From Squalus acanthias (lineage: Eukaryota): DNA of 64,000 nucleotides. Under the pieces are notes generated by a model, which worked only from the letters and a program-made list of their open reading frames with translations, was not told the origin of the DNA and did not search any database. The translations under genes and the position numbers were made by a program. Of this stretch, positions 1-64,000 are shown one piece after another. The stretch's first letter is position 1. Each line of letters starts with the position of its first letter. The stretch is taken from contig JASTWF010000098.1 of NCBI GenBank assembly GCA_030390025.1, positions 744,001 through 808,000 on the forward strand, in the 5' to 3' direction.

Positions 1-461
1 TTATCGTCTCTAAAAGTTTCCCCAGCACTCACGCTAGGCTGATTGGCCTGGAGTTGCCGGGTTTATCCCTCTCCCCTTTTTTGAACAGGGGTGTAACATT
101 TGCCATCCTCCAGTCCTCTGACACCACTCCCATATCTGAGGAGGCTTGGAAGATTGTGGCCAGAGTTCTGCTATTACCACCCTTACTTCCCTCAGCAACC
201 GAGGATGCATCCCATCCAGACTTGGTGACTTTTCAACTTTGAGCGCTGCCAACCTTTTAAGTACCTCCTCTTTATCTATTTTTTATCCTATTCAATTTCT
301 CTACTACCTCCTCCTTTACTGTGACATTGGCAGCATCCTCTTCTTTAGTGAAGACAGATACAAAGTACTCATTTAGTACCTCAGCCATGCCCTCTGCTTC
401 CACAACAAAATCTCCTTTTTTGTTCCGAATCGTCTCCATCCTTCCTTTGACTACGCTTTTA
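1..461 (-). mobile_element. CR1 LINE ORF2 fragment (start of RT region), decayed
   Basis: ORF 34..252 reads KSPSLDGMHPRLLREV, the CR1 KSPGPDG.HPR.L.E motif; frameshifted. Confidence 0.85.
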
Positions 462-464
462 CTA

Positions 465-780
465 TTTGTGGGAGTCCAAAACTAGGGGCCATAAATATAC
501 GATAGTCACTAATAAATCCAATAGGGAATTCAGGAGAAACTGCTTTACCCAGAGTGGTGAGAATGGGGAACTCGCTCCCACAGGGAGTGGTTGAGGACGA
601 ATAGCATTGATGCATTTAAGGGGAAGCTGGATAAACACACGAGGGAGAAGGAATAGAAGGATATGTTGATAGGGTGCGATGAAGAGGGGTGGGAGGAGGC
701 TCGTGTGGAGCAGAAACACCGGCATGGACCTGTTGGGCCGAATGGCCTGTTTCTGTGCTGTAAATACTGTGTAATTCTCA
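465..780 (+). mobile_element. CR1 LINE 3' end
   Basis: Degenerate TRGH...FFTQRVV coding end, then the shared tail ttgggccgaatggcctgtttctgtgctgta seen in many copies here. Confidence 0.85.
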
Positions 781-864
781 GTGTTTCTCAAGTGCTTGTG
801 AGGTAAGAAGTGAAATTATGACTTTTTTTTTTTAAAAAAAAGCAGAAAATAATAATGATTTCCA

Positions 865-1293
865 GGGGTAGAAGTTATGCTGCAGCTGTACAAAGTCCTG
901 GTTAGACCACACCTGGAGCACTGTGAGCAGTTCTGGGCACCACACCCTAGGGAGGATATATTGGCCTTGGAGGGAGTGCAGTATAGGTTTACCAGAATGG
1001 TGCCTGGACTCCAAGTGTTAAGTTACGAGGAGAGATTACACAAATTAGGGTTGTATTCCCTGGAATTTAGAAGGTTAAGGGGTGATTTGATTGAAGTTTT
1101 CAAGATATTAAGGGGAACTGATAGGGGAGATAGAGAGAAACTATTTCCGCTGGTTGGGGAGTCTAGGACTAGGGGGCATAGCCTAAAAATTAGAGCCAGA
1201 CCTTTCAGGAGTGAAATTAGGAAACACTTCCACACACAAAGGGTGGTAGAGGTTTGGAACTCTCTTCCGCAAACGGCAATTGATGCTGGATCA
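865..1293 (+). mobile_element. CR1 LINE ORF2 C-terminal fragment
   Basis: MLQLYKVLVRPHLEHCEQFWAP...RRLRGDLIEVFKI...RTRGHSLK...QRVVEVWNSLP. Confidence 0.9.
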
Positions 1294-1559
1294 ACTACGG
1301 CAAGATCACCCCTGCTCCCCCACCCCACCCCACCCCCCCACACCAAGACTATCGGGAATCTGCGACAACAGCTCCTCAAGCACAGACTCCCAGGGAAGTC
1401 AGACGGCACCCGCTCCCTGAGACCCCTCCCTCACCAGGAAACTACGGCAACAACCTCCCTCCTGCGAGACCCCCACGGAACTTTAATGCACATCAACGAA
1501 GGACACAGGATCATCATCCACTCCGTAACGCTCCACAGTGGGGATGGGGTAAGGGCTAA

Positions 1560-2112
1560 TCATAGAATCACGCAGCACAGAAGGAGGCCATTCGGCCCAT
1601 CGTGCCTGTGCCGGCTCTTTGAAAGAGCTCTCGAATTAGTCCCACTCCCCCCTGCTCTTTTCCCCCCATAGCCCTGCAAATTTTTTCTTTTCAAATATTT
1701 ATCCAATTCCCTTTTGAAAGTTATTATTGAATCTGCTTCCACCCCCCCTTCAGGCAGCGCATTCCAGCTCGTTGAGTAAAAAAATTCTCCTCTTCCCCTC
1801 TGGTTCTTTTGCCAATTACCTTAAATCTGTGTCCTCTGGTTATCGATACTCCTGCCGGTGGAAACAGTTTCTCCTTATCTACTCTATCAAAACTCATGAT
1901 TTTGAACACCTCTATTAAATCTCCCCTTAGCCTTCTCTGCTCCAAGGAGAACAACTCCAGCTTCTCCAGTCTCTCCATGTAACTGAGGTCCCTCCTCCAC
2001 TGGCACCATTCTAGTAAATCTCCTCTGCACCCTCGCCAAGGCCTTGACGTCCCTTTCTAAAGTGTGGTGTCCAGTGGACACAGTACTCCAGCTGAGGTCG
2101 AACCAGTGATTT
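1560..2112 (-). mobile_element. CR1 LINE 3' fragment
   Basis: ORFs 1724..1978 and 1887..2081 (LFSLEQRRLRGDLIEVFKIM) plus the CR1 tail. Confidence 0.9.
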
Positions 2113-2992
2113 AAAATGTGCCGGCGGTACCACGAGTATCCATGGGGAGGGGGAGAGAGGGAGGGAGGATGTGGTGAAAGTCATTTATTTTTTCTTCAGT
2201 GACAGAACCTCTCTTCCATTACTGAGAATGTTATTTAAAAAATACCAACCCTTCAGGTCTGCCTGTGGCTGCGAGTGTGTTTGAGTTTGAGCAACACTGA
2301 GTGAAGTTGGTGAGAGATCGCAAACAGTCTAAAGAGCCACCTGATTGCACAGTGGCAAAAAAAGAAAATGGAGACTATTTAATTTGCCTGACCCGACATA
2401 TCAGCAGGGCTAGACTTTATTAAGATGGAGACCACACCAAACGCTGGAGCAGAGCGGAGAAAAAAGGCCAATGCAATGTTAAAAAATAAGTAAACACCTT
2501 TGTCTGGGGGAATGGGTTGCAAAAGGAGATTATTAGTTGAAGCATGGTGCTCCCAGATCTAACGGAGTGCCACAGCACAGGCCAAGCAGTGACTAACTAC
2601 ACTCCTCTGATCACAGCTAGCCACACACTGGGGTAGGCCCGTTCCTCACTCACTTTCCAAAGGGAAGATTATGTAGAGTAACAATTTCTTTGTCAATGTT
2701 CAATTCTCCCCTTGGCCATGACTGTGCATGACCACATTGCACCTCGATACCTTGCCCCTAGCAACCATTTAGAGGAGCTAAGCTGGCCCTAGCAACAGTC
2801 TCTTGTAAGCATCCCCTGACCAGCTTTACCGTCAAGTACTTCAACTAATCCTTGACATTAACCTGGAGTGGTGTGTTATTGTGTGGCAGATTCTCAACGT
2901 TGGAGGCTGCCCAAACCTATTGGTGTCGGATTTTAACCCTTCCCGCCCCGTGTCAGTCTGAAGGGTGGGAGCATTAGTTTCTTCAACAATTA

Positions 2993-3365
2993 GAACAACT
3001 TGTGTTTATATAGTGCCTTTAACGTAGTAAAACATCCCAAGGCGCTTCACAGGACCGATTATCAAACAAAAATTTGACACCGAGCCACATCAGGAGATAT
3101 TAGGACAGGTGACCAAAAGCTTGGTCAAAGAGGTAGGTTTTAAGGAGCGTCTTAAATGAGGAGAGAGAGGCGGAGAGGTTTAGGGAGGGAATTCCAGAGC
3201 TTAGGGCCCGGGCAGCTGAAGGCACGGCCGTCAATGGTAGAGCGATGAAAATCGGGGATGCGCAAGAGGCCAGAATTGGAGGAGCGCAGAGATCTCGGAG
3301 GGTTGTAGGGCTGGAGGAGATTACAGAGGTAAGGAGGGGACAAGGCCATGGAGGGATTTCAAAGT
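2993..3365 (-). mobile_element. L2-type LINE 3' end
   Basis: ORF 3152..3349 (PPRSLRSSNSGLL...GRAFSCPGPKLWNSLP); terminus gctatataaatacaagttgtt on the minus strand. Confidence 0.85.
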
Positions 3366-3739
3366 AATGCCTACTGTCAGGAGCTCTCTGCGTCCCACTG
3401 CGCACAAAGTCCCGCACACCTGTATCTCCTGTCCATACTGACCTACACGGACCACCATTCCTCAAAATTCTCATCCTCACCTTCAAAGCCCCCATGGCCT
3501 CGCTACACTGAAACTTCTTCAACCTCCTTTAGCTCTACATCCCTGCACTCTGCTAATTCTTGCCCTAAACATCAAGATGAGTGGAGGGTTGGGATGTGTT
3601 GTGCTGGGCAGGGGTTGAGGGGTGGGGGAGGAGGGGGAAGTGACACTCAAGGCAGCTGTGCAGATTATCCCAATCTTTGAGACAAAGAAATCATGAGGTC
3701 CTTGCACTTGGTGTTAAGGTGAAGGGGATTTGAAGACAC

Positions 3740-4660
3740 AGTTTATGATGGAGAAAAGTTGTGGGTTGTTCTTGTCTTTGCATGATGGCTCCTGGAGTAA
3801 TAGGAGGAGAGAGTAATGCCTGGTGTGAGCAAGCTAAATTTGGCAATGAACAACAGGACTGGTCATGTGCCAGGCGCACTGAACTCTCTAGCCCTCAGAC
3901 TGGTAGATGGGAGCTGTGCCAGGTTAAACATCAGAGGCGAGAGATGAGGAGGATCTGGAAGGCAGGAGTGCGGGTGCTGCTCATCAGGTCACTAGCAGCG
4001 GCGATGTCATTGGTTAAGGAACTGGGGGCGTTCTTTTTCCAAGGGCAAAGGGTAACACTGGTGGGATTAGCGGTAAGCAGGGAGACACAAGGAGGTGATC
4101 GGAGATGGCCACAAATCAGTGATCAATACCCCGAGGGGGCCCTAGAGTGTGGGAACTGATGTGAAGGGTGAGGTTAAGGGAGGACAAGCGGGCATAAAGG
4201 TCGGAGAAGAAGCAAGGGGAATTAAGATGGAGGTTGAATACGGTGCACAGGCTTAGGGAAGAGATCTTGTATAGAATAGAATCATACAGCACAGAAGGAG
4301 GCCATTCGGCCCATCGTGCCTGTGCCGGCTCTTTGAAAGAGCTCTCCAATTAGTTCCACTCCCTCTGCTCTTTCCCCATAGTCCTGCAAATTTCTCCCCT
4401 TCAAGTAGTTATTCAATTCTCTTTTGAAAGTTACTATTGAATCTGCTTCCACCGCCCTTTCAGGCAGCGCATTCCAGATCATAACAACTCGCTGCGTAAA
4501 AACATTCTCCTCATCTCCCCTCTGATTCATCTATAAAGAGGCTGTGGGCTATCCGGCCCCTGATTAAGAGGGATAGAGTCTCTGGAAGGTGACCTGGAGA
4601 AAGCCGGAGGTTGGTGGCCTGATAGTGAGGCTTGGGAGAGAGGCAGTGGGAGCGTAGAGG
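3740..4660 (-). mobile_element. Old L2-type ORF2 endonuclease-region remnant, interrupted by a CR1 tail
   Basis: Minus strand reads FNLHLNSPC...LSSLNLTLHISSHT, resembling the APE DFN.H and PTH region; heavily decayed. Confidence 0.55.
4271..4530 (-). mobile_element. CR1 LINE 3' tail
   Basis: ORF 4282..4530 (VFTQRVVMIWNALPERAVEADS), near-identical to the 1560-1800 tail. Confidence 0.85.
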
Positions 4661-4793
4661 CAGGGTGGGCATGAGATTAGACAGCTCAACCCCTGGGAAT
4701 AAGCTGGGTGGGATGGTTGATAGGAGCAGGGATAAGGCAGATGGGGGCTGTTACCCTGAAAGAGCGGGTGATAAGTGCAGTGCTGGGGGTGGT

Positions 4794-5130
4794 AAAGACA
4801 CCCTCAAAGCCTCCTTGAAAAAGTGTAACATCCCCACCGACACCTGGGAATCTCTGGCCCAAGACCGCACAAAGTGGAGGAGAAGCATCTGGGAAGGCAC
4901 CGAACACCTCGAGTCTCTTCGCCGGGAGCAAGCGGAAGCCAAGCGCAAACAGCGGAAAGAGCGCACGTCAACCCAAGCACCCCACCCACCCGCCCCTTCA
5001 ACCACCGTCTGCCCGACCTGTGACAGAGACTGTAGGTCCCGCATTGGACTCATCACTCACCTGAGAACTCATTTTTAGTGTGGAAGCAAGTCATCCTCGG
5101 TTCCGAGGGACTGCCTAAGAAGAAGAAGAA
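4794..5130 (+). mobile_element. RTE-clade (BovB-like) LINE 3' fragment
   Basis: KDTLKASLKKCNI...WESLAQDRTKWR...CPTCDRDCRSRIGLITHLRTHF C-terminal zinc finger, short 3'UTR ending (aag)n; possible gggtgg duplication at the flanks. Confidence 0.85.
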
Positions 5131-5374
5131 AGGGTGGACCAGAGGGAGGCTGCGGGACAACAAGAGGAGATGAGCCTTGGCTGGCAGCAGAATAGGTCGG
5201 CTGGGAAATGGGACCGGATGGTAGGGGGCCGAGGGGTACACGCTGTTAAAAGAAAAAAGGGGGTGGAGGGTGGAGGAGAAGGGATAAGAGTGTTAGAGAC
5301 AGTAGGATAAATGAGAAGTGGAAATGTCGTACTGATGCAGTTGGGGTTGCGCTTCCAAGGGCAAGGTCAGGTGA

Positions 5375-5607
5375 TGTTGGCAGAGGGAGCTTTACCCTTC
5401 ATTAAACTCATCAGTACCTAGCCTGGGTGTTTGATCGGCCAATGTAGAGGGAGCTTTATCCCCATCTAACCCATAGCGTTCCCACATGGAACTGCATGGT
5501 GACTGTCCCAAACTAAGAGAAACTTTCGCTGCATTAGTCTAGGCTCCAAACCAGATCCCAAAACGATGAGAGACAGCGTTCTAACTGACTACGCCACCCA
5601 GTCCCCA
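5375..5607 (-). mobile_element. Old tRNA-headed SINE-like remnant containing two degenerate copies of the 67-bp minisatellite unit
   Basis: Minus strand gggactgggtggcgtagtcagttagaacgc (A-box-like), then two ...taaagctccctct... units. Confidence 0.45.
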
Positions 5608-5889
5608 GCTCTGCACCAAGACACCGCTCTACAGCACTGGGCAGCAGAGCAGAGCAAAGGCCGAACCCCTATCAGCTCCACCCAGAATGCAAAGGAGATG
5701 GAACACGATAAAGGAGATTCAAAGAGAAAGAATCCTCAGTGAACACTTTGAACATCAAAATAAACCCACACCAGCATCACTTAGTGAAACTTATTCTGTG
5801 ATTAAACACACACACACAGACGGGACCGCACAATCACCTCAGGCCATTGTAACAGGGTCTTCCTCCTTCCCTCGTGAAAACCGAAAACA

Positions 5890-6068
5890 GAAAGAGGGAG
5901 AAAGACAGAGGTGGACAGACAGACAGACATAGATGGACAGAGGGACAGAGAGAGAGACGGCGGACAGAGAGAGAGAGATGGATGGACAGTCAGAGAGAAA
6001 GAGAGATGGATGGATAGACAGAGAGAGAGAGACAGACGGACGGAGAGAGAGACGGACGGACAGACAGA
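5890..6068. repeat. Compound AG/AGAC/GGAT microsatellite
   Basis: Purine-rich di- and tetranucleotide runs. Confidence 0.9.
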
Positions 6069-6390
6069 ATCTAGGAGAACACCCTGCTCTTCCTTGAATA
6101 GTACTATGGAAAGTTCAATGCCCACCTGAACAGGCAGGCAGGGACCTCGGTTTAACCTCTTATCTGACAAATAAATCAAAGCTGCTGATTATAGGAGATC
6201 TGCACCACGTGCAGGGTTTCTGGCAGCGGCCACCAGCCAGTGGATAGTGAACAGAGCTGGGAAGCCCGGCTGATCATTTCCCATTTTATAAACTCAGGGG
6301 TGCAGAATTACATTGAATTTTACAGCGCAGAAAAAGGCAATTCGGCCCAACAGGGTCTAGCTCCCCACAAGCCTCCTCCCACCTTACATC

Positions 6391-7158
6391 GGCCCAGAAA
6401 TTGGACTTCGATGGTTGCCGCGGGGGTAAGGATCCCCCGCGATATCGCACTCCGCGCCTGCCTTTATGGTTTTGGCCCACACGAACTTCAGTTCCCGGGC
6501 CTCTCCCTGGTGCCGGCGCGCAGTGTGTGCGTATCCCAGAGGCGCAGTTAGTTCGATGCGACCTCTGGGATCACGTGGGCCAGTTAGAGCCAATGGCAGC
6601 ACACCAACTTTCATTCATAGTTTTGACAGGAAGAGCTGTCAAAGCTATGAATACAACTTGCCCCCAAAAGAACAGCTAAACCTCAATTAAATTTAAAAAA
6701 AAACCATTACATTAATAAAATAACTATAGTTAAATAAATTAACCACTTTAAACAAAAATTTAAATTTTTGAAAAAATTTAAATTCTTTTTAAAAGTTATA
6801 AAAATAAACTTACCTTTCTTTAAAGTCTCTAAAAAAGATAAACCTGTTGAAAAAAATTTAAAATACTTAATTAACTACTTACCTTGTTAAAAGGGGGTCT
6901 TACGCCTCCTTTCTTCATGTGTAAAATCTTCAACACTTACCTTCGCGTTCAAACCTGAAAAAAAAAACGAAGTGTGCTGCGTGCGCACAGCCTGTAGTGC
7001 GCACGCGGCTCACTTAGGAACCGCCCCCTTCGCAATATCGGAAGTGCCGGTTTCCCGCGCATGCGCAGTGCAGTGCATGCAGGAAACCGGCACTTCGGGA
7101 CCGAATACGCGAGAGTACACAGTGCGTACTCTCTCGTATTCAGACGAATTTCTGGGCC
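6391..7158. mobile_element. Non-autonomous DNA transposon (PIF/Harbinger-like MITE)
   Basis: 12-bp terminal inverted repeats GGCCCAGAAATT / AATTTCTGGGCC, CpG-rich arms, AT-rich core, splits a CR1 tail (6305-6390 / 7159-7180); superfamily inferred. Confidence 0.7.
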
Positions 7159-7302
7159 ATTATCTCACCCTATCAACACATCAAAGTTGAGGCCAAAACT
7201 CTTGCCCACATTGCAGCTGAGATCAGTTGGCTCAGCACAGACCTGGGAATTTCCTCGTCTTCATCATTCAAGTACTCACCGAGCCTCCAGGGGAAAAGTT
7301 TC

Positions 7303-7633
7303 CCTCCCGCCCCACAACCCACCGAGATCTCTGCGCTCCTCCAATTCTGGCCTCTTGCGCACCCCGGTTTTAATCGTTCCACCATTGGCGGCCGTGCCTT
7401 CAGCTGCCTGGGCCCTGAGCTCTGGAATTCCCTCCCTAAACCTCTCCACCTCTCTCTCCTCCTTTAAAATGCTCCTTAAAACCTACCTCTTTGACCAAGC
7501 TTTTGGTCACCTGTCCTACTGTCTCCTTATGTGGCTCGATGTCAAATTCTGTTTGATAATCGCTCCTGTGAAGCACCTTGGGATGGTTTACTACATTAAA
7601 GGCGCTATATAAATGCAAGTTGTTGTTGTCGTT
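7303..7633 (+). mobile_element. L2-type LINE 3' end
   Basis: PPRSLRSSNSGLL...LWNSLP...LKTYLFDQAF and terminal aaaggcgctatataaatgcaagttgttg. Confidence 0.85.
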
Positions 7634-7714
7634 GTATGGTGACGTAACTGAGTGAAGCAGTGGACAGCTGAAGTGTACGTGGTCAGATGCCTCATGGATG
7701 GGTCATTGCGTGAA

Positions 7715-8010
7715 CCTACATAGAAATTACAAGACGGAAACAGGCTGTTCAGCCCAACCAGTCCGTGTCGGCCTTTACCCTCCACATGAGCAATTAGTCC
7801 TATTCCCATTTACTGGCACTGTTCCCATATCCCGTCAACCCCTTTTCCATCATCCCCCCATTCCAATCTAATCTAGAATGTTGACAGAGTTTCTGCCTCA
7901 GCTGCTAACCCTGGGAGAGAATTTCACAGCCTCACAACTCTCTGTGTGTGAAGAAATTTCTCTTGCCCTCACTTTTAATCTCTTACATTTAATCTCGTAT
8001 CTATAGCCCC
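7715..8010 (-). mobile_element. Older CR1 3' tail
   Basis: Degenerate TRGYRYEI...FFTHRV and ttgggctgaacagcctgtttcc tail. Confidence 0.6.
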
Positions 8011-8120
8011 TCGTTTTTCGCCGCTCAGCCAGCTGGCAGCACAGACCAGCGTGGCCCTGTGGGCAAGACGTATATTTCACAGCACAGAGGCACGCTCCAG
8101 CTGCACAAGTTTGGGAAGTG

Positions 8121-8610
8121 TTATACAATAACACACCGTGCGTTACTGGGTATAACGCTCCTGTATATATTATACAATAACACACCGTGCGTTACTGGGT
8201 ATAACGCTCCTGTATATATTATATAATAACACACCGTGCGTTACTGGGTATAACGCTCCTGTATATATATTATATAATAACACACCGTGCGTTACTGGGT
8301 ATAACGCTCCTGTATATATTATATAATAACACACCGTGCGTTACTGGGTATAACGCTCCTGTATATATATTATATAATAACACACCGTGTGTTACTGGGT
8401 ATAACGCTCCTGTATATATTATATAATAACACACCGTGCGTTACTGGGTATAACGCTCCTGTATATATTATATAATAACACACCGTGCGTTACTGGGTAT
8501 AACGCTCCTGTATATATATTATATAATAACACACCGTGTGTTACTGGGTATAACGCTCCTGTATATATTATATAATAACACACCGTGCGTTACTGGGTAT
8601 AACGCTCCTG
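8121..8610. repeat. Minisatellite, 49/51-bp unit, 10 copies
   Basis: acacaccgtgcgttactgggtataacgctcctg(ta)n ttatataata recurring at 8131, 8180, 8229, 8280 ... 8578; length varies by one TA. Confidence 0.95.
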
Positions 8611-9478
8611 AGTATAACAGTGTTGTTGGTTTTATGCTCCTGTTCACTGTACATTATGAAACCGCCAGAATTCTTTTACATGACACAGCAGCACATCACA
8701 CTGTGGTCACACCACAACATGAAAGTGAGCCCGGCACTCTGTGGGGCTGTCGGTAGCCACCAGGATGATCTCGCAATCAGAGGAAGCCATCAAATGTTTT
8801 CCCAAAACACCAAGGCGCTTGATTTAAAGCAGCATCGGGGCCGGCTGGAGAGCGAGCGAGGAGACACTGGGCCAGCCAGGTGCTTCTCTCAGCCCTTGTT
8901 GTGAGGTGCCCCCATGTTGTCCTGGTCGAAGCAGCTGGGAGGATATGAAAAGTCCCAGATGAAAGTTGAGTGCATCCAGTCGCTTCAATGGTGTTTGATA
9001 TTTTTTTTTAAAGAAAAGATGTGAGAGAGAAAGTCTGGGGGGAGGGAGGGAATTCGACACCTTAACAATTTCAACAAAACACTCTCACTGCGAGCGGGCC
9101 TCTTTATTTTTGCAAAGCTGTTTTTTGTCCTCAGAAACAATGTTTCAAATACTTTATGCCACACACGCACCTTTCAAAACAAGCCTGTGTCTATCTGTCT
9201 GACGACATCTGTAAAGAATCCTCTATAAATCTGAACAAGAGGAGCTGGATCAAACTATGTGCGTGTGCACGTTGGTGGAAGGTGACACAGTGCACTCGTA
9301 TGCAGTGCCTCCAAGAGGCAGGGCACGGGTCCAGGAGACCAAGCATCTGGCTCGGGCAAGGGGTATTGCGAGCAAGACCATTCGATACGTGCGAGAGAGA
9401 GGGATAGAGAAAGAGTGAGAGAGAGCAAGTGAGAGCGAGAAAGGCAGCGAGCGAAACAGCGAGTGAGAACGAAGAGAA

Positions 9479-9757
9479 AAAGAAAGGCTTGCATTTCTGT
9501 AGCGCCTTTCACGATCTCAGGACGTCCCAAAGCTCTTCGCAGTCAATGAAGTACTTTTGAAGCGTAGTCACTGTTGTAATGTAGGAAACGCGGCAGCCAA
9601 TTTGCGCACAGCAAGCTCCCACAAACAGCAATGTGATAATGACCAGATAATCTGTTTTAGTGATGTTGCTTGAGGGATTAAATATTGGCCAGGACACCGG
9701 GGAGAACTCCCCTGCTCTTCTTCAAAATAGTGCCGTGGGATCTTTTGCGTCCATCTG
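9479..9757 (-). mobile_element. DeuSINE/SacSINE1-type SINE, 3' half (split by the 3.4-kb insertion)
   Basis: Reverse complement of tgctgtttgtgggagcttgctgtgcgcaaattggctgcc...aaaggcgcta..aaatgcaag; continues at 13204. Confidence 0.9.
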
Positions 9758-10112
9758 TCGGGAACGGTAGCCTAGTGGTTATGTTACTGGGCTAGTAATC
9801 CAGAGGCCTGGACTAATGATCCGGAGACAGGAGTTCAAATCCCACCACAGCAGCTGGGGAATTTAAATTCAGTTAATTAATTAAATCTGCAAGAAAAAAA
9901 GCAGCTAGTATCAAACTATCGGATTGTCGTGGAAACCCATCTGGTTCACTAATGTCCTTTAGGGAAGGAAATCTGCCGTCCTTACCCGGTCTGGCCTATA
10001 TGTGACTCCAGACTCACATCAATGTGGTTGACTCTTAACTGCCCTCTGAAATGGCCGAGCAAACCACTCAGTAGCAAAAAAACACGATGAAAAACAATAA
10101 TAATAAAACCGG

Positions 10113-13100
10113 ATGGACCACTCGGCACCGGCTACAGACACAACAATGGCACTCCCAGCCCAGTCGACTCTGCAAAGTCCTCCTCACCAACATCTGGAAA
10201 CTTGTGCCAAAATTGGGAGAGCTGTCCTACAGCCTGACATAGTCATAGTCACAGAATCATACCTATCAGCCAATGTTCCAAACTCCTCCATCACCAGGAG
10301 TGGCGGCACAGTGGTATACAGTCGGGAAGGAGTGGCCCTGGGAGTCCTCAACATTGACTCCGGACCTCATGAAGTCTCATGGCTTCAGGTCAAGCATGGG
10401 CAAGGAAACCTCCTGCTGATTACCACCTACTGCCCTCCCTCAGCTGATGAATTAGTACTTCTCCATGTAGAACACCACTTGGAAGAAGCACTGAGAGTAG
10501 CAAGATCACAGAATGTACTCTGGGTGGAGGACGTCAATGTCTATCACCAAGAGTGGCTCGGTAGCACCACTACTGACCGAGTCCTGAAGGACATAACTGC
10601 CAGTCTGGGCCTGCGACAGGTGGTGAGAGAATCAACACGAGGGAAAAACCTACTTGACCTTGTCCTCACCAATCTACCTGTCACAGATGCATCTGTCCAT
10701 GACAGTATTGGTAGCAGTTACCACTGCACAGTCATTGTGGAGACGAAGTCCCGTCTTCACACTGAGGACACCCTCCATCGTGTTGTGTGGCACTGCCACC
10801 GTGCTAAATGGGATAGATTCAGAACAGATCTAGCAGCTCAAAACTGGGCATCTATGAGGTGCTGTGGGCCATCAGCAGCAGCAGAATTGTATTCCACCAC
10901 AATCTGTAACCTCATGACCCGGCATATCCCTCACTCTACCATTACCATCAAGCCAGGGGACCAACCCTGGTTCAATAAGGAGTGTGGAAGAGCATGCCAG
11001 GAGCAGGACCAGGCATACCTAAAAATGAGGTGCCAACCTGGGGAAGCTGCAACACAGGACTACATGCATGCTAAAAAGCAGAAGCAACATGCTATAGACA
11101 GGGCTAGGCGATCCCACAATCAACGGATCAGTTCAAAGCACTGCCACATCCATCCGTGAATGGTGATGGACCATTAAACAACTAACGGGAGGAGGAGGCT
11201 CCATGAATATCCGCATCCTCAATGATGGTGGAGCCCAGCACGTGAGTGCAAAAGACCAAGCTGAAGCGTTTGCAACCATCTTCAGCCAGAAGTGCCAAGT
11301 GGATGATCCATATCGGCCTCCTCCTGAGGTCCCCACCATCACAGAAGCCAGTCTTCAGCCAATTCGATTCATTCCACTAACAACTTGTATTTATATAGCA
11401 CCTTTAATGTAGTAAAACATCCCAAGGCGCTGCACAGGAGTATTTTAAGACAAAAAATTTGACACCGATCCACATAAGGATAAATTAGGACAGGTGACCA
11501 AAAGCTTGGTCAAAGAGGTAGGTTTTTAGGAGCGAGGTGGAAAGGTTTAGGCAGGGAATTCCAGAGCTTAGGGCCTAGGCAACAGAAGGCACGTACCAAA
11601 GGTTGAGCGATTATAATCAGGGATCCTCTGTGGATACAGCAAAGGCTATGGGCCCCGACAACATCCCGGCTGTCGTGCTGAAAACTTGTGCTCCAGAACT
11701 AGCTGCGCCTCGAGCCAAGCTGTTCCAGTACAGCTATAACACTGGCATCTATCCGACAATGTGGAAAACTGCTCAGGTATGTCCTGTCCACAAAAAGCAG
11801 GACAAATCCAATCCAGCCAATTACCGCCCATCAGTCTACTCTCAATCATCAGCAAAGTGATGGAAGGTGTCGTCGACAGTGCGATCAAGCAGCACTTACT
11901 TACCAATAACCTGCTCACTGATGCCCAGTTTGGGTTCCGCCAAGACCACTCGGCTCCTGACCTCATTGCAGCCTTGGTCCAAACATGGACAAAACAGCTG
12001 AATTCCAGAGGCGAGGTGAGAGTGACTGCCCTTGACATCAGGCAGCAGTTGACAGAGTGTGGCATCAAGGAGCCCTAGTAAACTGAAGTCAATGGGAATC
12101 GGGGGGGGTGGGGGGGGGGGGGAACTCTCCACTGGCTGGAGTCATACCTAGTACAAAGGAAGCTGGTTGTGGTGGTTGGATGTCAATCATCACAGCCCCA
12201 CAACATCGCTGCAGGAGTTCCTCGGGGCAGTGTCCTAGGCCCAACCATCTTCAACTGCTTCATCAATGACCTTCCCTCCATCATAAGGTCAGAAGTGGGG
12301 ACGTTCGCTGATGACTGCAGTGTTCAGTGCCATTTGCAACTCCTCAGATAATGAAGCAGTCCTTGCCCGCATGCAGAAAAACCTGGACAACATTCAGGCC
12401 TGGGCTGATAAGTGGCAGGTAACATTCGCGCCACACAAGTGCCAGGCAATAACTATCTCCAAAAAGCGAGCGTCAAACCACCTCCCCTTGACATTCAATG
12501 GCATTACCATCGCCGAATCCTCCACCATCAATATCCTGGAGGTCACCATTGACCAGAAACTTAACTAGACCAGCCACATAAATACTGTGGCAACAAGAGC
12601 AGGTCGGAGGCTAGGTATTCTGCGGCGAGTGTCTCGTCTCACCTGACTCCCTAAAGCCTTTCCTCCATCTACAAGGCACAAGTAAGGAATGTGATGGAAT
12701 TCTCTCCATTTGCCTGGATGACTGCAGCTCCAACAACACTCAAGATGCTCGACACCATCCAAGACAAAGCAGCCTGTTTGATTGGCACCCCATCCACCAC
12801 CTTAAACATTCACTCCCTCCACCACCGGCGCACTGTGGCTGCAGTGTGTAACATCTACAAGATGCACTACAGCAACTCGCCAAGGCATCTTCGGCAGCAC
12901 CTCCCAAACCCACGACCTCTACCACCTAGAAGGACAAGGGCAGCCGGCGCATGGGAACACCACCACCTCCAAGTTCCCCTCCAAGTCACACAACATTCTG
13001 AAGTATTTTGCCATTCCTTCATCGTCGCTGGGTCAAAATCCTGGACTTTCCTCCCTCACAGCATTGTGGGAGTACCTTCATCACACGGATTGCAGCGGTT

Positions 13101-13140
13101 CAAGAAGGCGGCTCACCACCACCTTCTGAAGGGCAACTAG
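10113..13140 (+). pseudogene. Disrupted APE endonuclease-reverse transcriptase ORF of the tRNA-headed LINE
   Basis: PDIVIVTESYL, TTYCPPS, TRGKNLLDLVLTN, KAMGPDNIP, NPANYRP/ISLLSIISKVME, QFGFRQ, GVP(R)GSVLGPTIF, FADD, WADKWQVTFAPHKCQ over several frames; frameshifts, a poly-G tract and an L2 insertion. Confidence 0.9.
11379..11624 (-). mobile_element. L2-type 3' end nested inside the LINE ORF
   Basis: Same sequence as 2993-3260 (aacaacttgtatttatatagc...gaattccagagcttagggcc). Confidence 0.85.
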
Positions 13141-13203
13141 GGATGGGCAATAAATACTGGCCTTGATAGCGACGCCCACATCCCATGAACGAATGAAAGA
13201 AAA

Positions 13204-13393
13204 CCCGAGGGCAGACGGGGCCTCGGTTTAACGTCTCGTCCGAAAGACGACACCTCCAACAGTGCAGCACTCCCTCAGCACTGCGCTGGATTGTCAGCCT
13301 GGATTTTGTGCTCAAATCTCTGGAATGGGACTTGAACCCACGACTTTCTGACTCGGAGGAGAGAGTGCTGCCCACTGAGCCATGGCTGACACT
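13204..13393 (-). mobile_element. DeuSINE/SacSINE1-type SINE, 5' half (tRNA head)
   Basis: Reverse complement of gtcagccatggctcagtgggcagcactct...ggttcaagtccc; continuous with 9479-9757. Confidence 0.9.
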
Positions 13394-13784
13394 GACAAAG
13401 AGAGCGAGAGTCAGCGTGCGAGAGAAAGCGGGACCACGAGAGACAGAAAGAGAGGGGGTTTGTGAGTGTGCAACACCAATGAGAACACAAGCAAGAGCAG
13501 CAGCTCGAGGAGGCAGAGCTGACGTCCAGCTACATGGCGATAGCGTTTGTAGATTCCTCGGTGCATGTTGAGGGTAGTCTCTCCACCAGCGATGTAGGCG
13601 GCTCAGAGAGATGAGGGGAGATTATTTTTACATAGAGAACTACATTTCCAGAGTAAACTGTGAAACGTATAATGTAGGGCCGAGCTAGCTGCGGTTCTCC
13701 CAATTCCACCAGTAGCACGCCAACATTTTGAAGCGATTCTGCTGGGATGTTGCTCCCCTCCCTGTGAAACCGCAGTCCTGCTGG

Positions 13785-14075
13785 AATACTGTTCCATGGC
13801 ACCAGTTGCCATTTGCTAGACCGGACAGCCGATCTTCCTGTGTGAGCCAGTGTTGACTGCCTGCCAAGCCCGCTCCTGTTCTCCTCGGACGTCCGCACTT
13901 TCCAGCAGGAACGGCTCGATCGGGATCAGGAGCAGGAATCCCAGCTGATTTCTTTTCCCCGCTTCCTCTGAGCTAGGGATTCAGAGGCTAGCTGCGGCTC
14001 CCAACTGCTGCCTTGGCTAAATCAGCACAAACCAGAAATTGAAGCTGGGGTCTTCCTGGATTGTGCAGCTCAGCT
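13785..14075 (-). mobile_element. Ancient SINE-like family B copy
   Basis: Reverse complement has aaatcagctgggattcctgctcctgatc...ctgctggaaagtgcggacgtccgaggagaacagg, shared with 17110, 21232, 58170. Confidence 0.55.
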
Positions 14076-14084
14076 CCTAGAGCC

Positions 14085-14370
14085 CATCAATATAAGACAG
14101 TCACCAATAAATCCAACAGGGAATTCAGGAGAAATGTCTTTATCCAGAGAGTGGTGAGAATGGGGAACTCGCTACAACAAGGAGTGGTTGAGAGCAAACA
14201 GCATAGATGCATTTAAGGGAAAGCTTGATAAGTACATGAGGGAGAAAGGAATAGAAGGATATGCTGATCGGATTAGATGAAGTAGCGTGGGAGGAGGCTC
14301 GTGTGGCGCACAAACACTGGCATGGACCTGTTGGGCCGAATGGCCTGTTTCTGTGCTGTAAATTCTACTA
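14085..14370 (+). mobile_element. CR1 LINE 3' tail
   Basis: Near-identical to 490-770. Confidence 0.85.
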
Positions 14371-14962
14371 ATGCTCACTGCCTCAAACATTCTAGACACT
14401 GGAGAAACCAGAGCATTTTGAAGTGATTCAGGACCACGTTACTACATAAATTACTTTAATCGAACAGTACAGAAGACGATCAGTGCTCGAGCTGTGTGCA
14501 GACGCTTCACCCTATTGTATGAACATCTGTACAATAGCCCAGGGCTTCACATTCATTCCCTGGCTTTCAGAAGTTCCTTTAGTGATGTTTTTGCACTCAC
14601 TGAGGTGAGAGACGGAAACCTAGGGAATAAAACCCATGAACCTTGAGCTGGTGTGTCATCGCACGCTCGTGAAACAGGCACTAACACCTTACATCACACA
14701 AGGCAGTAAGTTAGAAGACCCTCACCATAACTATTAGCAGCTCCATTGAGTAAATGTTCCATGTGGAGTAAAAGTGAGCATCAAAAGGACCAGGAAAGTT
14801 CCCATGTTAAATTCCTGGACTATGCCAAGATAGCTGATCAGCCAGGGTTTGCTGATCACTATCACAATAACTGCCAACACTGACTGCCTGAAGACTGGAG
14901 TCAGAGGGCACAGGGTGCGCGAGTGATCATCGCCCAGAACACTCCAGACACTCTCTCCCTTA

Positions 14963-15416
14963 CTCAGGGGTGGTGTTTGCCTCTGAGTCAGAAGGTCGTG
15001 GGTTCAAGTCCCACTCCAGAGACTTGAGCACAAAAATCTAGGCTGACACTCCCAGTGCAGCACTGAGGGAGTGCTGCACTGTCGGAGGTGCCGTCTTTCG
15101 GATGAGACATTAAACCGAGGCCCCGTCTGCTCTCTCAGGTGGACGTGAAAGATCCCATGGCACTATTTTGAAGAAGAGCAGGGGAGTTCTCCCCGGTGTC
15201 CTGGCCAATATTTATCCCTCAATCAACATCAATAAAAACAAATGATCTTGTTGTTACATTGCTGTTTGTGGGAGCTTGCTGTGCGCAAATTGGCTGCCAC
15301 ATTTCCTACATTACAATAGTGACTACACTTCAAAAAAGTACTTCATTGGCTGTGAAGCGCTTTGGGACGTCCTGATGTCGTGAAAGGCGCTCTAGAAGTG
15401 CAAGTTCTTTCTTTTC
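14963..15416 (+). mobile_element. DeuSINE/SacSINE1-type SINE, near full length
   Basis: B box ggttcaagtccc, central domain, L2-like 3' end. Confidence 0.9.
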
Positions 15417-17107
15417 CTTTTTCGCAGGGGACCCCGTGCTAGGGTTCGGACCGGGAGTTGGGGGGGGGAGGGAAACCCCTCACACGACTGTCGATGGGGA
15501 AGCCCCTGCAGAGCTGCATTGTGTGTCGGACGGGGAGCGGGAGTGGGGGGTTGAAGTGTGCGACCAGGGTCGGAGATACCCCCCCTCCCATTGGACCGCG
15601 CGGTTTGAGGTTCAGGGGTCGAAGCCGTTTCGCATACCGGCAGTCCAAACCGACGGACCGCGTCCTGGTGGTCGGACCCGCTCGGAGCCCCTGTGTGATT
15701 GCATGGTCCTAGTGCCCACCCTGCTCTCACCCGAGTCACATGACCAGTCTCCCTGGTCCCCGGAAACTCAACCTGCTACTCTCGGTTAGCACTCCAACGC
15801 ACCTTTCCCTCCCCCAAAAATAGTAACGCCTGCCGATTGATACGGGAGCGCTCTGCAGATTTACAGGATAAGCAGTCAGCAGAGGGTGACGGGAGAGAAT
15901 TTACAGAAAAAAATAATTAAAGCATAGGTTTCAAAATATTGCCACGGAAAGTCAGTGTGCACACAGTTAAAAGTCTTTTTGTCTATAAAAATATCAATAA
16001 AAGGCAGGGAGGTTTGGTCAGGACAAGTGGTTAATGCAATCCTCAATGGAATGCTCTTACTGTGGGTGAAGCTTTGAAGGGATATCAACACGATCCCTTC
16101 TCAGGCCCACATCTAACGCTTCAGAGGATGAGAGGCATAATCTGATCAGCTAATAGTTCATTTACTGCTGCAAACACTGCCGCTCGCAACACAACACATG
16201 GCCATTTTGGTAAGGGCTTGCATTCAGGGGCTCTCTCTGTCTCTGTCTGTCTCTCTCTCTCTCTCTCTCTAGTGTTACCCATTGTGCTGCAAGCGTGACT
16301 CTCTCGCCCTGCTCCTACACCCTACCTTTTCATTGATCACGGGGACATTCGTGTTGCTGTGTTTAATGAACCCGTGCTTCCAACAGGCCTGTGCAATCTG
16401 CAAGGGGCTCAATGTTTATGCTTGCCCGATTCACACTCCTACTTGCCCCTGGTTTTTGGAGACATGGGTGCACGTGCATATATATGGGTGCAAGTGTATG
16501 TCTGCACGCGTGTACTTTTTTATAAAAAGGAACACTTTATGTCCCGTTAGAAACGCCTCCCCAACACCTGATGCCTCATCACTCTGCCAACTGCTCACTG
16601 CCTGCCCCTCCACCGTGATCCAACCACTCTTCACCCAACCCACATCCCTCCACAGTTATGACTGTTCTCTTCTCGGCCGTACCCCAAGCCCATCCTGTCC
16701 CAAACTCTCTCTAACCCCACATCAAGACTAGGCCCCACTTGATCAAAACAATGCCCCAATATCTCCCTTCCTGCTGCATTGAGTCCCTCCTCATATCCCC
16801 CTCCCCTCCACCCCAACCACATTCTCCCTCTCCCCTCATTCCCCATTCTCTCTCCCCTCATTCCCCAATATCTCTCTCCCCTCACGCACCATCAAGACGC
16901 TGCTTGCTCTCCTTTGCTCGCATTCTCTTGTGTCACTGTTCCTAACTTTTCTTGAATTAGCTTCACAGTGTTGCAACTGAACTGAATTGATACTGACTCG
17001 GTTTAAAAAAAAAATACCTTGTCCAAATGAGCTGCCCCAACAATTGATTATGGGGCAATGATTGGCTGAACTAAACAAGACAGGGCGGTGCAGCTTGGAC
17101 TGGAGAT

Positions 17108-17420
17108 CTCGGCTCAGTTAGCTAACCTCAGGCAAGGTGCCATATGAGGAGCTACAATCAGCATCAGCACCTCGGGTTGGAGAGGGAGGGGAAGTTCCTG
17201 TCCTGTTACTTTCCAGCAAGAGTCACTGGACATTGGGCGGGGACAGCATCAGGCTTGGTTTGCGACGTACTCTGTGGTCAAATATCTGGCCGACACTCCC
17301 TGTCCCAGCTCAGAGTGAGAGTACTGGAGGGAAACCAGTGCCTGTGAATCCCGTACCCCAGCGAGAGTCGGTGTCTTCAGGAGAGAAAGGGGGGGGGGGG
17401 GGGGGGGAGGAAAGAAAATC
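17108..17420 (+). mobile_element. Ancient SINE-like family B copy
   Basis: gctcagttagctaacctcag...ggacagcatcaggcttgg...ccgtaccccagcgagagtcggtgtcttcaggagagaaagg. Confidence 0.55.
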
Positions 17421-18129
17421 AGAATTAAAAAAAAATGCGAAACCCATTTCCCCATCCCACAGGGAAATAAAGAACTTCAAAACATGAATGCCTGAGCTTG
17501 GCCTGTACACACTGGGTTGGTAGGAGGGGTCCTGGGCTCTGTGGGGAGAATTAAATAAAGTGGCCGAGCTCCTTGTAAAGAAACATGAAAGCAAAGGGGA
17601 AGAGTCCACCTCAAAGCTAACTGGCGAGTTTACTGTAGGGGATGAGTGAGCACAGTTTCTTTACGCAGGTTGCCTGCTCTGCTCTCAAGAGTTCCCGAGG
17701 AGCACGGGCAAAAAAACACATTCGGTACCAGTCCAGTGGTTTTGCAAAAAGTATGTTTAAAAAAAACCCCACAAGTGTGGGAACCGGGGGGGGCTTCCCA
17801 TTCCGGAGTGGGAAAATTCACTTGTCCACCGAACAGAGAACAAAGAGATCTTAGAGGCACATCGCTTAACCCTTTCACCCGGCCAGCGCTGGTCATGCAG
17901 AAGTTTCCAGAACGGCGTTAAACTCTGCTTATTGCTTGGAATGTAAACTCTTTTTTCCCCCCCGTTAACTAGGGACAATTATTATTATTTAATTTGCAAA
18001 TTTGCTGGAATTCTTATTGAATCCCATTTGCATCGCTGATGATCCAGGAAAGGTTGTTTTAAACCAGTTTTTTTTCTCTCGTCCTCCCCCACCCGGTTTC
18101 TTTGACTCTTGCTGGAGCTCAGTTCCATG

Positions 18130-18446
18130 TGTCCGTCTTTTGGATAAGATGTTAAACCGAGGCCCCGTCTGCCCTCTCAGGTGGACGTAAAAGATCCCAC
18201 ATCCATTATTTCGAAGAAGAGCAGGGGAGTTCGCCCCGGTGTCCTGGCCAATATTTATCCCTCAACCAACATCATTATAACAGATTATCTGATCCTTTAT
18301 CTCATTGTTGTTTGTGGGAGCTTGCTGTGCGCAAATTGGCTGCCGCGTTTCCTACATTACAACAGTGACTACACTTCAAAAGTACTTCATTGGCCGTGTA
18401 TCACTTTGGGGCGTCCTGAGGTGGTGACAGGCGCTGTATAAATGCC
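18130..18446 (+). mobile_element. DeuSINE/SacSINE1-type SINE, 5'-truncated
   Basis: Central domain and 3' end match the other copies. Confidence 0.9.
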
Positions 18447-18974
18447 CGTCCTACTAATTCCTCACCTCTGCTGTGAGGCAGTAATGGGGTACTACAATCG
18501 GGCTCAGAACCCCTGAAATGTGGAGCGGGAGGGGGGAGAATGTAATTGATAAATAACTGGCCTGGGCTCTTGATCACAGTCATCTGTGGCCCTCCATCAC
18601 TGTCCAGCCTGACACAGTATGGATGGCCACTTGGGTGAGGTAGTGGAGGGTGAGCGGGACCTATGGGATCCCCCCACCACCCCAGCAGAAGGCAGTGCCT
18701 GAAGGAAAGGACAGGAGAGGAGCAGAGTAAACTGGGAGGTGTGGGGAGCATGCAAAGAGGGAAATCTGTCAGCAACAGAAGGTAGCCTGGGAGACCTTGA
18801 TGGGAGAGGGGGAGGGAAAGGTGCGTGCCTTCACAGATGCATAAAAAATCCCCCAAAAAGTAACTGAATCTGTTTTTTTGTTTTGGATTCCTGGAACGTT
18901 ATGCCCACTTTTCTGAGATAAGAGTACAGCAATAAGTATTTTGCAAAAAAATATTCTTGTATCAGCTACACATG

Positions 18975-19485
18975 GACCGGCCTCCCATCTTCCACCCTCT
19001 GTAAACTTGAGCTCATCCAAAACTCGGCTGCCCGTGCCCTAACTCACACCAAATCCCGTTCACCCATCACCCCTGTGCTCACTGACCTACATTGGCTCCC
19101 AGTTAAGAAACGCCTCAATTTTAAAATTCTCACCCTTGTTTTCAAATCCCTCCATGGTCTCGCCCCTCCCTTTCTCTGTAACCTCCTCCAGCCCTACAAC
19201 CCTCCTCTAATTCTGACCTCTTGTGCATCCCTCACTTTCTTCACCCAACTATTGGCGGCCGTACCTTCAGCCATTTAGGCCCTAAGCTCTGAAAATACCT
19301 CCCATAACCTCTCCGCCTCTCTTTCCTCCTTTAAGACGCTCCTTAAAACCTCTCTTTGACCTCACCTGTCCTAATGTCTCCTTCTTTGACTTGGTGTCAA
19401 TTTTTGTCTGATAACACTCCTGTGAAACGCCTTGGAAGGTTTTACTACTTTTAAAGCGCTGTATAAATGCAAGTTGTTGTTATTA
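18975..19485 (+). mobile_element. L2-type LINE 3' fragment
   Basis: LTDLHWLPVKKRLNFKILTLVFKSLHGLAPPFL; L2 terminus. Confidence 0.9.
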
Positions 19486-19657
19486 CAGAACTTTTTAAGC
19501 ATGATCTGAATAAATATTAGTGACCAAAAATCAGCGGGTTTGTGACACAGAAGGGAATCTGGGAGTGACCAGTGCACAGACTTAAGGCGGCACAGGGCCA
19601 GAGAGCGCAGAATTCTGCAGAACATCATTGGGTGGCCTCTTTCCACTGGTGGGGGGC

Positions 19658-19965
19658 GTGTGGGGGAGTCTAGGCCAAGGGGGCGTAACCTTAAAATCAG
19701 AGCCAGGCCATTCAAGAAAGAAGTTAGGAAACACTTCGTCACGTAAAGGGTGGTAGAAGTGTGGAACTCTCTCCCACAAAAAGCAGTAGATGCTGGGGGA
19801 CAATTGATAATTTTAAATCTGAGAACGATAGATTTTTGCTAGACAAGGGTATTAAGGGATATGGAGCCAAGGCGGGTGGATGGAGTTAGGATACAGATCA
19901 GCCATGATCTCATAGAATGACAGAACAGGCTCGAGGGGCTGAATGGCCTCCTCTTGTTCCCATGT
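19658..19965 (+). mobile_element. CR1 LINE 3' end
   Basis: RVVEVWNSLPQKAVDAG and tail gatcagccatgatct...ggctcgaggggctgaatggcct. Confidence 0.85.
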
Positions 19966-20174
19966 CTCTAAACATAGTTATGGAGTGTAACAGCAGGAAT
20001 AGTTATTAAACAAAAAGCATGTTTTGATTTACCTGAATCTGCTATTCTGGGTAAACGCCCATCCAATGCCACGAGCGGTCCACATACCTCTGTTCTGCGC
20101 CGGCAGAGTAGTAACATGGGAAGGTAGAGACCGCCGACCATCGGGCCAGGCCCAAAGTTCAGTAGGTCCCATTC

Positions 20175-20636
20175 AGCTAGCATAGTGGTTATGTTACTGG
20201 GCTAGTAATCCAGAGGCCTGGACTAATGATCCGGAGACGTGAGTTCAAATCCCACCATGGCAGTTGGGGAATTTAAATTCAGTTAATTAAATAAATTTGG
20301 AATAAATAAAAAGCTAGTATCGGTAATAGTGACCATGAAACTACCAGATTGTCGTAAAAACCCATCTGGTTTACTAATGTCTTTTAGGGAAGGAAACTTG
20401 TCGTCCTTACTCGGTCTAGCCTATGTGACTCCAGACCCACAGGAATGTGGCTGACTCTTAACAGCCCTCTGAAATGGCCCAGCGAGACACTCAAGTCATA
20501 TTAAAAAAACTGCTATGATGGACTGCAGTGGTTCACGAAGGCGGCTCACCACTACCTACTCAAGGGCAATTAGGGATGGGCAATAAATGCCGGCCTTGCC
20601 AGAGACGCCCACATTCCGTGAATGAACAAAACAAAA
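20175..20636 (+). mobile_element. Short tRNA-headed SINE sharing both 5' head and 3' tail with the 9758-13203 LINE
   Basis: 20178-20496 aligns with 9768-10072; 20518-20636 aligns with about 13085-13203. Confidence 0.9.
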
Positions 20637-20714
20637 TCTCTCACACCCCTCAATCGCTACTCACACTAAAAGTCTATCCAGCTCCCTTTTGAATTTGACG
20701 ACATTCTGTTACTT

Positions 20715-20912
20715 GGAACTCTCTCCCCAAAAGGCTGTGGATGCTGGGGGACAATTGGAGCTTTCAACACTGAGATCGATAGATTTTTGTTGGGTAAGGG
20801 TATCAAGGGACATGGAGCCAAGGCAGGTAAATGGAGTTAAGATACAGATCAGCCATGATCTCACTGAATAGCGGAACAAGCTCGAGGGGCTGAATGGCCT
20901 CCTCCTGTTCTT
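20715..20912 (+). mobile_element. CR1 LINE 3' tail
   Basis: Matches 19762-19960. Confidence 0.85.
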
Positions 20913-21231
20913 ACTTGCATGAAACCAAAGGTGGCAGAGCCAGGCTGTGAAATTTGAAACTGTCCTTTAATCATAGTTCCCTTTGTACAATGTATTAGGG
21001 AAGTTGTCAGACAGTTCTGTTGTGGGGTATTTGCAGTATTAGGAAGCAATTTGACCTTCTGATTAAAAGGTTAACCCCATGCCCTGTGCTTGCTGTAATT
21101 TTGTACATTAGCAGATTAACAAAAGTCATAAGGCAGGGCGATCATGCACTATCAGAGATGTAAAGATGGTAAAGCAGGTAATCTGAGAGGTAAGAAAAAT
21201 ATTTATAGAAACAAAAAATTATAATTAAAGG

Positions 21232-21395
21232 CCCCAGGTCGGATCTCCTGTCAGTGCCAAGTTAGCCAGGGGAGTGGTTGGTGTGTTAGAATTGGGCTCA
21301 GTATCCTGGAAAGGGGCCGGGGTGGGGGGGGGAGGGGGAAAAGAGAGAGAGGGAGAAAAAATAAATCAGACAGTGTTCCTGTTCACTAGGCAGTG

Positions 21396-21461
<66 letters not shown>

Positions 21462-21860
21462 GTGCATGCATGTGTGCAAGTGAATGTGCACGAGTGTGCG
21501 TGTATGAATGTGCGTGTGTACGAGTGTGCGAGTGCATGATAGTGTGCGAGCGCGCGAGAGTGTGCGTGTGCGAGCGCGCGAGAGCGTGCGTGTGCGCGAA
21601 AGAGCGTGCGTGTGCGCGAGAGAGCGTGCGTGTGCGCGAAAGAGCGTGCGTGTGTTTAAGGATGCTGGGTGAGGACAGGATGGGACTCAGCTATGGTGCC
21701 ACCCATAGTTAAATAGTCTGCAGACATCTAGGCTCACACCTGCCGAAATAGGCATTCGGGGGAAGCACCAGCAAGTTACCTGCCAGTGCCCTGGGATTCG
21801 TACCCCTGGAAGAAGTCAGCACCTTCAGGAGAGAAAGGGAGAAAATTGGAAAGAGGAAGG
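21232..21860 (+). mobile_element. Ancient SINE-like family B copy containing an expanded microsatellite
   Basis: Family B motifs on both sides of the (TG)n tract (aaatcagacagtgttcctg / gggtgaggacaggatgggactcagc). Confidence 0.55.
21397..21655. repeat. (TG)n grading into a CG/AG compound microsatellite
   Basis: About 28 perfect TG units, then gtgcgtgtgcgcgagag-type units. Confidence 0.95.
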
Positions 21861-22909
21861 TGGAGAAAAACTTTTTTAAAGATTTGCTAAACTTAAAAAT
21901 AAAGCTTAAAACCAAACTTATTCAATTAACTGGATTGAGCACAACGAAAGTGGGAAGAAAACCTGGGGGAGGGGAATTTCAACCTCTTTTCATTTAGAGA
22001 AATATTCACTTGACTGGACTCGCCTGTAGTGTATCAGGATTTCTTTTAGCTGCACAGCCTTTGCATTCAGCAAAAAGCAATACCTTCCTTTACAAGGCCC
22101 AGATTCCACTTCTCCCCTCCGCAGAGACGCTGGGTACTGCTGTGTCTTTTCTCTCTCTTTTATTTTAACCCCTCTTGTAAAGGTTAAGTTTGTGTGTGTA
22201 AACGGTCATGTCACACAGCTATGAGAAACAGCCACCCCCTGCAACTGGGGCAGGCACAGAGCAAAGACAGCGACCCGCAGCCCCTTTCACGCTCGCAAAA
22301 ACAAACAGAGATGGCACTGTACCCTCTCCTTATTGACCATCTGTTGCTACCAGTGGCTGCAATGTGCCAAAGGACAATACAGGCTGCCTTCCATCAGGCC
22401 ACCCACCGCCAAAGCTGAGGCCGCCTCCTCCTCCCCCCCTATCTACAAGCGAGAGACCCTCCAGCTCTGCCCCCCCCACCCCCGTCCCTTCATGAACACA
22501 CAATGCGGCAGGGTTGGTGGAAGCTGAGGCATGTTGGAGGTGCAATAAGGCGGTGGGTAGTCCTTTCATTGCTGCCTGCCTTTCATAGTTGGCTGCATAG
22601 CAACACGGCTCTGGTCACATCACTGCGGCGATTCCAGCCAGTCTCAGCAGCAAGCTCCTTAAAGGGACAGGGAGTGAAGTTTAACTCGTTGTGCTCGGGG
22701 GAAGGGGGGGGGGGGGTGGGAAGGTAGCGGCTTCACTACGTCGTTGTCAACACAACGATGTCACAGCGTTAAGTGTTTTTAAATCTAAAAAGGGAAACAT
22801 TCAAGTGACACACAGAGTGCCAGGAAGGCGCAAGGAGAAGGAACCACAGAAAAAGTGGGGTGCAGGAATCGAGAAAACCCAGGAAAGAAGGTAAATATAG
22901 AACATAAAA

Positions 22910-23167
22910 GGAGAGAGAGAGAAAAACAAAGAGCGAGAGAGAGAACGAGAAAGAGAGAGAGAGAGAGAGAACGAGAAAGAGAGAGAGAGAACGAGAAAGA
23001 GAGAGAGAGAAAGCAAGATCAAAGCAGAGAGACAGGAGCGGAGTGGTGATATTGGAAATTGGGAGATTTCCCGAGCACCCCCGTGAATGGTTCCTTGCGT
23101 GTTATTTTTGGCGCCCTCCCTTGTTCCGTGAGAATCTTGAAGAATTGGATGGAGCTGGTCTGCTCCG

Positions 23168-23205
<38 letters not shown>
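22910..23205. repeat. Two (AG)n microsatellites
   Basis: 22910-23010 imperfect, 23171-23205 perfect. Confidence 0.9.
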
Positions 23206-23207
<2 letters not shown>

Positions 23208-23264
23208 CAATGATGTAGTGCCTTATACCTCTCCCAACACTTCACACGAATTACTTTAAGGGTA

Positions 23265-23695
23265 GTGATTGTTGTCATGTTGATAAAGGTAGCAGCCATT
23301 TTGCACACAGCAAGATCCACAAACAGCAGTAACAGCAACGAGTTGCTCTGATTTTGGCGGTGCTGGTTGAGGAAAGAATATTGTCCAGAACACCTGAGAG
23401 AAACCTCTGCCCTTCTTCCAGTAGTGCCATGGGATCTTTAACATCGAGAGGTCGCACAACACCAGGTTATAGTCCAACAGTTTTATTTTAAATCACAAGC
23501 TTTCGGAGTTACAACTCCTTCGTCGGGTGAAGTGAGGAGATACAGAATCGTCAAAGCATATATAGATACAGAACAATGCATGTGTAACTTACAATTGCAG
23601 ACAACTAAATCCACATGGACAGGCAGATGTGGCCTCGGTTTTATATTCCACCCGAAGATGACGCCACTGACAGTACAGTGCTCCCTCAGTACCGG
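23265..23695 (-). mobile_element. Diverged DeuSINE-type SINE split by a Penelope-like fragment
   Basis: gggatctttaacatc (ends 23445) resumes as ccacatggacaggcagatgtggcctcgg (23611). Confidence 0.7.
23446..23608 (-). mobile_element. Penelope-like element terminal-repeat fragment with a mutated hammerhead motif
   Basis: Homologous to 32930-33015; minus strand TCAC-CcGACGA-a-GGAG..CTCC-GAAA-GCTT-GTGA followed by AATAAA. Confidence 0.75.
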
Positions 23696-24102
23696 AAAGG
23701 AAACGTATGGGGAGGAGAGAGAAACGAGGAAGGAGAAAGTAAATTAGAGGAGAAGGAAGCTGGAAAGGTGGAAACTACAGAAAAAAGGTTTTTCTTAAAA
23801 GCAACTTGGGGTATGGGGGTCCTTTGCTGCAGGTCGGATAGCAAGAGAGTACTGATAAGTGGACTAACTTGGTGTGCGACGGGCGGTGTGGCAGGCTGGG
23901 GTTAGTAGCAGCTCCAGCCCAGACAGCAGTTCACCAACCTACTGCTGAGTGAATGCAAGGACCAGCCCAGGCTCCAGGCCCTAGCTCCAAGTGTGTACTC
24001 GCTGCCAATACCAGGAACCGGGTCCTCGTACTCATTACTGGTGGCAGGTCCGAGGGCTCAGCAACAGGGGGAGGCCACTCAGCCCCTCGAGTCTGCTCCT
24101 AC

Positions 24103-24345
24103 CAGGAGTTCTCCCCGGTGTTCTGAGGCCAATGCATATCCCTCAACCAACATCACTAAAACAGATTATCTGGTCAGTATCACATTGCTGTTTGTGGGAG
24201 CTTGCTGTGCGCAAATTGGCTGCTGCATTTCCTACATTACAACAGTGACTGCACTTTAAAAAGTACTTCATTGGCTGTAACGCACTTTGGGACATATCCT
24301 GAGGTCGTGAAAGGCACTAAATAAATGCAAGTCTTTCTTTCTTTC
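24103..24345 (+). mobile_element. DeuSINE-type SINE 3' part
   Basis: Conserved central domain and tail. Confidence 0.85.
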
Positions 24346-24913
24346 TTATTCCACCATTCAACTAGACCACGGCTGATCTGTACCTCAACTCCATTTACCC
24401 GCCTTTGTTTCATATCCCTTACCAAACAAAAATCTGTCAATGTCAGTCTTGAAAATTTTCATCGACCCCCAGCTTTTGGGGGAGAAAGTCTCATATTTGC
24501 GTGCAGAGGGCGGTCGTGACCAAAACACACCCATCAGTCAGAACTCCTCACGCATCATGCTCCACACCAACCGTACCCCAGCAAGGAGCCCACACTAGCA
24601 GGCCGAGGGCGAGGAGAGAAAATCAGCAGCAAAAGAAAAACAGGAAGAGAAACAGGCAGAAACACAGTCTGGGGTGTAAAACAAAAAGAAAATTCTCATT
24701 GTACTTCATTTAATGTGAAGAAATCAACAGTTACAAAAATAGAACAAAAACGCATCAAAGAACGTATAGACATCAAAGAAAAACTTTAAGCAAACGCACA
24801 CCTTGTCCACAGCTGGCTTTTGAAGCTAGACTTGCACAAACCTCATATATTCCCACACACTTTTCAAAAACCACTGTTATGTTTGTTTTCTTGAAAATAA
24901 AATATTCTAACTG

Positions 24914-25449
24914 GTGTCAGCTGTGCCTCAGTGGGTAACACTCACCCCTCGGAGTCAGAAGGTCGTGAGTTCAAGACCCACTCCAGAGATTTGAGCACAT
25001 AATTTCGGTCAATACTCCCAGTGCAGTGCTGAGGGAGTGCTGCACTGTCGGAGGGGCAGTACTGAAGGAGTGCTGCACTGTCGGAGGGGCAGTACTGAGG
25101 GAGTGCCGCACTGTCGGAGGTGTCGTCTTTCGGATGAGATATTAAACCAAGGCCCCATCCGCTCTCTCAGGTGGGCGTAAGAGGTCATTATTATTTCGAA
25201 GAAGAGCAGGGGAGTTCTCCCCAGTATCCTGGCCAATATTTATCCCTCAACCAACATCACTAAAACAGATTATCTGGTCATTTATCTCACTGCTGTTTGT
25301 GGGAGCTTGCTGTGCGCAAATTGGCTGCCGTGTTTCCTACATTACAACAGTGACTACACTTCAAAAAGTGCTTCATTGGCGGTTAAAGTGCTTTAGGACG
25401 TCCTGAGGTTGTAAAAGGTGTTATAGAAATGCAAGTCTTTCTTTCTTTT
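24914..25449 (+). mobile_element. Full-length DeuSINE/SacSINE1-type SINE with an internal 33-bp triplication
   Basis: A/B boxes; gcagt(a/g)ctgagggagtgctgcactgtcggaggg at 25023, 25056, 25089. Confidence 0.9.
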
Positions 25450-25589
25450 ACTGTACAATAAATACTCAGCTGTAAAGGTGACCCATATACAAGTCAAACT
25501 TCAAGTCACCTGCCAAAATAACCCAGTGTTACAGTGCTGGAGCAGGAGACTGAGGCTTCGGAGGGGGGTTAAAACAGAGTAAACATTCT

Positions 25590-26431
25590 CAGGTATAGCA
25601 CGGGTTAGATACAGAGTAAAGCTCCCTCTACACTGTCCCATCAAACACTCCCAGGGCAGGTACAGCACGGGTTAGATACAGAGTAAAGCTCCCTCTACAC
25701 TGTCCCATCAAACACTCCCAGGGCAGGTACAGCACGGGTTAGATACAGAGTAAAGCTCCCTCTACACTGTCCCATCAAACACTCTCAGGGCAGGTACAGC
25801 ACGGGTTAGATACAGAGTAAAGCTCCCCCTACACTGTCCCATCAAACACTCCCAGGGCAGGTACAGCACGGGTTAGATACAGAGTAAAGCTCCCCCTACA
25901 CTGTCCCATCAAAAACTCCCAGGGCAGGTACAGCACGGGTTAGATACAGAGTAAAGCTCCCTCTACACTGTCCCAACAAACACTCCCAGGGCAGGTACAG
26001 CATGGGTTAGATACAGGAAACTTTCGTTTATCCGGCACCCAAATATCCGGAATTCTCGCTTAACCGGCAAAAATCAGGTAAGTTTTATTGTACAGACAAG
26101 ACCCCGATTCTGACCTTTCGCCCCCACGAAAGGGGGGTCAACTTTCTTCCGACTCGGACCTGTCGCCGCCACGGAGGAAAAAGCCGGAGTCTCGTTTATT
26201 TTCCCTCTCCGGGTCCCAATTGTTAAGGCTGTGGCCGTGTACGGGTCTCTCGTACCTTGGTAAGTATACCTCTCTGTAATCCGGCACTTTCGATCAACCG
26301 GCACCACGCCGGTCCCGTCGGTGCCGGATAAACGAAAGTTTCCTGTACAGAGTAAAGCTCCCTCTACACTGTCCCATCAAACACTCCCAGGGCAGGTACA
26401 GCACGGGTTAGATACAGAGTAAAGCTCCCTC
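25590..26431. repeat. Minisatellite, 67-bp unit, about 7.5 copies, interrupted by a MITE
   Basis: gggcaggtacagcacgggttagatacagagtaaagctccctctacactgtcccatcaaacactccca; period 67 (25611 to 25678). Confidence 0.95.
26014..26345. mobile_element. Tc1/mariner (pogo/Tigger-like) MITE, 332 bp
   Basis: Perfect 26-bp TIR CAGGAAACTTTCGTTTATCCGGCACC, TA duplications at 26012-13 and 26346-47. Confidence 0.92.
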
Positions 26432-26984
26432 AGCACTGCTGTGGGATGGTGCCAACCAGGAATAGGATTGACACTGCCCCGAGCACCTTTCCCTTTGCAC
26501 TCTTGCAGCCTGCAGTGAGAGGAGATTGTCTCCTCATTAGCTTGTACTGGACTGGAGTCCAGGTAGTGGGGGTGAAAGATCAGTATTGTACCAGACTGCA
26601 ACACCCAGCACCATCTGAACTTTGGTTTCTAGCCAGGAGGATTTGCACACTTCCGAATTTTTTCGGTCAATAACGGGATGTCTCCTTTGATGTGGTTTCC
26701 CATCTGATCTTTGCAAAGGGTTCAAAAGATAAAGGGAAGGCAAACTTCCAGTTTGGCAAAGAAAAAAATACAAAATTGCTCACCAAAGATGAGGGTGAAA
26801 TCACATCAAAAGATCCCACCTCAGAGACCGTGCAACATCAAGGAACCTCAGTCATACCACATGCTACAGTTCACCTTCATATTGGGGGCGGCAGAGTACC
26901 GAAACCATCCCCACCCCCAACAAGGGAAATCAAATGATCCTCAGCTCCATCAAACAAGGTATCTCACCATGTCTAGTTCATTGC

Positions 26985-27140
26985 TGGGTATCCGTTATTC
27001 TATATATAAACCCCCCGAACCCCTCGATTAGATTCCAGCCTGTAACTCACTCCCGGGTATCTGTTATTCTATATATAAACCCCCCGAACCCCTCGATTAG
27101 ATTCCAGTCTGTAACTCACTCCCGGGAGTCCGTTATTCTA
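26985..27140. repeat. 69-bp minisatellite family, about 2.3 copies
   Basis: Same unit as 48248-49031. Confidence 0.9.
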
Positions 27141-28107
27141 GGTATAAACAGCGGGTATTATCTAAAAGATGTGTTTATTAAGTTCGATATATTTTTCAAA
27201 CAGTCCGTGCAACGCAATCTCCATCAATAAAAAATCTCCCTATTTGGCCGCTCAGCTAAATGCTGCACTCAGTGAACAGGTGAAGTGCACAGTGCAGGAA
27301 GGTCCAGAATACGAACCCTAGTCTGGGCTCAGTTAGCTGATCGCAGCCGGATGAACCGCCATCGAGACTTGTCGATATGAGCACTTGTGTGTGTGTGTGT
27401 TTGTGTGTGTGACCGTCAGGCAAGGACTGGATCGGGTTGGGCTCTATTGCCTGTCGACACCCACCGTCTTGGCTCAGGCATGACTAATGGGCGGTTGGAT
27501 GAGGTGGGTGAACCGGATTTCGGCAAAGGCCAGCACCAATCTTTGTGGCAAGAGGGGAGAGAAAAGGAACGAGAGAAATAAAATCTGATCGTCTCGCCCC
27601 AGCTTTAGGACGGTCCTGTCGTTGCACAGACTGAGGCGAATCCCCTCGCCTGTCAGCACAGCTTGTGTGTGCTCCTTGCTTGGTGCTGACATCACCAGCT
27701 TACATCAAAAGGCTCTCCCCTCTCCAAACACCTGACAGGCGGTCCTGAATGGTGGGAACCTGCACCACAAGCCTGGGCGTGAGCTTCAATAGCACGACAT
27801 GCAGAGAAAAAGCTTCAGATAATGGGAGATTCAAAAGGGGGAGGCCAAGGTGACCCCTATGTGTCGAAGAAAACACACACACTCGCACATATGCTATCAC
27901 AATGGCTCACAAAAGGTAAACCTGTACCAGGGCGACTTTGTACTTTCACAAAACATACATGATTATACACACAGAAGATAAAAGGATGAAAGCAAAACAT
28001 CTGTTTCACAGCAGCCCATCTGGCCCCCACTAACAAGGGAAAGAAGATAAATCAACTTCCAGATTCTTGCATTATCTTCACTGACCAAACCATGCATAGC
28101 GACAACC

Positions 28108-28210
28108 TGTAACTCAGGTATCCAGAATACAATGTATAACCCCCACCACCCCACCCCGCCACACCGAACACCTCGATTAGATTCCAGCCTGTAACTCATT
28201 CCCGGGTATG
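28108..28210. repeat. 69-bp minisatellite family, about 1.5 degenerate copies
   Basis: cctcgattagattccagcctgtaactcattcccgggtat. Confidence 0.75.
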
Positions 28211-28559
28211 AATTAATCCGAATACAAAAATGATCCGATATCCCTGATGAGATCGCAATCTGCAATCAATTATCCTGATTAAATTGGGGTGCAGACTATG
28301 TGCAAGTTATTCACAATTATTCTTTCCCCGGGAGGCGTGCTCAAGTTTGGGGTGTGGCCTATAGGCAAGTAAATACAGTATTTAAAAGCCAATTTTAATA
28401 CTGGCAAGTCACAGTGGGAAGACCATGATGTTAAGTATGTTTACATTACACCAGCAGCTGGTGTTAGAGACACTCACTCCAATCTCTCACTGCCATTCAC
28501 CTGCCACGATGGTCGCACTGGGTGAACAAATGAAGCATTATGTCGAGTGTTTTAAAAAA

Positions 28560-28978
28560 TATTCTCTGGAGTTTAGAAGAATGAGAGGTGATCTCATTGA
28601 AACGTCTAAGATTCTTAGAGAGCTTGACAGAGTAGATGCTGAGAGGTTGTTTCCCCCTGGCTGAAGAGTCTAGAACCAGGGGTCGCAGTCTCAGGATAAG
28701 GGGTCGGTCATTTAGGACTGAGATGAGGAGGAATTTCTTCACTCAGAGGGTTGTGAATCTTTGGAATTCTCTACCCCAGAGGGCTGTGGATGCTGAGTTG
28801 TTGAGTATATTCAAGACTGAGATCGATAGATTTTTGGACTCTAAGGGGAATCAAGGGGTATGGAGGTTGGGGGGGGGGAAAGTGGAGTTGAGGTCGAAGA
28901 TCAGCCATGATCTTATTGAATGGCGGAGCAGGCTCGAGGGGCCGCATGGCCGACTCCTGCTCCGATTTCTTATGTTCT
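28560..28978 (+). mobile_element. CR1 LINE 3' end
   Basis: YSLEFRRMRGDLIET...SRTRGRSLRIRG...NFFTQRVVNLWNSLP plus tail. Confidence 0.9.
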
Positions 28979-29116
28979 CATCTAAAAAAACCCCGCTCTG
29001 ATTCACTTCAAGTTGGATGAAAAGAGTCAGAGAGGAATTTTGCAATTCCAGTATTTAGCAGTTACAGCTTTCCTTCTCTCTCTTCTCTCCCAAAGGGAGT
29101 AACCCGTACTGGTGTA

Positions 29117-29254
29117 CAATGTTCCCTCTAATTTTTTTTGTGCGCGGTCCCTTTAAATTTGCTGCACGGTATCTCATCCAGCGGCAGCAGCTGGTGAGCA
29201 GTCTGCGCGGAACCTCGCATTGATGCGTGGCTGCGCACCTTAGGGGAAATATTA
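29117..29254. mobile_element. hAT-type MITE (CAATGTTCCC family)
   Basis: TIR caatgttccc / ggaaatatta; 8-bp TSD ctggtgta / ccggtgta. Confidence 0.8.
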
Positions 29255-30368
29255 CCGGTGTATGGTTTCACAGTTTGGTTGGCGGCCAGGGTGGGGGGGT
29301 GGAAGAGAGTAAAGTAGAAATAGTGAGTGCAAGAGAAAGAAACAATGAGCAGAAAAAGAGAAACAGAAAGAATGAAAAAAGTGAAATAAAAAGGGAAAGA
29401 GATAAAAAAAGAGAAAAGAGGGACCCACATAGCAAGAGAGAGAGAGATTATTAGTGGGACCTAAAGTTAGATACGAGAGTGTGAAAGAAAGAAAAATACA
29501 CAACGACACGAGAGACAACACACACATACAAAGGACATACAAACAGAGAAAGAGGCAGAGAGAGAGATACACGAACAAATTATGGATAGAGAGCGAGAGA
29601 GAGAACACACAGAGAGAAGAGAAACCAAAGAAAGAGAGAAAAAGGCTACAACTTCCTATCACACGCTTCGAACAGCTTCAGTCAACACCTAAACTTGACA
29701 CCTGTCTGTTACAAATAGATCTGTTAGCGCTTGCCCTTCTCAGCGGGTCTGACATTAAACCGCTTCCACAAGCTGCCAGTCAAATGAAGAGCGATCGCAG
29801 TTAAAAGAGAAATTAAACTACTAGACAAGACTAATCTCCTTCTATTGCCTCTGCTTGCCTCCTCAGTAGATAAACTCAAACCCTGTCTGTCCGTGTTCCT
29901 AATCCTGGTTAATACAGCTTTGTTATTCAGACAGACTCGGGCTCCCCAGCTGCATTGAGCTATCCATCCACCGCAGTGGAAACTGGCCTATGAATTTCCT
30001 TTGGCTTCATTGCCTCATGCAGTGTTTACTCACCCCACAAGCTGACAGCTGCCCCCACCTTCAGATTGTTGCCCCACCTCATACAGGTAGTTGGTAGCCC
30101 TCTGGCACCTTGTCCAGCGATGGTTACAGGACAAACTGTCCCTCGCCTCCAGCCTCCAACTCTTGCTCTTGCTCTTCACTTTAGTCAATACTACTATGGT
30201 CAGCGGTCCCAGAGCTTCCAGCTCTTCTTCCTCCGTAGCTTCCTGCACACTCTACTGCCTTTCTGTATTGAAATGAAGACTCACCTGCACCATCTCCTAC
30301 TCCAAATCATTCTTTCCCAGTTCCTCAAAATTGCAGAACTCCTCACCTCCTTCAGTCTTCCCTGGGGC

Positions 30369-30376
30369 TGTCAGCC

Positions 30377-30418
<42 letters not shown>

Positions 30419-30834
30419 GTGGGTTCAAGCCCCACTCCAGACACTTGAGCACATATTCCAGGCTGACACTCCAGTGCAGTACTGAGGGAGCGCTGCACTG
30501 TCGGAGGTGCCATCTTTTGGATGAGATGTAAACTGAGGCCCCGTCTGCCCTCTCAGGTGGGCATAAAAGATCCCACAGCACTATTTCAAAGAAGAGCAGG
30601 AGTTCTCCCCGGTGTCCTGGGCCAATATTTATCCCTCAACCAACATCACTAAAAACAGATTATCTGGTCATCATCAAATTGCTGTTTGTGGGAGCTTACT
30701 GTGCGCAAATTGACTGCTGTGTTTCCTACATTACAACAGTGACTACACTTCAAAAAGTATTTAATAGGCTGTAAAGCGCTTTGGAACATCCTGAGGTTGT
30801 GAAAGGCGCTGTAGAAATGCAAGTTCTTTCTTTT
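30369..30834 (+). mobile_element. Full-length DeuSINE/SacSINE1-type SINE
   Basis: A box tggctcagtgg, B box ggttcaagccc, central domain, tail. Confidence 0.92.
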
Positions 30835-31164
30835 CTGAAACAAAGGGGAAGATTCCAGCAGTCTCGAGGGGTAATACCCCCATGCCTGCTGTGCGACTCA
30901 TGAGGTCGGATTGTTGAATTCCTTACCTCTGAAGGTCCCAGATCCGTAAAGGTGAGGCGTGCCCACAGCAAGCAGTCCCCGTCATGACAGAACTGCAAAA
31001 GAGAAAGCACAAGCACTTTGAAAAACAGAAGTGAAGTTAGATTGAAACAAAGGGCATTTTTTCCACTTGCTGTATTTCTTTGTTCTTGTTTGGTTGGGGG
31101 GTGGGGGGGGGGAACCTCTGCACCCCACTTTACCCCTTCAATGTTTGGCAAAGGGAGCTGTTCT

Positions 31165-31355
31165 GCATAGGAACAGGAGGCGGCCATTCAGCCCCTCAAG
31201 CCTGCTCCGCCATTCAATTAGATCATGGCTGATCTGCAACTCAGCTCCATATCCCTTGATACCCTCCCTTACCCAACAAAAATCTATCCATCTCCGTCTT
31301 GAAAATTTCAATTGACCCACCCAGCCTTTTGGGGGAGAGAATTCCAGATCTCCAT
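31165..31355 (-). mobile_element. CR1 LINE 3' tail
   Basis: cataggaacaggaggcggccattcagcccctc...gatcatggctgatct. Confidence 0.8.
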
Positions 31356-32891
31356 TGGTATAATGAGACTCATTGTGGAACATGGAGACCCCGAGTGTAC
31401 ACACACACACTCACTCACTTACACTTACCTTTCAGCAGAGGCCTGTGGCGAGCAATCAGGAGCGGAAACGACATTTTCCCTTTCCTAACTCAAGGTGCTG
31501 AGGCTAATTGTGACCCCTCCAATGGCCCTGGTTGTGTTATCGAACTCAGCACAAACCAGGGCCAGCACCCGAGTTCCTCCTGAATTAAATGGTTCAGTTA
31601 CCCACTGGGTAAGCAGGCCGAGCCATCTGGGGTAGGCGAGTTGGGAGTAAGGAGGAGTAGCAATCCATAATTTCTGTACGGAAAAAACTGCACTTGTGAA
31701 TAAACTACACTTGTCAGAGCTCAAATGCTAGAGAAAAAAAATCCAAACAAGTCAATACAGATCAAGCACACAGGTTCAATCAAGGAATGGGTTAACCCCA
31801 ATCGAGTGACTGGATCCATGGTTAAGGGCAGGGGGGGATTGGAATTAGCCATTCTCCAGTTGGTACACTGTGCTCTTCAGCAGGCCTCTGGAGCCCAGAA
31901 TCATTTATTACACGACACAATACAGGGGTGGAGCAGTTTGCACAATCCCACACAGGCTGTGGATCACCTGAAAGGACCCCCTCCCCAGTCCCAGCTACTA
32001 CCTGCTGTGTTCCCACCACCTAGCTCCTTTCACTCTGCCCCTGGGGGACCATTACACTCACGTACACACTAATAGCTTTTAGTTTCCATTCACACGAAAC
32101 CTGCTACGCTAAAATTAGCCTGCAGACCACCAACACTGAGCCCTCCCCAACCCCAACCTTTCAGCGCAAGGGTTTATGCCTTCCTCTCCGTTCCCTCCCC
32201 TCACCCCGAGGCTCAGATAAAGGCTAGTTTTCAATCTCAAAACCTTATTTTAGTACAAGAGAAAAGGACTGAAATGTTCAAATTTCTATACAATTTCCGA
32301 TCAAAGAAGGACGCCCCCTTTGATATCTGGACAGCGATGTCCTTGGCCCAGTTTTTTTTAAGCTTCATTTGCTGATTGGCATACAGTACATTTCACCATA
32401 TGAAGGCAGAAGCAGTGGCTCATGAGCTAGTACCTGAAGTATGTCAACAACTTTTAAAATAGGCAAATAAAAAGGGTGCGATTTGTATATCGTGTAACAT
32501 CACAAAGGTCCTGGTTATTCAGCAGGGTAAGGGTCACTCACTGTAACTATAGAGAGTCGCTGTTTATTCAGGGTAAGGGTCACTCACTGTGTAACTGTAC
32601 AGAGTCACTGTTTATTCAGGGTAAGGGTCACTCACTGTGTAACTGTACAGAGTCACTGTTTATTCAGGGTAAGGGTCACTCACTGTGTAACTGTACAGAG
32701 TCACTGTTTATTCAGGGTAAGGGTCACTCACTGTGTAACTGTACAGAGTCACTGTTTATTCAGGGTAAGGGTCACTCACTGTGTAACTGTACAGAGTCAC
32801 TGTTTATTCAGGGTAAGGGTCACTCACTGTGTAACTGTACAGAGTCACTGTTTATTCAGGGTAAGGGTCATTCACTGTGTAACTGTACAGA

Positions 32892-33127
32892 TGTGGAGAT
32901 GCCGGCGTTGGACTGGGGTGGACAAAAATGAGAAGTCGCACAACACCAGGTTATAGTCCAACAGATTTATTTAATTTTACAAGCTTTCGAAGCAGTTCGC
33001 TCCTTCGTCAGGTAAGTTAGCAATGAGTTGCTAACTTACCTGACGAAGGAGCGAACTGCTTCGAAAGCTTGTAAAATTAAATAAATCTGTTGGACTATAA
33101 CCTGGTGTTGTGCGACTTCTCATTTTT
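32892..33127. mobile_element. Penelope-derived palindromic non-autonomous element
   Basis: Perfect 100-bp inverted arms 32924-33023 / 33028-33127, 4-nt loop, 32-bp asymmetric extension, 11-bp TSD aactgtacaga. Confidence 0.85.
33036..33074 (+). ncRNA. Putative minimal type I hammerhead ribozyme (mirror copy on minus strand, 32977-33015)
   Basis: TTAC-CTGACGA-a-GGAGC gaact GCTTC-GAAA-GCTT-GTAA: stem I, core, stem II, palindromic stem III. Confidence 0.7.
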
Positions 33128-33782
33128 AACTGTACAGAGTCACTGTTTTATCAGGGTAAGGGTCACACACTAACTATACAGAGTCACTGTTTATTCAGGG
33201 TAAGGGTCACTCACTGTAACTGTACAGAGTCACTGTTTATTCAGGGTAAGGGTCATTCACTGTGTAACTGTACAGAGTCACTGTTTTATCAGGGTAAGGG
33301 TCACACACTAACTATACAGAGTCACTGTTTATTCAGGGTAAGGGTCACTCACTGTAACTGTACAGAGTCACTGTTTATTCAGGGTAAGGGTCATTCACTG
33401 TGTAACTGTACAGAGTCACTGTTTATTCAGGGTAAGGGTCACTCACTGTAACTGTACAGAGTCACTGTTTATTCAGGGTAAGGGTCACTCACTGTGTAAC
33501 TGTACAGAGTCACTGTTTTATCAGGGTAAGGGTCACACACTAACTATACAGAGTCACTGTTTATTCAGGGTAAGGGTCATTCACTGTGTAACTGTACAGA
33601 GTCACAGTTTTATCAGGGTAAGGGTCACACACTAACTATACAGAGTCACTGTTTATTTAGGGTAAGGGTCACTCACTGTGTAACTGTACAGAGTCACTGT
33701 TTATTCAGGGTAAGGGTCATTCACTGTGTAACTGTACAGAGTCACTGTTTATTCAGGGTAAGGGTTACTCACTATGTAACTA

Positions 33783-35908
33783 GGATTACATAGGATATAT
33801 TGATGGCCTCTAGTTATGCTCTTCCCCACAAGTGGAAACACTCTCTGTATCCACTCTATCAAAATCTTTCATTATTTTAAAGACCTCTATTAGGTCACCC
33901 CTCAGCCTTTTTTCAAGAGAAATGAGACCCAGCCTGTTCATGCTTTCCCGATATGTATACCCTCGCATTTCTGGTATCATCCTTGTAAATCTTCTCTGCA
34001 CCCTCTCTAATGCCTCTATATCCTTTTTATAATATGGCGACCAGAACTGTACGCAGTACTCCAAGTGTGGTCGGACCAAGGTTCGATACAGGTTTAGCAT
34101 AACTTCCCTACTTTTCAATTCTATCCCTCTAGAAATAAACCCTAGTGCTTGGTTTGCTTTTTTTGGTCTTGCTAACCTGTGTTGCAACTTTTAGTGATTT
34201 GTGTATTTGTACTCCGAGATCCCTTTGTTCCTCTACCCCACCTAGACTCGCACCCTCCAAGTAATAAGTGACCTCCCTATTCCTACCAAAATGTAATACC
34301 TCACATTTATCTGTGCTGAACTTCAATTGCCAATTATATGCCCATTCTGCAAGTTTATTAATGTCCTCCTGTATATTTGTTGCAGTCCTCCTCAGTATTG
34401 ACTATCCCCCCCAATTTGGTGTCATCCGCAAATTTAGAAATTGTGTTTTTGATTCCAAGTCTAAATCATTAATATCAATTGTGAACAACAGTGGTCCTAG
34501 CACTGATCCTTGTGGAACACCACTACCCACCTTCTGCCACTGTGAATAGTTACCCTTTACCCCTACTCTCTGCTTTCTGTCTTGAAGCCAGCTAGCTATC
34601 CATTCTGATATTTGTCCCCGGACTCCGCATTCTCTGACCTTGTTCATCAGTCTATTATGGGGTACCTTATCGAAGTCCTTTTGAAAATCTAGATAAATTA
34701 CATCTACTGCATTACTATTGTCTACTCTGTTACCTCTTCAAAAAATTCAATAAGGTTGGTCAAGCAAGACTTTCCCTTTTGAAATCCATGCTGACTATTC
34801 ATTATTATGTTTTTGGTTTCTAGATGTTCTTCTATTTTTTCCCTTTAGTAGGGATTCCATTGTTTTTCCTACCACCGATGTTAAGCTGACTGGTCTATAA
34901 TTCCCTGGACATGTTCTATCCCCCTTCTTAAATATAGGTATTACGTTAGCTATCCGCCAGTCCTCTGGCACTACACCTTTTTCTAACAAATTATTAAATA
35001 TGTGTAGTAATGTCTCTGCTATCTCTTCCCTAGATTCTTTTAAAATGCATGGATGCAATCCATCCGGACCAGGGGTTTTATCCTCTTTGAGTTTGATTAG
35101 TTTATTTAATATATCCCCTCTTTTTATTTTAAATGCACTAATCTCATTACTAATCTCATCATCCAATGCCATCTCCACCTGTTCTATCTCCCTGGTAAAT
35201 ACTAAAGCAAAATGATTATTTAATATTTCTGCCATCTCTCTATCGTTACCTGTGGTATTATCCTGACTACCCCTTAATGGCCCTATTGCCATCCCAACCT
35301 TCCTTCTTTTATTGGATGTGCCTGTAAAATATTTTACTATTTTGTTTAATGTTTGTTGATAATTTAATTTCATAGTTCCTCTTTGCCTTCCTAACTGTTT
35401 TTTTGATTTCTCTCATCTCTTCGTATTCTCCCTTATCATGCACTCCCCTGTTGTCTTTGTACTTAATGTATGCCTCTTTCCTTACCCTCAATTGTTCCCT
35501 TATGACTTTATTCATCCATGGAGTCTCATTAGTGTTTCATTTGTTCTTTCCTTTTAGCGGAATATATTTTTCCTGCACTCTGTTGAACACCGTTTTAAAT
35601 GTTTCCCATTGCTGTTCTACAGCGTTGTTTGCCAATATTGTTGCCCATTTTATTTCCCAAGTTCTATTCTCAGCCCCTCGAAATCAGCTTTTCTCCAATC
35701 TATTAGCCTGGTTTTTGTCATACTTATGTCCTTCTCAATTATCATCTTAAAGCATATTATATTATGGTCACTATTGCCTAGATGTTCACCTACTTTTACT
35801 TCTCTTATCTGCTCTGGTTCATTCCCCATTACTAGATGCAATAGCGAATCTTCCCTTGTTGGGCTTTTTACATATTGGGTTAGAAAGGAGTTCTGTACAC
35901 ATTGTAGG
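33783..35908 (-). mobile_element. CR1 LINE, 2.1-kb 5'-truncated copy (end of endonuclease + RT + C-terminus)
   Basis: HLGNSDHNII, KTPGPDGLHP, GNYRPVSLTSVVGK, GVPQGSVLGPLLF, LVRPHLEYCVQFW; aacta duplicated at the flanks. Confidence 0.93.
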
Positions 35909-35981
35909 AACTATACAGAGTCACTGTTTATTCAGGGTAAGGGTTACTCACTGTAACTGTACAGAGTCACTGTTTATTCAG

Positions 35982-37690
35982 CATATCTGGCTGGACCACA
36001 TCAAGCAATATTGGGCCTCACTCTCCTCTGCCAAAACCGCTCACTACTCCATCATCATCCTGGAATGAAAAGATAGCCCCTGGTTTCTTTTCTCCACTAC
36101 CGTTTCCTTAAACCCCTCCACCCTCGCCTTCAACAAGTGCGAGGAGCTCACTGACTTCTTTTTCACTAAGATTGAGACCATCATTCCCACTGTTGACCAC
36201 CCAACTTCCATTCTTGCCCCCATGCGAGCTAACTTGCAAACTTGTTCCCTCTCCTCAGGTACTATCCCCCTCCCTTACAAATTTGCTGTCATCATTCCCA
36301 TCCTCAAAAAACCACCCTTGACCCTCTGTCTTTGCAAACTACCGCCCCATCTCCAACTTCCTTCTCCTCTCCAAACACCCTGAATGTGTTGTCACCTCCC
36401 AAATCCATGTTTGAACCTCTCTAATCAGGCTACCACCACTGCCACAGCACTGAAACAGCTTAATCCAAGTCACAAATGACATCCTCTGTGACTATGACCA
36501 TAGTGCATTATCCATCCTCCTCATCCTTCGCGATCTGTCTGCAGTCTTTGACACGGCTGACCATCATCCTAGGCACCTTTCCTCTGTTGTCCAGCCGAGT
36601 GGGACTGCCCTCACTTGGTTCCACTCTTACCTATTCAATCGCAGCTAGAGGATCTGCAGCAATAGCTTCTTCCTGCCCCCGCACTGTTGCCTCTGGAGTC
36701 CCCCAAGGAACTATCTTGAGCCCATCCTTTCCCTCATCTACATGCTGCCTCTTAATGACATCATCCGAAGACATGGAGTCAGGTACCACATGTATGAAGA
36801 TGATACCTAGCTCTACCGCTCCACCACCTCTCTCCACCCCCTCCACTGTCTCTGTGTTGTCAGACTGCTTGTCCGACAAACAGTGCTGGATGTGCTGCAA
36901 AATGTTCCAGTTAAATATTAGAAAGACCGACCCCATCGTCTTTGGCCTCTGCCACAAACACCATACCCTCGCCACCAATTCCATCGTCCTTCCCGGCCGT
37001 CGTCTCAGATTAAAACAGACTGTTTGCAACCTCAGTGCATTATTTGACTCCGATTTGAGCATCCAACCCTTTGCAGACCGCCTACTTTCACCAATGTAAC
37101 ATTTCCCATCTCCGCCCCGCCTCAGCCCATCTGCTGCTGAAACCTTCATTGATGCCTTTGTCATCCCAACTTGACTATTCCAATGGTCTCCTGGCCGGCC
37201 TCCAACTTTCACAAACTTGAGCTCATCCAAGACTCTGCTGCCCATATTCTATCCTGTACCAAGTACCGCTCACCCATCACCCTTATGCATGGACTCCCAG
37301 TCCCCCGACACTTCAAATTTAGAATTCTCACCCTGGTGTACAAATCGCTTGATGGTCTAACACCCCCCATGCCCCCATCCTTACAACTTCGAGAATTCTA
37401 CGCGCCCCCAACTCTGGCCTCTTGTCCATCTCCACTTCCTTCGCCCCACCATTGGCAGCCGAGCTTTCAACCGTCTAAGCCCCAAGCTCTGGAATACCCT
37501 TCCTAAACCTCTCAATCTCTCCTCCTTAGAGGCCCTCCTTAAGACCCATCTCTTTGGCCAAGCTTTATGATACCCCTCCTAATATCTCCTTCTTTGGCTT
37601 TTGTCAATTTTGGTCAGGTTACGCATCTGTGAAGGGCCTTGGGACGTTTTTCGACATTAAAGGCGCTATACAAATGCAAGTTGATGTTGC
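35982..37690 (+). mobile_element. L2-type LINE, 1.7-kb decayed ORF2 3' part
   Basis: NYRPISN, HSTETA, GVPQGTIL, KLELIQDSAAHIL, FKFRILTLVYKSL motifs across frames; L2 terminus. Confidence 0.88.
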
Positions 37691-37876
37691 CTCACTCACT
37701 GTGTTACTGTACAGAGCTCCTGCTTATTCACCAGGATATTGGTACCTGTTGTGCAACTGTTAACAGTTAGACTTGGAAATTCCAGGGTCAGTTAGACCAT
37801 AAATGAATAATTTCAGTGTGTCACACCGAGCCCCGTCAGTTACCCAATCTACACCGTGTGTGAGATGTCAGTATAT

Positions 37877-38473
37877 CACACCTAGACCCGTCAGTTATCC
37901 CATTTACACAGTGAGTCACACCTAGACCCGTCAGTTATCCTATTTACACAGTGAGTCACACCTAGACCCGTCAGTTATCCTATTTACACAGTGAGTCACA
38001 CCTAGACCCGTCAGTTATCCTATTTACACAGTGAGTCACACCTAGACCCGTCAGTTATCCTATTTACACAGTGAGTCACACCTAGACCCGTCAGTTATCC
38101 TATTTACACAGTGAGTCACACCTAGACCCGTCAGTTATCCCATTTACACAGTGAGTCACACCTAGACCCGTCAGTTATCCTATTTACACAGTGAGTCACA
38201 CCTAGACCCGTCAGTTATCCCATTTACACAGTGAGTCACACCTAGACCCGTCAGTTATCCCATTTACACAGTGAGTCACACCTAGACCCGTCAGTTATCC
38301 CATTTACACAGTGAGTCACACCTAGACCCGTCAGTTATCCTATTTACACAGTGAGTCACACCTAGACCCGTCAGTTATCCTATTTACACAGTGAGTCACA
38401 CCTAGACCCGTCAGTTATCCTATTTACACAGTGAGTCACACCTAGACCCGTCAGTTATCCTATTTACACAGTG
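37877..38473. repeat. Minisatellite, 40-bp unit, about 15 copies, with degenerate flanks to about 39785
   Basis: cacctagacccgtcagttatcc(t/c)atttacacagtgagtca. Confidence 0.95.
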
Positions 38474-38548
38474 TGTGAGATGTCAGTGTGTTACACCGAG
38501 ACCCATCAGTTATTCTAGTTATACAGTCCGTCACACCAGACCTGTCAG

Positions 38549-38702
38549 CAATGTTCCCTCTAAGCTGCGCAGCCAAGGTCCCACACAGGCTGCTCACCGG
38601 CTTCTCCATTGTAAATACCGCGCATGCGCGGAAATTTAAATGGGACAGCGCACTAAAAGAAACAGGCAATGCAGAACAAAGTGCAGCTTACTGGGAACAT
38701 TG
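38549..38702. mobile_element. hAT-type MITE copy 1
   Basis: TIR caatgttccc / gggaacattg; flanked by cctgtcag and cctgtatg. Confidence 0.85.
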
Positions 38703-38710
38703 CCTGTATG

Positions 38711-39712
38711 CAATGTTCCCTTTAAGCTGCGCTGCGCTCTGCAGCACCCGCGCAGCTGGCTTACTGGCTTTTAAATAGAATGGACAAATAATTGGCAAAT
38801 TAAATTCAACACAGACAAATGTGAGGTATTACATTTTGGTAGGAAGAATAGGGAGGTCACTTATCACTTGGAGGGTGCAAGTCAGGGTGGGGTAGAGGAA
38901 CAAAGGGATCTCGAAGTACAAATGCACAAATCACTAAAAGTTGCGCCACAGGTTAGCATTGCCATAAAAAATACAAACTAAGCACTAGACTTTATTTCTA
39001 GAGGGATAGAATTGAAAAGTATGGAAGTTATGTTAAACCTGTATCGAACCTTGGTTAGACCACACTTGGAGTACTGCGTACAGTTCTGGTCGCCATATTA
39101 TAAAAAGGGTATGGAGGCACTGGAGAGGGTGCAGAGAAGATTTACAAGGATGATACCAGAATTGCGAGGGTATACATATCAGGAAAGGATGAACAGGCTG
39201 GGTCTCTTTTCTCTTGAAAAAAGGCTGAGGGGTGACCTAATAGAGGTGTATAAAATTATGAAAGGTTTTGATAGAGTGGATACAGAGAGAATGTTTCCAC
39301 TTGTGGGGAAGAGCATAACTAGAGGCCATCAATATAGTCAATAAGAAAGCCAATAGGGAATTCAGAAGAAACTTCTTTACCCAAAGAGTGGAGAGAATGT
39401 GGAACTCGCTACCACAGGGAGTGGTTGAAGCGAATAGTATGGATGCATTTAAGGGGAGGCTGGACAAACATATATGAGGGAGAAGGGAATAGAGGGTTAT
39501 GCTGATAGATTTAGATGAAGAAAGACGGGAGGAGGCTCGAGTGGAGCATAAACACCGGCATGGACTGGTTGGGCCGAATGGCCTGTTTCTGTGCTGTACA
39601 TCCTATGTAATCCTATGCAAATAGGAAAAACCGTGTATGCGTGCTATTTTGAATGGGCCACGCTGCCCCTTAAAGGGGCCGTACACCCAAAAATTAATTA
39701 AAGGGAACATTG
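38711..39712. mobile_element. hAT-type MITE copy 2, carrying a nested CR1
   Basis: TIR caatgttccc / gggaacattg; followed by cccgtcag. Confidence 0.85.
38776..39620 (+). mobile_element. CR1 LINE 3' fragment nested in the MITE
   Basis: ORF 39012..39344 (VMLNLYRTLVRPHLEYCVQFWSP); tail atcctatgtaatcctatg. Confidence 0.92.
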
Positions 39713-40018
39713 CCCGTCAGTTATCCTATTTACACAGTGCGTGAGATGTCACGCCAGGAACTGTCAGTTATCCTATTTACACAGGGACAGTACATGAAAA
39801 CTATCTGCCTTCTGACTGTGTCAATAGAATTTTCTCCTGTACTTTTTAAACAAGAATTTTGTAGTCACTCATTTCCCGAGAAGTGAAGCGTCAGCAGCTG
39901 CTGAAGTTGCTACTAAGGGCCATTCACAGTCTCGCGAGGTGACTTCATACTCACCACGGGGACCTTTAAAATTCTTTAGGCCCAGTCTGAGCTCTAATGC
40001 CCATTAACCATGATACAG

Positions 40019-41572
40019 TCTTCTTTTGTATGGTAGTAGCAAAGCAAATCAATTGTCAATATTTAAGTCAGATATCCAGGCCAAAGCTTCCAGTGTAACA
40101 GCGTGGGTATCTTGTAGGTTGCCTGTGAATTTCCTCTGAGGGCAGTGCTCGATGATGTGCTCCAGGGTCTGATCAGGAGCTCCACAGTCGCATGGTGGGG
40201 ATGCTTTAATCTTCCATCTATGGAGAAGGTGGCAGCATCTACCATGACCACTTCTGAGGCGGTTGATGGTTGTCCAGTGTTTGCGAGGAAGGTTTGATCC
40301 TTCAGGTTGTACTGTGGGTTCCTCGATAAGGAATCCATTCCGTATGTCACAGTTCTTCCAAACATTTTGCCATCGGTCATCAAGGCTGAGGGGAGATCGC
40401 TGAAGGGCCTCGGCAACGGTCCAAAATGGCCTTCTAGATTTGAGACGGGTTGGTGGTAGGTTGCTCATGTCGGCCTGGATCGTGTCTTTGCTGGTGTAGC
40501 GGTTGTATTCTCGGGAGACTGCATATTCGCGGCGTAGGTGTGGTGGTGCGATGTTTGCATAGTAGAATTCAGCTGGACAGCAACGGATTTGACATGCGGA
40601 CTTGATAGCCATGCCGGAGAGCAGTGCTCCGCTGTAGAGTACACCAGGGCGAGTGCTGCCGTACCGAGGGTTTGAGCGTCTGCTCCCCATGTGGCAACAC
40701 GGTGGCATAGTGGTTAGCACTGGTGCCTCACAGCGCCAGGGACCCGGGTTCGAATCTGGCCTTGGGTGACTGTCTGTGTGGAGTTTGCACATTCTCCCCG
40801 TGTCTGCGTGGGTTTCCTCCGGGTGCTCCGGTTTCCTCCCACAGTCCAAAAATGTGCGGGTTAGGTTGATTTGGCTATGATAAATTGACCCTTAGTGTTA
40901 GGGGGGGATTAAATATGTGGGGTTACGGGGATAGGATGGGATATGTTAGGGGGAATTAAAATACGTGGGGTTACGGGGATAGGGTGGGATATGTGTCGGT
41001 GCAGGCTCGATGGGGATTCTGTGAGAGAAAGCAGGGACAGGGTACTGGATTTGGATGATCAGCCATGATCGTATTGAATGGTGGAGCAGGCTCGACGGGC
41101 CGAATGGCCTACTCCTGCTCCTAGTTTCTATGTTTCTATGTGGATGCGGTGAGTTTCTGGATCAAGTTGATCCTACTCTTTAGTTTCTTCCCAAGGTTCT
41201 GGAGATCTTGTCTATATGACAGGGTGCGATCAAGCGTGACTCCTAAATAGGAGGGTTTTTGGCATGGTTTACCTCTGTGCCGCAAAAGGAGACTTTCAAA
41301 GCTTGGTTTGCTTGATGGGTGTTGAGGTGGAATGTTGAGCTGACCGTCTTTTGCGGGTTTGGCCGAAGTCGCCATCGGCGGAAGTAGGCCTCCACCCTCT
41401 GTAAATCACTGGTTAGGGTCTCTTCGGTGATGGACAGATTCATGTTTTGCGTGGCCAAGACAATGTCATCAGCGTATACGAACTTGCGGGAATCTGTTTC
41501 GGGCAGGTCACTGGTGTAAACGTTGAATAACATGGGTGCCAGGACAGAACCCTGTGGGAGTCCGTTGTTCAA
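40019..41572 (-). mobile_element. Ingi/Vingi-like (I-group) LINE 3' part
   Basis: GLPQGSVLAPMLFNVYTSDLP, YADD, YLGVTLDRTLSY, NIAPPHLRR, RLKSRRPFW, CDCG..QTLEHIIEHCP; terminus ccatacaaaagaaga. Confidence 0.8.
40693..41137 (+). mobile_element. HE1-type V-SINE with a CR1-derived tail
   Basis: A box tggcatagtgg, B box ggttcgaatc, V-domain tgtgtggagtttgcacattctccccgtgtctgcgtgggtttcctccgggtgctccggtttcctcccac, (tttctatg) tail; atgtgg duplicated. Confidence 0.9.
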
Positions 41573-41611
41573 TATCAGGGAGTCAGACTTAAAGAGCTAG
41601 GTTACTACAGG

Positions 41612-41996
41612 GACTTGAACACAAAATTCAGGCTGACACTCCAGTGCAGTACTGAGGGAGTGCTGCACTGTTGGAGGGGCCGTCTTTCAGATAAGACATT
41701 AAACCGAGGCCCGTCTGTTCTCTCAGGTGGACGTAAACGATTCCATTTTGAAGAAGAGCAGGGGACTTCTCCCCGGTGTCTAGGCCAGCATTTATCCTTC
41801 AACCAACATCACTAAAACAGATTATCTGGTCATTATCTCATTGCTGTTTGTGGGAGCTTGCTGTGCGCAAATTGGCTGCTGCGTTTCTCTACATTAAAAC
41901 AGTGACTACATTTCAAAAGTACTCCATTGGCTGTAAAGTACTTTGGGACGTCCTGAGGTCGTGAAAGGCGCTATATAAGTGCAAGTCTTTCTTTTT
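41612..41996 (+). mobile_element. DeuSINE-type SINE, 5'-truncated
   Basis: Matches the other copies. Confidence 0.88.
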
Positions 41997-42274
41997 ACGC
42001 CGCCTCCTCTCCTACCCTTTGCAACCCTGGCTGTGCCCTGCTCCGTGGGCAGGGCAAGTGATTCATTATCGCTCACTACCTCTGGGGCTACAGACGTGAA
42101 GCTGCGACACCTGTGGGTGACAACGGGTGCTCTCAGCGTTAAGTGTAGGATCAGGTGGGATTTGCGGAGGAATGTTGCGCCGCTCGGCATCAGTTGCCCA
42201 AACTCCGGGCCTCGGCAAGTGGAACAAACAATTAAAATGTGTGTGGACGGTGGGGGGGGTGCGGTGGGGAGGAC

Positions 42275-42280
<6 letters not shown>

Positions 42281-42331
<51 letters not shown>
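42281..42331. repeat. (AG)n microsatellite
   Basis: About 25 perfect units. Confidence 0.95.
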
Positions 42332-42336
<5 letters not shown>

Positions 42337-42583
42337 AGTTATCACTGAGAACATACAGGGCAACTGAGTGATGTCAACCCACCCGGTTTATTTTATTTTA
42401 AAATATCTTCATAGAGCGACAGCAATTTGGCAAGGCCAGGCTCAGGGGCCTGTCACATCGTTCACCAGAGAGCTTGTCAAACACATTCAGCCTTTCCGAG
42501 CTTCACTGGCATTTTAATCACTGTTGGGTAAACTCATTTGTCCCAATGATTACGACTCGACCTAATAGAATATGCAAGCCGCC

Positions 42584-42596
42584 TGACCTTTGACCC
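42584..42596 (-). promoter_or_regulatory. Perfect DR1 nuclear-receptor motif (GGGTCAAAGGTCA)
   Basis: TGACCTTTGACCC in unique, TE-free sequence; function not shown. Confidence 0.4.
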
Positions 42597-43258
42597 TCGC
42601 TGACACAGGATACAAAAGAGGAAAAGTTCTTTCCCCCCGCCCCTCCCCAAACCTACCCTTCCCTCCTCCCCCTCAACCCTATTACTCTCGATTACTCAAA
42701 TTATTTATAGCCCACTGATCCCCGCACCGAGAGAGGAAAAAAAAATCTTAAACCGCAATTAAGTCAGCTTTTGACGAACGGGAAAGGGTTTTTTGTGTAA
42801 GTAGGCGCTTTGTGAACCAGCGATATTATAGTGGCAAAGGTTAGATCAGCGGCAGGTATTGGGCCCTGCCAGCATCTCTGGCAGTCATTAGAACATGTCA
42901 CGTCCTATTGCCGCTGTTCACATTTTCGGTAACCTAATCATTTGACATCATTATTTGAGGTACCTCAGTGGCATGGAATTACTGCCAGAGGTCACACAAA
43001 CACAAAGCCATCCCTAGCGGGACAGCATCTGCCACAGTACCAACATTGTTAGGTCCAAACCCAGCCCGCCGTTTGGAAGTTAACGGATTCCCTTCACTCC
43101 TCAATCAAAGATGCTCCGTCTCTCTGCACCCAACCCCCTCCCCCTTCTTCCTTTCCCACTGTCTCTCTCTCTCTGCATATTCCTCAAGTCCATCGTCCCA
43201 CATTCAAGCGCATAACCAGCGGAGGAGATATTTGTTATCACAAAATCGCTGAGGCGAA

Positions 43259-45155
43259 GGGTCCCGGGCCCACAGTCTAGCACGCTAACCAGGGTCCGGG
43301 CCCACAGTGCAGCATGCTACCCAGGGTCCGGGCCCACAGTGCCGCACGCTACCCAGGGTCCGGGCCCCACAGTGCAGCATGCTACCCAGGGTCCGGGCCC
43401 ACAGTGTAGCACGCTAACCAGGGTCCGGGCCCACAGTGCCGCACGCTACCCAGGGTCTGGGCCCCACAGTGCAGCATGCTACCCAGGGTCCGGGCCCACA
43501 GTGCAGCACGCTACCCAGGGTCTGGGCCCACAGTCTAGCACGCTACCCAGGGTCCGGGCCCACAGTCTAGCACGCTACCCAGGGTCCCAGGCCCACAGGG
43601 CAGCATGCTACCCAGGGTCCGGGCCCACAGTCTAGCACGCTACCCAGGGTCCGGGCCCACAGTCTAGCACGCCACCCAGGGTCCGGGCCCACAGTCTAGC
43701 ACGCTACCCAGGGTCCCAGGCCCACAGGGCAGCATGCTACCCAGGGTCTGGGCCCACAGTGCCGCACGCTACCCAGGGTCTGGGCCCACAGTGCAGCATG
43801 CTACCCAGGGTCCGGGCCCACAGTCTAGCACGCTACCCAGGGTCCGGGCCCACAGTCTAGCACGCTACCCAGGGTCCCAGGCCCACAGGGCAGCATGCTA
43901 CCCAGGGTCCCAGGCCCACAGGGCAGCACGCTACCCAGGGTCTGGGCCCACAGGGCAGCACGCTACCCAGGGTCCCAGGCCCACAGGGCAGCATGCTACC
44001 CAGGGTCCCAGGCCCACAGGGCAGCATGCTACCCAGGGTCCCAGGCCCACAGGGCAGCATGCTACCCAGGGTCCCAGGCCCACAGGGCAGCATGCTACCC
44101 AGGGTCCCAGGCCCACAGGGCAGCATGCTACCCAGGGTCCCGGGCCCACAGGGCAGCACGCTACCCAGGGTCTGGGCCCACAGGGCAGCACGCTACCCAG
44201 GGTCCCAGGCCCACAGGGCAGCACGCTACCCAGGGTCTGGGCCCACAGGGCAGCACGCTACCCAGGGTCCGGGTCCCACAGGGCAGCACGCTACCCAGGG
44301 TCTGGGCCCACAGTCTAGCACGCTACCCAGGGTCTGGGCCCCACAGTGCAGCACGCTACCCAGGGTCTGGGCCCACAGTCTAGCTCGCTACCCAGGGTCC
44401 CGGGCCCACAGTCTAGCTCGCTACCCAGGGTCTGGGCCCACAGTGCAGCACGCTACCCAGGGTCCGGGCCCACAGTGCAGCACGCTACCCAGGGTCCGGG
44501 CCCACAGTGCAGCACGCTACCCAGGGTCCGGGCCCACAGTGCAGCACGCTACCCAGGGTCCGGGCCCACAGTCTAGCTCGCTACCCAGGGTCCGGGCCCA
44601 CAGTCTAGCTCGCTAACCAGGGTCTGGGCCCACAGTGCAGCACACTACCTAGGGTCTGGGCCCACAGTGCAGCATGCTACCCAGGGTCCGGGCCCACAGT
44701 GCAGCACGCTACCCAGGGTCCGGGCCCACAATCTAGCACGCTAACCAGGGTCCGGGCCCACAGTCTAGCATGCTACCCAGGGTCTGGGCCCACAGTGCAG
44801 CATGCTACCCAGGGTCCGGGCCCACAGTGCAGCACGCTACCCAGGGTCCGGGCCCACAGTGCAGCATGCTACCCAGGGTCTGGGCCCACAGTGCAGCACG
44901 CTACCCAGGGTCTGGGCCCACAATCTAGCACGCTAACCAGGGTCCGGGCCCACAGTGCAGCACGCTACCCAGGGTCTGGGCCCACAGTCTAGCACGCTAC
45001 CCAGGGTCTGGGCCCACAGTCTAGCACGCTACCCAGGGTCTGGGCCCACAGTCTACCACGCTACCCAGGGTCTGGGCCCACAGTCTACCACGCTACCCAG
45101 GGTCCGGGCCCACAGTCTAGCACGCTACCCAGGGTCCGGGCCCACAGTCTAGCAC
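43259..45155. repeat. GC-rich minisatellite, 32/33-bp unit, about 58 copies
   Basis: gggcccacagt(gc/ct)agcacgctacccagggtc(c/t); block of the 33-bp ccaggcccacagggcagc variant in the middle. Confidence 0.97.
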
Positions 45156-45340
45156 ACACTGGTGGATAGGCAACGCCTAATTGGGTTTTATAAGACAACA
45201 GATTGGGGGACTGAGGCAGTGTCGTCCAATAGAAATTGCTGGCTAGCCGCAGGTGTAGCCATGGCGACCCCCTTTTAGCCACATGCGCTAATTTTAGTAG
45301 AGAACACCTTGCACACTCTACAGGTAAACGTACTTCACAC

Positions 45341-45445
45341 CAATGTTCCCTTTAAGCTGCGCGGTCACGCATGCGCGTTATTTTGAATGGATCGCGCAAC
45401 CCCTTAAAGGGGCCGAACACCCAAAAAAAATTAACGGGAACATTG
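45341..45445. mobile_element. hAT-type MITE, 105 bp
   Basis: TIR caatgttccc / gggaacattg; TSD cttcacac / cttcacat. Confidence 0.88.
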
Positions 45446-45965
45446 CTTCACATGTGTATATTTACTTAACAAACGCTCACCACCATTCAGTGACCAAGGG
45501 AGTGAAGCACGCACAACGATTAAAAAACACTCGCACACACTGCTTTTCGTCTTACGATCTTACCAACAATCACACAAGGTTAAAGTTCACACACACACAC
45601 CATGTGAACATTCTCAATTGTTAATTACTAATCAGCCACATCTGGATTCCCAGTTAGCCACATGTGGCTTCCCAGTTAGCCACATGTGGCTAGTATCCAA
45701 CGTATTGGAAAACACTTGACCGAGGGAAGACAGAGATGTGAGCAGCTCCAACGTTCGAGGTCCTGGGAATGGGTTTGAGGAGTATGAGCGCACGTCTTTT
45801 GTCTTCTTCAACACCCCTTCCTGTTGCCAGTGACAGAAATTCCCAACCGGGCTGAAATATCCAGGATTGTCCGGTACTTTCTAAAACTGTTCTGCATCAC
45901 AGGATATTTTGCGTTCCCTTCGGATCTGACTTATACCAAGAGAAGGAGGTGACAAGAGTGTGTAC

Positions 45966-46162
45966 CACTCACCCTGTGCTACTGTCTGCATTACCCTGTA
46001 TATAACACCCACCCTGTGCTCCTGTCTGCAGTACCCTGTATATAACACCCACCCTGTGCTCCTGTCTGCAGTACCCTGTATATAACACTCACCCTGTGCT
46101 ACTGTCTGCATTACCCTGTATATAACACCCACCCTGTGCTACTGTCTGCATTACCCTGTATG
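45966..46162. repeat. Minisatellite, 40-bp unit, about 5 copies
   Basis: accctgtgct(a/c)ctgtctgca(t/g)taccctgtatataacac(c/t)c. Confidence 0.92.
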
Positions 46163-46184
46163 TACCGTGGGTCGCGTTGCTGGT

Positions 46185-46276
46185 GGGACCTGAACACATC
46201 AGCATGAACCTCTTTCTCTCTCCACGGATGTTGCCTGGCCTGCTGAGTTTTTCCAGCGTTTTCTGTTGTTATTTTG
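46185..46276 (+). mobile_element. Single-arm fragment of the 59683-59896 Penelope-like family
   Basis: tttctctctccacggatgttgcctggcctgctgagtttttccagcgttttctgttgttattt. Confidence 0.7.
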
Positions 46277-46897
46277 AACCTCGTAGTATCTGAAGTGTTG
46301 GACTGAACCAGTTAACTAGAAGGAAACTGCTGATTTCATTCATTTCTACAGCTCTGGGGGTGGGGGTGGGGGTGGAGAGGGAATGCAGTCTTGTGCTGTA
46401 CTTACTGAACAAAGCTACCCCTATGAAGAGGAGCCCTACAGAAGACAAACCTGCAGGCAACAGCACAGAAACAAGACAGTGATCGGCAGGTGGTGTAGGT
46501 GAATGCCCTGTTCGACTTTAATCGACCAATCATACTCACAAACTGTAACTCGATCCCATTTACAATGCAATCTGCTTCTGCACTCTTTGCCAAAACTGCT
46601 CATTACAGACACTAGCTTTGCTATAAACTACCATCAATAGAAAATGATTATCTCTCCAGACTCTTTGTGTGGGCTGGGGCTGAGGAAGAGGTCTGGCAAG
46701 GGATGCAAAAAGAAAACCGCAGGAGAAAATGGAGAAATAAAGAGCAGGAATGGTTCAGACCATCCTGGTCAGCATGCAGTATAGGTCCCTGCCATACAGG
46801 GTAAACGAGAAGGGATGAATGCTGCATATTTCCACATGCTGTTCCCACCAGACTCACAAACATCAGTTTCTCAAGTATTGGGTGCTTTAATAAACCG

Positions 46898-47470
46898 AGG
46901 CCCTAAGCTCTGGAATTCCCTCCCCAAACATCTCTCCTCCTTTAAGATTCTGTTCAAAACCTACCTCTTTGACCGCACTTTTGGTCACCTGTCCTAATAT
47001 CTCCTTATGTGGCTCGGTGTCAATTTTTGTTTGATAATCGCCGCTGTGAAGCGCCTTGGGACGTTTTACTACAGTAAAGGCACTATATAAATACCAGTAG
47101 TTGTTGTTGAAGGAATTTTCTCGATCTACCTTTTCCATACTATTTACTACCTTCTATACCTCCATAAGATCAACAAGGAAAACTTGCGTGACCTAAAGCT
47201 TGGTCAGAGGGGTAGGTTTTAAGGAGCGACTTAAAGGAGAGAGAGGTAGAGAGGCGGAGAGGTTTAGGGAGGGAATTCCAGAGCTTGGGGCCCAGGCAGC
47301 TGAAGGCACGGCCGCCAATGGTGAAGCGATGGAAATCGGGGATGTGCAAGAGGCCAGAATTGGAGGAGCGCAGAGATCTCGGAGGGTTGTAGGGCTGGAG
47401 GAGGTTACAGAGATAGGGAGGGAGGCGAGGCCATGGAGGGATTTGAAAGCAAGGATGAGAATTTTAAAAT
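46898..47470. mobile_element. Two L2-type 3' fragments in opposite orientation (46898-47110 plus, 47190-47470 minus)
   Basis: GPKLWNSLP..LFKTYLFD and YFKILILAFKSLHGLA motifs. Confidence 0.85.
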
Positions 47471-48247
47471 AGAATTTTAAACACAAGGAGCAAAAAGGGA
47501 AGTTGGGGGTAACTTTTTCACCCAAAGGCTGATCGAGTTATAGAATAAAGTTCCCAGGGAAGGACATTGAAGCAGACAGTGTAAAAGGGGTCATTAGATA
47601 ATCAGATATATTTCTGGGAGAGAGAAATGATTGGATTCTTTAAATATACAAAAGCGATTACAAATAAACCTCAACCTCAAGCTGCTCTGAAATGTTAAAT
47701 ACCTGCATCCAAACCAATAGGATCTTCAAAAAAAACCCTCTCATCTGGTCCTGAGGGCACAATTCAAACTGATACTGTAGCCTCCCTGCCTTTTAAACTT
47801 TATGGATGAAGAGACTTGAAGTGCCTAAAAGGCAGACCCTCATAACAAAGTCATGTGAGGGCAGCATTCTCAGCGCTGAATTGCTCTTTTACTGGTTACA
47901 TTACAAATAACACTCGATACAGATCTCTCCTGTCCGCAGAGATGAAAACACAAGGCTGATAGCACAATGCCCGATGAGGGTACTCTGCCCCTTTGATATA
48001 TTCCAACGCGTTACTCAGTGACGCAGGAAGACCGGCTGAGAGATGCTAGACAGAGCATCGAGGGGACACTCATTCTCCACAAGTTTTGTCATTTTTTTCG
48101 TGCAATTACAGTACCAGGCATCAAACCCTCTACTGGATAGACAGCGGCAAGTTATTGCTTGATTTAAAGCGCCAGTAATTATCAATTCTGTAACACAACT
48201 AATCAACACACATCACGACAGAGAATATGATTTGTAATTTTACATCC

Positions 48248-49031
48248 AAACCCCTCGATTAGATTCCAGCCTGTAACTCACTCCCGGGTATCTGTTATTC
48301 TATATATAAACCCCCCGAACCCCTCGATTAGATTCCAGCCTGTAACTCACTCCCGGGTATCCGTTATTCTATATATAAACCCCCCCGAACCCCTCGATTA
48401 GATTCCAGCCTGTAACTCACTCCCGGGTATCTGTTATTCTATATATAAACCCCCCGAACCCCTCGATTAGATTTCAGCCTGTAACTCACTCCCGGGTATC
48501 CGTTATTCTATATATAAACCCCGCCGAACCGCTCGATTAGATTCCAGCCTGTAACTCACTCCCGGGTATCCGTTATTCTATATATAAACCCCGCCGAACC
48601 CCTCGATTAGATTCCAGCCTGTAACTCACTCCCGGGTATCTGTTATTCTATATATAAACCCCCCGAACCCCTCGATTAGATTTCAGCCTGTAACTCACTC
48701 CCGGGTATCCGTTATTCTATATATAAACCCCGCCGAACCCCTCGATTAGATTCCAGCCTGTAACTCACTCCCGGGTATCCGTTATTCTATATATAAACCC
48801 CCCGAACCCCTCGATTAGATTCCAGCCTGTAACTCACTCCCGGGTATCTGTTATTCTATATATAAACCCTCAGAACCTCTCGATTAGACTCAAGCCTGTA
48901 ACTCACTCCCGGGTATCTGTTATTCTATAAAAAAAACCCCGAACCCCTCGATTAGATTCCAGCCTGTAACTCACTCCCGGGTATCCGTTATTCTATATAT
49001 AAACCCCCCGAACCCCTCGATTAGATTCCAG
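48248..49031. repeat. Minisatellite, 69/70-bp unit, about 11 copies
   Basis: aacccctcgattagattccagcctgtaactcactcccgggtat(c/t)cgttattctatatataaaccccccg-type unit. Confidence 0.97.
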
Positions 49032-50709
49032 CAATAAGTCTCCTGTGTAGAGCTCCTCTGATGCACTGCCTGTACTTCTCTGCAATCTATTCCTGTCGTA
49101 CCAGAATGGATTGTTATTTTGCTCCTATTTTTCCAGGAAAACCCTTCTTTTTCCTGTCTCTTTATCCCCCTCCCTAGGAGGGGCTCACTCGTTGCTCCCA
49201 TTCCAATAATCCCAGTCACCGTCCTGTGGCTCTTCCAAGTGCCGTGTCGTGCTGGGGTACAGATTGGCTTGGAGGACTGGTTTGGGGGGGGTGGGGGGGC
49301 TTGATTTACCCACCCCTCACCGAACAGCCTGCCAACACCCACTGTCTGGCTTTGCACGGGAAGAACAGTCTATTGGGCGAGGTATCGAGGAGAGCATGGT
49401 GCTTGATACAAGTCAGTGCCATCAGGAGAGAGAGACAGAGAGAGAGGGGAGAGGAAAACCAGAGTGAGACATGAAGAGAAAAATCGCACCCTCCAACACA
49501 CATACAAGCCCCACACACAGTAAGCACTACACAAGACGATGCATTTGAACTATCACCTATCAGCGCCTGCCTCAAGTCAGTAACCCAGAGCCCGAGCTGT
49601 GAGCTACCGCACTGTAATGCACGGCGGAACATCACAGGACCCTCTCTCTTCCCCTCATGCCTTCCTAATTGCTTCCTATGCTCGGCATATGTCTTTCTAA
49701 ATGGAAACAAGGTGTCAGGGCACAGAGGTTCCATCGCTCCCATAAATCTTCAGGGCAATCCGTCAACCCCGGCAGGCTCGGCGCGTCAGAGGAAATGGGC
49801 TTCCTCTCTCCATTAGCCGCCTGTGTCTGCAGACACTGCCACTTCTACTGTAATGTAATATAGGAGGAGGAGGAGTCTCTGGTTAGTTAACCCTTCCAAG
49901 CCCAGTGTCAAATATTAGCAAAAGTCAATGCCATATATATATTTTAACATATTTTCACAGAAGGCAACTTCAAAAAATGTTTAAACTGGCTTGCAATTTC
50001 GTAGTTCCTTTTTTTCCCCCCATTGCACAGAAGCTGTATCACAGGTGTCCCACACCCAAAGCAGGTGGAACAGAGCCAGTCTCAATCTCACAGAGTCTAA
50101 TGAAAATTTCCATTCGCTTCACCCTCAATCTGTCCTACTGCCTCTTCCACTCCCCCGTCGTTCCCCCCCCGCGTCCTCCTCCCCCTCCATCTTTCACTAA
50201 AATGAACTGCAGGCAGAGGGAAGTATGGATGACCTCTCACAGCTCCACTCCAGTGTGCCTCCTGCTGGTCACTCACAGAGAGGCACTGATTATGACGACG
50301 TCACCACACCCCGCAGGACTGAAACCAGGGCCGCCTGAAAGCACACCCTCTCCGCCCCGTCCCTCCAACTTCAGTGCTCGGCAACAGAAACTTCACCCCA
50401 AAACTCTATTGGTGAGCCCCAATGCTCACAGGTAGAAACCCTCCTGCCCTAACAGACCAAGACATAAACAGACAATGTTCATATAGATCCTCTGCAAATG
50501 CTGAGCCATTTCAAAAAACACCCTCTTTATGCAGGACCCAAAGAGATCAGCCTAGATTTTCCGATTTTAACACCATGAGTTCCCACAGACTACACCAGCA
50601 TTAATGCAATGCCGGTCGGAAAATCAAGACCTGTTTCTGAGCGGCCTCAATGTCCGAAAGTTTCAGTAAAATGTGCAACTAAATGTGCCTACGTAACAAG
50701 AGTTCACTG

Positions 50710-50854
50710 AATGTGATGGTACGTGACATGTTTGCAACGTGCACAGACCCTATCTAAATGTGATGGTACGTGACATGTTTGCAATGTGCACAGACCCGAT
50801 CTAAATGTGATGGTACGTGACATGTTTGCAATGTGCACAGACCCTGTCTAAATG
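50710..50854. repeat. 47-bp tandem triplication
   Basis: aatgtgatggtacgtgacatgtttgcaa... at 50710, 50757, 50804. Confidence 0.92.
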
Positions 50855-50898
50855 CAAGTCCCTCCACCTTTGATGAAAAGCTTTAGGTAAAGAAACAA

Positions 50899-51281
50899 AA
50901 AGAAAGACTTGCATTTCTATAGCACCTTTCAGGTCCTTTGGGCGTCCCAAAGCCCCTTACAGCCAATGAAGTACTTTTGAAGTGTGGTCACTGTTGTAAT
51001 GTAGGAAATGCAACAGCCAATTTGCGCACAGCAAGCTCCCACAAACAGCAATGTGATAATGACCAGATAGTCTGTTCCTTTTTAAGTGACATTGATTGAG
51101 GGATAAATACTGGCCACGGCACCAGGGAGAACTCCCCTGTTCCTCTTCAAAATAGTGCCGTGGGATCTTTTTACGTCCACCCGAGAGGGTTAACGTCGAT
51201 TCCAAAAGATGGCACCTCCGACAGTGCAGCACTCCCTCAGCACTGCACTGGGAGCATCAGCCTGGATTAGGTGCTCATGTT
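50899..51281 (-). mobile_element. DeuSINE-type SINE
   Basis: Reverse complement of the family sequence. Confidence 0.88.
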
Positions 51282-52104
51282 AGATGTGGAGCTACCTCAG
51301 CTGGCGGGCCACAACATTGCTATCCAGAGCGAGTGTGTCGACACTGTGGAAATCTTCACAGTGAGGTTATTCTTCAGCGCAAACTTTAAGTCGGGTTACG
51401 ATCTATCGCTGGTGCAGCGCTCATCCCAGGCCTGGACACCTCAAGTCCTAGCAACACGCCCTTAGCAACATTAATACAACCTTTTTAATTTAAACAAAAA
51501 ATTAGTCTCATCGGGTCTTTAATAGAAATGACACAGAAAGGTCAAGCCAGCATTTTTTTTAAAAGAGAAAAGTGGGTGGTGGGGGGGAAGAGATGCTACA
51601 GTTCACCCATGCAGAACAAACTCACCGACCGTGGAAACATTTACAAAGACTTTAAAAAACTATTTGCTAATGAAACCCCACCAAAGTGAGGCTCAGGAAT
51701 CTCCGTCTCTCGCCTGCTCGATTTCCCCCCCCCATCACCCGTCTCTAACTGGAACTGCACAACCCCCGCCACCTGTTTCGAAGTTATTCGAACTGTTCTC
51801 CCAAAGATATGTAAATGATGGGAATATGTGGGGCAACTATTATAGACGGACATTGTACACCAGAGAGCGAGGGAAAGAGAGAATGCGAGCGAGCCCAGGA
51901 TAGGCGGATCGAGCTCCGCCTGCTCTAATTACAGCCCTCCGCCACTGACAGCGAGTGAGCCAGCGAGACAGAGATGCTCTGCAACGCATTCCCGGAGAGG
52001 AGACAAGGAGGGAGAGCGATGGGTTTGAGCAATTTGGGAGATGGTTCTGGTGGGGGGGGGTGGGGGGAGAGATTTTTTTTTTTTATAAAGTGCAAAGTGA
52101 TACA

Positions 52105-52117
52105 GGGTCAAAGGTCA
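52105..52117 (+). promoter_or_regulatory. Perfect DR1 nuclear-receptor motif GGGTCAAAGGTCA
   Basis: Exact motif in a CpG-containing unique island; function not shown. Confidence 0.4.
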
Positions 52118-52736
52118 CGTCCCCTCACTTGTGAGAAAGCGGTGAGTCGGAGCGGGTTTTATCAAACGATCAGCTGCCTTTGAAAACTTGGCTGCAGCGA
52201 TTCTGCGGATGTGCTTGACAGGCTCTGCACAAGAAAATAGGCTTCTTCGCTTCTGTTTTATCTACCCCCCCTCCCTCCCTCTGCATTGGGATGCTTCTCT
52301 CTCCAGTGCTTTCTGGACCCTCCCATCACCGTAGTGGCCAAGGGAGATCCCCACCCACTGCTAAGCCCTTTGTGTTTCGCAGCCCTTTCTACACACAAGT
52401 CAGTGCTGCTGGGCAGCATTTTCGGACTCCCTCAATCAAGTCCCACACCGTCGCGGGAGCTGCTAACAGACTCGGCACCCTTCAAATCATTTCTATTAAA
52501 TTAAAACTGCATCAAAAACATCACAGTACAAAAGGAAGGAACCGTACAAAGGCCAGCTCACTCTGCCCAACCATCACCCCTGCTGGATCCAGTTTGAAAG
52601 ACCCCTCAAAGTAACCTCCTTGCAATCTTCGCTGCCACAATTTTTCTGAACAGCATATTTAAAAAAAAATTATTTTGGGGAAAATTTTCCAGATCTAAAA
52701 AGGCAGAAATACCAACAGATCAAACAAACGCAAACC

Positions 52737-53205
52737 GTGTCAACCGTGGCTCAGTGGGTAGCACTCTCGCATCCGAGTCAGAGGGTTGTGGGTTCAGTTC
52801 CCACCCCAGAGACCTGAGCACATAATCCAGGCTGACACTCCCAGTGCAGTACTGAGGGAGTGCTGCACTGTCGGAGGTGCCGACTTTCAGACGAGACGTT
52901 AAACCGAGGCCCCGTCTGCTCTCAGGTAGATATAAAAGATCCCAAGGCACTATTTCAAAGAAGAGCAGGGGATTTCTTCCTGGTGTCCTGGCCAATATTT
53001 TTCCCTCAACCAACATTACTAAAAAAAAATTATCTGGTCACTTATCACATTGCTGTTTGTGGGAGCTTGCTGTGCGCAAATTGGCTGCCGCCTTTCCTAC
53101 ATTACAACAGTTTCTACACTTCAAAAAGTACTTCATTGGCTGTAAAGCGCTTTGTGATGTCCTGAGGTCATGAAAGGCGCTGCAGAAATGCAAGTCCTTT
53201 CTTTT
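52737..53205 (+). mobile_element. Full-length DeuSINE/SacSINE1-type SINE
   Basis: A box, degenerate B box, central domain, tail. Confidence 0.92.
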
Positions 53206-53757
53206 AACATACAGAGGGCTGTGCTGAGTAAGGGAGGGGTGGGCACTAAAACACATCGTAGCACCCTGAGCTAGGGAAGGGTAAGGGGAATTCAGGCAGT
53301 GTTCCAGTTCCCAATCCCTATCCAGTGACTCCCCATTGGAAAGTGTGTGTGTCTGGACTTTAGGCGAGGAGAGTCAAGCTCGGCTGTGCTGTACTCTCTG
53401 GTCGAATAGCCTTCCAGCACTCACTAGGGTGGAAGTTACCAACCGCACATTTCTTGCACAAACGCATAATGTCTTTTGTACAAAGTCCTCTCTGTGTCCT
53501 TTCAACTAGCAATAGTTTAAGAGTTGCGTTAAAATAGCACAGAAAGATGTCTGGTAGGAGTGGGTTAAACACTTGTCCAACAGCAGCACAGCTGTCACTT
53601 CTATCCAACGGTCTGGGCTCCCACCTGAGGAACAGCACTTGGGTGAAGTACTGGAAAGCTGTTGGAACATAGGGAATTGTACCCCAGCAAGAGTCCGCAG
53701 CTTGGAGGTGGGAGAGGGGAAGCAAGAGATAAAATGGGAAGCGAGAAACAGTGGTGG

Positions 53758-54000
53758 CAATAATTCAGGAGAAATTTCTTTACCCAGAGTGGTGAGAATG
53801 TGGAACTTGGAGTGGATGAAGCTAATAGCATAGATACATTTAAGGGGAAGCTAGATAAACACATGAGGGAGAAAGGAATAGAAGGATATGTTGATAGGGT
53901 GCGATGAAGAGGGGTGGGAGGAGGCTCGTGTGGAGCATAAACACCAGCACGGACCAGTTGGGCCAAATGGCCTGTTTCTGTGCTGTAAAATTCCATGTAA
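53758..54000 (+). mobile_element. CR1 LINE 3' tail
   Basis: Matches 525-775. Confidence 0.85.
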
Positions 54001-54779
54001 TTCTTTTACAGGCCAGTTGTGGTGAAATCACATGCGAAGCTGCACTACTGGTGTGCAGAACATCAGAGTGGCTGCATCAGGTGGAGAGTTCACACCTCCA
54101 TGCCACCCTTTACGGCCTGCAGGCCTTGGGATGGAACTTTTAAACCAGCCGCAAGTGCCAGTCCGCACAAAAGACACGGGTGCGACTTTTATATCGGTGC
54201 GACTTTTATAACGGTACATCGTTTCTGTGTACCCGGCAAAGGCAAAGGAGTTAAACTGCACAGAGGGCAGAGATGTACAGTAACATCTTGTGCATCGGGG
54301 GAAAGGGAAGGAAATAACGTTCCCGATGCAAGCACTTTGGATGGGCCTGTTCTTTAAATGACGAGAGATTGAGGATGGAAAAGGAAGGTATTCCAGGGCT
54401 GAGCTCTGGTCTGCTTGCACCGTATCCCACTGAAGCAGCCAGCAATTTAGCACAATCCAAACCGTATTTCTCCTCCACTGCAACAAGCAGCATTTATATA
54501 GCGCCTACAACATAGTAAAATGCTAGCCCAAGAGCAACTCGGCTTTGCAACAAAAACATATTTCGGGGCAATTTTTATTTTGAGCGTTACTTGGGTCGAC
54601 TGTGGGCGAGCTGCCTGGAGGAGATAGAGTGGGATCCTGTCAATAATGCGGCTGGCAAGCAGCCAGTGTGAAACACGCACCCCAATAGGCTGCTGGCTGA
54701 TCTGGGGGCAGTAAATCGGTGGGACAACCAATTTAAAAAGGTGCAAAACCCACAAGCAACTGCCGCACAAATATCTCCC

Positions 54780-55505
54780 AATAGGAACCTAGGAACGGGA
54801 GGAGGCCATTCAGCCCCTCGAGCCTGTTCTGCCATTCAATGAGATCATGGCTGATCTGTGACCTAACTCCATATACCCGCCTTTGCCCCATATCCCTTAA
54901 TACCTTTGGTTAACAAAAATCTATCAATCTCAGATTTAAAATTAATTGATCTGGCATCAACTGCTGTTTGCAGAAGGAGAGTCCTAAACTTCTACCACCC
55001 TTTGTGTGTAGAAGTCTTTCCTAACTTCACTCCTGAAAGGTCTGGCTCTAATTTTTAGACTATGCCCCCTAGTCCTGGACTCCCCAACTAGCGGAAATAG
55101 TTCCTCTCTATCTACCCTATCAATTACCCTTAATATCTTGAAAACTTCGATCAAATCACCCCTTAACCTTCTAAATTTCAGGGAATACAACCCGAGTTTG
55201 TGTAATCTCTCCTTGTAATTTAACCCCTGGAGTCCAGGTACCATTCTGGTAAACCTACACTGCTCTCCCTCCAAGGTCAATATATCCTTCCTAAGGTGTG
55301 GTGCCCAGAACTGCTCACCGTGCTCCAGGTGTGGTCTAACCAGGGTTTTGTATAGCTGTAGCATAACTTCTGCCCCCTTGTATTCTAGTCCTCTCGACAT
55401 AAAGGCCAGCATTCCATTAGCCTTTTTGATTATTTTCTGTACCTGTCCATGACATTTTAATGATCTATGTACCTGGACCACCCCCGACCCCCATGTCTCT
55501 TTGGA
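54780..55505 (-). mobile_element. CR1 LINE 3' fragment
   Basis: ORF 54984..55481 (KKANGMLAF...LVRPHLEH...RRLRGDLIEVFKI). Confidence 0.92.
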
Positions 55506-56239
55506 CTTCCTGCTTATCCTAACTGCAGTTGAGGATCCCTGCAGTTATCGCTAGAAACGGCCCCATCCTGTCTGGTGCCACCTGTGGTTGGGGAGCAGGA
55601 GCGTGAAGTGGCGGTGGAGCCAGAGGTCTCGACTGCGTCATTTGACCCCGATTTGCTGACATGTACGAGTCTCCCGCCTGCTCCCGACAGGAGATCCAGA
55701 CGCCAGACTGCAGGTCCGCCTAAAAACTGGGACAGGCGGTAACGCAGTGGTCAGTCGGCGTGTCTACCTGCCGCTTGATTGCGGTCGAACTACTATCCCA
55801 TTTCTAAGCCCGCCCCCACCCTATAAACACGGTAAAATGTCCCAAAGTGTCTTCACGGAGATGAAAAAGGTCAAGGGGTTTGGGGAGGTGACTGCAGGCA
55901 TGGTCAAAGAGGTTTCGAGGAGGATATTGGAGGAAGAGAATGAGGTAGCAAGCCCGAGGATGGGGTGAGGGTTGAGGAGGGGGGTATAGGGAGAGAGTTC
56001 CAGAGTCGGGGGGTCAAGGTCAATGAAAGTGGAGTAGAGAGAGGAAGGCGATCCACAGGAAGCCAGACTGTTTAAGGTCAGGGTACTCTGCAGGAGGTTG
56101 CAGAAGACAAGGAATTTGAATTCAAAGCTTCGGGGAATAGGGAACCGAAGGAGGTTGGCGAGGGTGAAGGTAGGGGTGATCAGGGAGCGGGACACACTGC
56201 AGGATAGGATGCAGCAGAGGAGTCTGGACAAATTACATC

Positions 56240-57245
56240 GATTTTTTACAGTACAGAAAAAGGCCATTCGACCCAACTGGTCCATGCTGGTGTTTATGCT
56301 CTACACGAGCCTCCTCCCACCCCTCTTCATCTCACCCTATCAGCATAACCTTCTATTCAGGGGAGGTATTACCTGGTGTCCTGGCCAATAGTTACCCCTC
56401 AATCAACGTAACAAAAACAGATTATCTGGTCATTATCACATTGCTGATTGTGGGAGCTTGCTGTGCGCAAAATAGCTGCCGCATTTCCCACATTACAACA
56501 GTGACTACACTCCAAAAAAGTACTTCATTGGCTGTAAAGCGCTTTGAGACATCCGGTGGTCGTGAAAGGCGCTATAGAAATGCAAGTCTTTCTTTCTTCT
56601 TTCTTTCTCCCTCATGTGCTTATCTAGCTTCCCCTGAAATGCATCAATGCTATTCATCTTAACCACTCCCTGTGGTAGCAAGTTCTACATTCTAACCACT
56701 CTCTGGGTAAAGAAGTTTCTCTTGAATTCCCTATTGGATTTATTAGTGACTATCTTATATTTATGGCCCCTAGTTCTGGCCTCCCCCACAAGCAGAAACA
56801 TTTTCTCTAAGTCTACCCTATCGAACCCCTTCATAATCTTAAAGACCTCCATCAGGTCACCCCTCAGCCTTTTCTTTCTCGAGAAAAGAGCCCCAGCCTG
56901 TTCAGTCTGCTTCATCCTAGTAAATCTTTTTTGCAACTTCTCCAGTGCCTCGATATCCTTTTTTTAAACACAGAGACCAGAACTGTGCACAGTACTTCAA
57001 GTCAATGTTCCCTCTGATTTTTTTTTTCATGCGCGGCCCCTTTACATTTGTTGTGAGGCCGCGCATGCACAATATCTCTTCCAGCAGCAGGAGCTGGTGA
57101 GCGGCCTGCGCGGGACCTTGCGGTTGGTGCACGACCGCGCACCTGAGGGGGAGCATTGCTCCATGTGTGGTCAAACCAAGGTTCTATACAAGTTTAACAT
57201 AACTTCTCCGCTGTTCAATGCTATTCCTGTCGGAATGAACCCCAG
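56240..57245 (-). mobile_element. CR1 3' fragment with a nested DeuSINE piece (56357-56601, plus) and a hAT MITE
   Basis: ORF 56685..56936; CR1 sequence resumes in register around both insertions. Confidence 0.85.
57003..57158. mobile_element. hAT-type MITE
   Basis: TIR caatgttccc / gggagcattg; TSD cttcaagt / ctccatgt. Confidence 0.8.
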
Positions 57246-57624
57246 TGCAGGGTCGAGTGGTGCAGGTTCTGCCATGCAGCATGTACCAGCTTAGGGTGAT
57301 TGGGACCATGCAGAGAAAGTGTGCAGCAATTGGAAGATGGGGGTGGCTGTGTTTGTGACTTTTGTTTCCCCCCCCCCTAATGAACCGTTCGTTACATGAT
57401 ATTATGTGTTTATGTTATGTAACAAATTTTAGCATTCGGGGAAAACAGTGGAAGAAAGGTCCAAGTGACTGTAGTCCAGAGATTTCATTTTGCTGCACTG
57501 TGATTGGTGAGAAGAAAAATAGAAAATATCGAATTAGAAAGCAGAAAAAAACAAGATGACACACACAATCAACGAGGGAGGAAACTGATAGACACAAAAC
57601 ATACAGACAGACAGACACCTACAA

Positions 57625-57945
57625 ACCTTAATTAGATTCCAGTCTGTAACTCACTCCCGGGTATCTGTTATTCTATATATAAACCCCCTGAACCCCTCGA
57701 TTAGATTCCAGTCTGTAACTCACTCCCGGGTATCTGTTATTCTATATATAAACCCCCCGAACCCCTCGATTAGATTCCAGCCTGTAACTCACTCCCGGGT
57801 ATCTGTTATTCTATACATAAACCCCCCAAACCCCTCAATTAGATTCCAGTCTGTAACTCACTCCCGGGTATCTGTTATTCTATATATAAACCCCCCAACC
57901 CCTCGATTAGATTGCAGCCTGTAACTCACTCCCGGGTATCTGTTA
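57625..57945. repeat. 69-bp minisatellite family, about 4.7 copies
   Basis: Same unit and orientation as 48248-49031. Confidence 0.95.
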
Positions 57946-58169
57946 TAGTGTCACAAGTGACTCCCTTGACGGAAGTCATCAGTGTGCTTCACACTGTGAC
58001 ACCAACACCGAATTAAATCTGGTAGCAACTTGTAGCCAATGGGAGGTAGCGACGTGTACATGTATATATGTGTTATATACACACACACATATTATATATA
58101 TATATAACTCAACAGCAAAGTGCATGTGTTCTACTAATCCAAATTAGTTTGATTTTCAAATTAACACTT

Positions 58170-58540
58170 TCTTTCTCCTCCTCCTCCTCCTCTTCCCATT
58201 AACTTTGCCTCCTTCCAATGTTCTCCCGAGGGTGTTTGCTCTCTCTGGACTGCAGTTCCCGTGGTGCTGGTCACCCTGGGGTATCTCACTCAAATGGGCT
58301 TTCTTGTGAAGAGCCCGAGACAGCAAGTGCAGGCAGGGTGCTGGGGCACAAAGGCAATCAGAGCCGAGGCCAATCCCGTGTTCATCCAATGCCCATGTGC
58401 CTCCAGCAGGAGTCACTGGATGATGATTAGCGGTGTCAATCCCGGCCGAATTCCCGCTCTCTAACCCAGGGGCGATGAGACCGGTTTGTAGCACCCCAGC
58501 ACCATCCGTGCGGACCGGGGGGTGGAATCTGGGACCTTCT
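58170..58540 (-). mobile_element. Ancient SINE-like family B copy
   Basis: Reverse complement has tccagtgactcctgctgga...ggatgaacacgggattggcctcggctctgattgcc. Confidence 0.5.
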
Positions 58541-59349
58541 TGTTCTATATTTCTAAAAAAATTAACATCAGTGAAAAGGGTTAATAAAAAAGGTCCCTAC
58601 CCAATTTGTATTGTCTTTTGATGGGGAGGTGAGCGTTTTACAGCCCGTGTGTCTCACTCCTCTCAGAATTAATCAGCTCCTGGGTGAAAATTTACGGCCG
58701 GCCCTTGCTCTGCTTTGTCGACCACTGAACCAGTGAAAAGAGAAGCTGTTTTACATTAATTCCACGCTTCCACTTTGGGAGATGCCATTGCCAAATTATC
58801 TATTGGCAGGGCCATGATCAAAGGAGGGCAAAAAACAAAGGGCCAGTGCTGCGCAGAGCGAAAGTAACTACAAGGCAGGTCCCTGCTTAAAAAAAACCAA
58901 CTGCTTTCTCAGTGAAGAAACAATGAGACATTCAGACTGAAGTGTCACTGCCTTTATCCATCCACTCGATGAAAAGGTTCAACACTTGACTGCCACTATC
59001 CCACAACGTGAGCCTCCCCTGGCATAATATCCCAGCAGGGCGTCTCTCTTTTGGTCATTTTTCATCAGCTTCACAGAACCCCCCACTCCACGGAGGGGTT
59101 TGGGGTAGGGGGGGGTGGAATACCTGACTACTGTCCTTCAGAACTTGGAAAGTTTATCATCTCGTTGTTGGGATGACTTTTCTCGTCTCTCTGCCTCGCA
59201 TTCTCTCTCGACCCCTTCCTGCCTCGTGCCCTCTCTCCCTTCTCAATCGCGCGTCTTTCCCTCGTTCTCTTCCTTTGCTTTCACCCCGATCCTTGCTTCA
59301 AACTTCCGCTTCTCCACCCACCACCCTCCGCCCTCTTTCAGGTGTTGAT

Positions 59350-59645
59350 AAAGAAAGAACTTGCATTTCTACAGCGCCTTTCACAACCTCAAGACGTCCC
59401 AAAGCGCTTTACAGCCAATGAAGTACTTTTGAAATGTAGTTACTGCTGTAGTGTAGGGAATGCGGCAGCCAATTTGCACACAGCAATGTGATAATGATCT
59501 GTTTTAGTGATGTTGGTTAAGGGGGAAATATTGGCCAGGACCCTGGGAGGACTCCCCTGCTCTTCTTCGAATAGTACCATGGGATCTTTTACATCCACCT
59601 GAGAGGGCAGACGGGTCCTTGGTTTAATGTCTCATGGGAAAGACT
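59350..59645 (-). mobile_element. DeuSINE-type SINE 3' part
   Basis: Reverse complement of the family sequence. Confidence 0.85.
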
Positions 59646-59682
59646 GGTCTATTATTATACTTCAAGGTATTACTTTTGTGCA

Positions 59683-59896
59683 ATAACAACAGAAAATGCT
59701 GGAAAACTCAGCAGGCCAGGCAGCATCCGTGGAGAGAGAAACAGAGTTAACGTTTCAGGTCTGGGATCCTTCAGAAGGGTCCCAGACCTGAATTGTTAAC
59801 TGTTTCTCTCTCCACGGATGCTGCCTGGTCTGCTAAGTTTTCCAGCATTTTCTGTTGTTATTTCAGATTTCCAGCATCCGCAGTATTTTGCTATTA
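59683..59896. mobile_element. Second Penelope-like palindromic non-autonomous element
   Basis: Imperfect inverted arms of about 90 bp centred at 59773, asymmetric tail, exact 15-bp TSD tattacttttgtgca (59668-82 / 59897-911). Confidence 0.8.
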
Positions 59897-60258
59897 TATT
59901 ACTTTTGTGCACCTGACTCTCGGTACTTCAGTCACACATTCAATCTGTAGCAGCAGAAATCCAAGTCTGTCTGTAGTAACCACTAAAGGCTACACGATGG
60001 CTGCTCCTGGTGAAGGTCCACCTAGTTTCTGCTCATTGCCTCACTAGAGTACAGTGGTGGGCAAGGGTGGGAGCTGTTCAAACAATGTCCCACAATCTCC
60101 CGCTGTCCTAACCAGCACCCTCCATTAACTAGTGTCCCAACGTCTTCTGACCAGGATTCCTCCATCAACCAGTATGAGCAAAAAACACAATAAACTGGCC
60201 ATTCGGGTCACTGATGTTTGTGGGACTTTGCTGGTTTAGGCAAACACAGCATCCGTTC

Positions 60259-61637
60259 TACATAAGAAGCATAGAAGATAGGAGCAGGAGTAGGCCATTC
60301 GGCCCCTCGAGCCTGCTCCGCCATTTAATGAGATCATGGCTGATCATCCAAATTCAGTACCCTGTCCCTGCTTTCTCCCCATATCCCTTGATCCCTTTAG
60401 CCTTAAGAAATATATCTATCTCCTTTTTGAATATATTTAATGAATTGGCCTCAACTGCCTTCTGTGGTAGAGAATTCCACAGGTTCACCACTCTCTGGGT
60501 GAAGAAATTCCTCCTCATCTCAGTCCTAAATGGCTTACCCCTTATCCTTAGACTGTGGCCTCTGGTTCTAGACTCCCCCGCCATCGGGAACATCCTTCCT
60601 GCATCTAGTCTGTCTAGTCCTGTTAGAACATAAGAAATAGGAGCAGTAGGCCATTCTGCCCCTCGAGCCATTCAATAAGATCATGGCTGATCTGATCTTG
60701 GCCTCAACTCCACTTTTCTGCCTTTTCCCCATAACCCTTGACTCCCCTGTAGTTCAAATATCTGTCTATCTCAGCCTTGAATATATTCAATGACTCAGCT
60801 TCCACAGCTCTCTGGGGTAAAGAATTCCAAAGATTCATGACCCTCAGAGAAGAAATTCCTCCTCATCTCCGTCTTAAATGGGTGACCCCTTATTCTGAAA
60901 TTGTGCCCCTTAGTTCTAGATTCTCCCACAGGGGGAAACATCCTCTCAGCATCTACCCTGTCAATCCCCCTCAGAATCTTATATGTTTCAATAAGTCTCA
61001 TTCTTCTAAACTCCAATGAGTATAGGCCCAACCTGCTCAACCTTTCCTCATAAGATAATCCCTTCATCCCAGGAATCAACCTAGTGAACCTTCTCTGAAC
61101 TGCCTCCAATGCAAGTATATCCCTTCTTAAATAAGGAGACCAAAACTGTACGCAGTACTCTAGGTGTGGTCTCACCAACGACCTGTACAGTTGTAGCAAG
61201 ACTTCCCTACTTTTATACTCCATCCCCCTTGCAATAAAGGCCAACATTCCATTTGCCTTCCTAATTACTTGCTGTACCTGCATGCTAACTTTTTGTGTTT
61301 CATGTACGAGGACCCCCAGATCCCTCTGTACCGCAGCATTCTGTAGTCTCTCTCCATTTAAATAATATTTTGCTTTTCTATTCTTCCTACCAAAGTGGAT
61401 AACCTCACATTTTCCCACATTAAACTCCATCTGCCAAACTTTTGCCCACTCACTTAACCTATCTCTATCCCTTTGCAGACTCTTTGTGTCCTCCTCACAA
61501 CTTGCTTTCCCACCTATCTTTGTATCGTCAGCAAATTTGGCTACAGTACACTCGGTCCCTTCATCCAAGTCATTAATATAGATTGTAAATAGTTGAGGCC
61601 CCAGCACTGATCCCTGTGGCATCCCACTAGTTACAGT
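60259..61637 (-). mobile_element. Two tandem CR1 copies (60259-60625 and 60626-61637)
   Basis: ORF 60795..61622 (PQGSVLGPQLFTIYINDLD...KFADDTK...LVRPHLEYCVQFW); two separate tails. Confidence 0.93.
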
Positions 61638-62012
61638 TACAGGGTGGGCCAGGACTGGGCTGAATTAGGAAACAGCTGGATGGTGTAATGGAGAGGTGGT
61701 AGGGTTAAGATTGAGGTGGATGGGATCAAATGGGCTGAAGGGACCTTTTCATCTGGACTGATTGTGAATTTCTTGTATATAAATGAAAAAGTAAATTGAA
61801 ATACAAATTATACAGTAATATGGGATTCACAGTTGCAATCTCCAACAGAAAACAACCACAAAGATCCCATTGCACTGTTTGAAGGAGAGCAGGGAAGTTC
61901 TCCCGGTGTCCTGGCCAACATTCCTCTCTCCACCAACAATACCAAAACCAGTTTAACTGGTCATTCATCTCAGCGCCATTTGTGGGATCTTACTTATAGA
62001 CAAAAGACACGA

Positions 62013-62336
62013 ACAGGAGTTCAAATCCCACCAAGGGCAGTTTGAGAATTTGAATTCAGTTTAAAAAATCTGGAAATAAAAAGCTGGTCTCAGAAGCCAT
62101 CAGGTTGTCGTAAAAACCCAACTGGTTCACTAATGTCCTTTAGGGAAGGAAACCTGCCGTCCTTACCCGGTCTGGACCGATATATGACGCCAGTCCCACA
62201 CCAACGTGGTTGACTCTTCACCGCCCTCTGTGGTGACATAGCAAGACACTCGGTTTGTATCAAATCACTACCAGCGGTTCAAGAAGAAAGCCCACCACCA
62301 CCTTCTCAGGGCAACTAGGGATGGGGCAATAAATGT
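62013..62336 (+). mobile_element. Third, more diverged copy of the short SINE related to the tRNA-headed LINE
   Basis: ggagttcaaatcccacc...ctggttcactaatgtcctttagggaaggaaa...gcggttcaagaag...agggcaactagggatggggcaataaat. Confidence 0.85.
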
Positions 62337-62409
62337 CCAGATCCAAACAGTGATGTCCAGTACGAACACTTGTAGATTTTCCTCAGTGATCATTAGCCCA
62401 GCGCTTCCC

Positions 62410-62546
62410 CCAAGCTTTTGGTCACCTGTCCTAATATCTCTATGTGGCTCGGTGTCAATTTTTGTCTGATAATCGCTCCTGTGAAGCACCTTGGGACCTT
62501 TTACTACGTTAAACGCGCTATATAAATACAAGCTGTTGGTGTTGTT
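62410..62546 (+). mobile_element. L2-type 3' terminus
   Basis: caagcttttggtcacctgtcc...cgctatataaatacaag. Confidence 0.8.
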
Positions 62547-63054
62547 AAGTGCCTTCTGCCAAATGTGGGCTCATCACTTCCAGATCTGCCTGTAATCTAT
62601 TTTTCTCATCTAAAGGCTACAAGTCTACGGACCAAGAGCTGGAAAGTGGACTTAGGCTGGATAGCTTTTTTGCGGCCGGCACAGACACAATGGGCCGAAT
62701 GGCCACTTCTGTGCCGTAAACTTCTATGATTCTTCTATGAAAGGTCCGTACACCTACACAAATTTTGTATCATCCACAAACTTGCAGAGGGTTCTCCCGA
62801 TACCTTCGTCCAGATCATTAAAAAAGACTGGTGAAAAACAATGGCCCCATCACTGATTCCTGGTGTTTTACAATTGGCTTCATCGGCCCCAGGGTTAAGG
62901 AGGCAGGGGGGAAACAAATCAGCCAGTGATCCCGTTCCTGATCACTATCCAGCAAAAAAGATTTACAAGGATGATACCAGAACTGAGACGCTACAACTAC
63001 CAGGAAAGGCTGAACAGGCTGGGGCTCCTTTTGCTAGAAAAAAGACTGAGGGAA

Positions 63055-64000
63055 GACGACTGAGAGAGCACTTTAACATTACCAAGGAAGAGGATTTTGC
63101 CAAAGCTATGATAAACAAGGAGGTTGCTGGGATACTGTGAGAGAAAAATAGATAGAGGAGGTACTAGAAAGGCTGGCGGTAATTAAAATGGATAAGTCAC
63201 TCAGTCCGGATGGGATGCATCCTAGGTTATTGAGGGAAGTAAGGGTAGAAATTGTGGAGGTGCTGGCCACAATCTTCCAATCCTCCTTAGATATAGGGGT
63301 GGTGCCAGAGGACTGGAGGATTACAAATGTTACACCCTTGTTCAAAAAAGTGGATAAGGATAAACCTGGCAATTACAGGCCAGGCAGTTTACCGCCGGTG
63401 GTGGGGAAGCTTTCAGAAACAATAATCCGGGAGAATATTAACAGCCACTTGGACAAGTGTGGACTAATAAAGGAGAGCCAGCACGGATTTGTTAAGGGCA
63501 AATCGTGTTTGACTAACTTGATTGAGTTTTTGATGAGGTAACAGAAGGTGGATGAGGGCAGTGCAGTTGATGTTGTGTATATGGACTTGCAAAAGGCGTT
63601 TGATAAAGTCCCACATATTAGGCTTGTTGGCAAAATTGAAGTCCATGGGATAAAAGGGGCAGTAGCAGCATGGATACAAAATTGACTAAGAGATAGAAAA
63701 CAGAGAGTTGTGGTGAATGGCTGTTTTTTCGACTGGAGGGTGGTATACAGTGGAGATCGCCAGGGTTCAATACTAGGACCACTGCTGTTTTTGATGTACA
63801 TTAATGACTTGGACTTGGGGGTACAGGGCACAATTTTGAAATTTGCAGATGACACAAAACTTGAAAATGTAGTAAACAGTGAGGAAGATAGTGACAGACT
63901 TCAAGAAGACATCGACAGGCTGGTGTAATGGGCGGACACGTGGCAGATGAAATTCAACACAGAGAAATGTGAGGTGATACGTTTTGGTAGGAAGAATGAG
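63055..64000 (+). mobile_element. CR1 LINE RT region, running off the window
   Basis: DKSLSPDGMHPRLLREV, PGNYRP, SQHGFVKGKSCLTNL, QGSILGPLLF, KFADDTKL. Confidence 0.93.

Follow-up and report, generated by a model that had tools for sequence, protein, structure and literature searches.

A retrotransposon that begins like a tRNA gene and continues as a protein-coding LINE raises the question of which polymerase makes its RNA, and whether such an arrangement is an accident of one locus or the structure of a family. In the textbook division, LINEs are transcribed by Pol II and encode proteins, whereas SINEs are transcribed by Pol III and are non-coding. The element considered here lies in a 64-kb stretch of shark DNA (64,000 nucleotides, hereafter the window), inside another repeat. 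The original prediction listed an A box, a B box, a SINE-like body of about 230 bp and an ORF for an APE endonuclease and reverse transcriptase (RT), and all of these parts are present in the window sequence, the ORF in a broken state (Table 1). The element is a worn but full-length copy of Zenon, the single-ORF LINE of the CR1 group, in its elasmobranch form.

The headed element and its copies in the source genome

The A box was assigned by the consensus of the Pol III type 2 promoter. In the window copy the ORF is disrupted by frameshifts and by an unrelated 254-bp repeat at 11378-11631; its stop codon occupies positions 13138-13140 and the A-rich end lies at 13203. The predicted ORF start, about 350 bp from the 5′ end, holds in part: a frame does begin at 10107, but it comes about through deletions private to this copy. 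The endonuclease motif (CKVLLTNIW in better copies) begins at 10171, that is 413 bp from the element 5′ end. Within the RT region of this copy a G run (12101-12122) is expanded, a shorter run being common to the family. Other LINE RT fragments, 26-32% identical to shark Zenon, are found elsewhere in the window (34192-35115, 41246-41563, 61002-61649 and 63158-64000).

Table 1. Features of the element, its host repeat and its short derivatives in the window
Feature	Position	Strand	Basis
Host SINE, left piece	9478..9757	-	Joins right piece in 23 uninterrupted copies
tRNA-like head, element 5′ end	9758..9847	+	Sharp common start, flanks unrelated; Rfam tRNA 17 bits on sister copy
A box	9768..9778	+	Sequence; alignment column counts
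Anticodon-arm-like hairpin, AGT loop, tRNA-Thr-like	9787..9803	+	Rfam alignment; sequence
B box	9833..9842	+	Each base kept in 41-45 of 45 copies
Non-coding body, also in SINE-sized derivatives	9848..10073	+	Comparison of copies
AUG of upstream frame of 2-8 codons	10051..10073	+	Same frame as main ORF; stops close most copies
Open leader before endonuclease	10074..10170	+	36 codons in family; majority AUG absent
Single APE endonuclease and RT ORF	10171..13140	+	PF14529 and PF00078; 937 codons in family; broken here
Later insertion of unrelated repeat	11378..11631	.	Absent from sister copies; recurs elsewhere; ~28 bp of element lost
3′ UTR and short A-rich tail	13141..13203	+	Common end, then 5-11 A-rich bases in full-length copies
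Host SINE, right piece	13204..13395	-	Joins left piece in 23 uninterrupted copies
SINE-sized derivative	20178..20635	+	Family head and body, followed by element's last ~115 bp
Older, truncated SINE-sized derivative	62017..62335	+	Sequence comparison

The repeat that received the element is presumably a SINE of the DeuSINE/SacSINE1 type, the name given to it in the original prediction. That head and LINE split this repeat as one insertion was borne out by 23 uninterrupted copies of the host SINE, drawn from the window and from genome loci (G000), all of which cross the site unbroken. No target-site duplication was found around the window copy. Likewise, short target-site duplications could not be discerned among 17 copies: repeats of at least 7 bp occurred in 2 of the 17, as compared to 12% in mismatched pairs. 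Two full-length copies (L035 and L067) have flank repeats of ~45 bp or more on both sides, possibly long target-site duplications.

A search of the 3.7-Gb source genome with the head-ORF junction as the query returned 6915 candidates, and all 40 of the matches scored span the whole query at 83-88%, the self match being 100%. With thousands of candidates the junction is not unique to this locus, and its recurrence upholds the proposal that head and LINE form a single unit and that an entire high-copy family is built this way. An endonuclease query gave 83,600 candidates. The 5′ ends were surveyed in 49 of 150 endonuclease-selected matches, of which 9 were supplied by the search, 20 were taken for their long frames and 20 by rank. 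Thirteen of these copies start at the first bases of the head, 19 end inside the head or body and 17 end further in; that is, the head or body is reached by 32 of the 49. Neither an alternative 5′ end, nor an upstream ORF1, nor any other common 5′ sequence was found among the 49 copies, and the full-length copies with a normal 5′ UTR and ORF1 that the original prediction had considered possible did not turn up among them. Full-length copies start within the same few bases and their flanks are unrelated. Older copies, at 68-77%, are all 5′-truncated, and one copy at 82% carries the body. The head is the only observed 5′ end of elasmobranch Zenon in the source genome.

Short derivatives accompany the full-length elements. 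Twenty-nine further loci were picked by their head; 22 of them continue into the endonuclease, and in 7 the sequence passes directly to the 3′ end of the element. Considering all loci, five head-to-tail joins have one common tail breakpoint, while the others are different. These differing breakpoints show that the SINE-sized derivatives arose more than once, and that at least some of the short forms are deletions of the headed LINE. Two SINE-sized derivatives sit within the 64-kb window itself.

Relation to known Zenon elements and tRNA-headed SINEs

Zenon elements have been described from five elasmobranchs, the coelacanth and the hagfish (Stuart et al. 2026, PMC13343379), all of them, according to that account, without ORF1 and with a poly(A) tail. 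Both features are matched by the shark element, which has a single APE and RT ORF without ORF1, and of which 17 full-length copies carry a short A-rich tail. The absence of ORF1, to which the original prediction drew attention, is therefore true of the element but no surprise, since Zenon elements all lack ORF1 in the published description (PMC13343379).

Whether the structure had already been annotated has a divided answer: the 5′ sequence is contained in a published consensus, but the head goes unrecognised in the main text of that paper. Published Zenon entries (PMC13343379, supplement Table S2) were compared by eye over the first 400 letters of each. The start of SquAca_Zenon-1 (3314 bp; the family of the window element has 3316 core alignment columns) is identical to the commonest letters of columns 2-95 save one, where it has the second commonest. 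Within their first 400 letters, the CarCar, RhiTyp, ScyCan and HypSab Zenon-1 entries (white shark, whale shark, catshark and stingray, respectively) have the same head and body start, and three of these other elasmobranch consensus sequences have the B box GGTTCGAATCC. The A and B boxes are thus kept in all five shark and ray Zenon species listed, whereas the coelacanth and hagfish entries start otherwise. The main text of PMC13343379 contains zero matches for tRNA, promoter or polymerase, and gives no account of the head, the boxes, the missing AUG, the lack of T runs or the SINE-sized derivatives described here. A search of the literature, with Repbase and Dfam outside its scope, found no paper on a tRNA or Pol III head of elasmobranch Zenon, and a passage of a whale shark preprint mentions CR1-Zenon a single time and says nothing of its structure. 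The Zenon family and its missing ORF1 are known already; the head is in print as letters only and is undescribed in the literature searched.

In an RT tree of 42 rows, none of them a named reference, the shark element falls into a 99/99 clade with two single-ORF relatives, L156 and L157, apart from the CR1 of the same genome. A canonical CR1 (HER1-like) is ruled out by the missing ORF1, by an RT identity of 32% to the genome's CR1 and by the separate clade. The genome's CR1 (L136-L155) itself gave 963,790 candidates. Motifs in the 5′ UTR of L156 and L157 recur in the Zenon elements of hagfish and coelacanth. One of these, made up of GGGCGGATGAG, a hairpin and CCAACGGCCATC, is located at 165-225 in L156 and at 375-500 in L157, where it occurs in tandem; it folds as a nested stem, has no Rfam match, and resembles a variant of the hammerhead core. 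The motif is also visible at the start of the published hagfish entry EptBur_Zenon-2, and other short motifs match the 5′ UTR of the coelacanth entry. It was not seen in the 5′ region of the shark element.

The features of a tRNA-derived SINE (SINE2) are shared in part: a head with A and B boxes is present and an internal oligo(T) terminator is absent, with an Rfam score below the cut-off. A short, non-coding SINE2 is ruled out by the 3.3-kb length and the selected ORF; only the short derivatives fit that class. ARAGORN and Rfam gave no tRNA match on the head of the window copy. On a better sister copy the Rfam tRNA model scored 17 bits (E 0.3), short of its gathering score of 29, and aligned the D arm, the anticodon arm (AGT loop) and the T arm with 22 extra bases in the variable loop; judged by this model, the head resembles a tRNA weakly. 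Neither a Meta nor a UCON3 central domain was found after the head by eye against the first part of each printed alignment. No tRNA heads were found in metagenome relatives (ARAGORN on 46 of 80 loci, Rfam on 8, motif scan on 44).

Autonomous LINEs of the Ingi clade with SINE-like heads derived from small RNAs were reportedly described by Kojima et al. in 2011. Ingi-clade elements belong to a different clade from shark Zenon, and a Ceph-SINE-like stretch is on record within the 5′ UTR of Ingi-3_AC. Closer to home, lepidopteran Zenon and its derivative Persaeus (PMC6740152) share with the shark family the single ORF, the poly(A) tail and short derivatives made of the two ends, but Persaeus differs in showing, as presented there, neither homology to a tRNA nor a Pol III promoter. 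The bivalve SINEs mobilised by Zenon (PMC11481361) and bipartite SINEs of the Bov-tA type (PMC5786205) consist of a tRNA head, a body and a LINE 3′ end, like the shark short derivatives. These SINEs are non-coding ('SINEs cannot encode a protein', PMC5786205), whereas in the shark the head sits on a whole coding element.

Coding capacity, selection and linkage of head and RT

The element ORF matched Pfam PF14529 (APE endonuclease) and PF00078 (RT). Codon-wise stop counts over 94 aligned natural stretches revealed a single frame that runs for 937 codons from the beginning of the endonuclease, with the terminal stop in 47 of 49; the other codons of this frame are never stops in more than 19%, while the other two frames have 42 and 46 majority stops. 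Upstream, the main frame stays open for 36 codons up to a TAA (53 of 66), giving a total of ~973 codons. There is no majority AUG in this 36-codon leader and no in-frame AUG at the ORF start. The nearest AUG (57 of 60) sits 8 codons upstream of the TAA and is usually followed by a TAG (38 of 62). Shared deletions in the leader are all in frame (3 of 3), but the ORF itself gives 4 of 8 in frame, which leaves the leader count uninformative.

Changes private to single copies have a dN/dS-like ratio of 0.86-0.90, which is near neutral. For variants present in at least 15% of copies the ratio is 0.18-0.19, also when the 62 head-bearing copies are taken alone (24 silent and 15 replacement variants; ratio 0.19). 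The source elements bearing the head had an ORF under purifying selection. Position 22 of the head and position 2484 of the ORF, 2.4 kb apart, vary together without exception (8/0/0/10, p 2e-5); among 375 head-ORF pairs, 1 passes Bonferroni correction and 6 have p<0.001. The head was inherited together with the RT. From the sequence comparisons, the view that the head-bearing elements would have been autonomous is supported.

In the best-scoring set, copies diverge from the column yardstick by a median of 3.7%. No intact ORF was found among the copies read, the longest natural frames being 778 codons and, with one stop, 929 codons. One short contig (L054, G000:C2878:307-2659) is only 0.3% from the family column yardstick. 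Many short contigs (C2755-C3083) carry near-identical CR1 frames; such contigs could be very young copies or assembly contigs of collapsed repeats. A stretch of ~250 residues of the shark Zenon ORF also occurs in a protein of Heptranchias perlo (P0039) whose annotation is aldo-keto reductase 1B1-like, either as a gene-model artefact or as an exonised Zenon copy.

Transcription of the headed element

The absence of an internal oligo(T) terminator has been used as a criterion for Pol III templates (PMC4494074). Over the 3.3 kb of the element, no TTTT on the coding strand is common to a quarter of the copies, in an alignment where 27 AAAA, 12 CCCC and 13 GGGG windows are common to copies. The older copies likewise have no common TTTT over 1390 windows. 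A near-miss test proved powerless, as it gave 0 of 40 for T windows and likewise 0 of 263 for C windows. In each of the 44 metagenome relatives examined (out of 80) the ORF contains 3-40 T4 runs, and none of the 44 has a tRNA head. However, the genome's CR1 is depleted too, with 3 TTTT as compared to 8.5 in codon shuffles (P 0.004). Shark Zenon is T-poor (20%) and TT-poor, the observed/expected ratio of TT being 0.67-0.79 in 6 sequences versus 0.83-1.14 in 20 controls. When compared with base shuffles, the lack of TTTT is significant (P 0.007-0.057); with controls that preserve dinucleotides or codons it is not (P 0.06-0.58 and, in a second test, P 0.08-0.55). Against such composition controls the test is weak; the lack of TTTT is compatible with Pol III transcription without proving it. 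Contigs of three presumed RNA runs cover the element, such contigs giving neither the start, the level nor the polymerase.

The reading that we favour, at slightly better than an even chance, is that of an autonomous tRNA-headed Zenon whose 3.3-kb RNA would be made by Pol III, with the A and B boxes as internal promoter, and would act at once as messenger and as template. The ordinary Zenon 5′ UTR may have been swapped for a tRNA-headed module by template switching or recombination in an ancestor of sharks and rays. This replacement would be placed before the split of sharks and rays, which is ~250-300 million years old. An ORF1-less Zenon may have been suited to such a swap, because in the L1 system Pol III transcripts need no ORF1 (PMC2666806). 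Pol III would initiate at the first G and read through a body without T runs. Pol III RNA is uncapped, and translation without an in-frame AUG could begin at a near-cognate codon of the leader, or ribosomes could re-initiate once they have passed the very short upstream frame. The endonuclease/RT would then bind the 3′ tail and copy the RNA by target-primed reverse transcription, the established mechanism of LINEs, usually truncating the 5′ end, and internal deletions of the headed LINE would give rise to SINE-sized passengers. The fuller version of this model, an autonomous SINE whose lineage has persisted in sharks and rays since their split, with an uncapped 3.3-kb Pol III RNA, non-AUG translation and SINEs spawned along the way, is put forward tentatively, as somewhat short of an even chance.

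Other explanations differ in where they place the head. A chimera formed once by template switching, or a LINE with a fixed target site in a SINE, would fit the existence of SINE-sized elements that carry this head. Nevertheless, thousands of candidates carry the head-ORF junction, head variants are linked to RT variants, the junction is present in the consensus of five species, and the 3′ flanks of the copies are unrelated and hold no SINE remainder; on these grounds both origins were rejected. Together these two origins are extremely improbable.

A different matter is whether the head, once captured, works as a promoter of the coding RNA. It might be no more than a 5′ UTR, with the coding RNA made by Pol II from a cryptic promoter in the body or by read-through from the host, and the boxes vestigial or of use to the derivatives only. 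Capping would suit translation, LINEs are normally transcribed by Pol II (as stated in PMC5786205), the TT-poor composition accounts for the missing T runs and an AATAAA overlaps the element tail. We nonetheless regard this as unlikely, as the start of full-length copies coincides with the tRNA-like first bases, the two boxes are retained in the published consensus of shark and ray LINEs, and scanning ribosomes would likewise find no in-frame AUG. Alternatively, the work could be divided, Pol III making the template RNA and the protein being supplied in trans, by way of the shared 3′ tail, from Pol II read-through of some of the head-bearing copies themselves. Such a division would fit the head, the lack of T runs and the many non-coding derivatives, and cap-free translation would be unneeded; however, purifying selection on the variants that define lineages is simplest to explain if each source RNA supplied its own protein, and we consider a division of this kind rather improbable.

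The tRNA-headed Zenon is real, family-wide and common to sharks and rays. Repeat annotation in these animals is affected, as head and body would be divided between a SINE entry and a LINE entry. At 3.3 kb, the self-contained element could easily be tested in cell assays. If the favoured reading is true, its RNA would be a natural 3-kb Pol III messenger translated without a cap or an AUG. The headed LINE also offers a direct route to the birth of SINEs, in which the middle is deleted, and a vertebrate LINE lineage that prospered with a tRNA promoter would blur the divide between LINEs and SINEs.

Follow-up and report, generated by a model that had tools for sequence, protein, structure and literature searches.

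Introduction

According to the textbook division, LINEs give rise to coding RNAs made by Pol II, and SINEs are non-coding parasites transcribed by Pol III. In bipartite SINEs, a tRNA head is combined with both ends of a LINE of the RTE or Vingi type (PMC5786205). Vertebrate Pol III terminates at runs of four or more T. It also stops at TCTTT, TATTT and TGTTT with efficiencies of 50%, 42% and 20%, respectively, and elongation of T runs together with shortening of the tail is a known effect of ageing (PMC8466645). Transcripts of Pol III carry no m7G cap and, for Alu, the Pol III form of the RNA does not need the ORF1 protein, whereas the Pol II form does (PMC2666806). For R2 and L1Tc, uncapped RNA is thought to be translated through leaders formed by HDV-like ribozymes (PMC6765202). 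Type 6 IRESs support factorless initiation at non-AUG codons (PMC13211661, PMC13273307, PMC12221177). The occurrence of type 6-like IRESs in LINEs has been suggested, not shown, in a review where a 'pol II (or pol III)' promoter is also briefly evoked for non-LTR leaders (PMC3894237).

Zenon elements, devoid of ORF1 and ending with an A tail, were reported in 2026 in five sharks and rays (PMC13343379, supplement table 2). The elasmobranch set comprises SquAca_Zenon-1 and the Zenon-1 elements labelled CarCar, RhiTyp, ScyCan and HypSab. In the main text of that article, no mention is made of tRNA, promoter, polymerase, start codon or methionine. Lepidopteran derivatives of Zenon are described as having neither a tRNA head nor a Pol III promoter (PMC6740152).

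The element copy and its family

The window analysed here is a stretch of 64,000 nucleotides from the 3.7-Gb genome of the shark Squalus acanthias. It contains a dead non-LTR retrotransposon copy, which sits within a tRNA-headed SINE, as well as two short derivatives of the same element (Table 1). The interrupted host SINE is presumably SacSINE1/Deu-like. In the window copy, the reading frame is broken by frameshifts, stops and a later insertion, and the endonuclease and reverse transcriptase domains are spread over several broken frames. The clade label of the insertion, which we take to be L2-type, comes from its C-terminus and tail. An AATAAA lies about 45 nt upstream of the A tail of the element, and two further AATAAA motifs are found inside the leader. 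In the 13 copies examined, there was no target-site duplication longer than 6 nt.

Table 1. Features of the element copy and of its neighbourhood (positions in the window).
Feature	Position	Strand	Remark
Non-LTR retrotransposon copy (Zenon LINE, dead)	9760..13203	+	start = 9760
tRNA-like head	9760..9842	+	Rfam tRNA match in intact copy
A box, type-2 Pol III promoter (putative)	9768..9778	+	
Anticodon-arm-like hairpin, loop with AGT, tRNA-Thr-like	9787..9803	+	
B box (putative)	9831..9842	+	
Conserved leader body, candidate cap-independent initiation element	9913..10076	+	
Predicted leader hairpins	9962-9986, 9988-10014, 10014-10027, 10046-10071	+	folding
In-frame leader ATG	10051-10053	+	in-frame stops separate it from the ORF
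Single EN+RT reading frame	10078..13140	+	Pfam Exo_endo_phos_2 and RVT_1
Later insertion, 3′ end of L2-type LINE, antisense	11379..11624	-	
Lone T4	13006..13009	+	post-insertion mutation
Short 3′ UTR and decayed A tail	13141..13203	+	AATAAA at 13149-13154
tRNA-headed SINE, 3′ part, interrupted by the element	9461..9757	-	
tRNA-headed SINE, 5′ part, same interrupted SINE	13203..13392	-	
Short internally deleted derivative: head, leader and 3′ end	20178..20636	+	
Second short derivative, 5′-truncated	62013..62335	+	

Copies of the family were collected through the 5′ end (39 copies) and through protein similarity (40 copies). A first majority sequence was derived from 79 copies, including that of the window, one near-duplicate having been removed. 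For an older subfamily, two overlapping sets of 30 and 40 copies were fetched by means of a subfamily motif, and the majority was built from those 23 of 40 loci having at least 900 nt of the element. Copies are 92-97% identical to their own majority in the first set and 90-94% in the older one. The two majorities are not independent of each other because they differ at only 74 positions, with 41 synonymous and 23 replacement changes. Genome-wide, 3060 exact matches to the tail followed by A were counted; in three raw DNA runs, the numbers of matching reads were 19, 0 and 0.

Judging from its sequence, the family is the elasmobranch Zenon-1 LINE of the CR1 group, abundant in this shark. The first 400 nt published for SquAca_Zenon-1 match the family majority, by eye, except for a few subfamily letters, and the published length of 3314 is that of the majority. 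The element has one ORF with an APE endonuclease and a reverse transcriptase (RT), no ORF1, and a poly(A) tail. As every Zenon is devoid of ORF1, this absence is no specific mark of Pol III. Named close matches at the protein level come from a shark only, and the closest protein relatives (P0002-P0022) stand at 37-42%. The viral contig collection contained no relative. As regards the published starts of 400 nt, compared by eye, all seven of elasmobranch Zenons (five species) have the head and the leader and no T4; those of two hagfish and one coelacanth Zenon have T4 and no head. The family is thus a known one with an undescribed odd design. The head, the terminator deficit and the missing AUG are not described in the main text of PMC13343379, and searches of open-access full text yielded no description of a tRNA-headed autonomous LINE of the Pol III type.

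A tRNA-like head copied together with the reading frame

In an intact copy, the head matches the Rfam tRNA model with an E value of 0.03 and 22.6 bits, under the gathering score of 29, and ARAGORN called no tRNA gene at this place. Its loop is probably tRNA-Thr-like, an identity derived from the AGT of the anticodon loop. In the B box, non-CpG divergence among copies affects 11 of 609 letters. Both sides of the hairpin formed by the variable arm of the head change between species (by eye). Copies starting at family position 1-2 make up 34 of the 39 selected by the head and 7 of the 40 selected by the protein. The remaining ones are 5′-truncated at scattered points. The flanks of the copies look unrelated.

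Five head variants are linked to variants of the ORF, some of them more than 2 kb off and up to 3 kb. Variants common to at least 8 copies have pN/pS values of 0.27 (transitions) and 0.40 (transversions) and include no stops; for private variants, pN/pS is 0.94-0.98. As read from this variation among copies, the ORF was under purifying selection, and several successive source lineages passed on the head and the ORF as a single unit. Since the head is linked to the ORF and the shared variants are selected, headed elements made their own protein. The short forms arose by internal deletion: head and leader are retained, and the junction with the 3′ end differs from one form to another.

At its 3′ end, the family majority has an AATAAA and no terminal Pol III terminator. 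The commonest state of the tail is one T before the A tail (52 of 125 tails). The idea of a built-in terminator made of T runs before the A tail came from 307 exact T5 tails, versus 3060 with a single T. It was abandoned because background T(n)A(m) tracts are T-richer than the tails of the element and because T elongation is known to go with tail shortening in ageing copies.

Scarcity of oligo-T on the sense strand

A first-pass annotation of this DNA had reported, outside the insertion, a single T4 and no T5 on the sense strand of the element, together with frequent A4+ runs. Recounting 9758-13203 bore this out. On the + strand, there are three T4+ runs, at 11443-11446, 11523-11527 (a T5) and 13006-13009; the first two fall within the insertion, at 11379-11624, which had rightly been said to contain both T4 and T5. 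The A4+ runs number 21, of which 18 are outside the insertion. On the other hand, the insertion had been set against the element as a contrast, for which it is poorly suited. Because the L2 fragment is antisense, T runs on the + strand there do not offer an equivalent control; on its own sense strand, it also has T4+ runs, 3 in 246 nt. The T4 at 13006-13009 is private to the window copy, since it requires an A>T change, found in 1 of 69 covering copies, and a CpG decay. Internal T4 is missing from 28 of 47 near-full copies. Neither subfamily majority (79 and 23 older copies) has a T4+ run, as the annotation expected of the consensus, or a TVTTT, and both have seven T3 runs per 3.3 kb.

For the window copy alone, the T4 count has a P value of 0.045 under base shuffling and of 0.36 under dinucleotide shuffling. 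For the family majority, T4 = 0 has a P value of 0.017-0.021 under base shuffling and 0.034 with composition-matched codons; synonymous-codon and dinucleotide shuffling give 0.11 and 0.20. These two last nulls retain part of the TT deficit under test. The comparison with codon-shuffled controls proposed in the annotation therefore places the T4 count inside the shuffle distribution (P 0.11), and the use of TTT versus TTC for Phe, also proposed, is not significant alone (3 vs 15, P 0.066). One may then consider that no selection against terminators has acted, a biased mutation process or a preference for certain codons having simply made the strand poor in T and rich in C and A; the head would be the remnant of a captured SINE. 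The values obtained with the most conservative shuffles agree with this explanation, as do the T content of the family strand, 19.6%, and the depletion of TA, as strong as that of TT (0.65 vs 0.71).

What makes this explanation very improbable is the wider oligo-T signal. With protein and codon usage fixed, 74 TT are observed versus 91 expected, none of 3000 shuffles being as low, and T3 runs number 5 versus 11.2 expected (P 0.007). The A, C and G analogues of the depleted T motifs show no depletion, AA, CC and GG being at 0.98-1.22, and the antisense strand has 20 terminators. For T4 or TVTTT, a test defined after the sequence had been inspected, 0 occurrences are observed versus 3.5, 5.3 and 7.0 expected under three nulls (P 0.016, 0.0023 and 0.0003). 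Moreover, a mere captured remnant would account neither for the linkage of the head to the ORF nor for the paired changes between species (by eye). The annotation had called the T depletion suggestive rather than decisive. This caution is justified for T4 alone, which is a weak signal; the wider oligo-T signal falls outside the shuffles.

Phe makes up 1.85% of the family protein, under all 97 long homologues (minimum 2.1%). Loss of conserved Phe was considered and rejected: 13 of 16 are retained, inside the range of the homologues, and the deficit is at variable sites.

Comparison with other elements

Among 80 related metagenome loci, the 45 with an ORF of at least 600 aa were used, and the other 35, with shorter ORFs, were left aside. 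T4 occurs in each of the 45 (2-44 per ORF); the annotation had suggested such a comparison with related RT elements. The controls have a higher T content than the family (0.21-0.37 vs 0.19-0.20), and most of them are remote, with 22-37% identity for the 45 relatives. Scaled for composition, the P value for T4 = 0 is 0.012-0.018. A crude pattern detected no A/B box pair in these 45 loci, many contigs of which may miss the 5′ end. The observed-to-expected ratio of TT is 0.71 in the family versus a minimum of 0.81 in the 45 relatives; it is 1.06-1.19 in seven CR1-like ORFs and at least 0.84 in 20 L2 3′ pieces. For T3, the ratio is 0.35 versus a control minimum of 0.66, and the TTT share is 0.17 versus a control minimum of 0.45.

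The seven CR1-like ORFs are from the same genome and were picked by appearance among 19 non-family ORFs. They have 3-13 T4 each, and their longest terminator-free stretch is 896 nt. With a T content of 21-22%, CR1-like ORFs have 5-13 T4 per 2.6-2.7 kb, which again speaks against T-poverty as the sole cause. T4 is present in every one of the 20 L2 3′ pieces (320-1428 nt, 50% GC). Three of the 19 non-family long ORFs of the genome are without T4, each shorter than 1 kb. The majority of the host SINE, presumed to be a Pol III unit, has no internal T4 and no T3 deficit (8 vs 6.2), which goes against a simple Pol III reading.

A reading frame without AUG behind a conserved leader

From stop to stop, the EN+RT frame has 969-973 codons in the family, and its first in-frame Met is at about codon 285, beyond the endonuclease. 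Of 46 length changes just behind the leader, 31 leave the frame intact, versus 6 of 27 inside the leader; comparison of the copies thus shows a frame that is coding from just behind the leader. The N-terminus of the frame resembles the basic N-termini of Met-starting homologues, one of which has MATKK versus ATK in the family. An ATG occurs at the fourth codon in 8 of 65 copies, including that of the window. This ATG is read as the decay of ACG, given that it falls on a CpG site and that ACA stands there in the older subfamily. Other starts were considered and rejected. A TTG is in frame in the older subfamily but is then followed by TAA in the younger one. A uORF opened by an ATG of the +1 frame would need a -1 shift, for which there is no conserved slippery site; in one subfamily, that frame ends with a stop where the ORF begins, and the positions spared are second codon positions of the main frame, which also disfavours such a uORF.

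The leader body has shared variants at 2 of 138 sites versus 26 of 448 fourfold sites (Fisher P 0.039). About 5-7 differences in ~148 nt separate its consensus in shark from that in ray (by eye). One pair of the first hairpin is A-U, G-U or G-C in different species (by eye). A predicted helix closing the whole leader was discarded because the consensus sequences of the ray and of the whale shark, examined by eye, disrupt it. No HDV-like ribozyme was recognized at the 5′ end, either by Rfam or by a simple descriptor, which gave 0 candidates, and no known ribozyme model matched the element. Rfam IRES models had no match to the leader at E values up to 5-10.

Two candidate pairings between the leader and the start of the frame may be drawn. 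In the first one, the 7-nt anticodon-like loop of the last hairpin would pair with the Ala codon over 3-4 bp. In the second one, GGUUG would pair over 4-5 bp with bases ending in the Thr codon. This second pairing would leave GCU as the first codon, presumably as for CrPV. Neither pairing has support from covariation: that among the 109 leader copies is dominated by descent, and five species, compared by eye, show too little change. It may be imagined that the uncapped 3.3-kb RNA is translated, across sharks and rays, through an IRES like that of dicistroviruses, one that mimics a tRNA, needs few factors and starts at GCU, a bold proposal which we regard as doubtful.

In nearly all copies, the in-frame ATG of the leader is followed by one stop in the older subfamily or by two in the younger one. 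This arrangement brings in another explanation, in which Pol II would make a capped coding RNA, by means of a promoter overlapping the head or by read-through, the Pol III promoter serving mainly the short deleted forms. Ribosomes would enter the frame either by AUG-independent reinitiation once the uORF of the leader has been translated or, starting at the in-frame ATG, by leaky read-through, and the poverty in oligo-T would result from the avoidance of U-rich decay, splicing or cleavage signals. AUG-independent reinitiation is known for L1 ORF2, and CAA after a stop is a leaky context. The ATG has a strong context, 27 nt upstream of the frame, and CAA comes after both stops in most cases. 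Met and T4 are present in headless relatives, which makes Pol II the ancestral state. The position of the AATAAA before the A tail agrees with Pol II, though two more are present within the leader, and a deficit of TpT, under-used in frog L2, is on record (10.1101/788562). However, a second stop arose after the ATG in the younger lineage, whose ORF was still selected, and the published whale-shark consensus is one base shorter between ATG and frame (by eye). In addition, Pol II would not explain why copies uniformly start at the first G of the tRNA head, why the B box is so well preserved and why terminators are lacking on one strand only. Transcription of the coding RNA by Pol II is therefore rather unlikely in our opinion.

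A probable Pol III-transcribed LINE

The best explanation, with a probability of about 0.65, is that the element was an autonomous LINE transcribed by Pol III, with predicted cap- and AUG-independent translation. The Pol III reading is supported by the zero terminators, the depletion specific to T and to one strand, the linked head and the missing AUG. In such a mechanism, TFIIIC would bind the A and B boxes of the head. Pol III would start at the first G, run over 3.3 kb past the A tail and stop at the first T run of the flank, as for Alu. Source copies gaining a T4 or a TVTTT would lose their 3′ end and die out, and the strand would stay clean. Indeed, as a terminator would remove the 3′ end needed for priming, only clean sources would leave offspring. 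The RNA would have no cap, which would fit the AUG-less ORF and the strongly constrained leader. The latter would recruit ribosomes near the Thr-Ala-Thr codons, with initiation at a non-AUG codon. The protein would then prime reverse transcription at the A tail without the help of an ORF1 protein. Finally, internally deleted copies keeping head, leader and tail would behave as SINEs.

Selection for Pol III read-through, as put forward in the first-pass annotation, is thus kept as the best explanation, although the T4 count failed the codon-shuffle test. Its companion claim, cap-independent translation, fits the missing AUG start and is retained as a prediction.

Significance and comparison with known systems

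If this explanation is true, a LINE on a SINE promoter would erase the LINE/SINE split, and the products of Pol III in a vertebrate would include a protein-coding RNA of 3.3 kb. A direct route to SINEs would be the deletion of a headed LINE. The 350-nt leader makes testable the translation of an uncapped, AUG-less cellular RNA as well as the existence of dicistrovirus-like IRESs in non-LTR elements. A compact Pol III promoter joined to a cap-independent leader would moreover be of practical use as a part for expression. Were the IRES proposal true in addition, there would be a dicistrovirus-type IRES in a nuclear animal genome, within an autonomous vertebrate retrotransposon, and a natural Pol III messenger.

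Zenon-1 resembles the T+ SINEs B2, Dip and Ves by its Pol III-type head, by the AATAAA near its 3′ end and by the T runs before the shortened A tails of old copies (PMC8466645). It differs from them in that its tail T runs are not above the genomic background. With R2 and L1Tc, it shares the organization of a non-LTR element with a single ORF and a structured leader, the structure being predicted in Zenon-1. However, the ribozyme frees R2 and L1Tc from Pol I or polycistronic transcripts, whereas Zenon-1 has its own tRNA-type promoter and no HDV-like fold was found in it.

The likeness to type 6 IRESs lies in about 150 nt of conserved and, by prediction, structured RNA directly before the AUG-less frame. 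The Thr-Ala-Thr start of this frame presumably echoes the Ala-Thr start of CrPV ORF2. Type 6 IRESs have been described so far in viruses, whereas the leader of Zenon-1 has no Rfam match.

Zenon-1 is also close to SINE2 elements, with a tRNA head containing A and B boxes, no internal terminator and a LINE-type tail. Full-length Zenon-1 is different, with its 3.3 kb and a selected EN+RT of its own; only its deleted forms are short, non-coding and non-autonomous, as SINE2 elements are by definition. In contrast to bipartite SINEs, the head belongs here to an autonomous element, and the short forms are deletions of it with mixed breakpoints.

Retention of the leader in deleted forms

The short, non-coding deleted forms of Zenon-1 (window 20178-20636 and 62013-62335; genomic loci L192-L260) retain the whole leader, and their 5′ breakpoints are clustered at the border between the leader and the ORF. 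Because of this retention and of the position of the breakpoints, the leader may have an additional role in mobilisation, for instance in bringing the RNA to ribosomes. Three hairpins of the head and leader carry similar 7-nt loops (see the table), which suggests that the anticodon arm was duplicated repeatedly. Further downstream, in the RT region (12101-12122), a G6 run of the family is expanded to G8-T-G13 in the window copy.

Other copies and repeats

Two young CR1-like elements have uninterrupted frames of 909 (L056) and 873 codons (L043), and one of the two sits within a copy of the Zenon-1 family. At loci L243-L245 and L036/L037, the copies look identical and have flanks in common, i.e., the Zenon-1 elements there are parts of larger segmental or tandem duplications. 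A 251-codon open frame with repeated HATQGPRPTGQ units overlaps the GC-rich array at 43258-45157, one of the many tandem arrays of the window.

Positions of hairpins, CR1-like elements and tandem arrays
Feature	Position	Strand	Remark
Anticodon arm hairpin	window 9787-9803		similar 7-nt loop
Extra arm hairpin, variable region	window 9809-9823		similar 7-nt loop
Last leader hairpin	window 10046-10071		similar 7-nt loop
Young CR1-like element	L056:1926-4652	+	uninterrupted frame
Young CR1-like element	L043:1-2619	-	uninterrupted frame
Tandem arrays	window 43258-45157, 8121-8616, 25590-26016, 32492-33781, 37814-38548, 48246-49032, 57631-57946

Protein relatives and their starts

Zenon-1 pieces with 81-86% identity are found inside two annotated shark gene models (P0001 and P0026), one of which bears the name aldo-keto reductase; the repeat sequence has probably been annotated there as exons. 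Among the closest protein relatives, P0004, P0006, P0007, P0010 and P0012 have their called start within the first strand of the endonuclease (V/M-NIRG), which looks as though an upstream AUG were missing in them too.

What the first reader, a model, noticed from the sequence alone, without database searches (positions are those of the whole stretch)
20175..20636. Short SINE equals head plus tail of the long element: a SINE possibly born by internal deletion
Seen: about 320 bp at the 5' end matches 9768-10072 and about 115 bp at the 3' end matches the last codons and UTR of the LINE (FKKAAHHHLLKGN-stop); a third copy at 62013-62336 has the same layout. Known: SINEs usually share only the 3' tail with their partner LINE. 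Inference: either the SINE is a deletion derivative of the tRNA-headed LINE, or the LINE captured the head of its own parasite. From memory the central block ctggttcactaatgtcctttagggaaggaaa resembles a conserved Meta-type SINE domain, which is unverified.
Basis: partly seen in the sequence, partly recalled or inferred. Interest (0 to 1): 0.7.

Follow-up and report, generated by a model that had tools for sequence, protein, structure and literature searches.

The report
Shark SINE cut from tRNA-headed LINE
This short repeat is the front and back end of a longer jumping gene of sharks and rays that, unusually, starts with the tRNA-like promoter normally seen only on short non-coding repeats, so the short repeat most likely arose by losing the long element's protein-coding middle.

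Summary
Confirmed. 20178-20636 is the head (269 of 301 aligned bases identical) plus the tail (99 of 117) of the long element 9760-13202; 62013-62345 has the same layout. The long element is an elasmobranch Zenon (CR1-group) LINE: one broken APE-RT frame, no ORF1, A-rich end. It is not a chance chimera. In the supplement of PMC13343379, 7 of 7 shark and ray Zenon consensuses begin with this tRNA-like head, against 0 of 3 hagfish and coelacanth ones, and the paper's text never mentions tRNA. Contigs of four public runs cover the head-to-ORF junction and show a further head-to-tail joint. Best reading, in two steps: an ancestral Zenon captured a tRNA-headed module before sharks and rays split, and short head-plus-tail elements then arose from it by internal deletion, like the lepidopteran Zenon SIDE Persaeus but carrying Pol III boxes. 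The order of events is inferred; repeated head exchange from a SINE is not excluded. The Meta-domain guess is not supported. The coding strand is poor in T runs (1 in 3,178 nt), a weak hint that the LINE itself is made by Pol III.

The parts
20178..20636 (+). Short element: Zenon head joined directly to the Zenon 3' end; about 7 nt of the 5' end missing; no target-site duplication recognised
20178..20263 (+). tRNA-like head: A box 20178-20188, B box from 20243 (spacing 65 nt), 21-nt tandem duplication of the anticodon arm (20197-20217 / 20218-20238)
   Evidence: (Rfam tRNA 21.9 bits, E 0.013, below the gathering score 29)
20264..20518 (+). Body of the head module, ending in a decayed form of the 16-nt block that closes the head in long copies; matches none of the published SINE domain motifs tested
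20519..20636 (+). Zenon 3' end: last codons of the ORF, 3' UTR, A-rich tail (= 13087-13203)
9760..13202 (+). Full-length, decayed elasmobranch Zenon LINE with tRNA-like head
9760..10088 (+). Head module of the long element (A box 9768-9778, B box from 9833, duplicated arm 9787-9828, body, decayed end block 10073-10088)
10089..10110 (+). A-rich/(AAT)n linker between head and coding frame; possibly the tail of the captured element (inference)
   Evidence: variable A-rich linker in the seven published consensuses
10087..13140 (+). Single APE-RT reading frame, broken by stops and frameshifts; no ORF1
   Evidence: (Exo_endo_phos_2 E 5.7e-08; RVT_1 E 8.2e-05 and 3.1e-08)
11378..11630 (.). Foreign repeat inserted in the long copy, replacing about 20-26 nt of Zenon
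   Evidence: joints 11371-11378 to 11631 in 4 of 4 runs
9461..9757 (-). Host Deu-type SINE, part left of the insertion, ending in the left copy of a ~5-nt target duplication (9753-9757)
13203..13392 (-). Host Deu-type SINE, part right of the insertion, starting with the right copy of the duplication (13203-13207)
62013..62345 (+). Second short element, 5'-truncated at the B box, head joined to Zenon tail from 13093; head of a somewhat different type

Best explanation
The short element is a non-autonomous internal-deletion derivative of a tRNA-headed Zenon LINE. Step 1 (inferred): before sharks and rays diverged, an ORF1-less Zenon LINE gained a tRNA-headed module of about 330 nt at its 5' end, most simply by a template switch of its reverse transcriptase from the LINE RNA onto the A-rich 3' end of a SINE-like RNA. 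Step 2 (shown): this head became the fixed 5' end of the family. Step 3 (inferred): loss of the ~3-kb coding middle, by a template jump during reverse transcription or by repair at short homologies, gave head-plus-tail elements. These keep the A and B boxes for transcription and the Zenon 3' end for recognition by the Zenon protein, so they can spread as SINEs without a separate head-capture step. It happened more than once or was refreshed, because the 20-kb copy carries the head of the local long subfamily.
For: Family-level head: 7 of 7 elasmobranch Zenon consensuses, 0 of 3 hagfish/coelacanth ones (first 400 nt visible); lepidopteran Zenon-derived Persaeus lacks tRNA homology (PMC6740152). 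The long copy begins at the first base of the head inside a host SINE with a ~5-nt duplication, so head and ORF arrived in one insertion. Contigs covering 10075-10082: 33-86 per DNA run in 3 of 3 DNA-type runs, 6-7 in the RNA-type run. The 20-kb head tracks the long copy: K 0.116 against 0.176-0.178 to the 62-kb copy, and both share three differences from the closest published consensus (by eye). Several junction classes: to 13087 (20 kb), 13093 (62 kb), 13130 (joints in 4 of 4 runs, 1-25 contigs each), 13105 and 13112 (run X3). Zenon is known to spawn internally deleted derivatives repeatedly (PMC6740152).
Against: All short forms are nested, and the 20-kb and 62-kb junctions differ by only about 9 nt, so one origin with later trimming fits the junctions too. 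The excess of private sites in the 62-kb head is not significant (22 vs 14 vs 12, P 0.17). All 5' breakpoints lie within about 20 nt of the end of the head, which a SINE-first history explains naturally. No target duplication was found for either short copy, and the 20-kb junction is not among the 15 joints shown (8,456 not shown), so its status as a family is unproven. Rfam support for the tRNA origin is below threshold and ARAGORN finds none. No genome was held, so no copy phylogeny was possible.
Confidence: 0.65

Rival explanations
1. SINE first: a tRNA SINE with a Zenon tail arose in the usual way, and the LINE captured, and perhaps repeatedly recaptured or converted to, the head of this partner SINE.
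For: 5' breakpoints cluster at the end of the head and the short forms are nested. The 62-kb head shares a state with the galeomorph and ray consensuses that the local long copy lacks (by eye). Head depth exceeds depth at the ORF start in the three DNA-type runs (depth is not copy number). Module exchange among SINEs is common (PMC7245038).
Against: It needs a switch into an internal point of the SINE exactly at the head-tail border, or repeated conversion, to keep long and short heads subfamily-matched. The long form has an A-rich linker after the head rather than the short form's Zenon tail. Head and linker are conserved in all seven long consensuses.
Confidence: 0.2
2. The 20-kb copy is a one-off: a long copy that lost its middle at this locus after insertion, or a single aberrant insertion, not a member of a transposing SINE family.
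For: No target duplication seen; its junction is not among the joints displayed; its head is as close to the long copy as two same-age copies would be.
Against: A second short copy in the same 64 kb has nearly the same junction; another head-to-tail joint recurs in 4 of 4 runs from four organisms.
Confidence: 0.1
3. Long copies are sporadic SINE-LINE chimeras or a LINE inserted by chance into a SINE.
For: Depth at 10075-10082 is about a thousandth of the depth in the head.
Against: 7 of 7 published family consensuses from five species start with the head. The depth dip falls where this copy differs at 8 of 16 bases from the contig consensus, and depth falls even lower at its private deletion near 9911.
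Confidence: 0.03

Closest known systems
Elasmobranch Zenon (CR1-Zenon) LINEs, PMC13343379 (find passages, section 15, supplement rows cut at 400 nt)
   Same: Same 5' 400 nt (122 of the first 131 nt identical to SquAca_Zenon-1 by eye), length about 3.2-3.3 kb, single APE-RT frame without ORF1, A-rich end.
   Different: Nothing in the element itself. The paper's main text has 0 hits for tRNA, promoter, polymerase III or non-autonomous and one for SINE, in a reference title, so head and short derivatives are not described there.
Persaeus, the SIDE of lepidopteran Zenon, PMC6740152 (parts 2-3 of 5, supplement passages)
   Same: Zenon 5' end plus last codons, 3' UTR and poly(A); variable breakpoints; repeated origin by internal deletion.
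   Different: Persaeus has no tRNA homology and no Pol III promoter; here the retained 5' end is a tRNA-like head, so the derivative meets the SINE definition.
SINEs built on bipartite RTE or Vingi derivatives (Bov-tA, CoeSINE4, WALLSI2, SINE2-1_EBu), PMC5786205 (parts 2-4 of 5) and PMC7245038 (part 2 of 4)
   Same: tRNA head plus LINE 5' part plus LINE 3' part.
   Different: There the head is added to an already deleted element and the autonomous LINE has no head; here the autonomous LINE carries it. The paper lists only RTE, Ingi, Vingi and R2 as makers of ORF-less bipartite derivatives.
RTE-1_DAn and relatives (one sentence in PMC5786205)
   Same: A LINE family with a tRNA-like sequence that hits many SINE2 elements.
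   Different: Other clade; position and function of the tRNA-like part are not described in the text seen.
LINE 5' switching (SolRTE, 10.1101/2022.11.04.512097, find passages); small-RNA/L1 chimeras (search listing only); Bov-B variants with SINE-derived ends (recalled, not found)
   Same: Replacement or gain of a LINE 5' end by template switching.
   Different: No fixed Pol III-type head on a long-lived coding family is reported in the passages seen.

Membership tests
Zenon LINE (long element) | APE and RT domains in one frame | tested here: met
Zenon LINE (long element) | No ORF1 | tested here: met
   only about 330 nt lie before the APE frame; feature from PMC13343379 section 15
Zenon LINE (long element) | Poly(A)-type 3' end | tested here: met
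   A-rich ends at 13193-13202 and 20625-20636; A run in the loose end at 13183 in run X17
Zenon LINE (long element) | Sequence identity with published elasmobranch Zenon consensuses | tested here: met
   5' 400 nt only: motif hits and by-eye comparison; the rest of the rows is cut
Zenon LINE (long element) | RT phylogeny within the Zenon clade | not tested
   no labelled reference RT sequences were available to the tree tools; the best named full-length relative is lepidopteran
tRNA-derived SINE (short element) | tRNA-derived head with A and B boxes | tested here: met
   box pair at 20178/20243; 5 pairs in the window vs mean 0.03 in 200 shuffles (box patterns recalled); Rfam tRNA E 0.013 but below gathering
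tRNA-derived SINE (short element) | LINE-derived 3' end, short length, no coding capacity | tested here: met
tRNA-derived SINE (short element) | Many interspersed copies with target duplications | tested here: inconclusive
   2 short copies in the window, neither with a recognised duplication; recurrent joint is of another junction class
tRNA-derived SINE (short element) | Transcription by RNA polymerase III | not testable with these tools
   one T4 run at 20382 in the 20-kb copy, none in the 62-kb copy
SIDE (short internally deleted element) | 5' and 3' ends both homologous to one autonomous LINE, middle lost | tested here: met
SIDE (short internally deleted element) | Short copies cluster with the LINE of their own lineage | tested here: inconclusive
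   true for the 20-kb copy, unclear for the 62-kb copy
MetaSINE | 66-nt Meta domain directly after the tRNA part, 61-86% identical to the consensus | tested here: not met
   13-nt core motif, up to 2 mismatches: 2 window hits, neither in a head, chance mean 1.14; by-eye comparison with the consensus; no full alignment run
DeuSINE / V-SINE / CORE / UCON3 | Conserved central domain | tested here: not met
   one short motif each: Deu hits 6 places, all in the host-type SINE; V 1 hit at 40817; UCON3 0; CORE 1 hit at 2653; none in a head. A single motif per domain is a limited test.
SINEBase alpha and beta domains | Conserved central domain | not testable with these tools
   supplement not readable

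The most novel reading that the evidence does not exclude
Elasmobranch Zenon is an autonomous, protein-coding LINE that has been transcribed by RNA polymerase III from a captured tRNA promoter since before the shark-ray split, its coding strand purged of T-run terminators, and its deletion products are SINEs born complete in a single step.
Probability: 0.3. Interest if true: 0.85.

Novelty: new variant of a known kind. Interest (0 to 1): 0.65.

Why it matters
SINEs are thought to be assembled by adding a small-RNA head to a LINE tail or to an already deleted LINE. Here the autonomous LINE itself carries the head across sharks and rays, so a SINE can be made by one deletion, and the line between SINE and SIDE disappears. 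With hundreds to thousands of long copies per genome (612, 1,419 and 2,313 in three species) the order of events can be tested directly on existing assemblies. If the head drives Pol III transcription of the whole 3.3 kb, it would be a protein-coding retroelement made by the polymerase that normally makes only short non-coding RNA, which raises testable questions about how its RNA is translated.

Tried and rejected
No whole genome was held, so no copy census or tree. Scans of viral contigs and metagenome contigs gave no related locus. A protein search with the N-terminal 51 residues found nothing at E 0.01, and none of 160 fetched proteins held a head-derived peptide, so the head-ORF link could not be shown through proteins. 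ARAGORN found no tRNA. Folding of the head (z -0.08) and of the 3' ends (z 0.42, -0.71) showed no unusual stability; Rfam found no ribozyme or other credible family in the body. Splicing as the cause of the short forms was rejected by eye: the skipped parts do not begin with GT and end with AG. Head and tail divergence of the 20-kb copy do not differ significantly (P 0.18). RTE/RTEX as the clade was dropped once the Zenon consensuses matched. A T-run control on headless Zenon coding regions failed because supplement rows are cut. Full alignments to the published Meta, Deu, V and CORE domains were not run; only single motifs and by-eye comparison. Depth ratios were not used as copy numbers. Full-text search for four window motifs found no paper. 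Ten paper searches showed no description of a tRNA-headed Zenon or of this short element; Repbase, Dfam, subscription journals, the SINEBase supplement and bioRxiv supplements could not be seen and may hold one.

Full report
Observation. The short element at 20178-20636 consists of two parts of the long element at 9760-13202. Its 5' part matches 9768-10070 and its 3' part matches 13087-13203, with 269 of 301 and 99 of 117 aligned bases identical. A second short copy at 62013-62345 has the same layout but lacks the A box. All four matches score far above 50 shuffles each (395, 139, 250, 89 against at most 34). A low-stringency search found no other piece of the long element's coding region in the window.

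Host and long element. Protein hits place the window in a cartilaginous fish (Heterodontus 73-75%; Rhincodon 66-74%). The long element has one reading frame, broken by stops and frameshifts, with an endonuclease and a reverse transcriptase domain, about 330 nt before it and no room for an ORF1. A foreign repeat sits at 11378-11630; contigs in 4 of 4 public runs join across it. The element lies inside a Deu-type SINE: the flanks 9461-9757 and 13203-13392 rejoin to the sequence seen in eight other copies, with a 5-nt duplication in which each copy differs by one base from the commonest empty site (7 of 8 copies). The insertion starts two bases before the first base of the tRNA-like head, so head and coding region arrived together.

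The head belongs to the family. The supplement of PMC13343379 (GBE 2026; seen: find passages, section 15, supplement rows cut at 400 nt) lists ten Zenon consensuses. All seven from sharks and a ray (CarCar, HypSab, RhiTyp, ScyCan, SquAca-1 to -3; 2,886-3,314 nt) begin with this head, the same body, an A-rich linker and the sequence that starts the window's coding region; the two hagfish and one coelacanth consensuses do not. Four head motifs occur 7, 8, 5 and 7 times in the visible supplement text. By eye, 122 of the first 131 nt of the long copy equal SquAca_Zenon-1. The paper defines Zenon by lack of ORF1 and a poly(A) tail, says that no elasmobranch Zenon had been deposited in a repeat database, and never mentions tRNA, promoters or non-autonomous forms. 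Independently, contigs from runs of four organisms cover 10075-10082, where this copy is decayed: 33-86 contigs per DNA-type run and 6-7 in the RNA-type run carry substitutions that spell the end-of-head block, and 684 loose ends at 10072 in run X12 continue with that block and an A-rich stretch. Against this, depth at the junction is about a thousandth of that in the head, but it falls lower still at this copy's private deletion near 9911, and the tool warns that depth is no copy number.

Nature of the head. An A box at 9768 and a B box at 9833 (20178 and 20243 in the short copy) form 2 of 5 box pairs in the window, against a mean of 0.03 in 200 shuffles (box patterns recalled). Their spacing is 65 nt, against 45 in the other three; a 21-nt tandem duplication of the anticodon arm (16 of 21 identical, same in both copies) accounts for it. 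Rfam's tRNA model scores 21.9 bits (E 0.013) and 15.8 bits (E 0.5), below the gathering score of 29, and ARAGORN finds no tRNA; tRNA origin is therefore likely, not formally shown. The first arm's loop reads as an AGT (Thr) anticodon in the alignment (inference). The body is not the Meta domain: the core motif misses all three heads, and the published consensus (PMC7245038 supplement; PMC4824008 parts 1-3 of 6 and supplement parts 1-2 of 4) shares by eye only a few short words. Single motifs of Deu, V, UCON3 and CORE also miss the heads, while the Deu motif finds the host-type SINE six times. Each is a one-motif test.

Origin of the short forms. For deletion from the headed LINE: the 20-kb head is closer to the long head (K 0.116) than either is to the 62-kb head (0.176, 0.178), and long and 20-kb copies share three differences from the nearest published consensus (by eye). 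Junctions vary: tail from 13087 (20 kb), 13093 (62 kb), 13130 (joints from 10069 or 10072 in 4 of 4 runs, 1-25 contigs each) and 13105 or 13112 in run X3. The 10069-13130 joint has two bases fitting either side in two runs. Lepidopteran Zenon has repeatedly produced such derivatives, named Persaeus, which lack tRNA homology (PMC6740152, parts 2-3 of 5). Against: the forms are nested, the two window junctions differ by about 9 nt, all 5' breakpoints lie near the end of the head, the excess of private sites in the 62-kb head is not significant (22, 14, 12; P 0.17), no target duplication was found for either short copy, and only 15 of 8,471 joints were displayed, without the 20-kb type. The absence of the head from non-elasmobranch Zenon makes capture by the LINE the first step in any model; the A-rich linker fits a template switch onto the tail of a SINE-like RNA (inference from known template switching, discussed in PMC4824008). 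I put capture followed by deletion at 0.65, SINE-first with head exchange at 0.2, a one-off deletion at 0.1 and sporadic chimeras at 0.03.

Is the LINE made by Pol III? With the foreign insert removed, the sense strand has one run of four or more T in 3,178 nt, at a local lesion, against 15 in 4,947 nt of six other LINE fragments in the window (P 0.004). TT is at 0.75 of expectation, and codons ending in TT are rarer than the element's other T-ending codons predict (42/92 vs 150/203, P 0.029; controls P 0.70). Against: a dinucleotide-preserving shuffle gives P 0.35 and C runs are depleted as well; one of the six control fragments is equally TT-poor; the control fragments are older and not independent; and six Deu-type SINE copies, presumably Pol III templates, hold 10 such runs in 2,513 nt. 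This is one decayed copy, so it is a hint. How such an RNA would be translated is open: by eye no in-frame AUG is conserved before the endonuclease frame in the seven published 5' ends.

Earlier notes. Eight earlier AI notes on other pieces of this genome describe the same headed LINE and T-run scarcity (8 of 94 shown). They were read after the analysis, agree with it and are not independent evidence; none of the lines shown names Zenon.

Comparison and novelty. The long element is a member of the published elasmobranch Zenon family by structure and 5' sequence (no RT tree was run). The short element works like a SIDE in origin and like a SINE in structure. PMC5786205 (parts 2-4 of 5; supplement searched without hits) describes SINEs made by adding a head to deleted RTE or Vingi elements and mentions one LINE with a tRNA-like sequence, RTE-1_DAn. 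PMC5499810 (parts 1-2 of 6), PMC3747384, PMC11481361, PMC5753468, PMC3531059, PMC13295347 and two preprints (find passages only) gave no account of this element. Ten searches found no description of a tRNA-headed Zenon; Repbase, Dfam and closed papers were not seen. Verdict: real, a new variant of a known kind, interest 0.65; the Pol III-driven coding LINE is the bolder reading, probability 0.3.

Noticed in passing
window 9787-9828 and 20197-20238: 21-nt tandem duplication of the anticodon arm in the head, which widens the A-to-B box spacing to 65 nt; a similar extra stretch is visible in the galeomorph consensuses and is shortened in the ray consensus.
   Followed up: partly
window 10073-10110: No in-frame AUG is conserved upstream of the endonuclease frame in the published 5' ends; a conserved ATG there is in another frame. 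The window's ATG at 10087 lies in the decayed junction.
   Followed up: partly
window 9925-9990: Two short words of the body recur in the 5' UTR of lepidopteran Zenon/Persaeus shown; if real, the body is the LINE's own old 5' UTR and only the tRNA part was captured. Too short to judge.
   Followed up: no
window 11378-11630: Foreign repeat inserted in the long copy with loss of about 20-26 nt; related copies at 2994-3259, 7362-7624, 19276-19478, 37475-37683, 46895-47102, 47188-47343, 62410-62541.
   Followed up: partly
window 9461-9757, 13203-13392, 14977-15416, 30369-30847, 52738-53218 and others: Abundant Deu-type tRNA SINE, about 79-90% identical between copies, probably SacSINE1-like (name from PMC5499810; not tested by alignment).
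   Followed up: partly
window 40703-40832: A/B box pair with 45-nt spacing followed by a V-domain motif hit: probably an HE1-type V-SINE copy.
   Followed up: no
window 33906-35883 (-), 61002-61637 (-), 63125-64000 (+), 41145-41590 (-): Fragments of other LINEs with RT similarity, used only as controls.
   Followed up: partly
window 8121-8616, 25590-26016, 32492-33781, 37814-38548, 43258-45157, 48246-49032, 57626-57946: Several tandem arrays; the 69-70 nt unit at 48246-49032 recurs at 57626-57946 and in part at 27084-27149 and 28161-28209.
   Followed up: no
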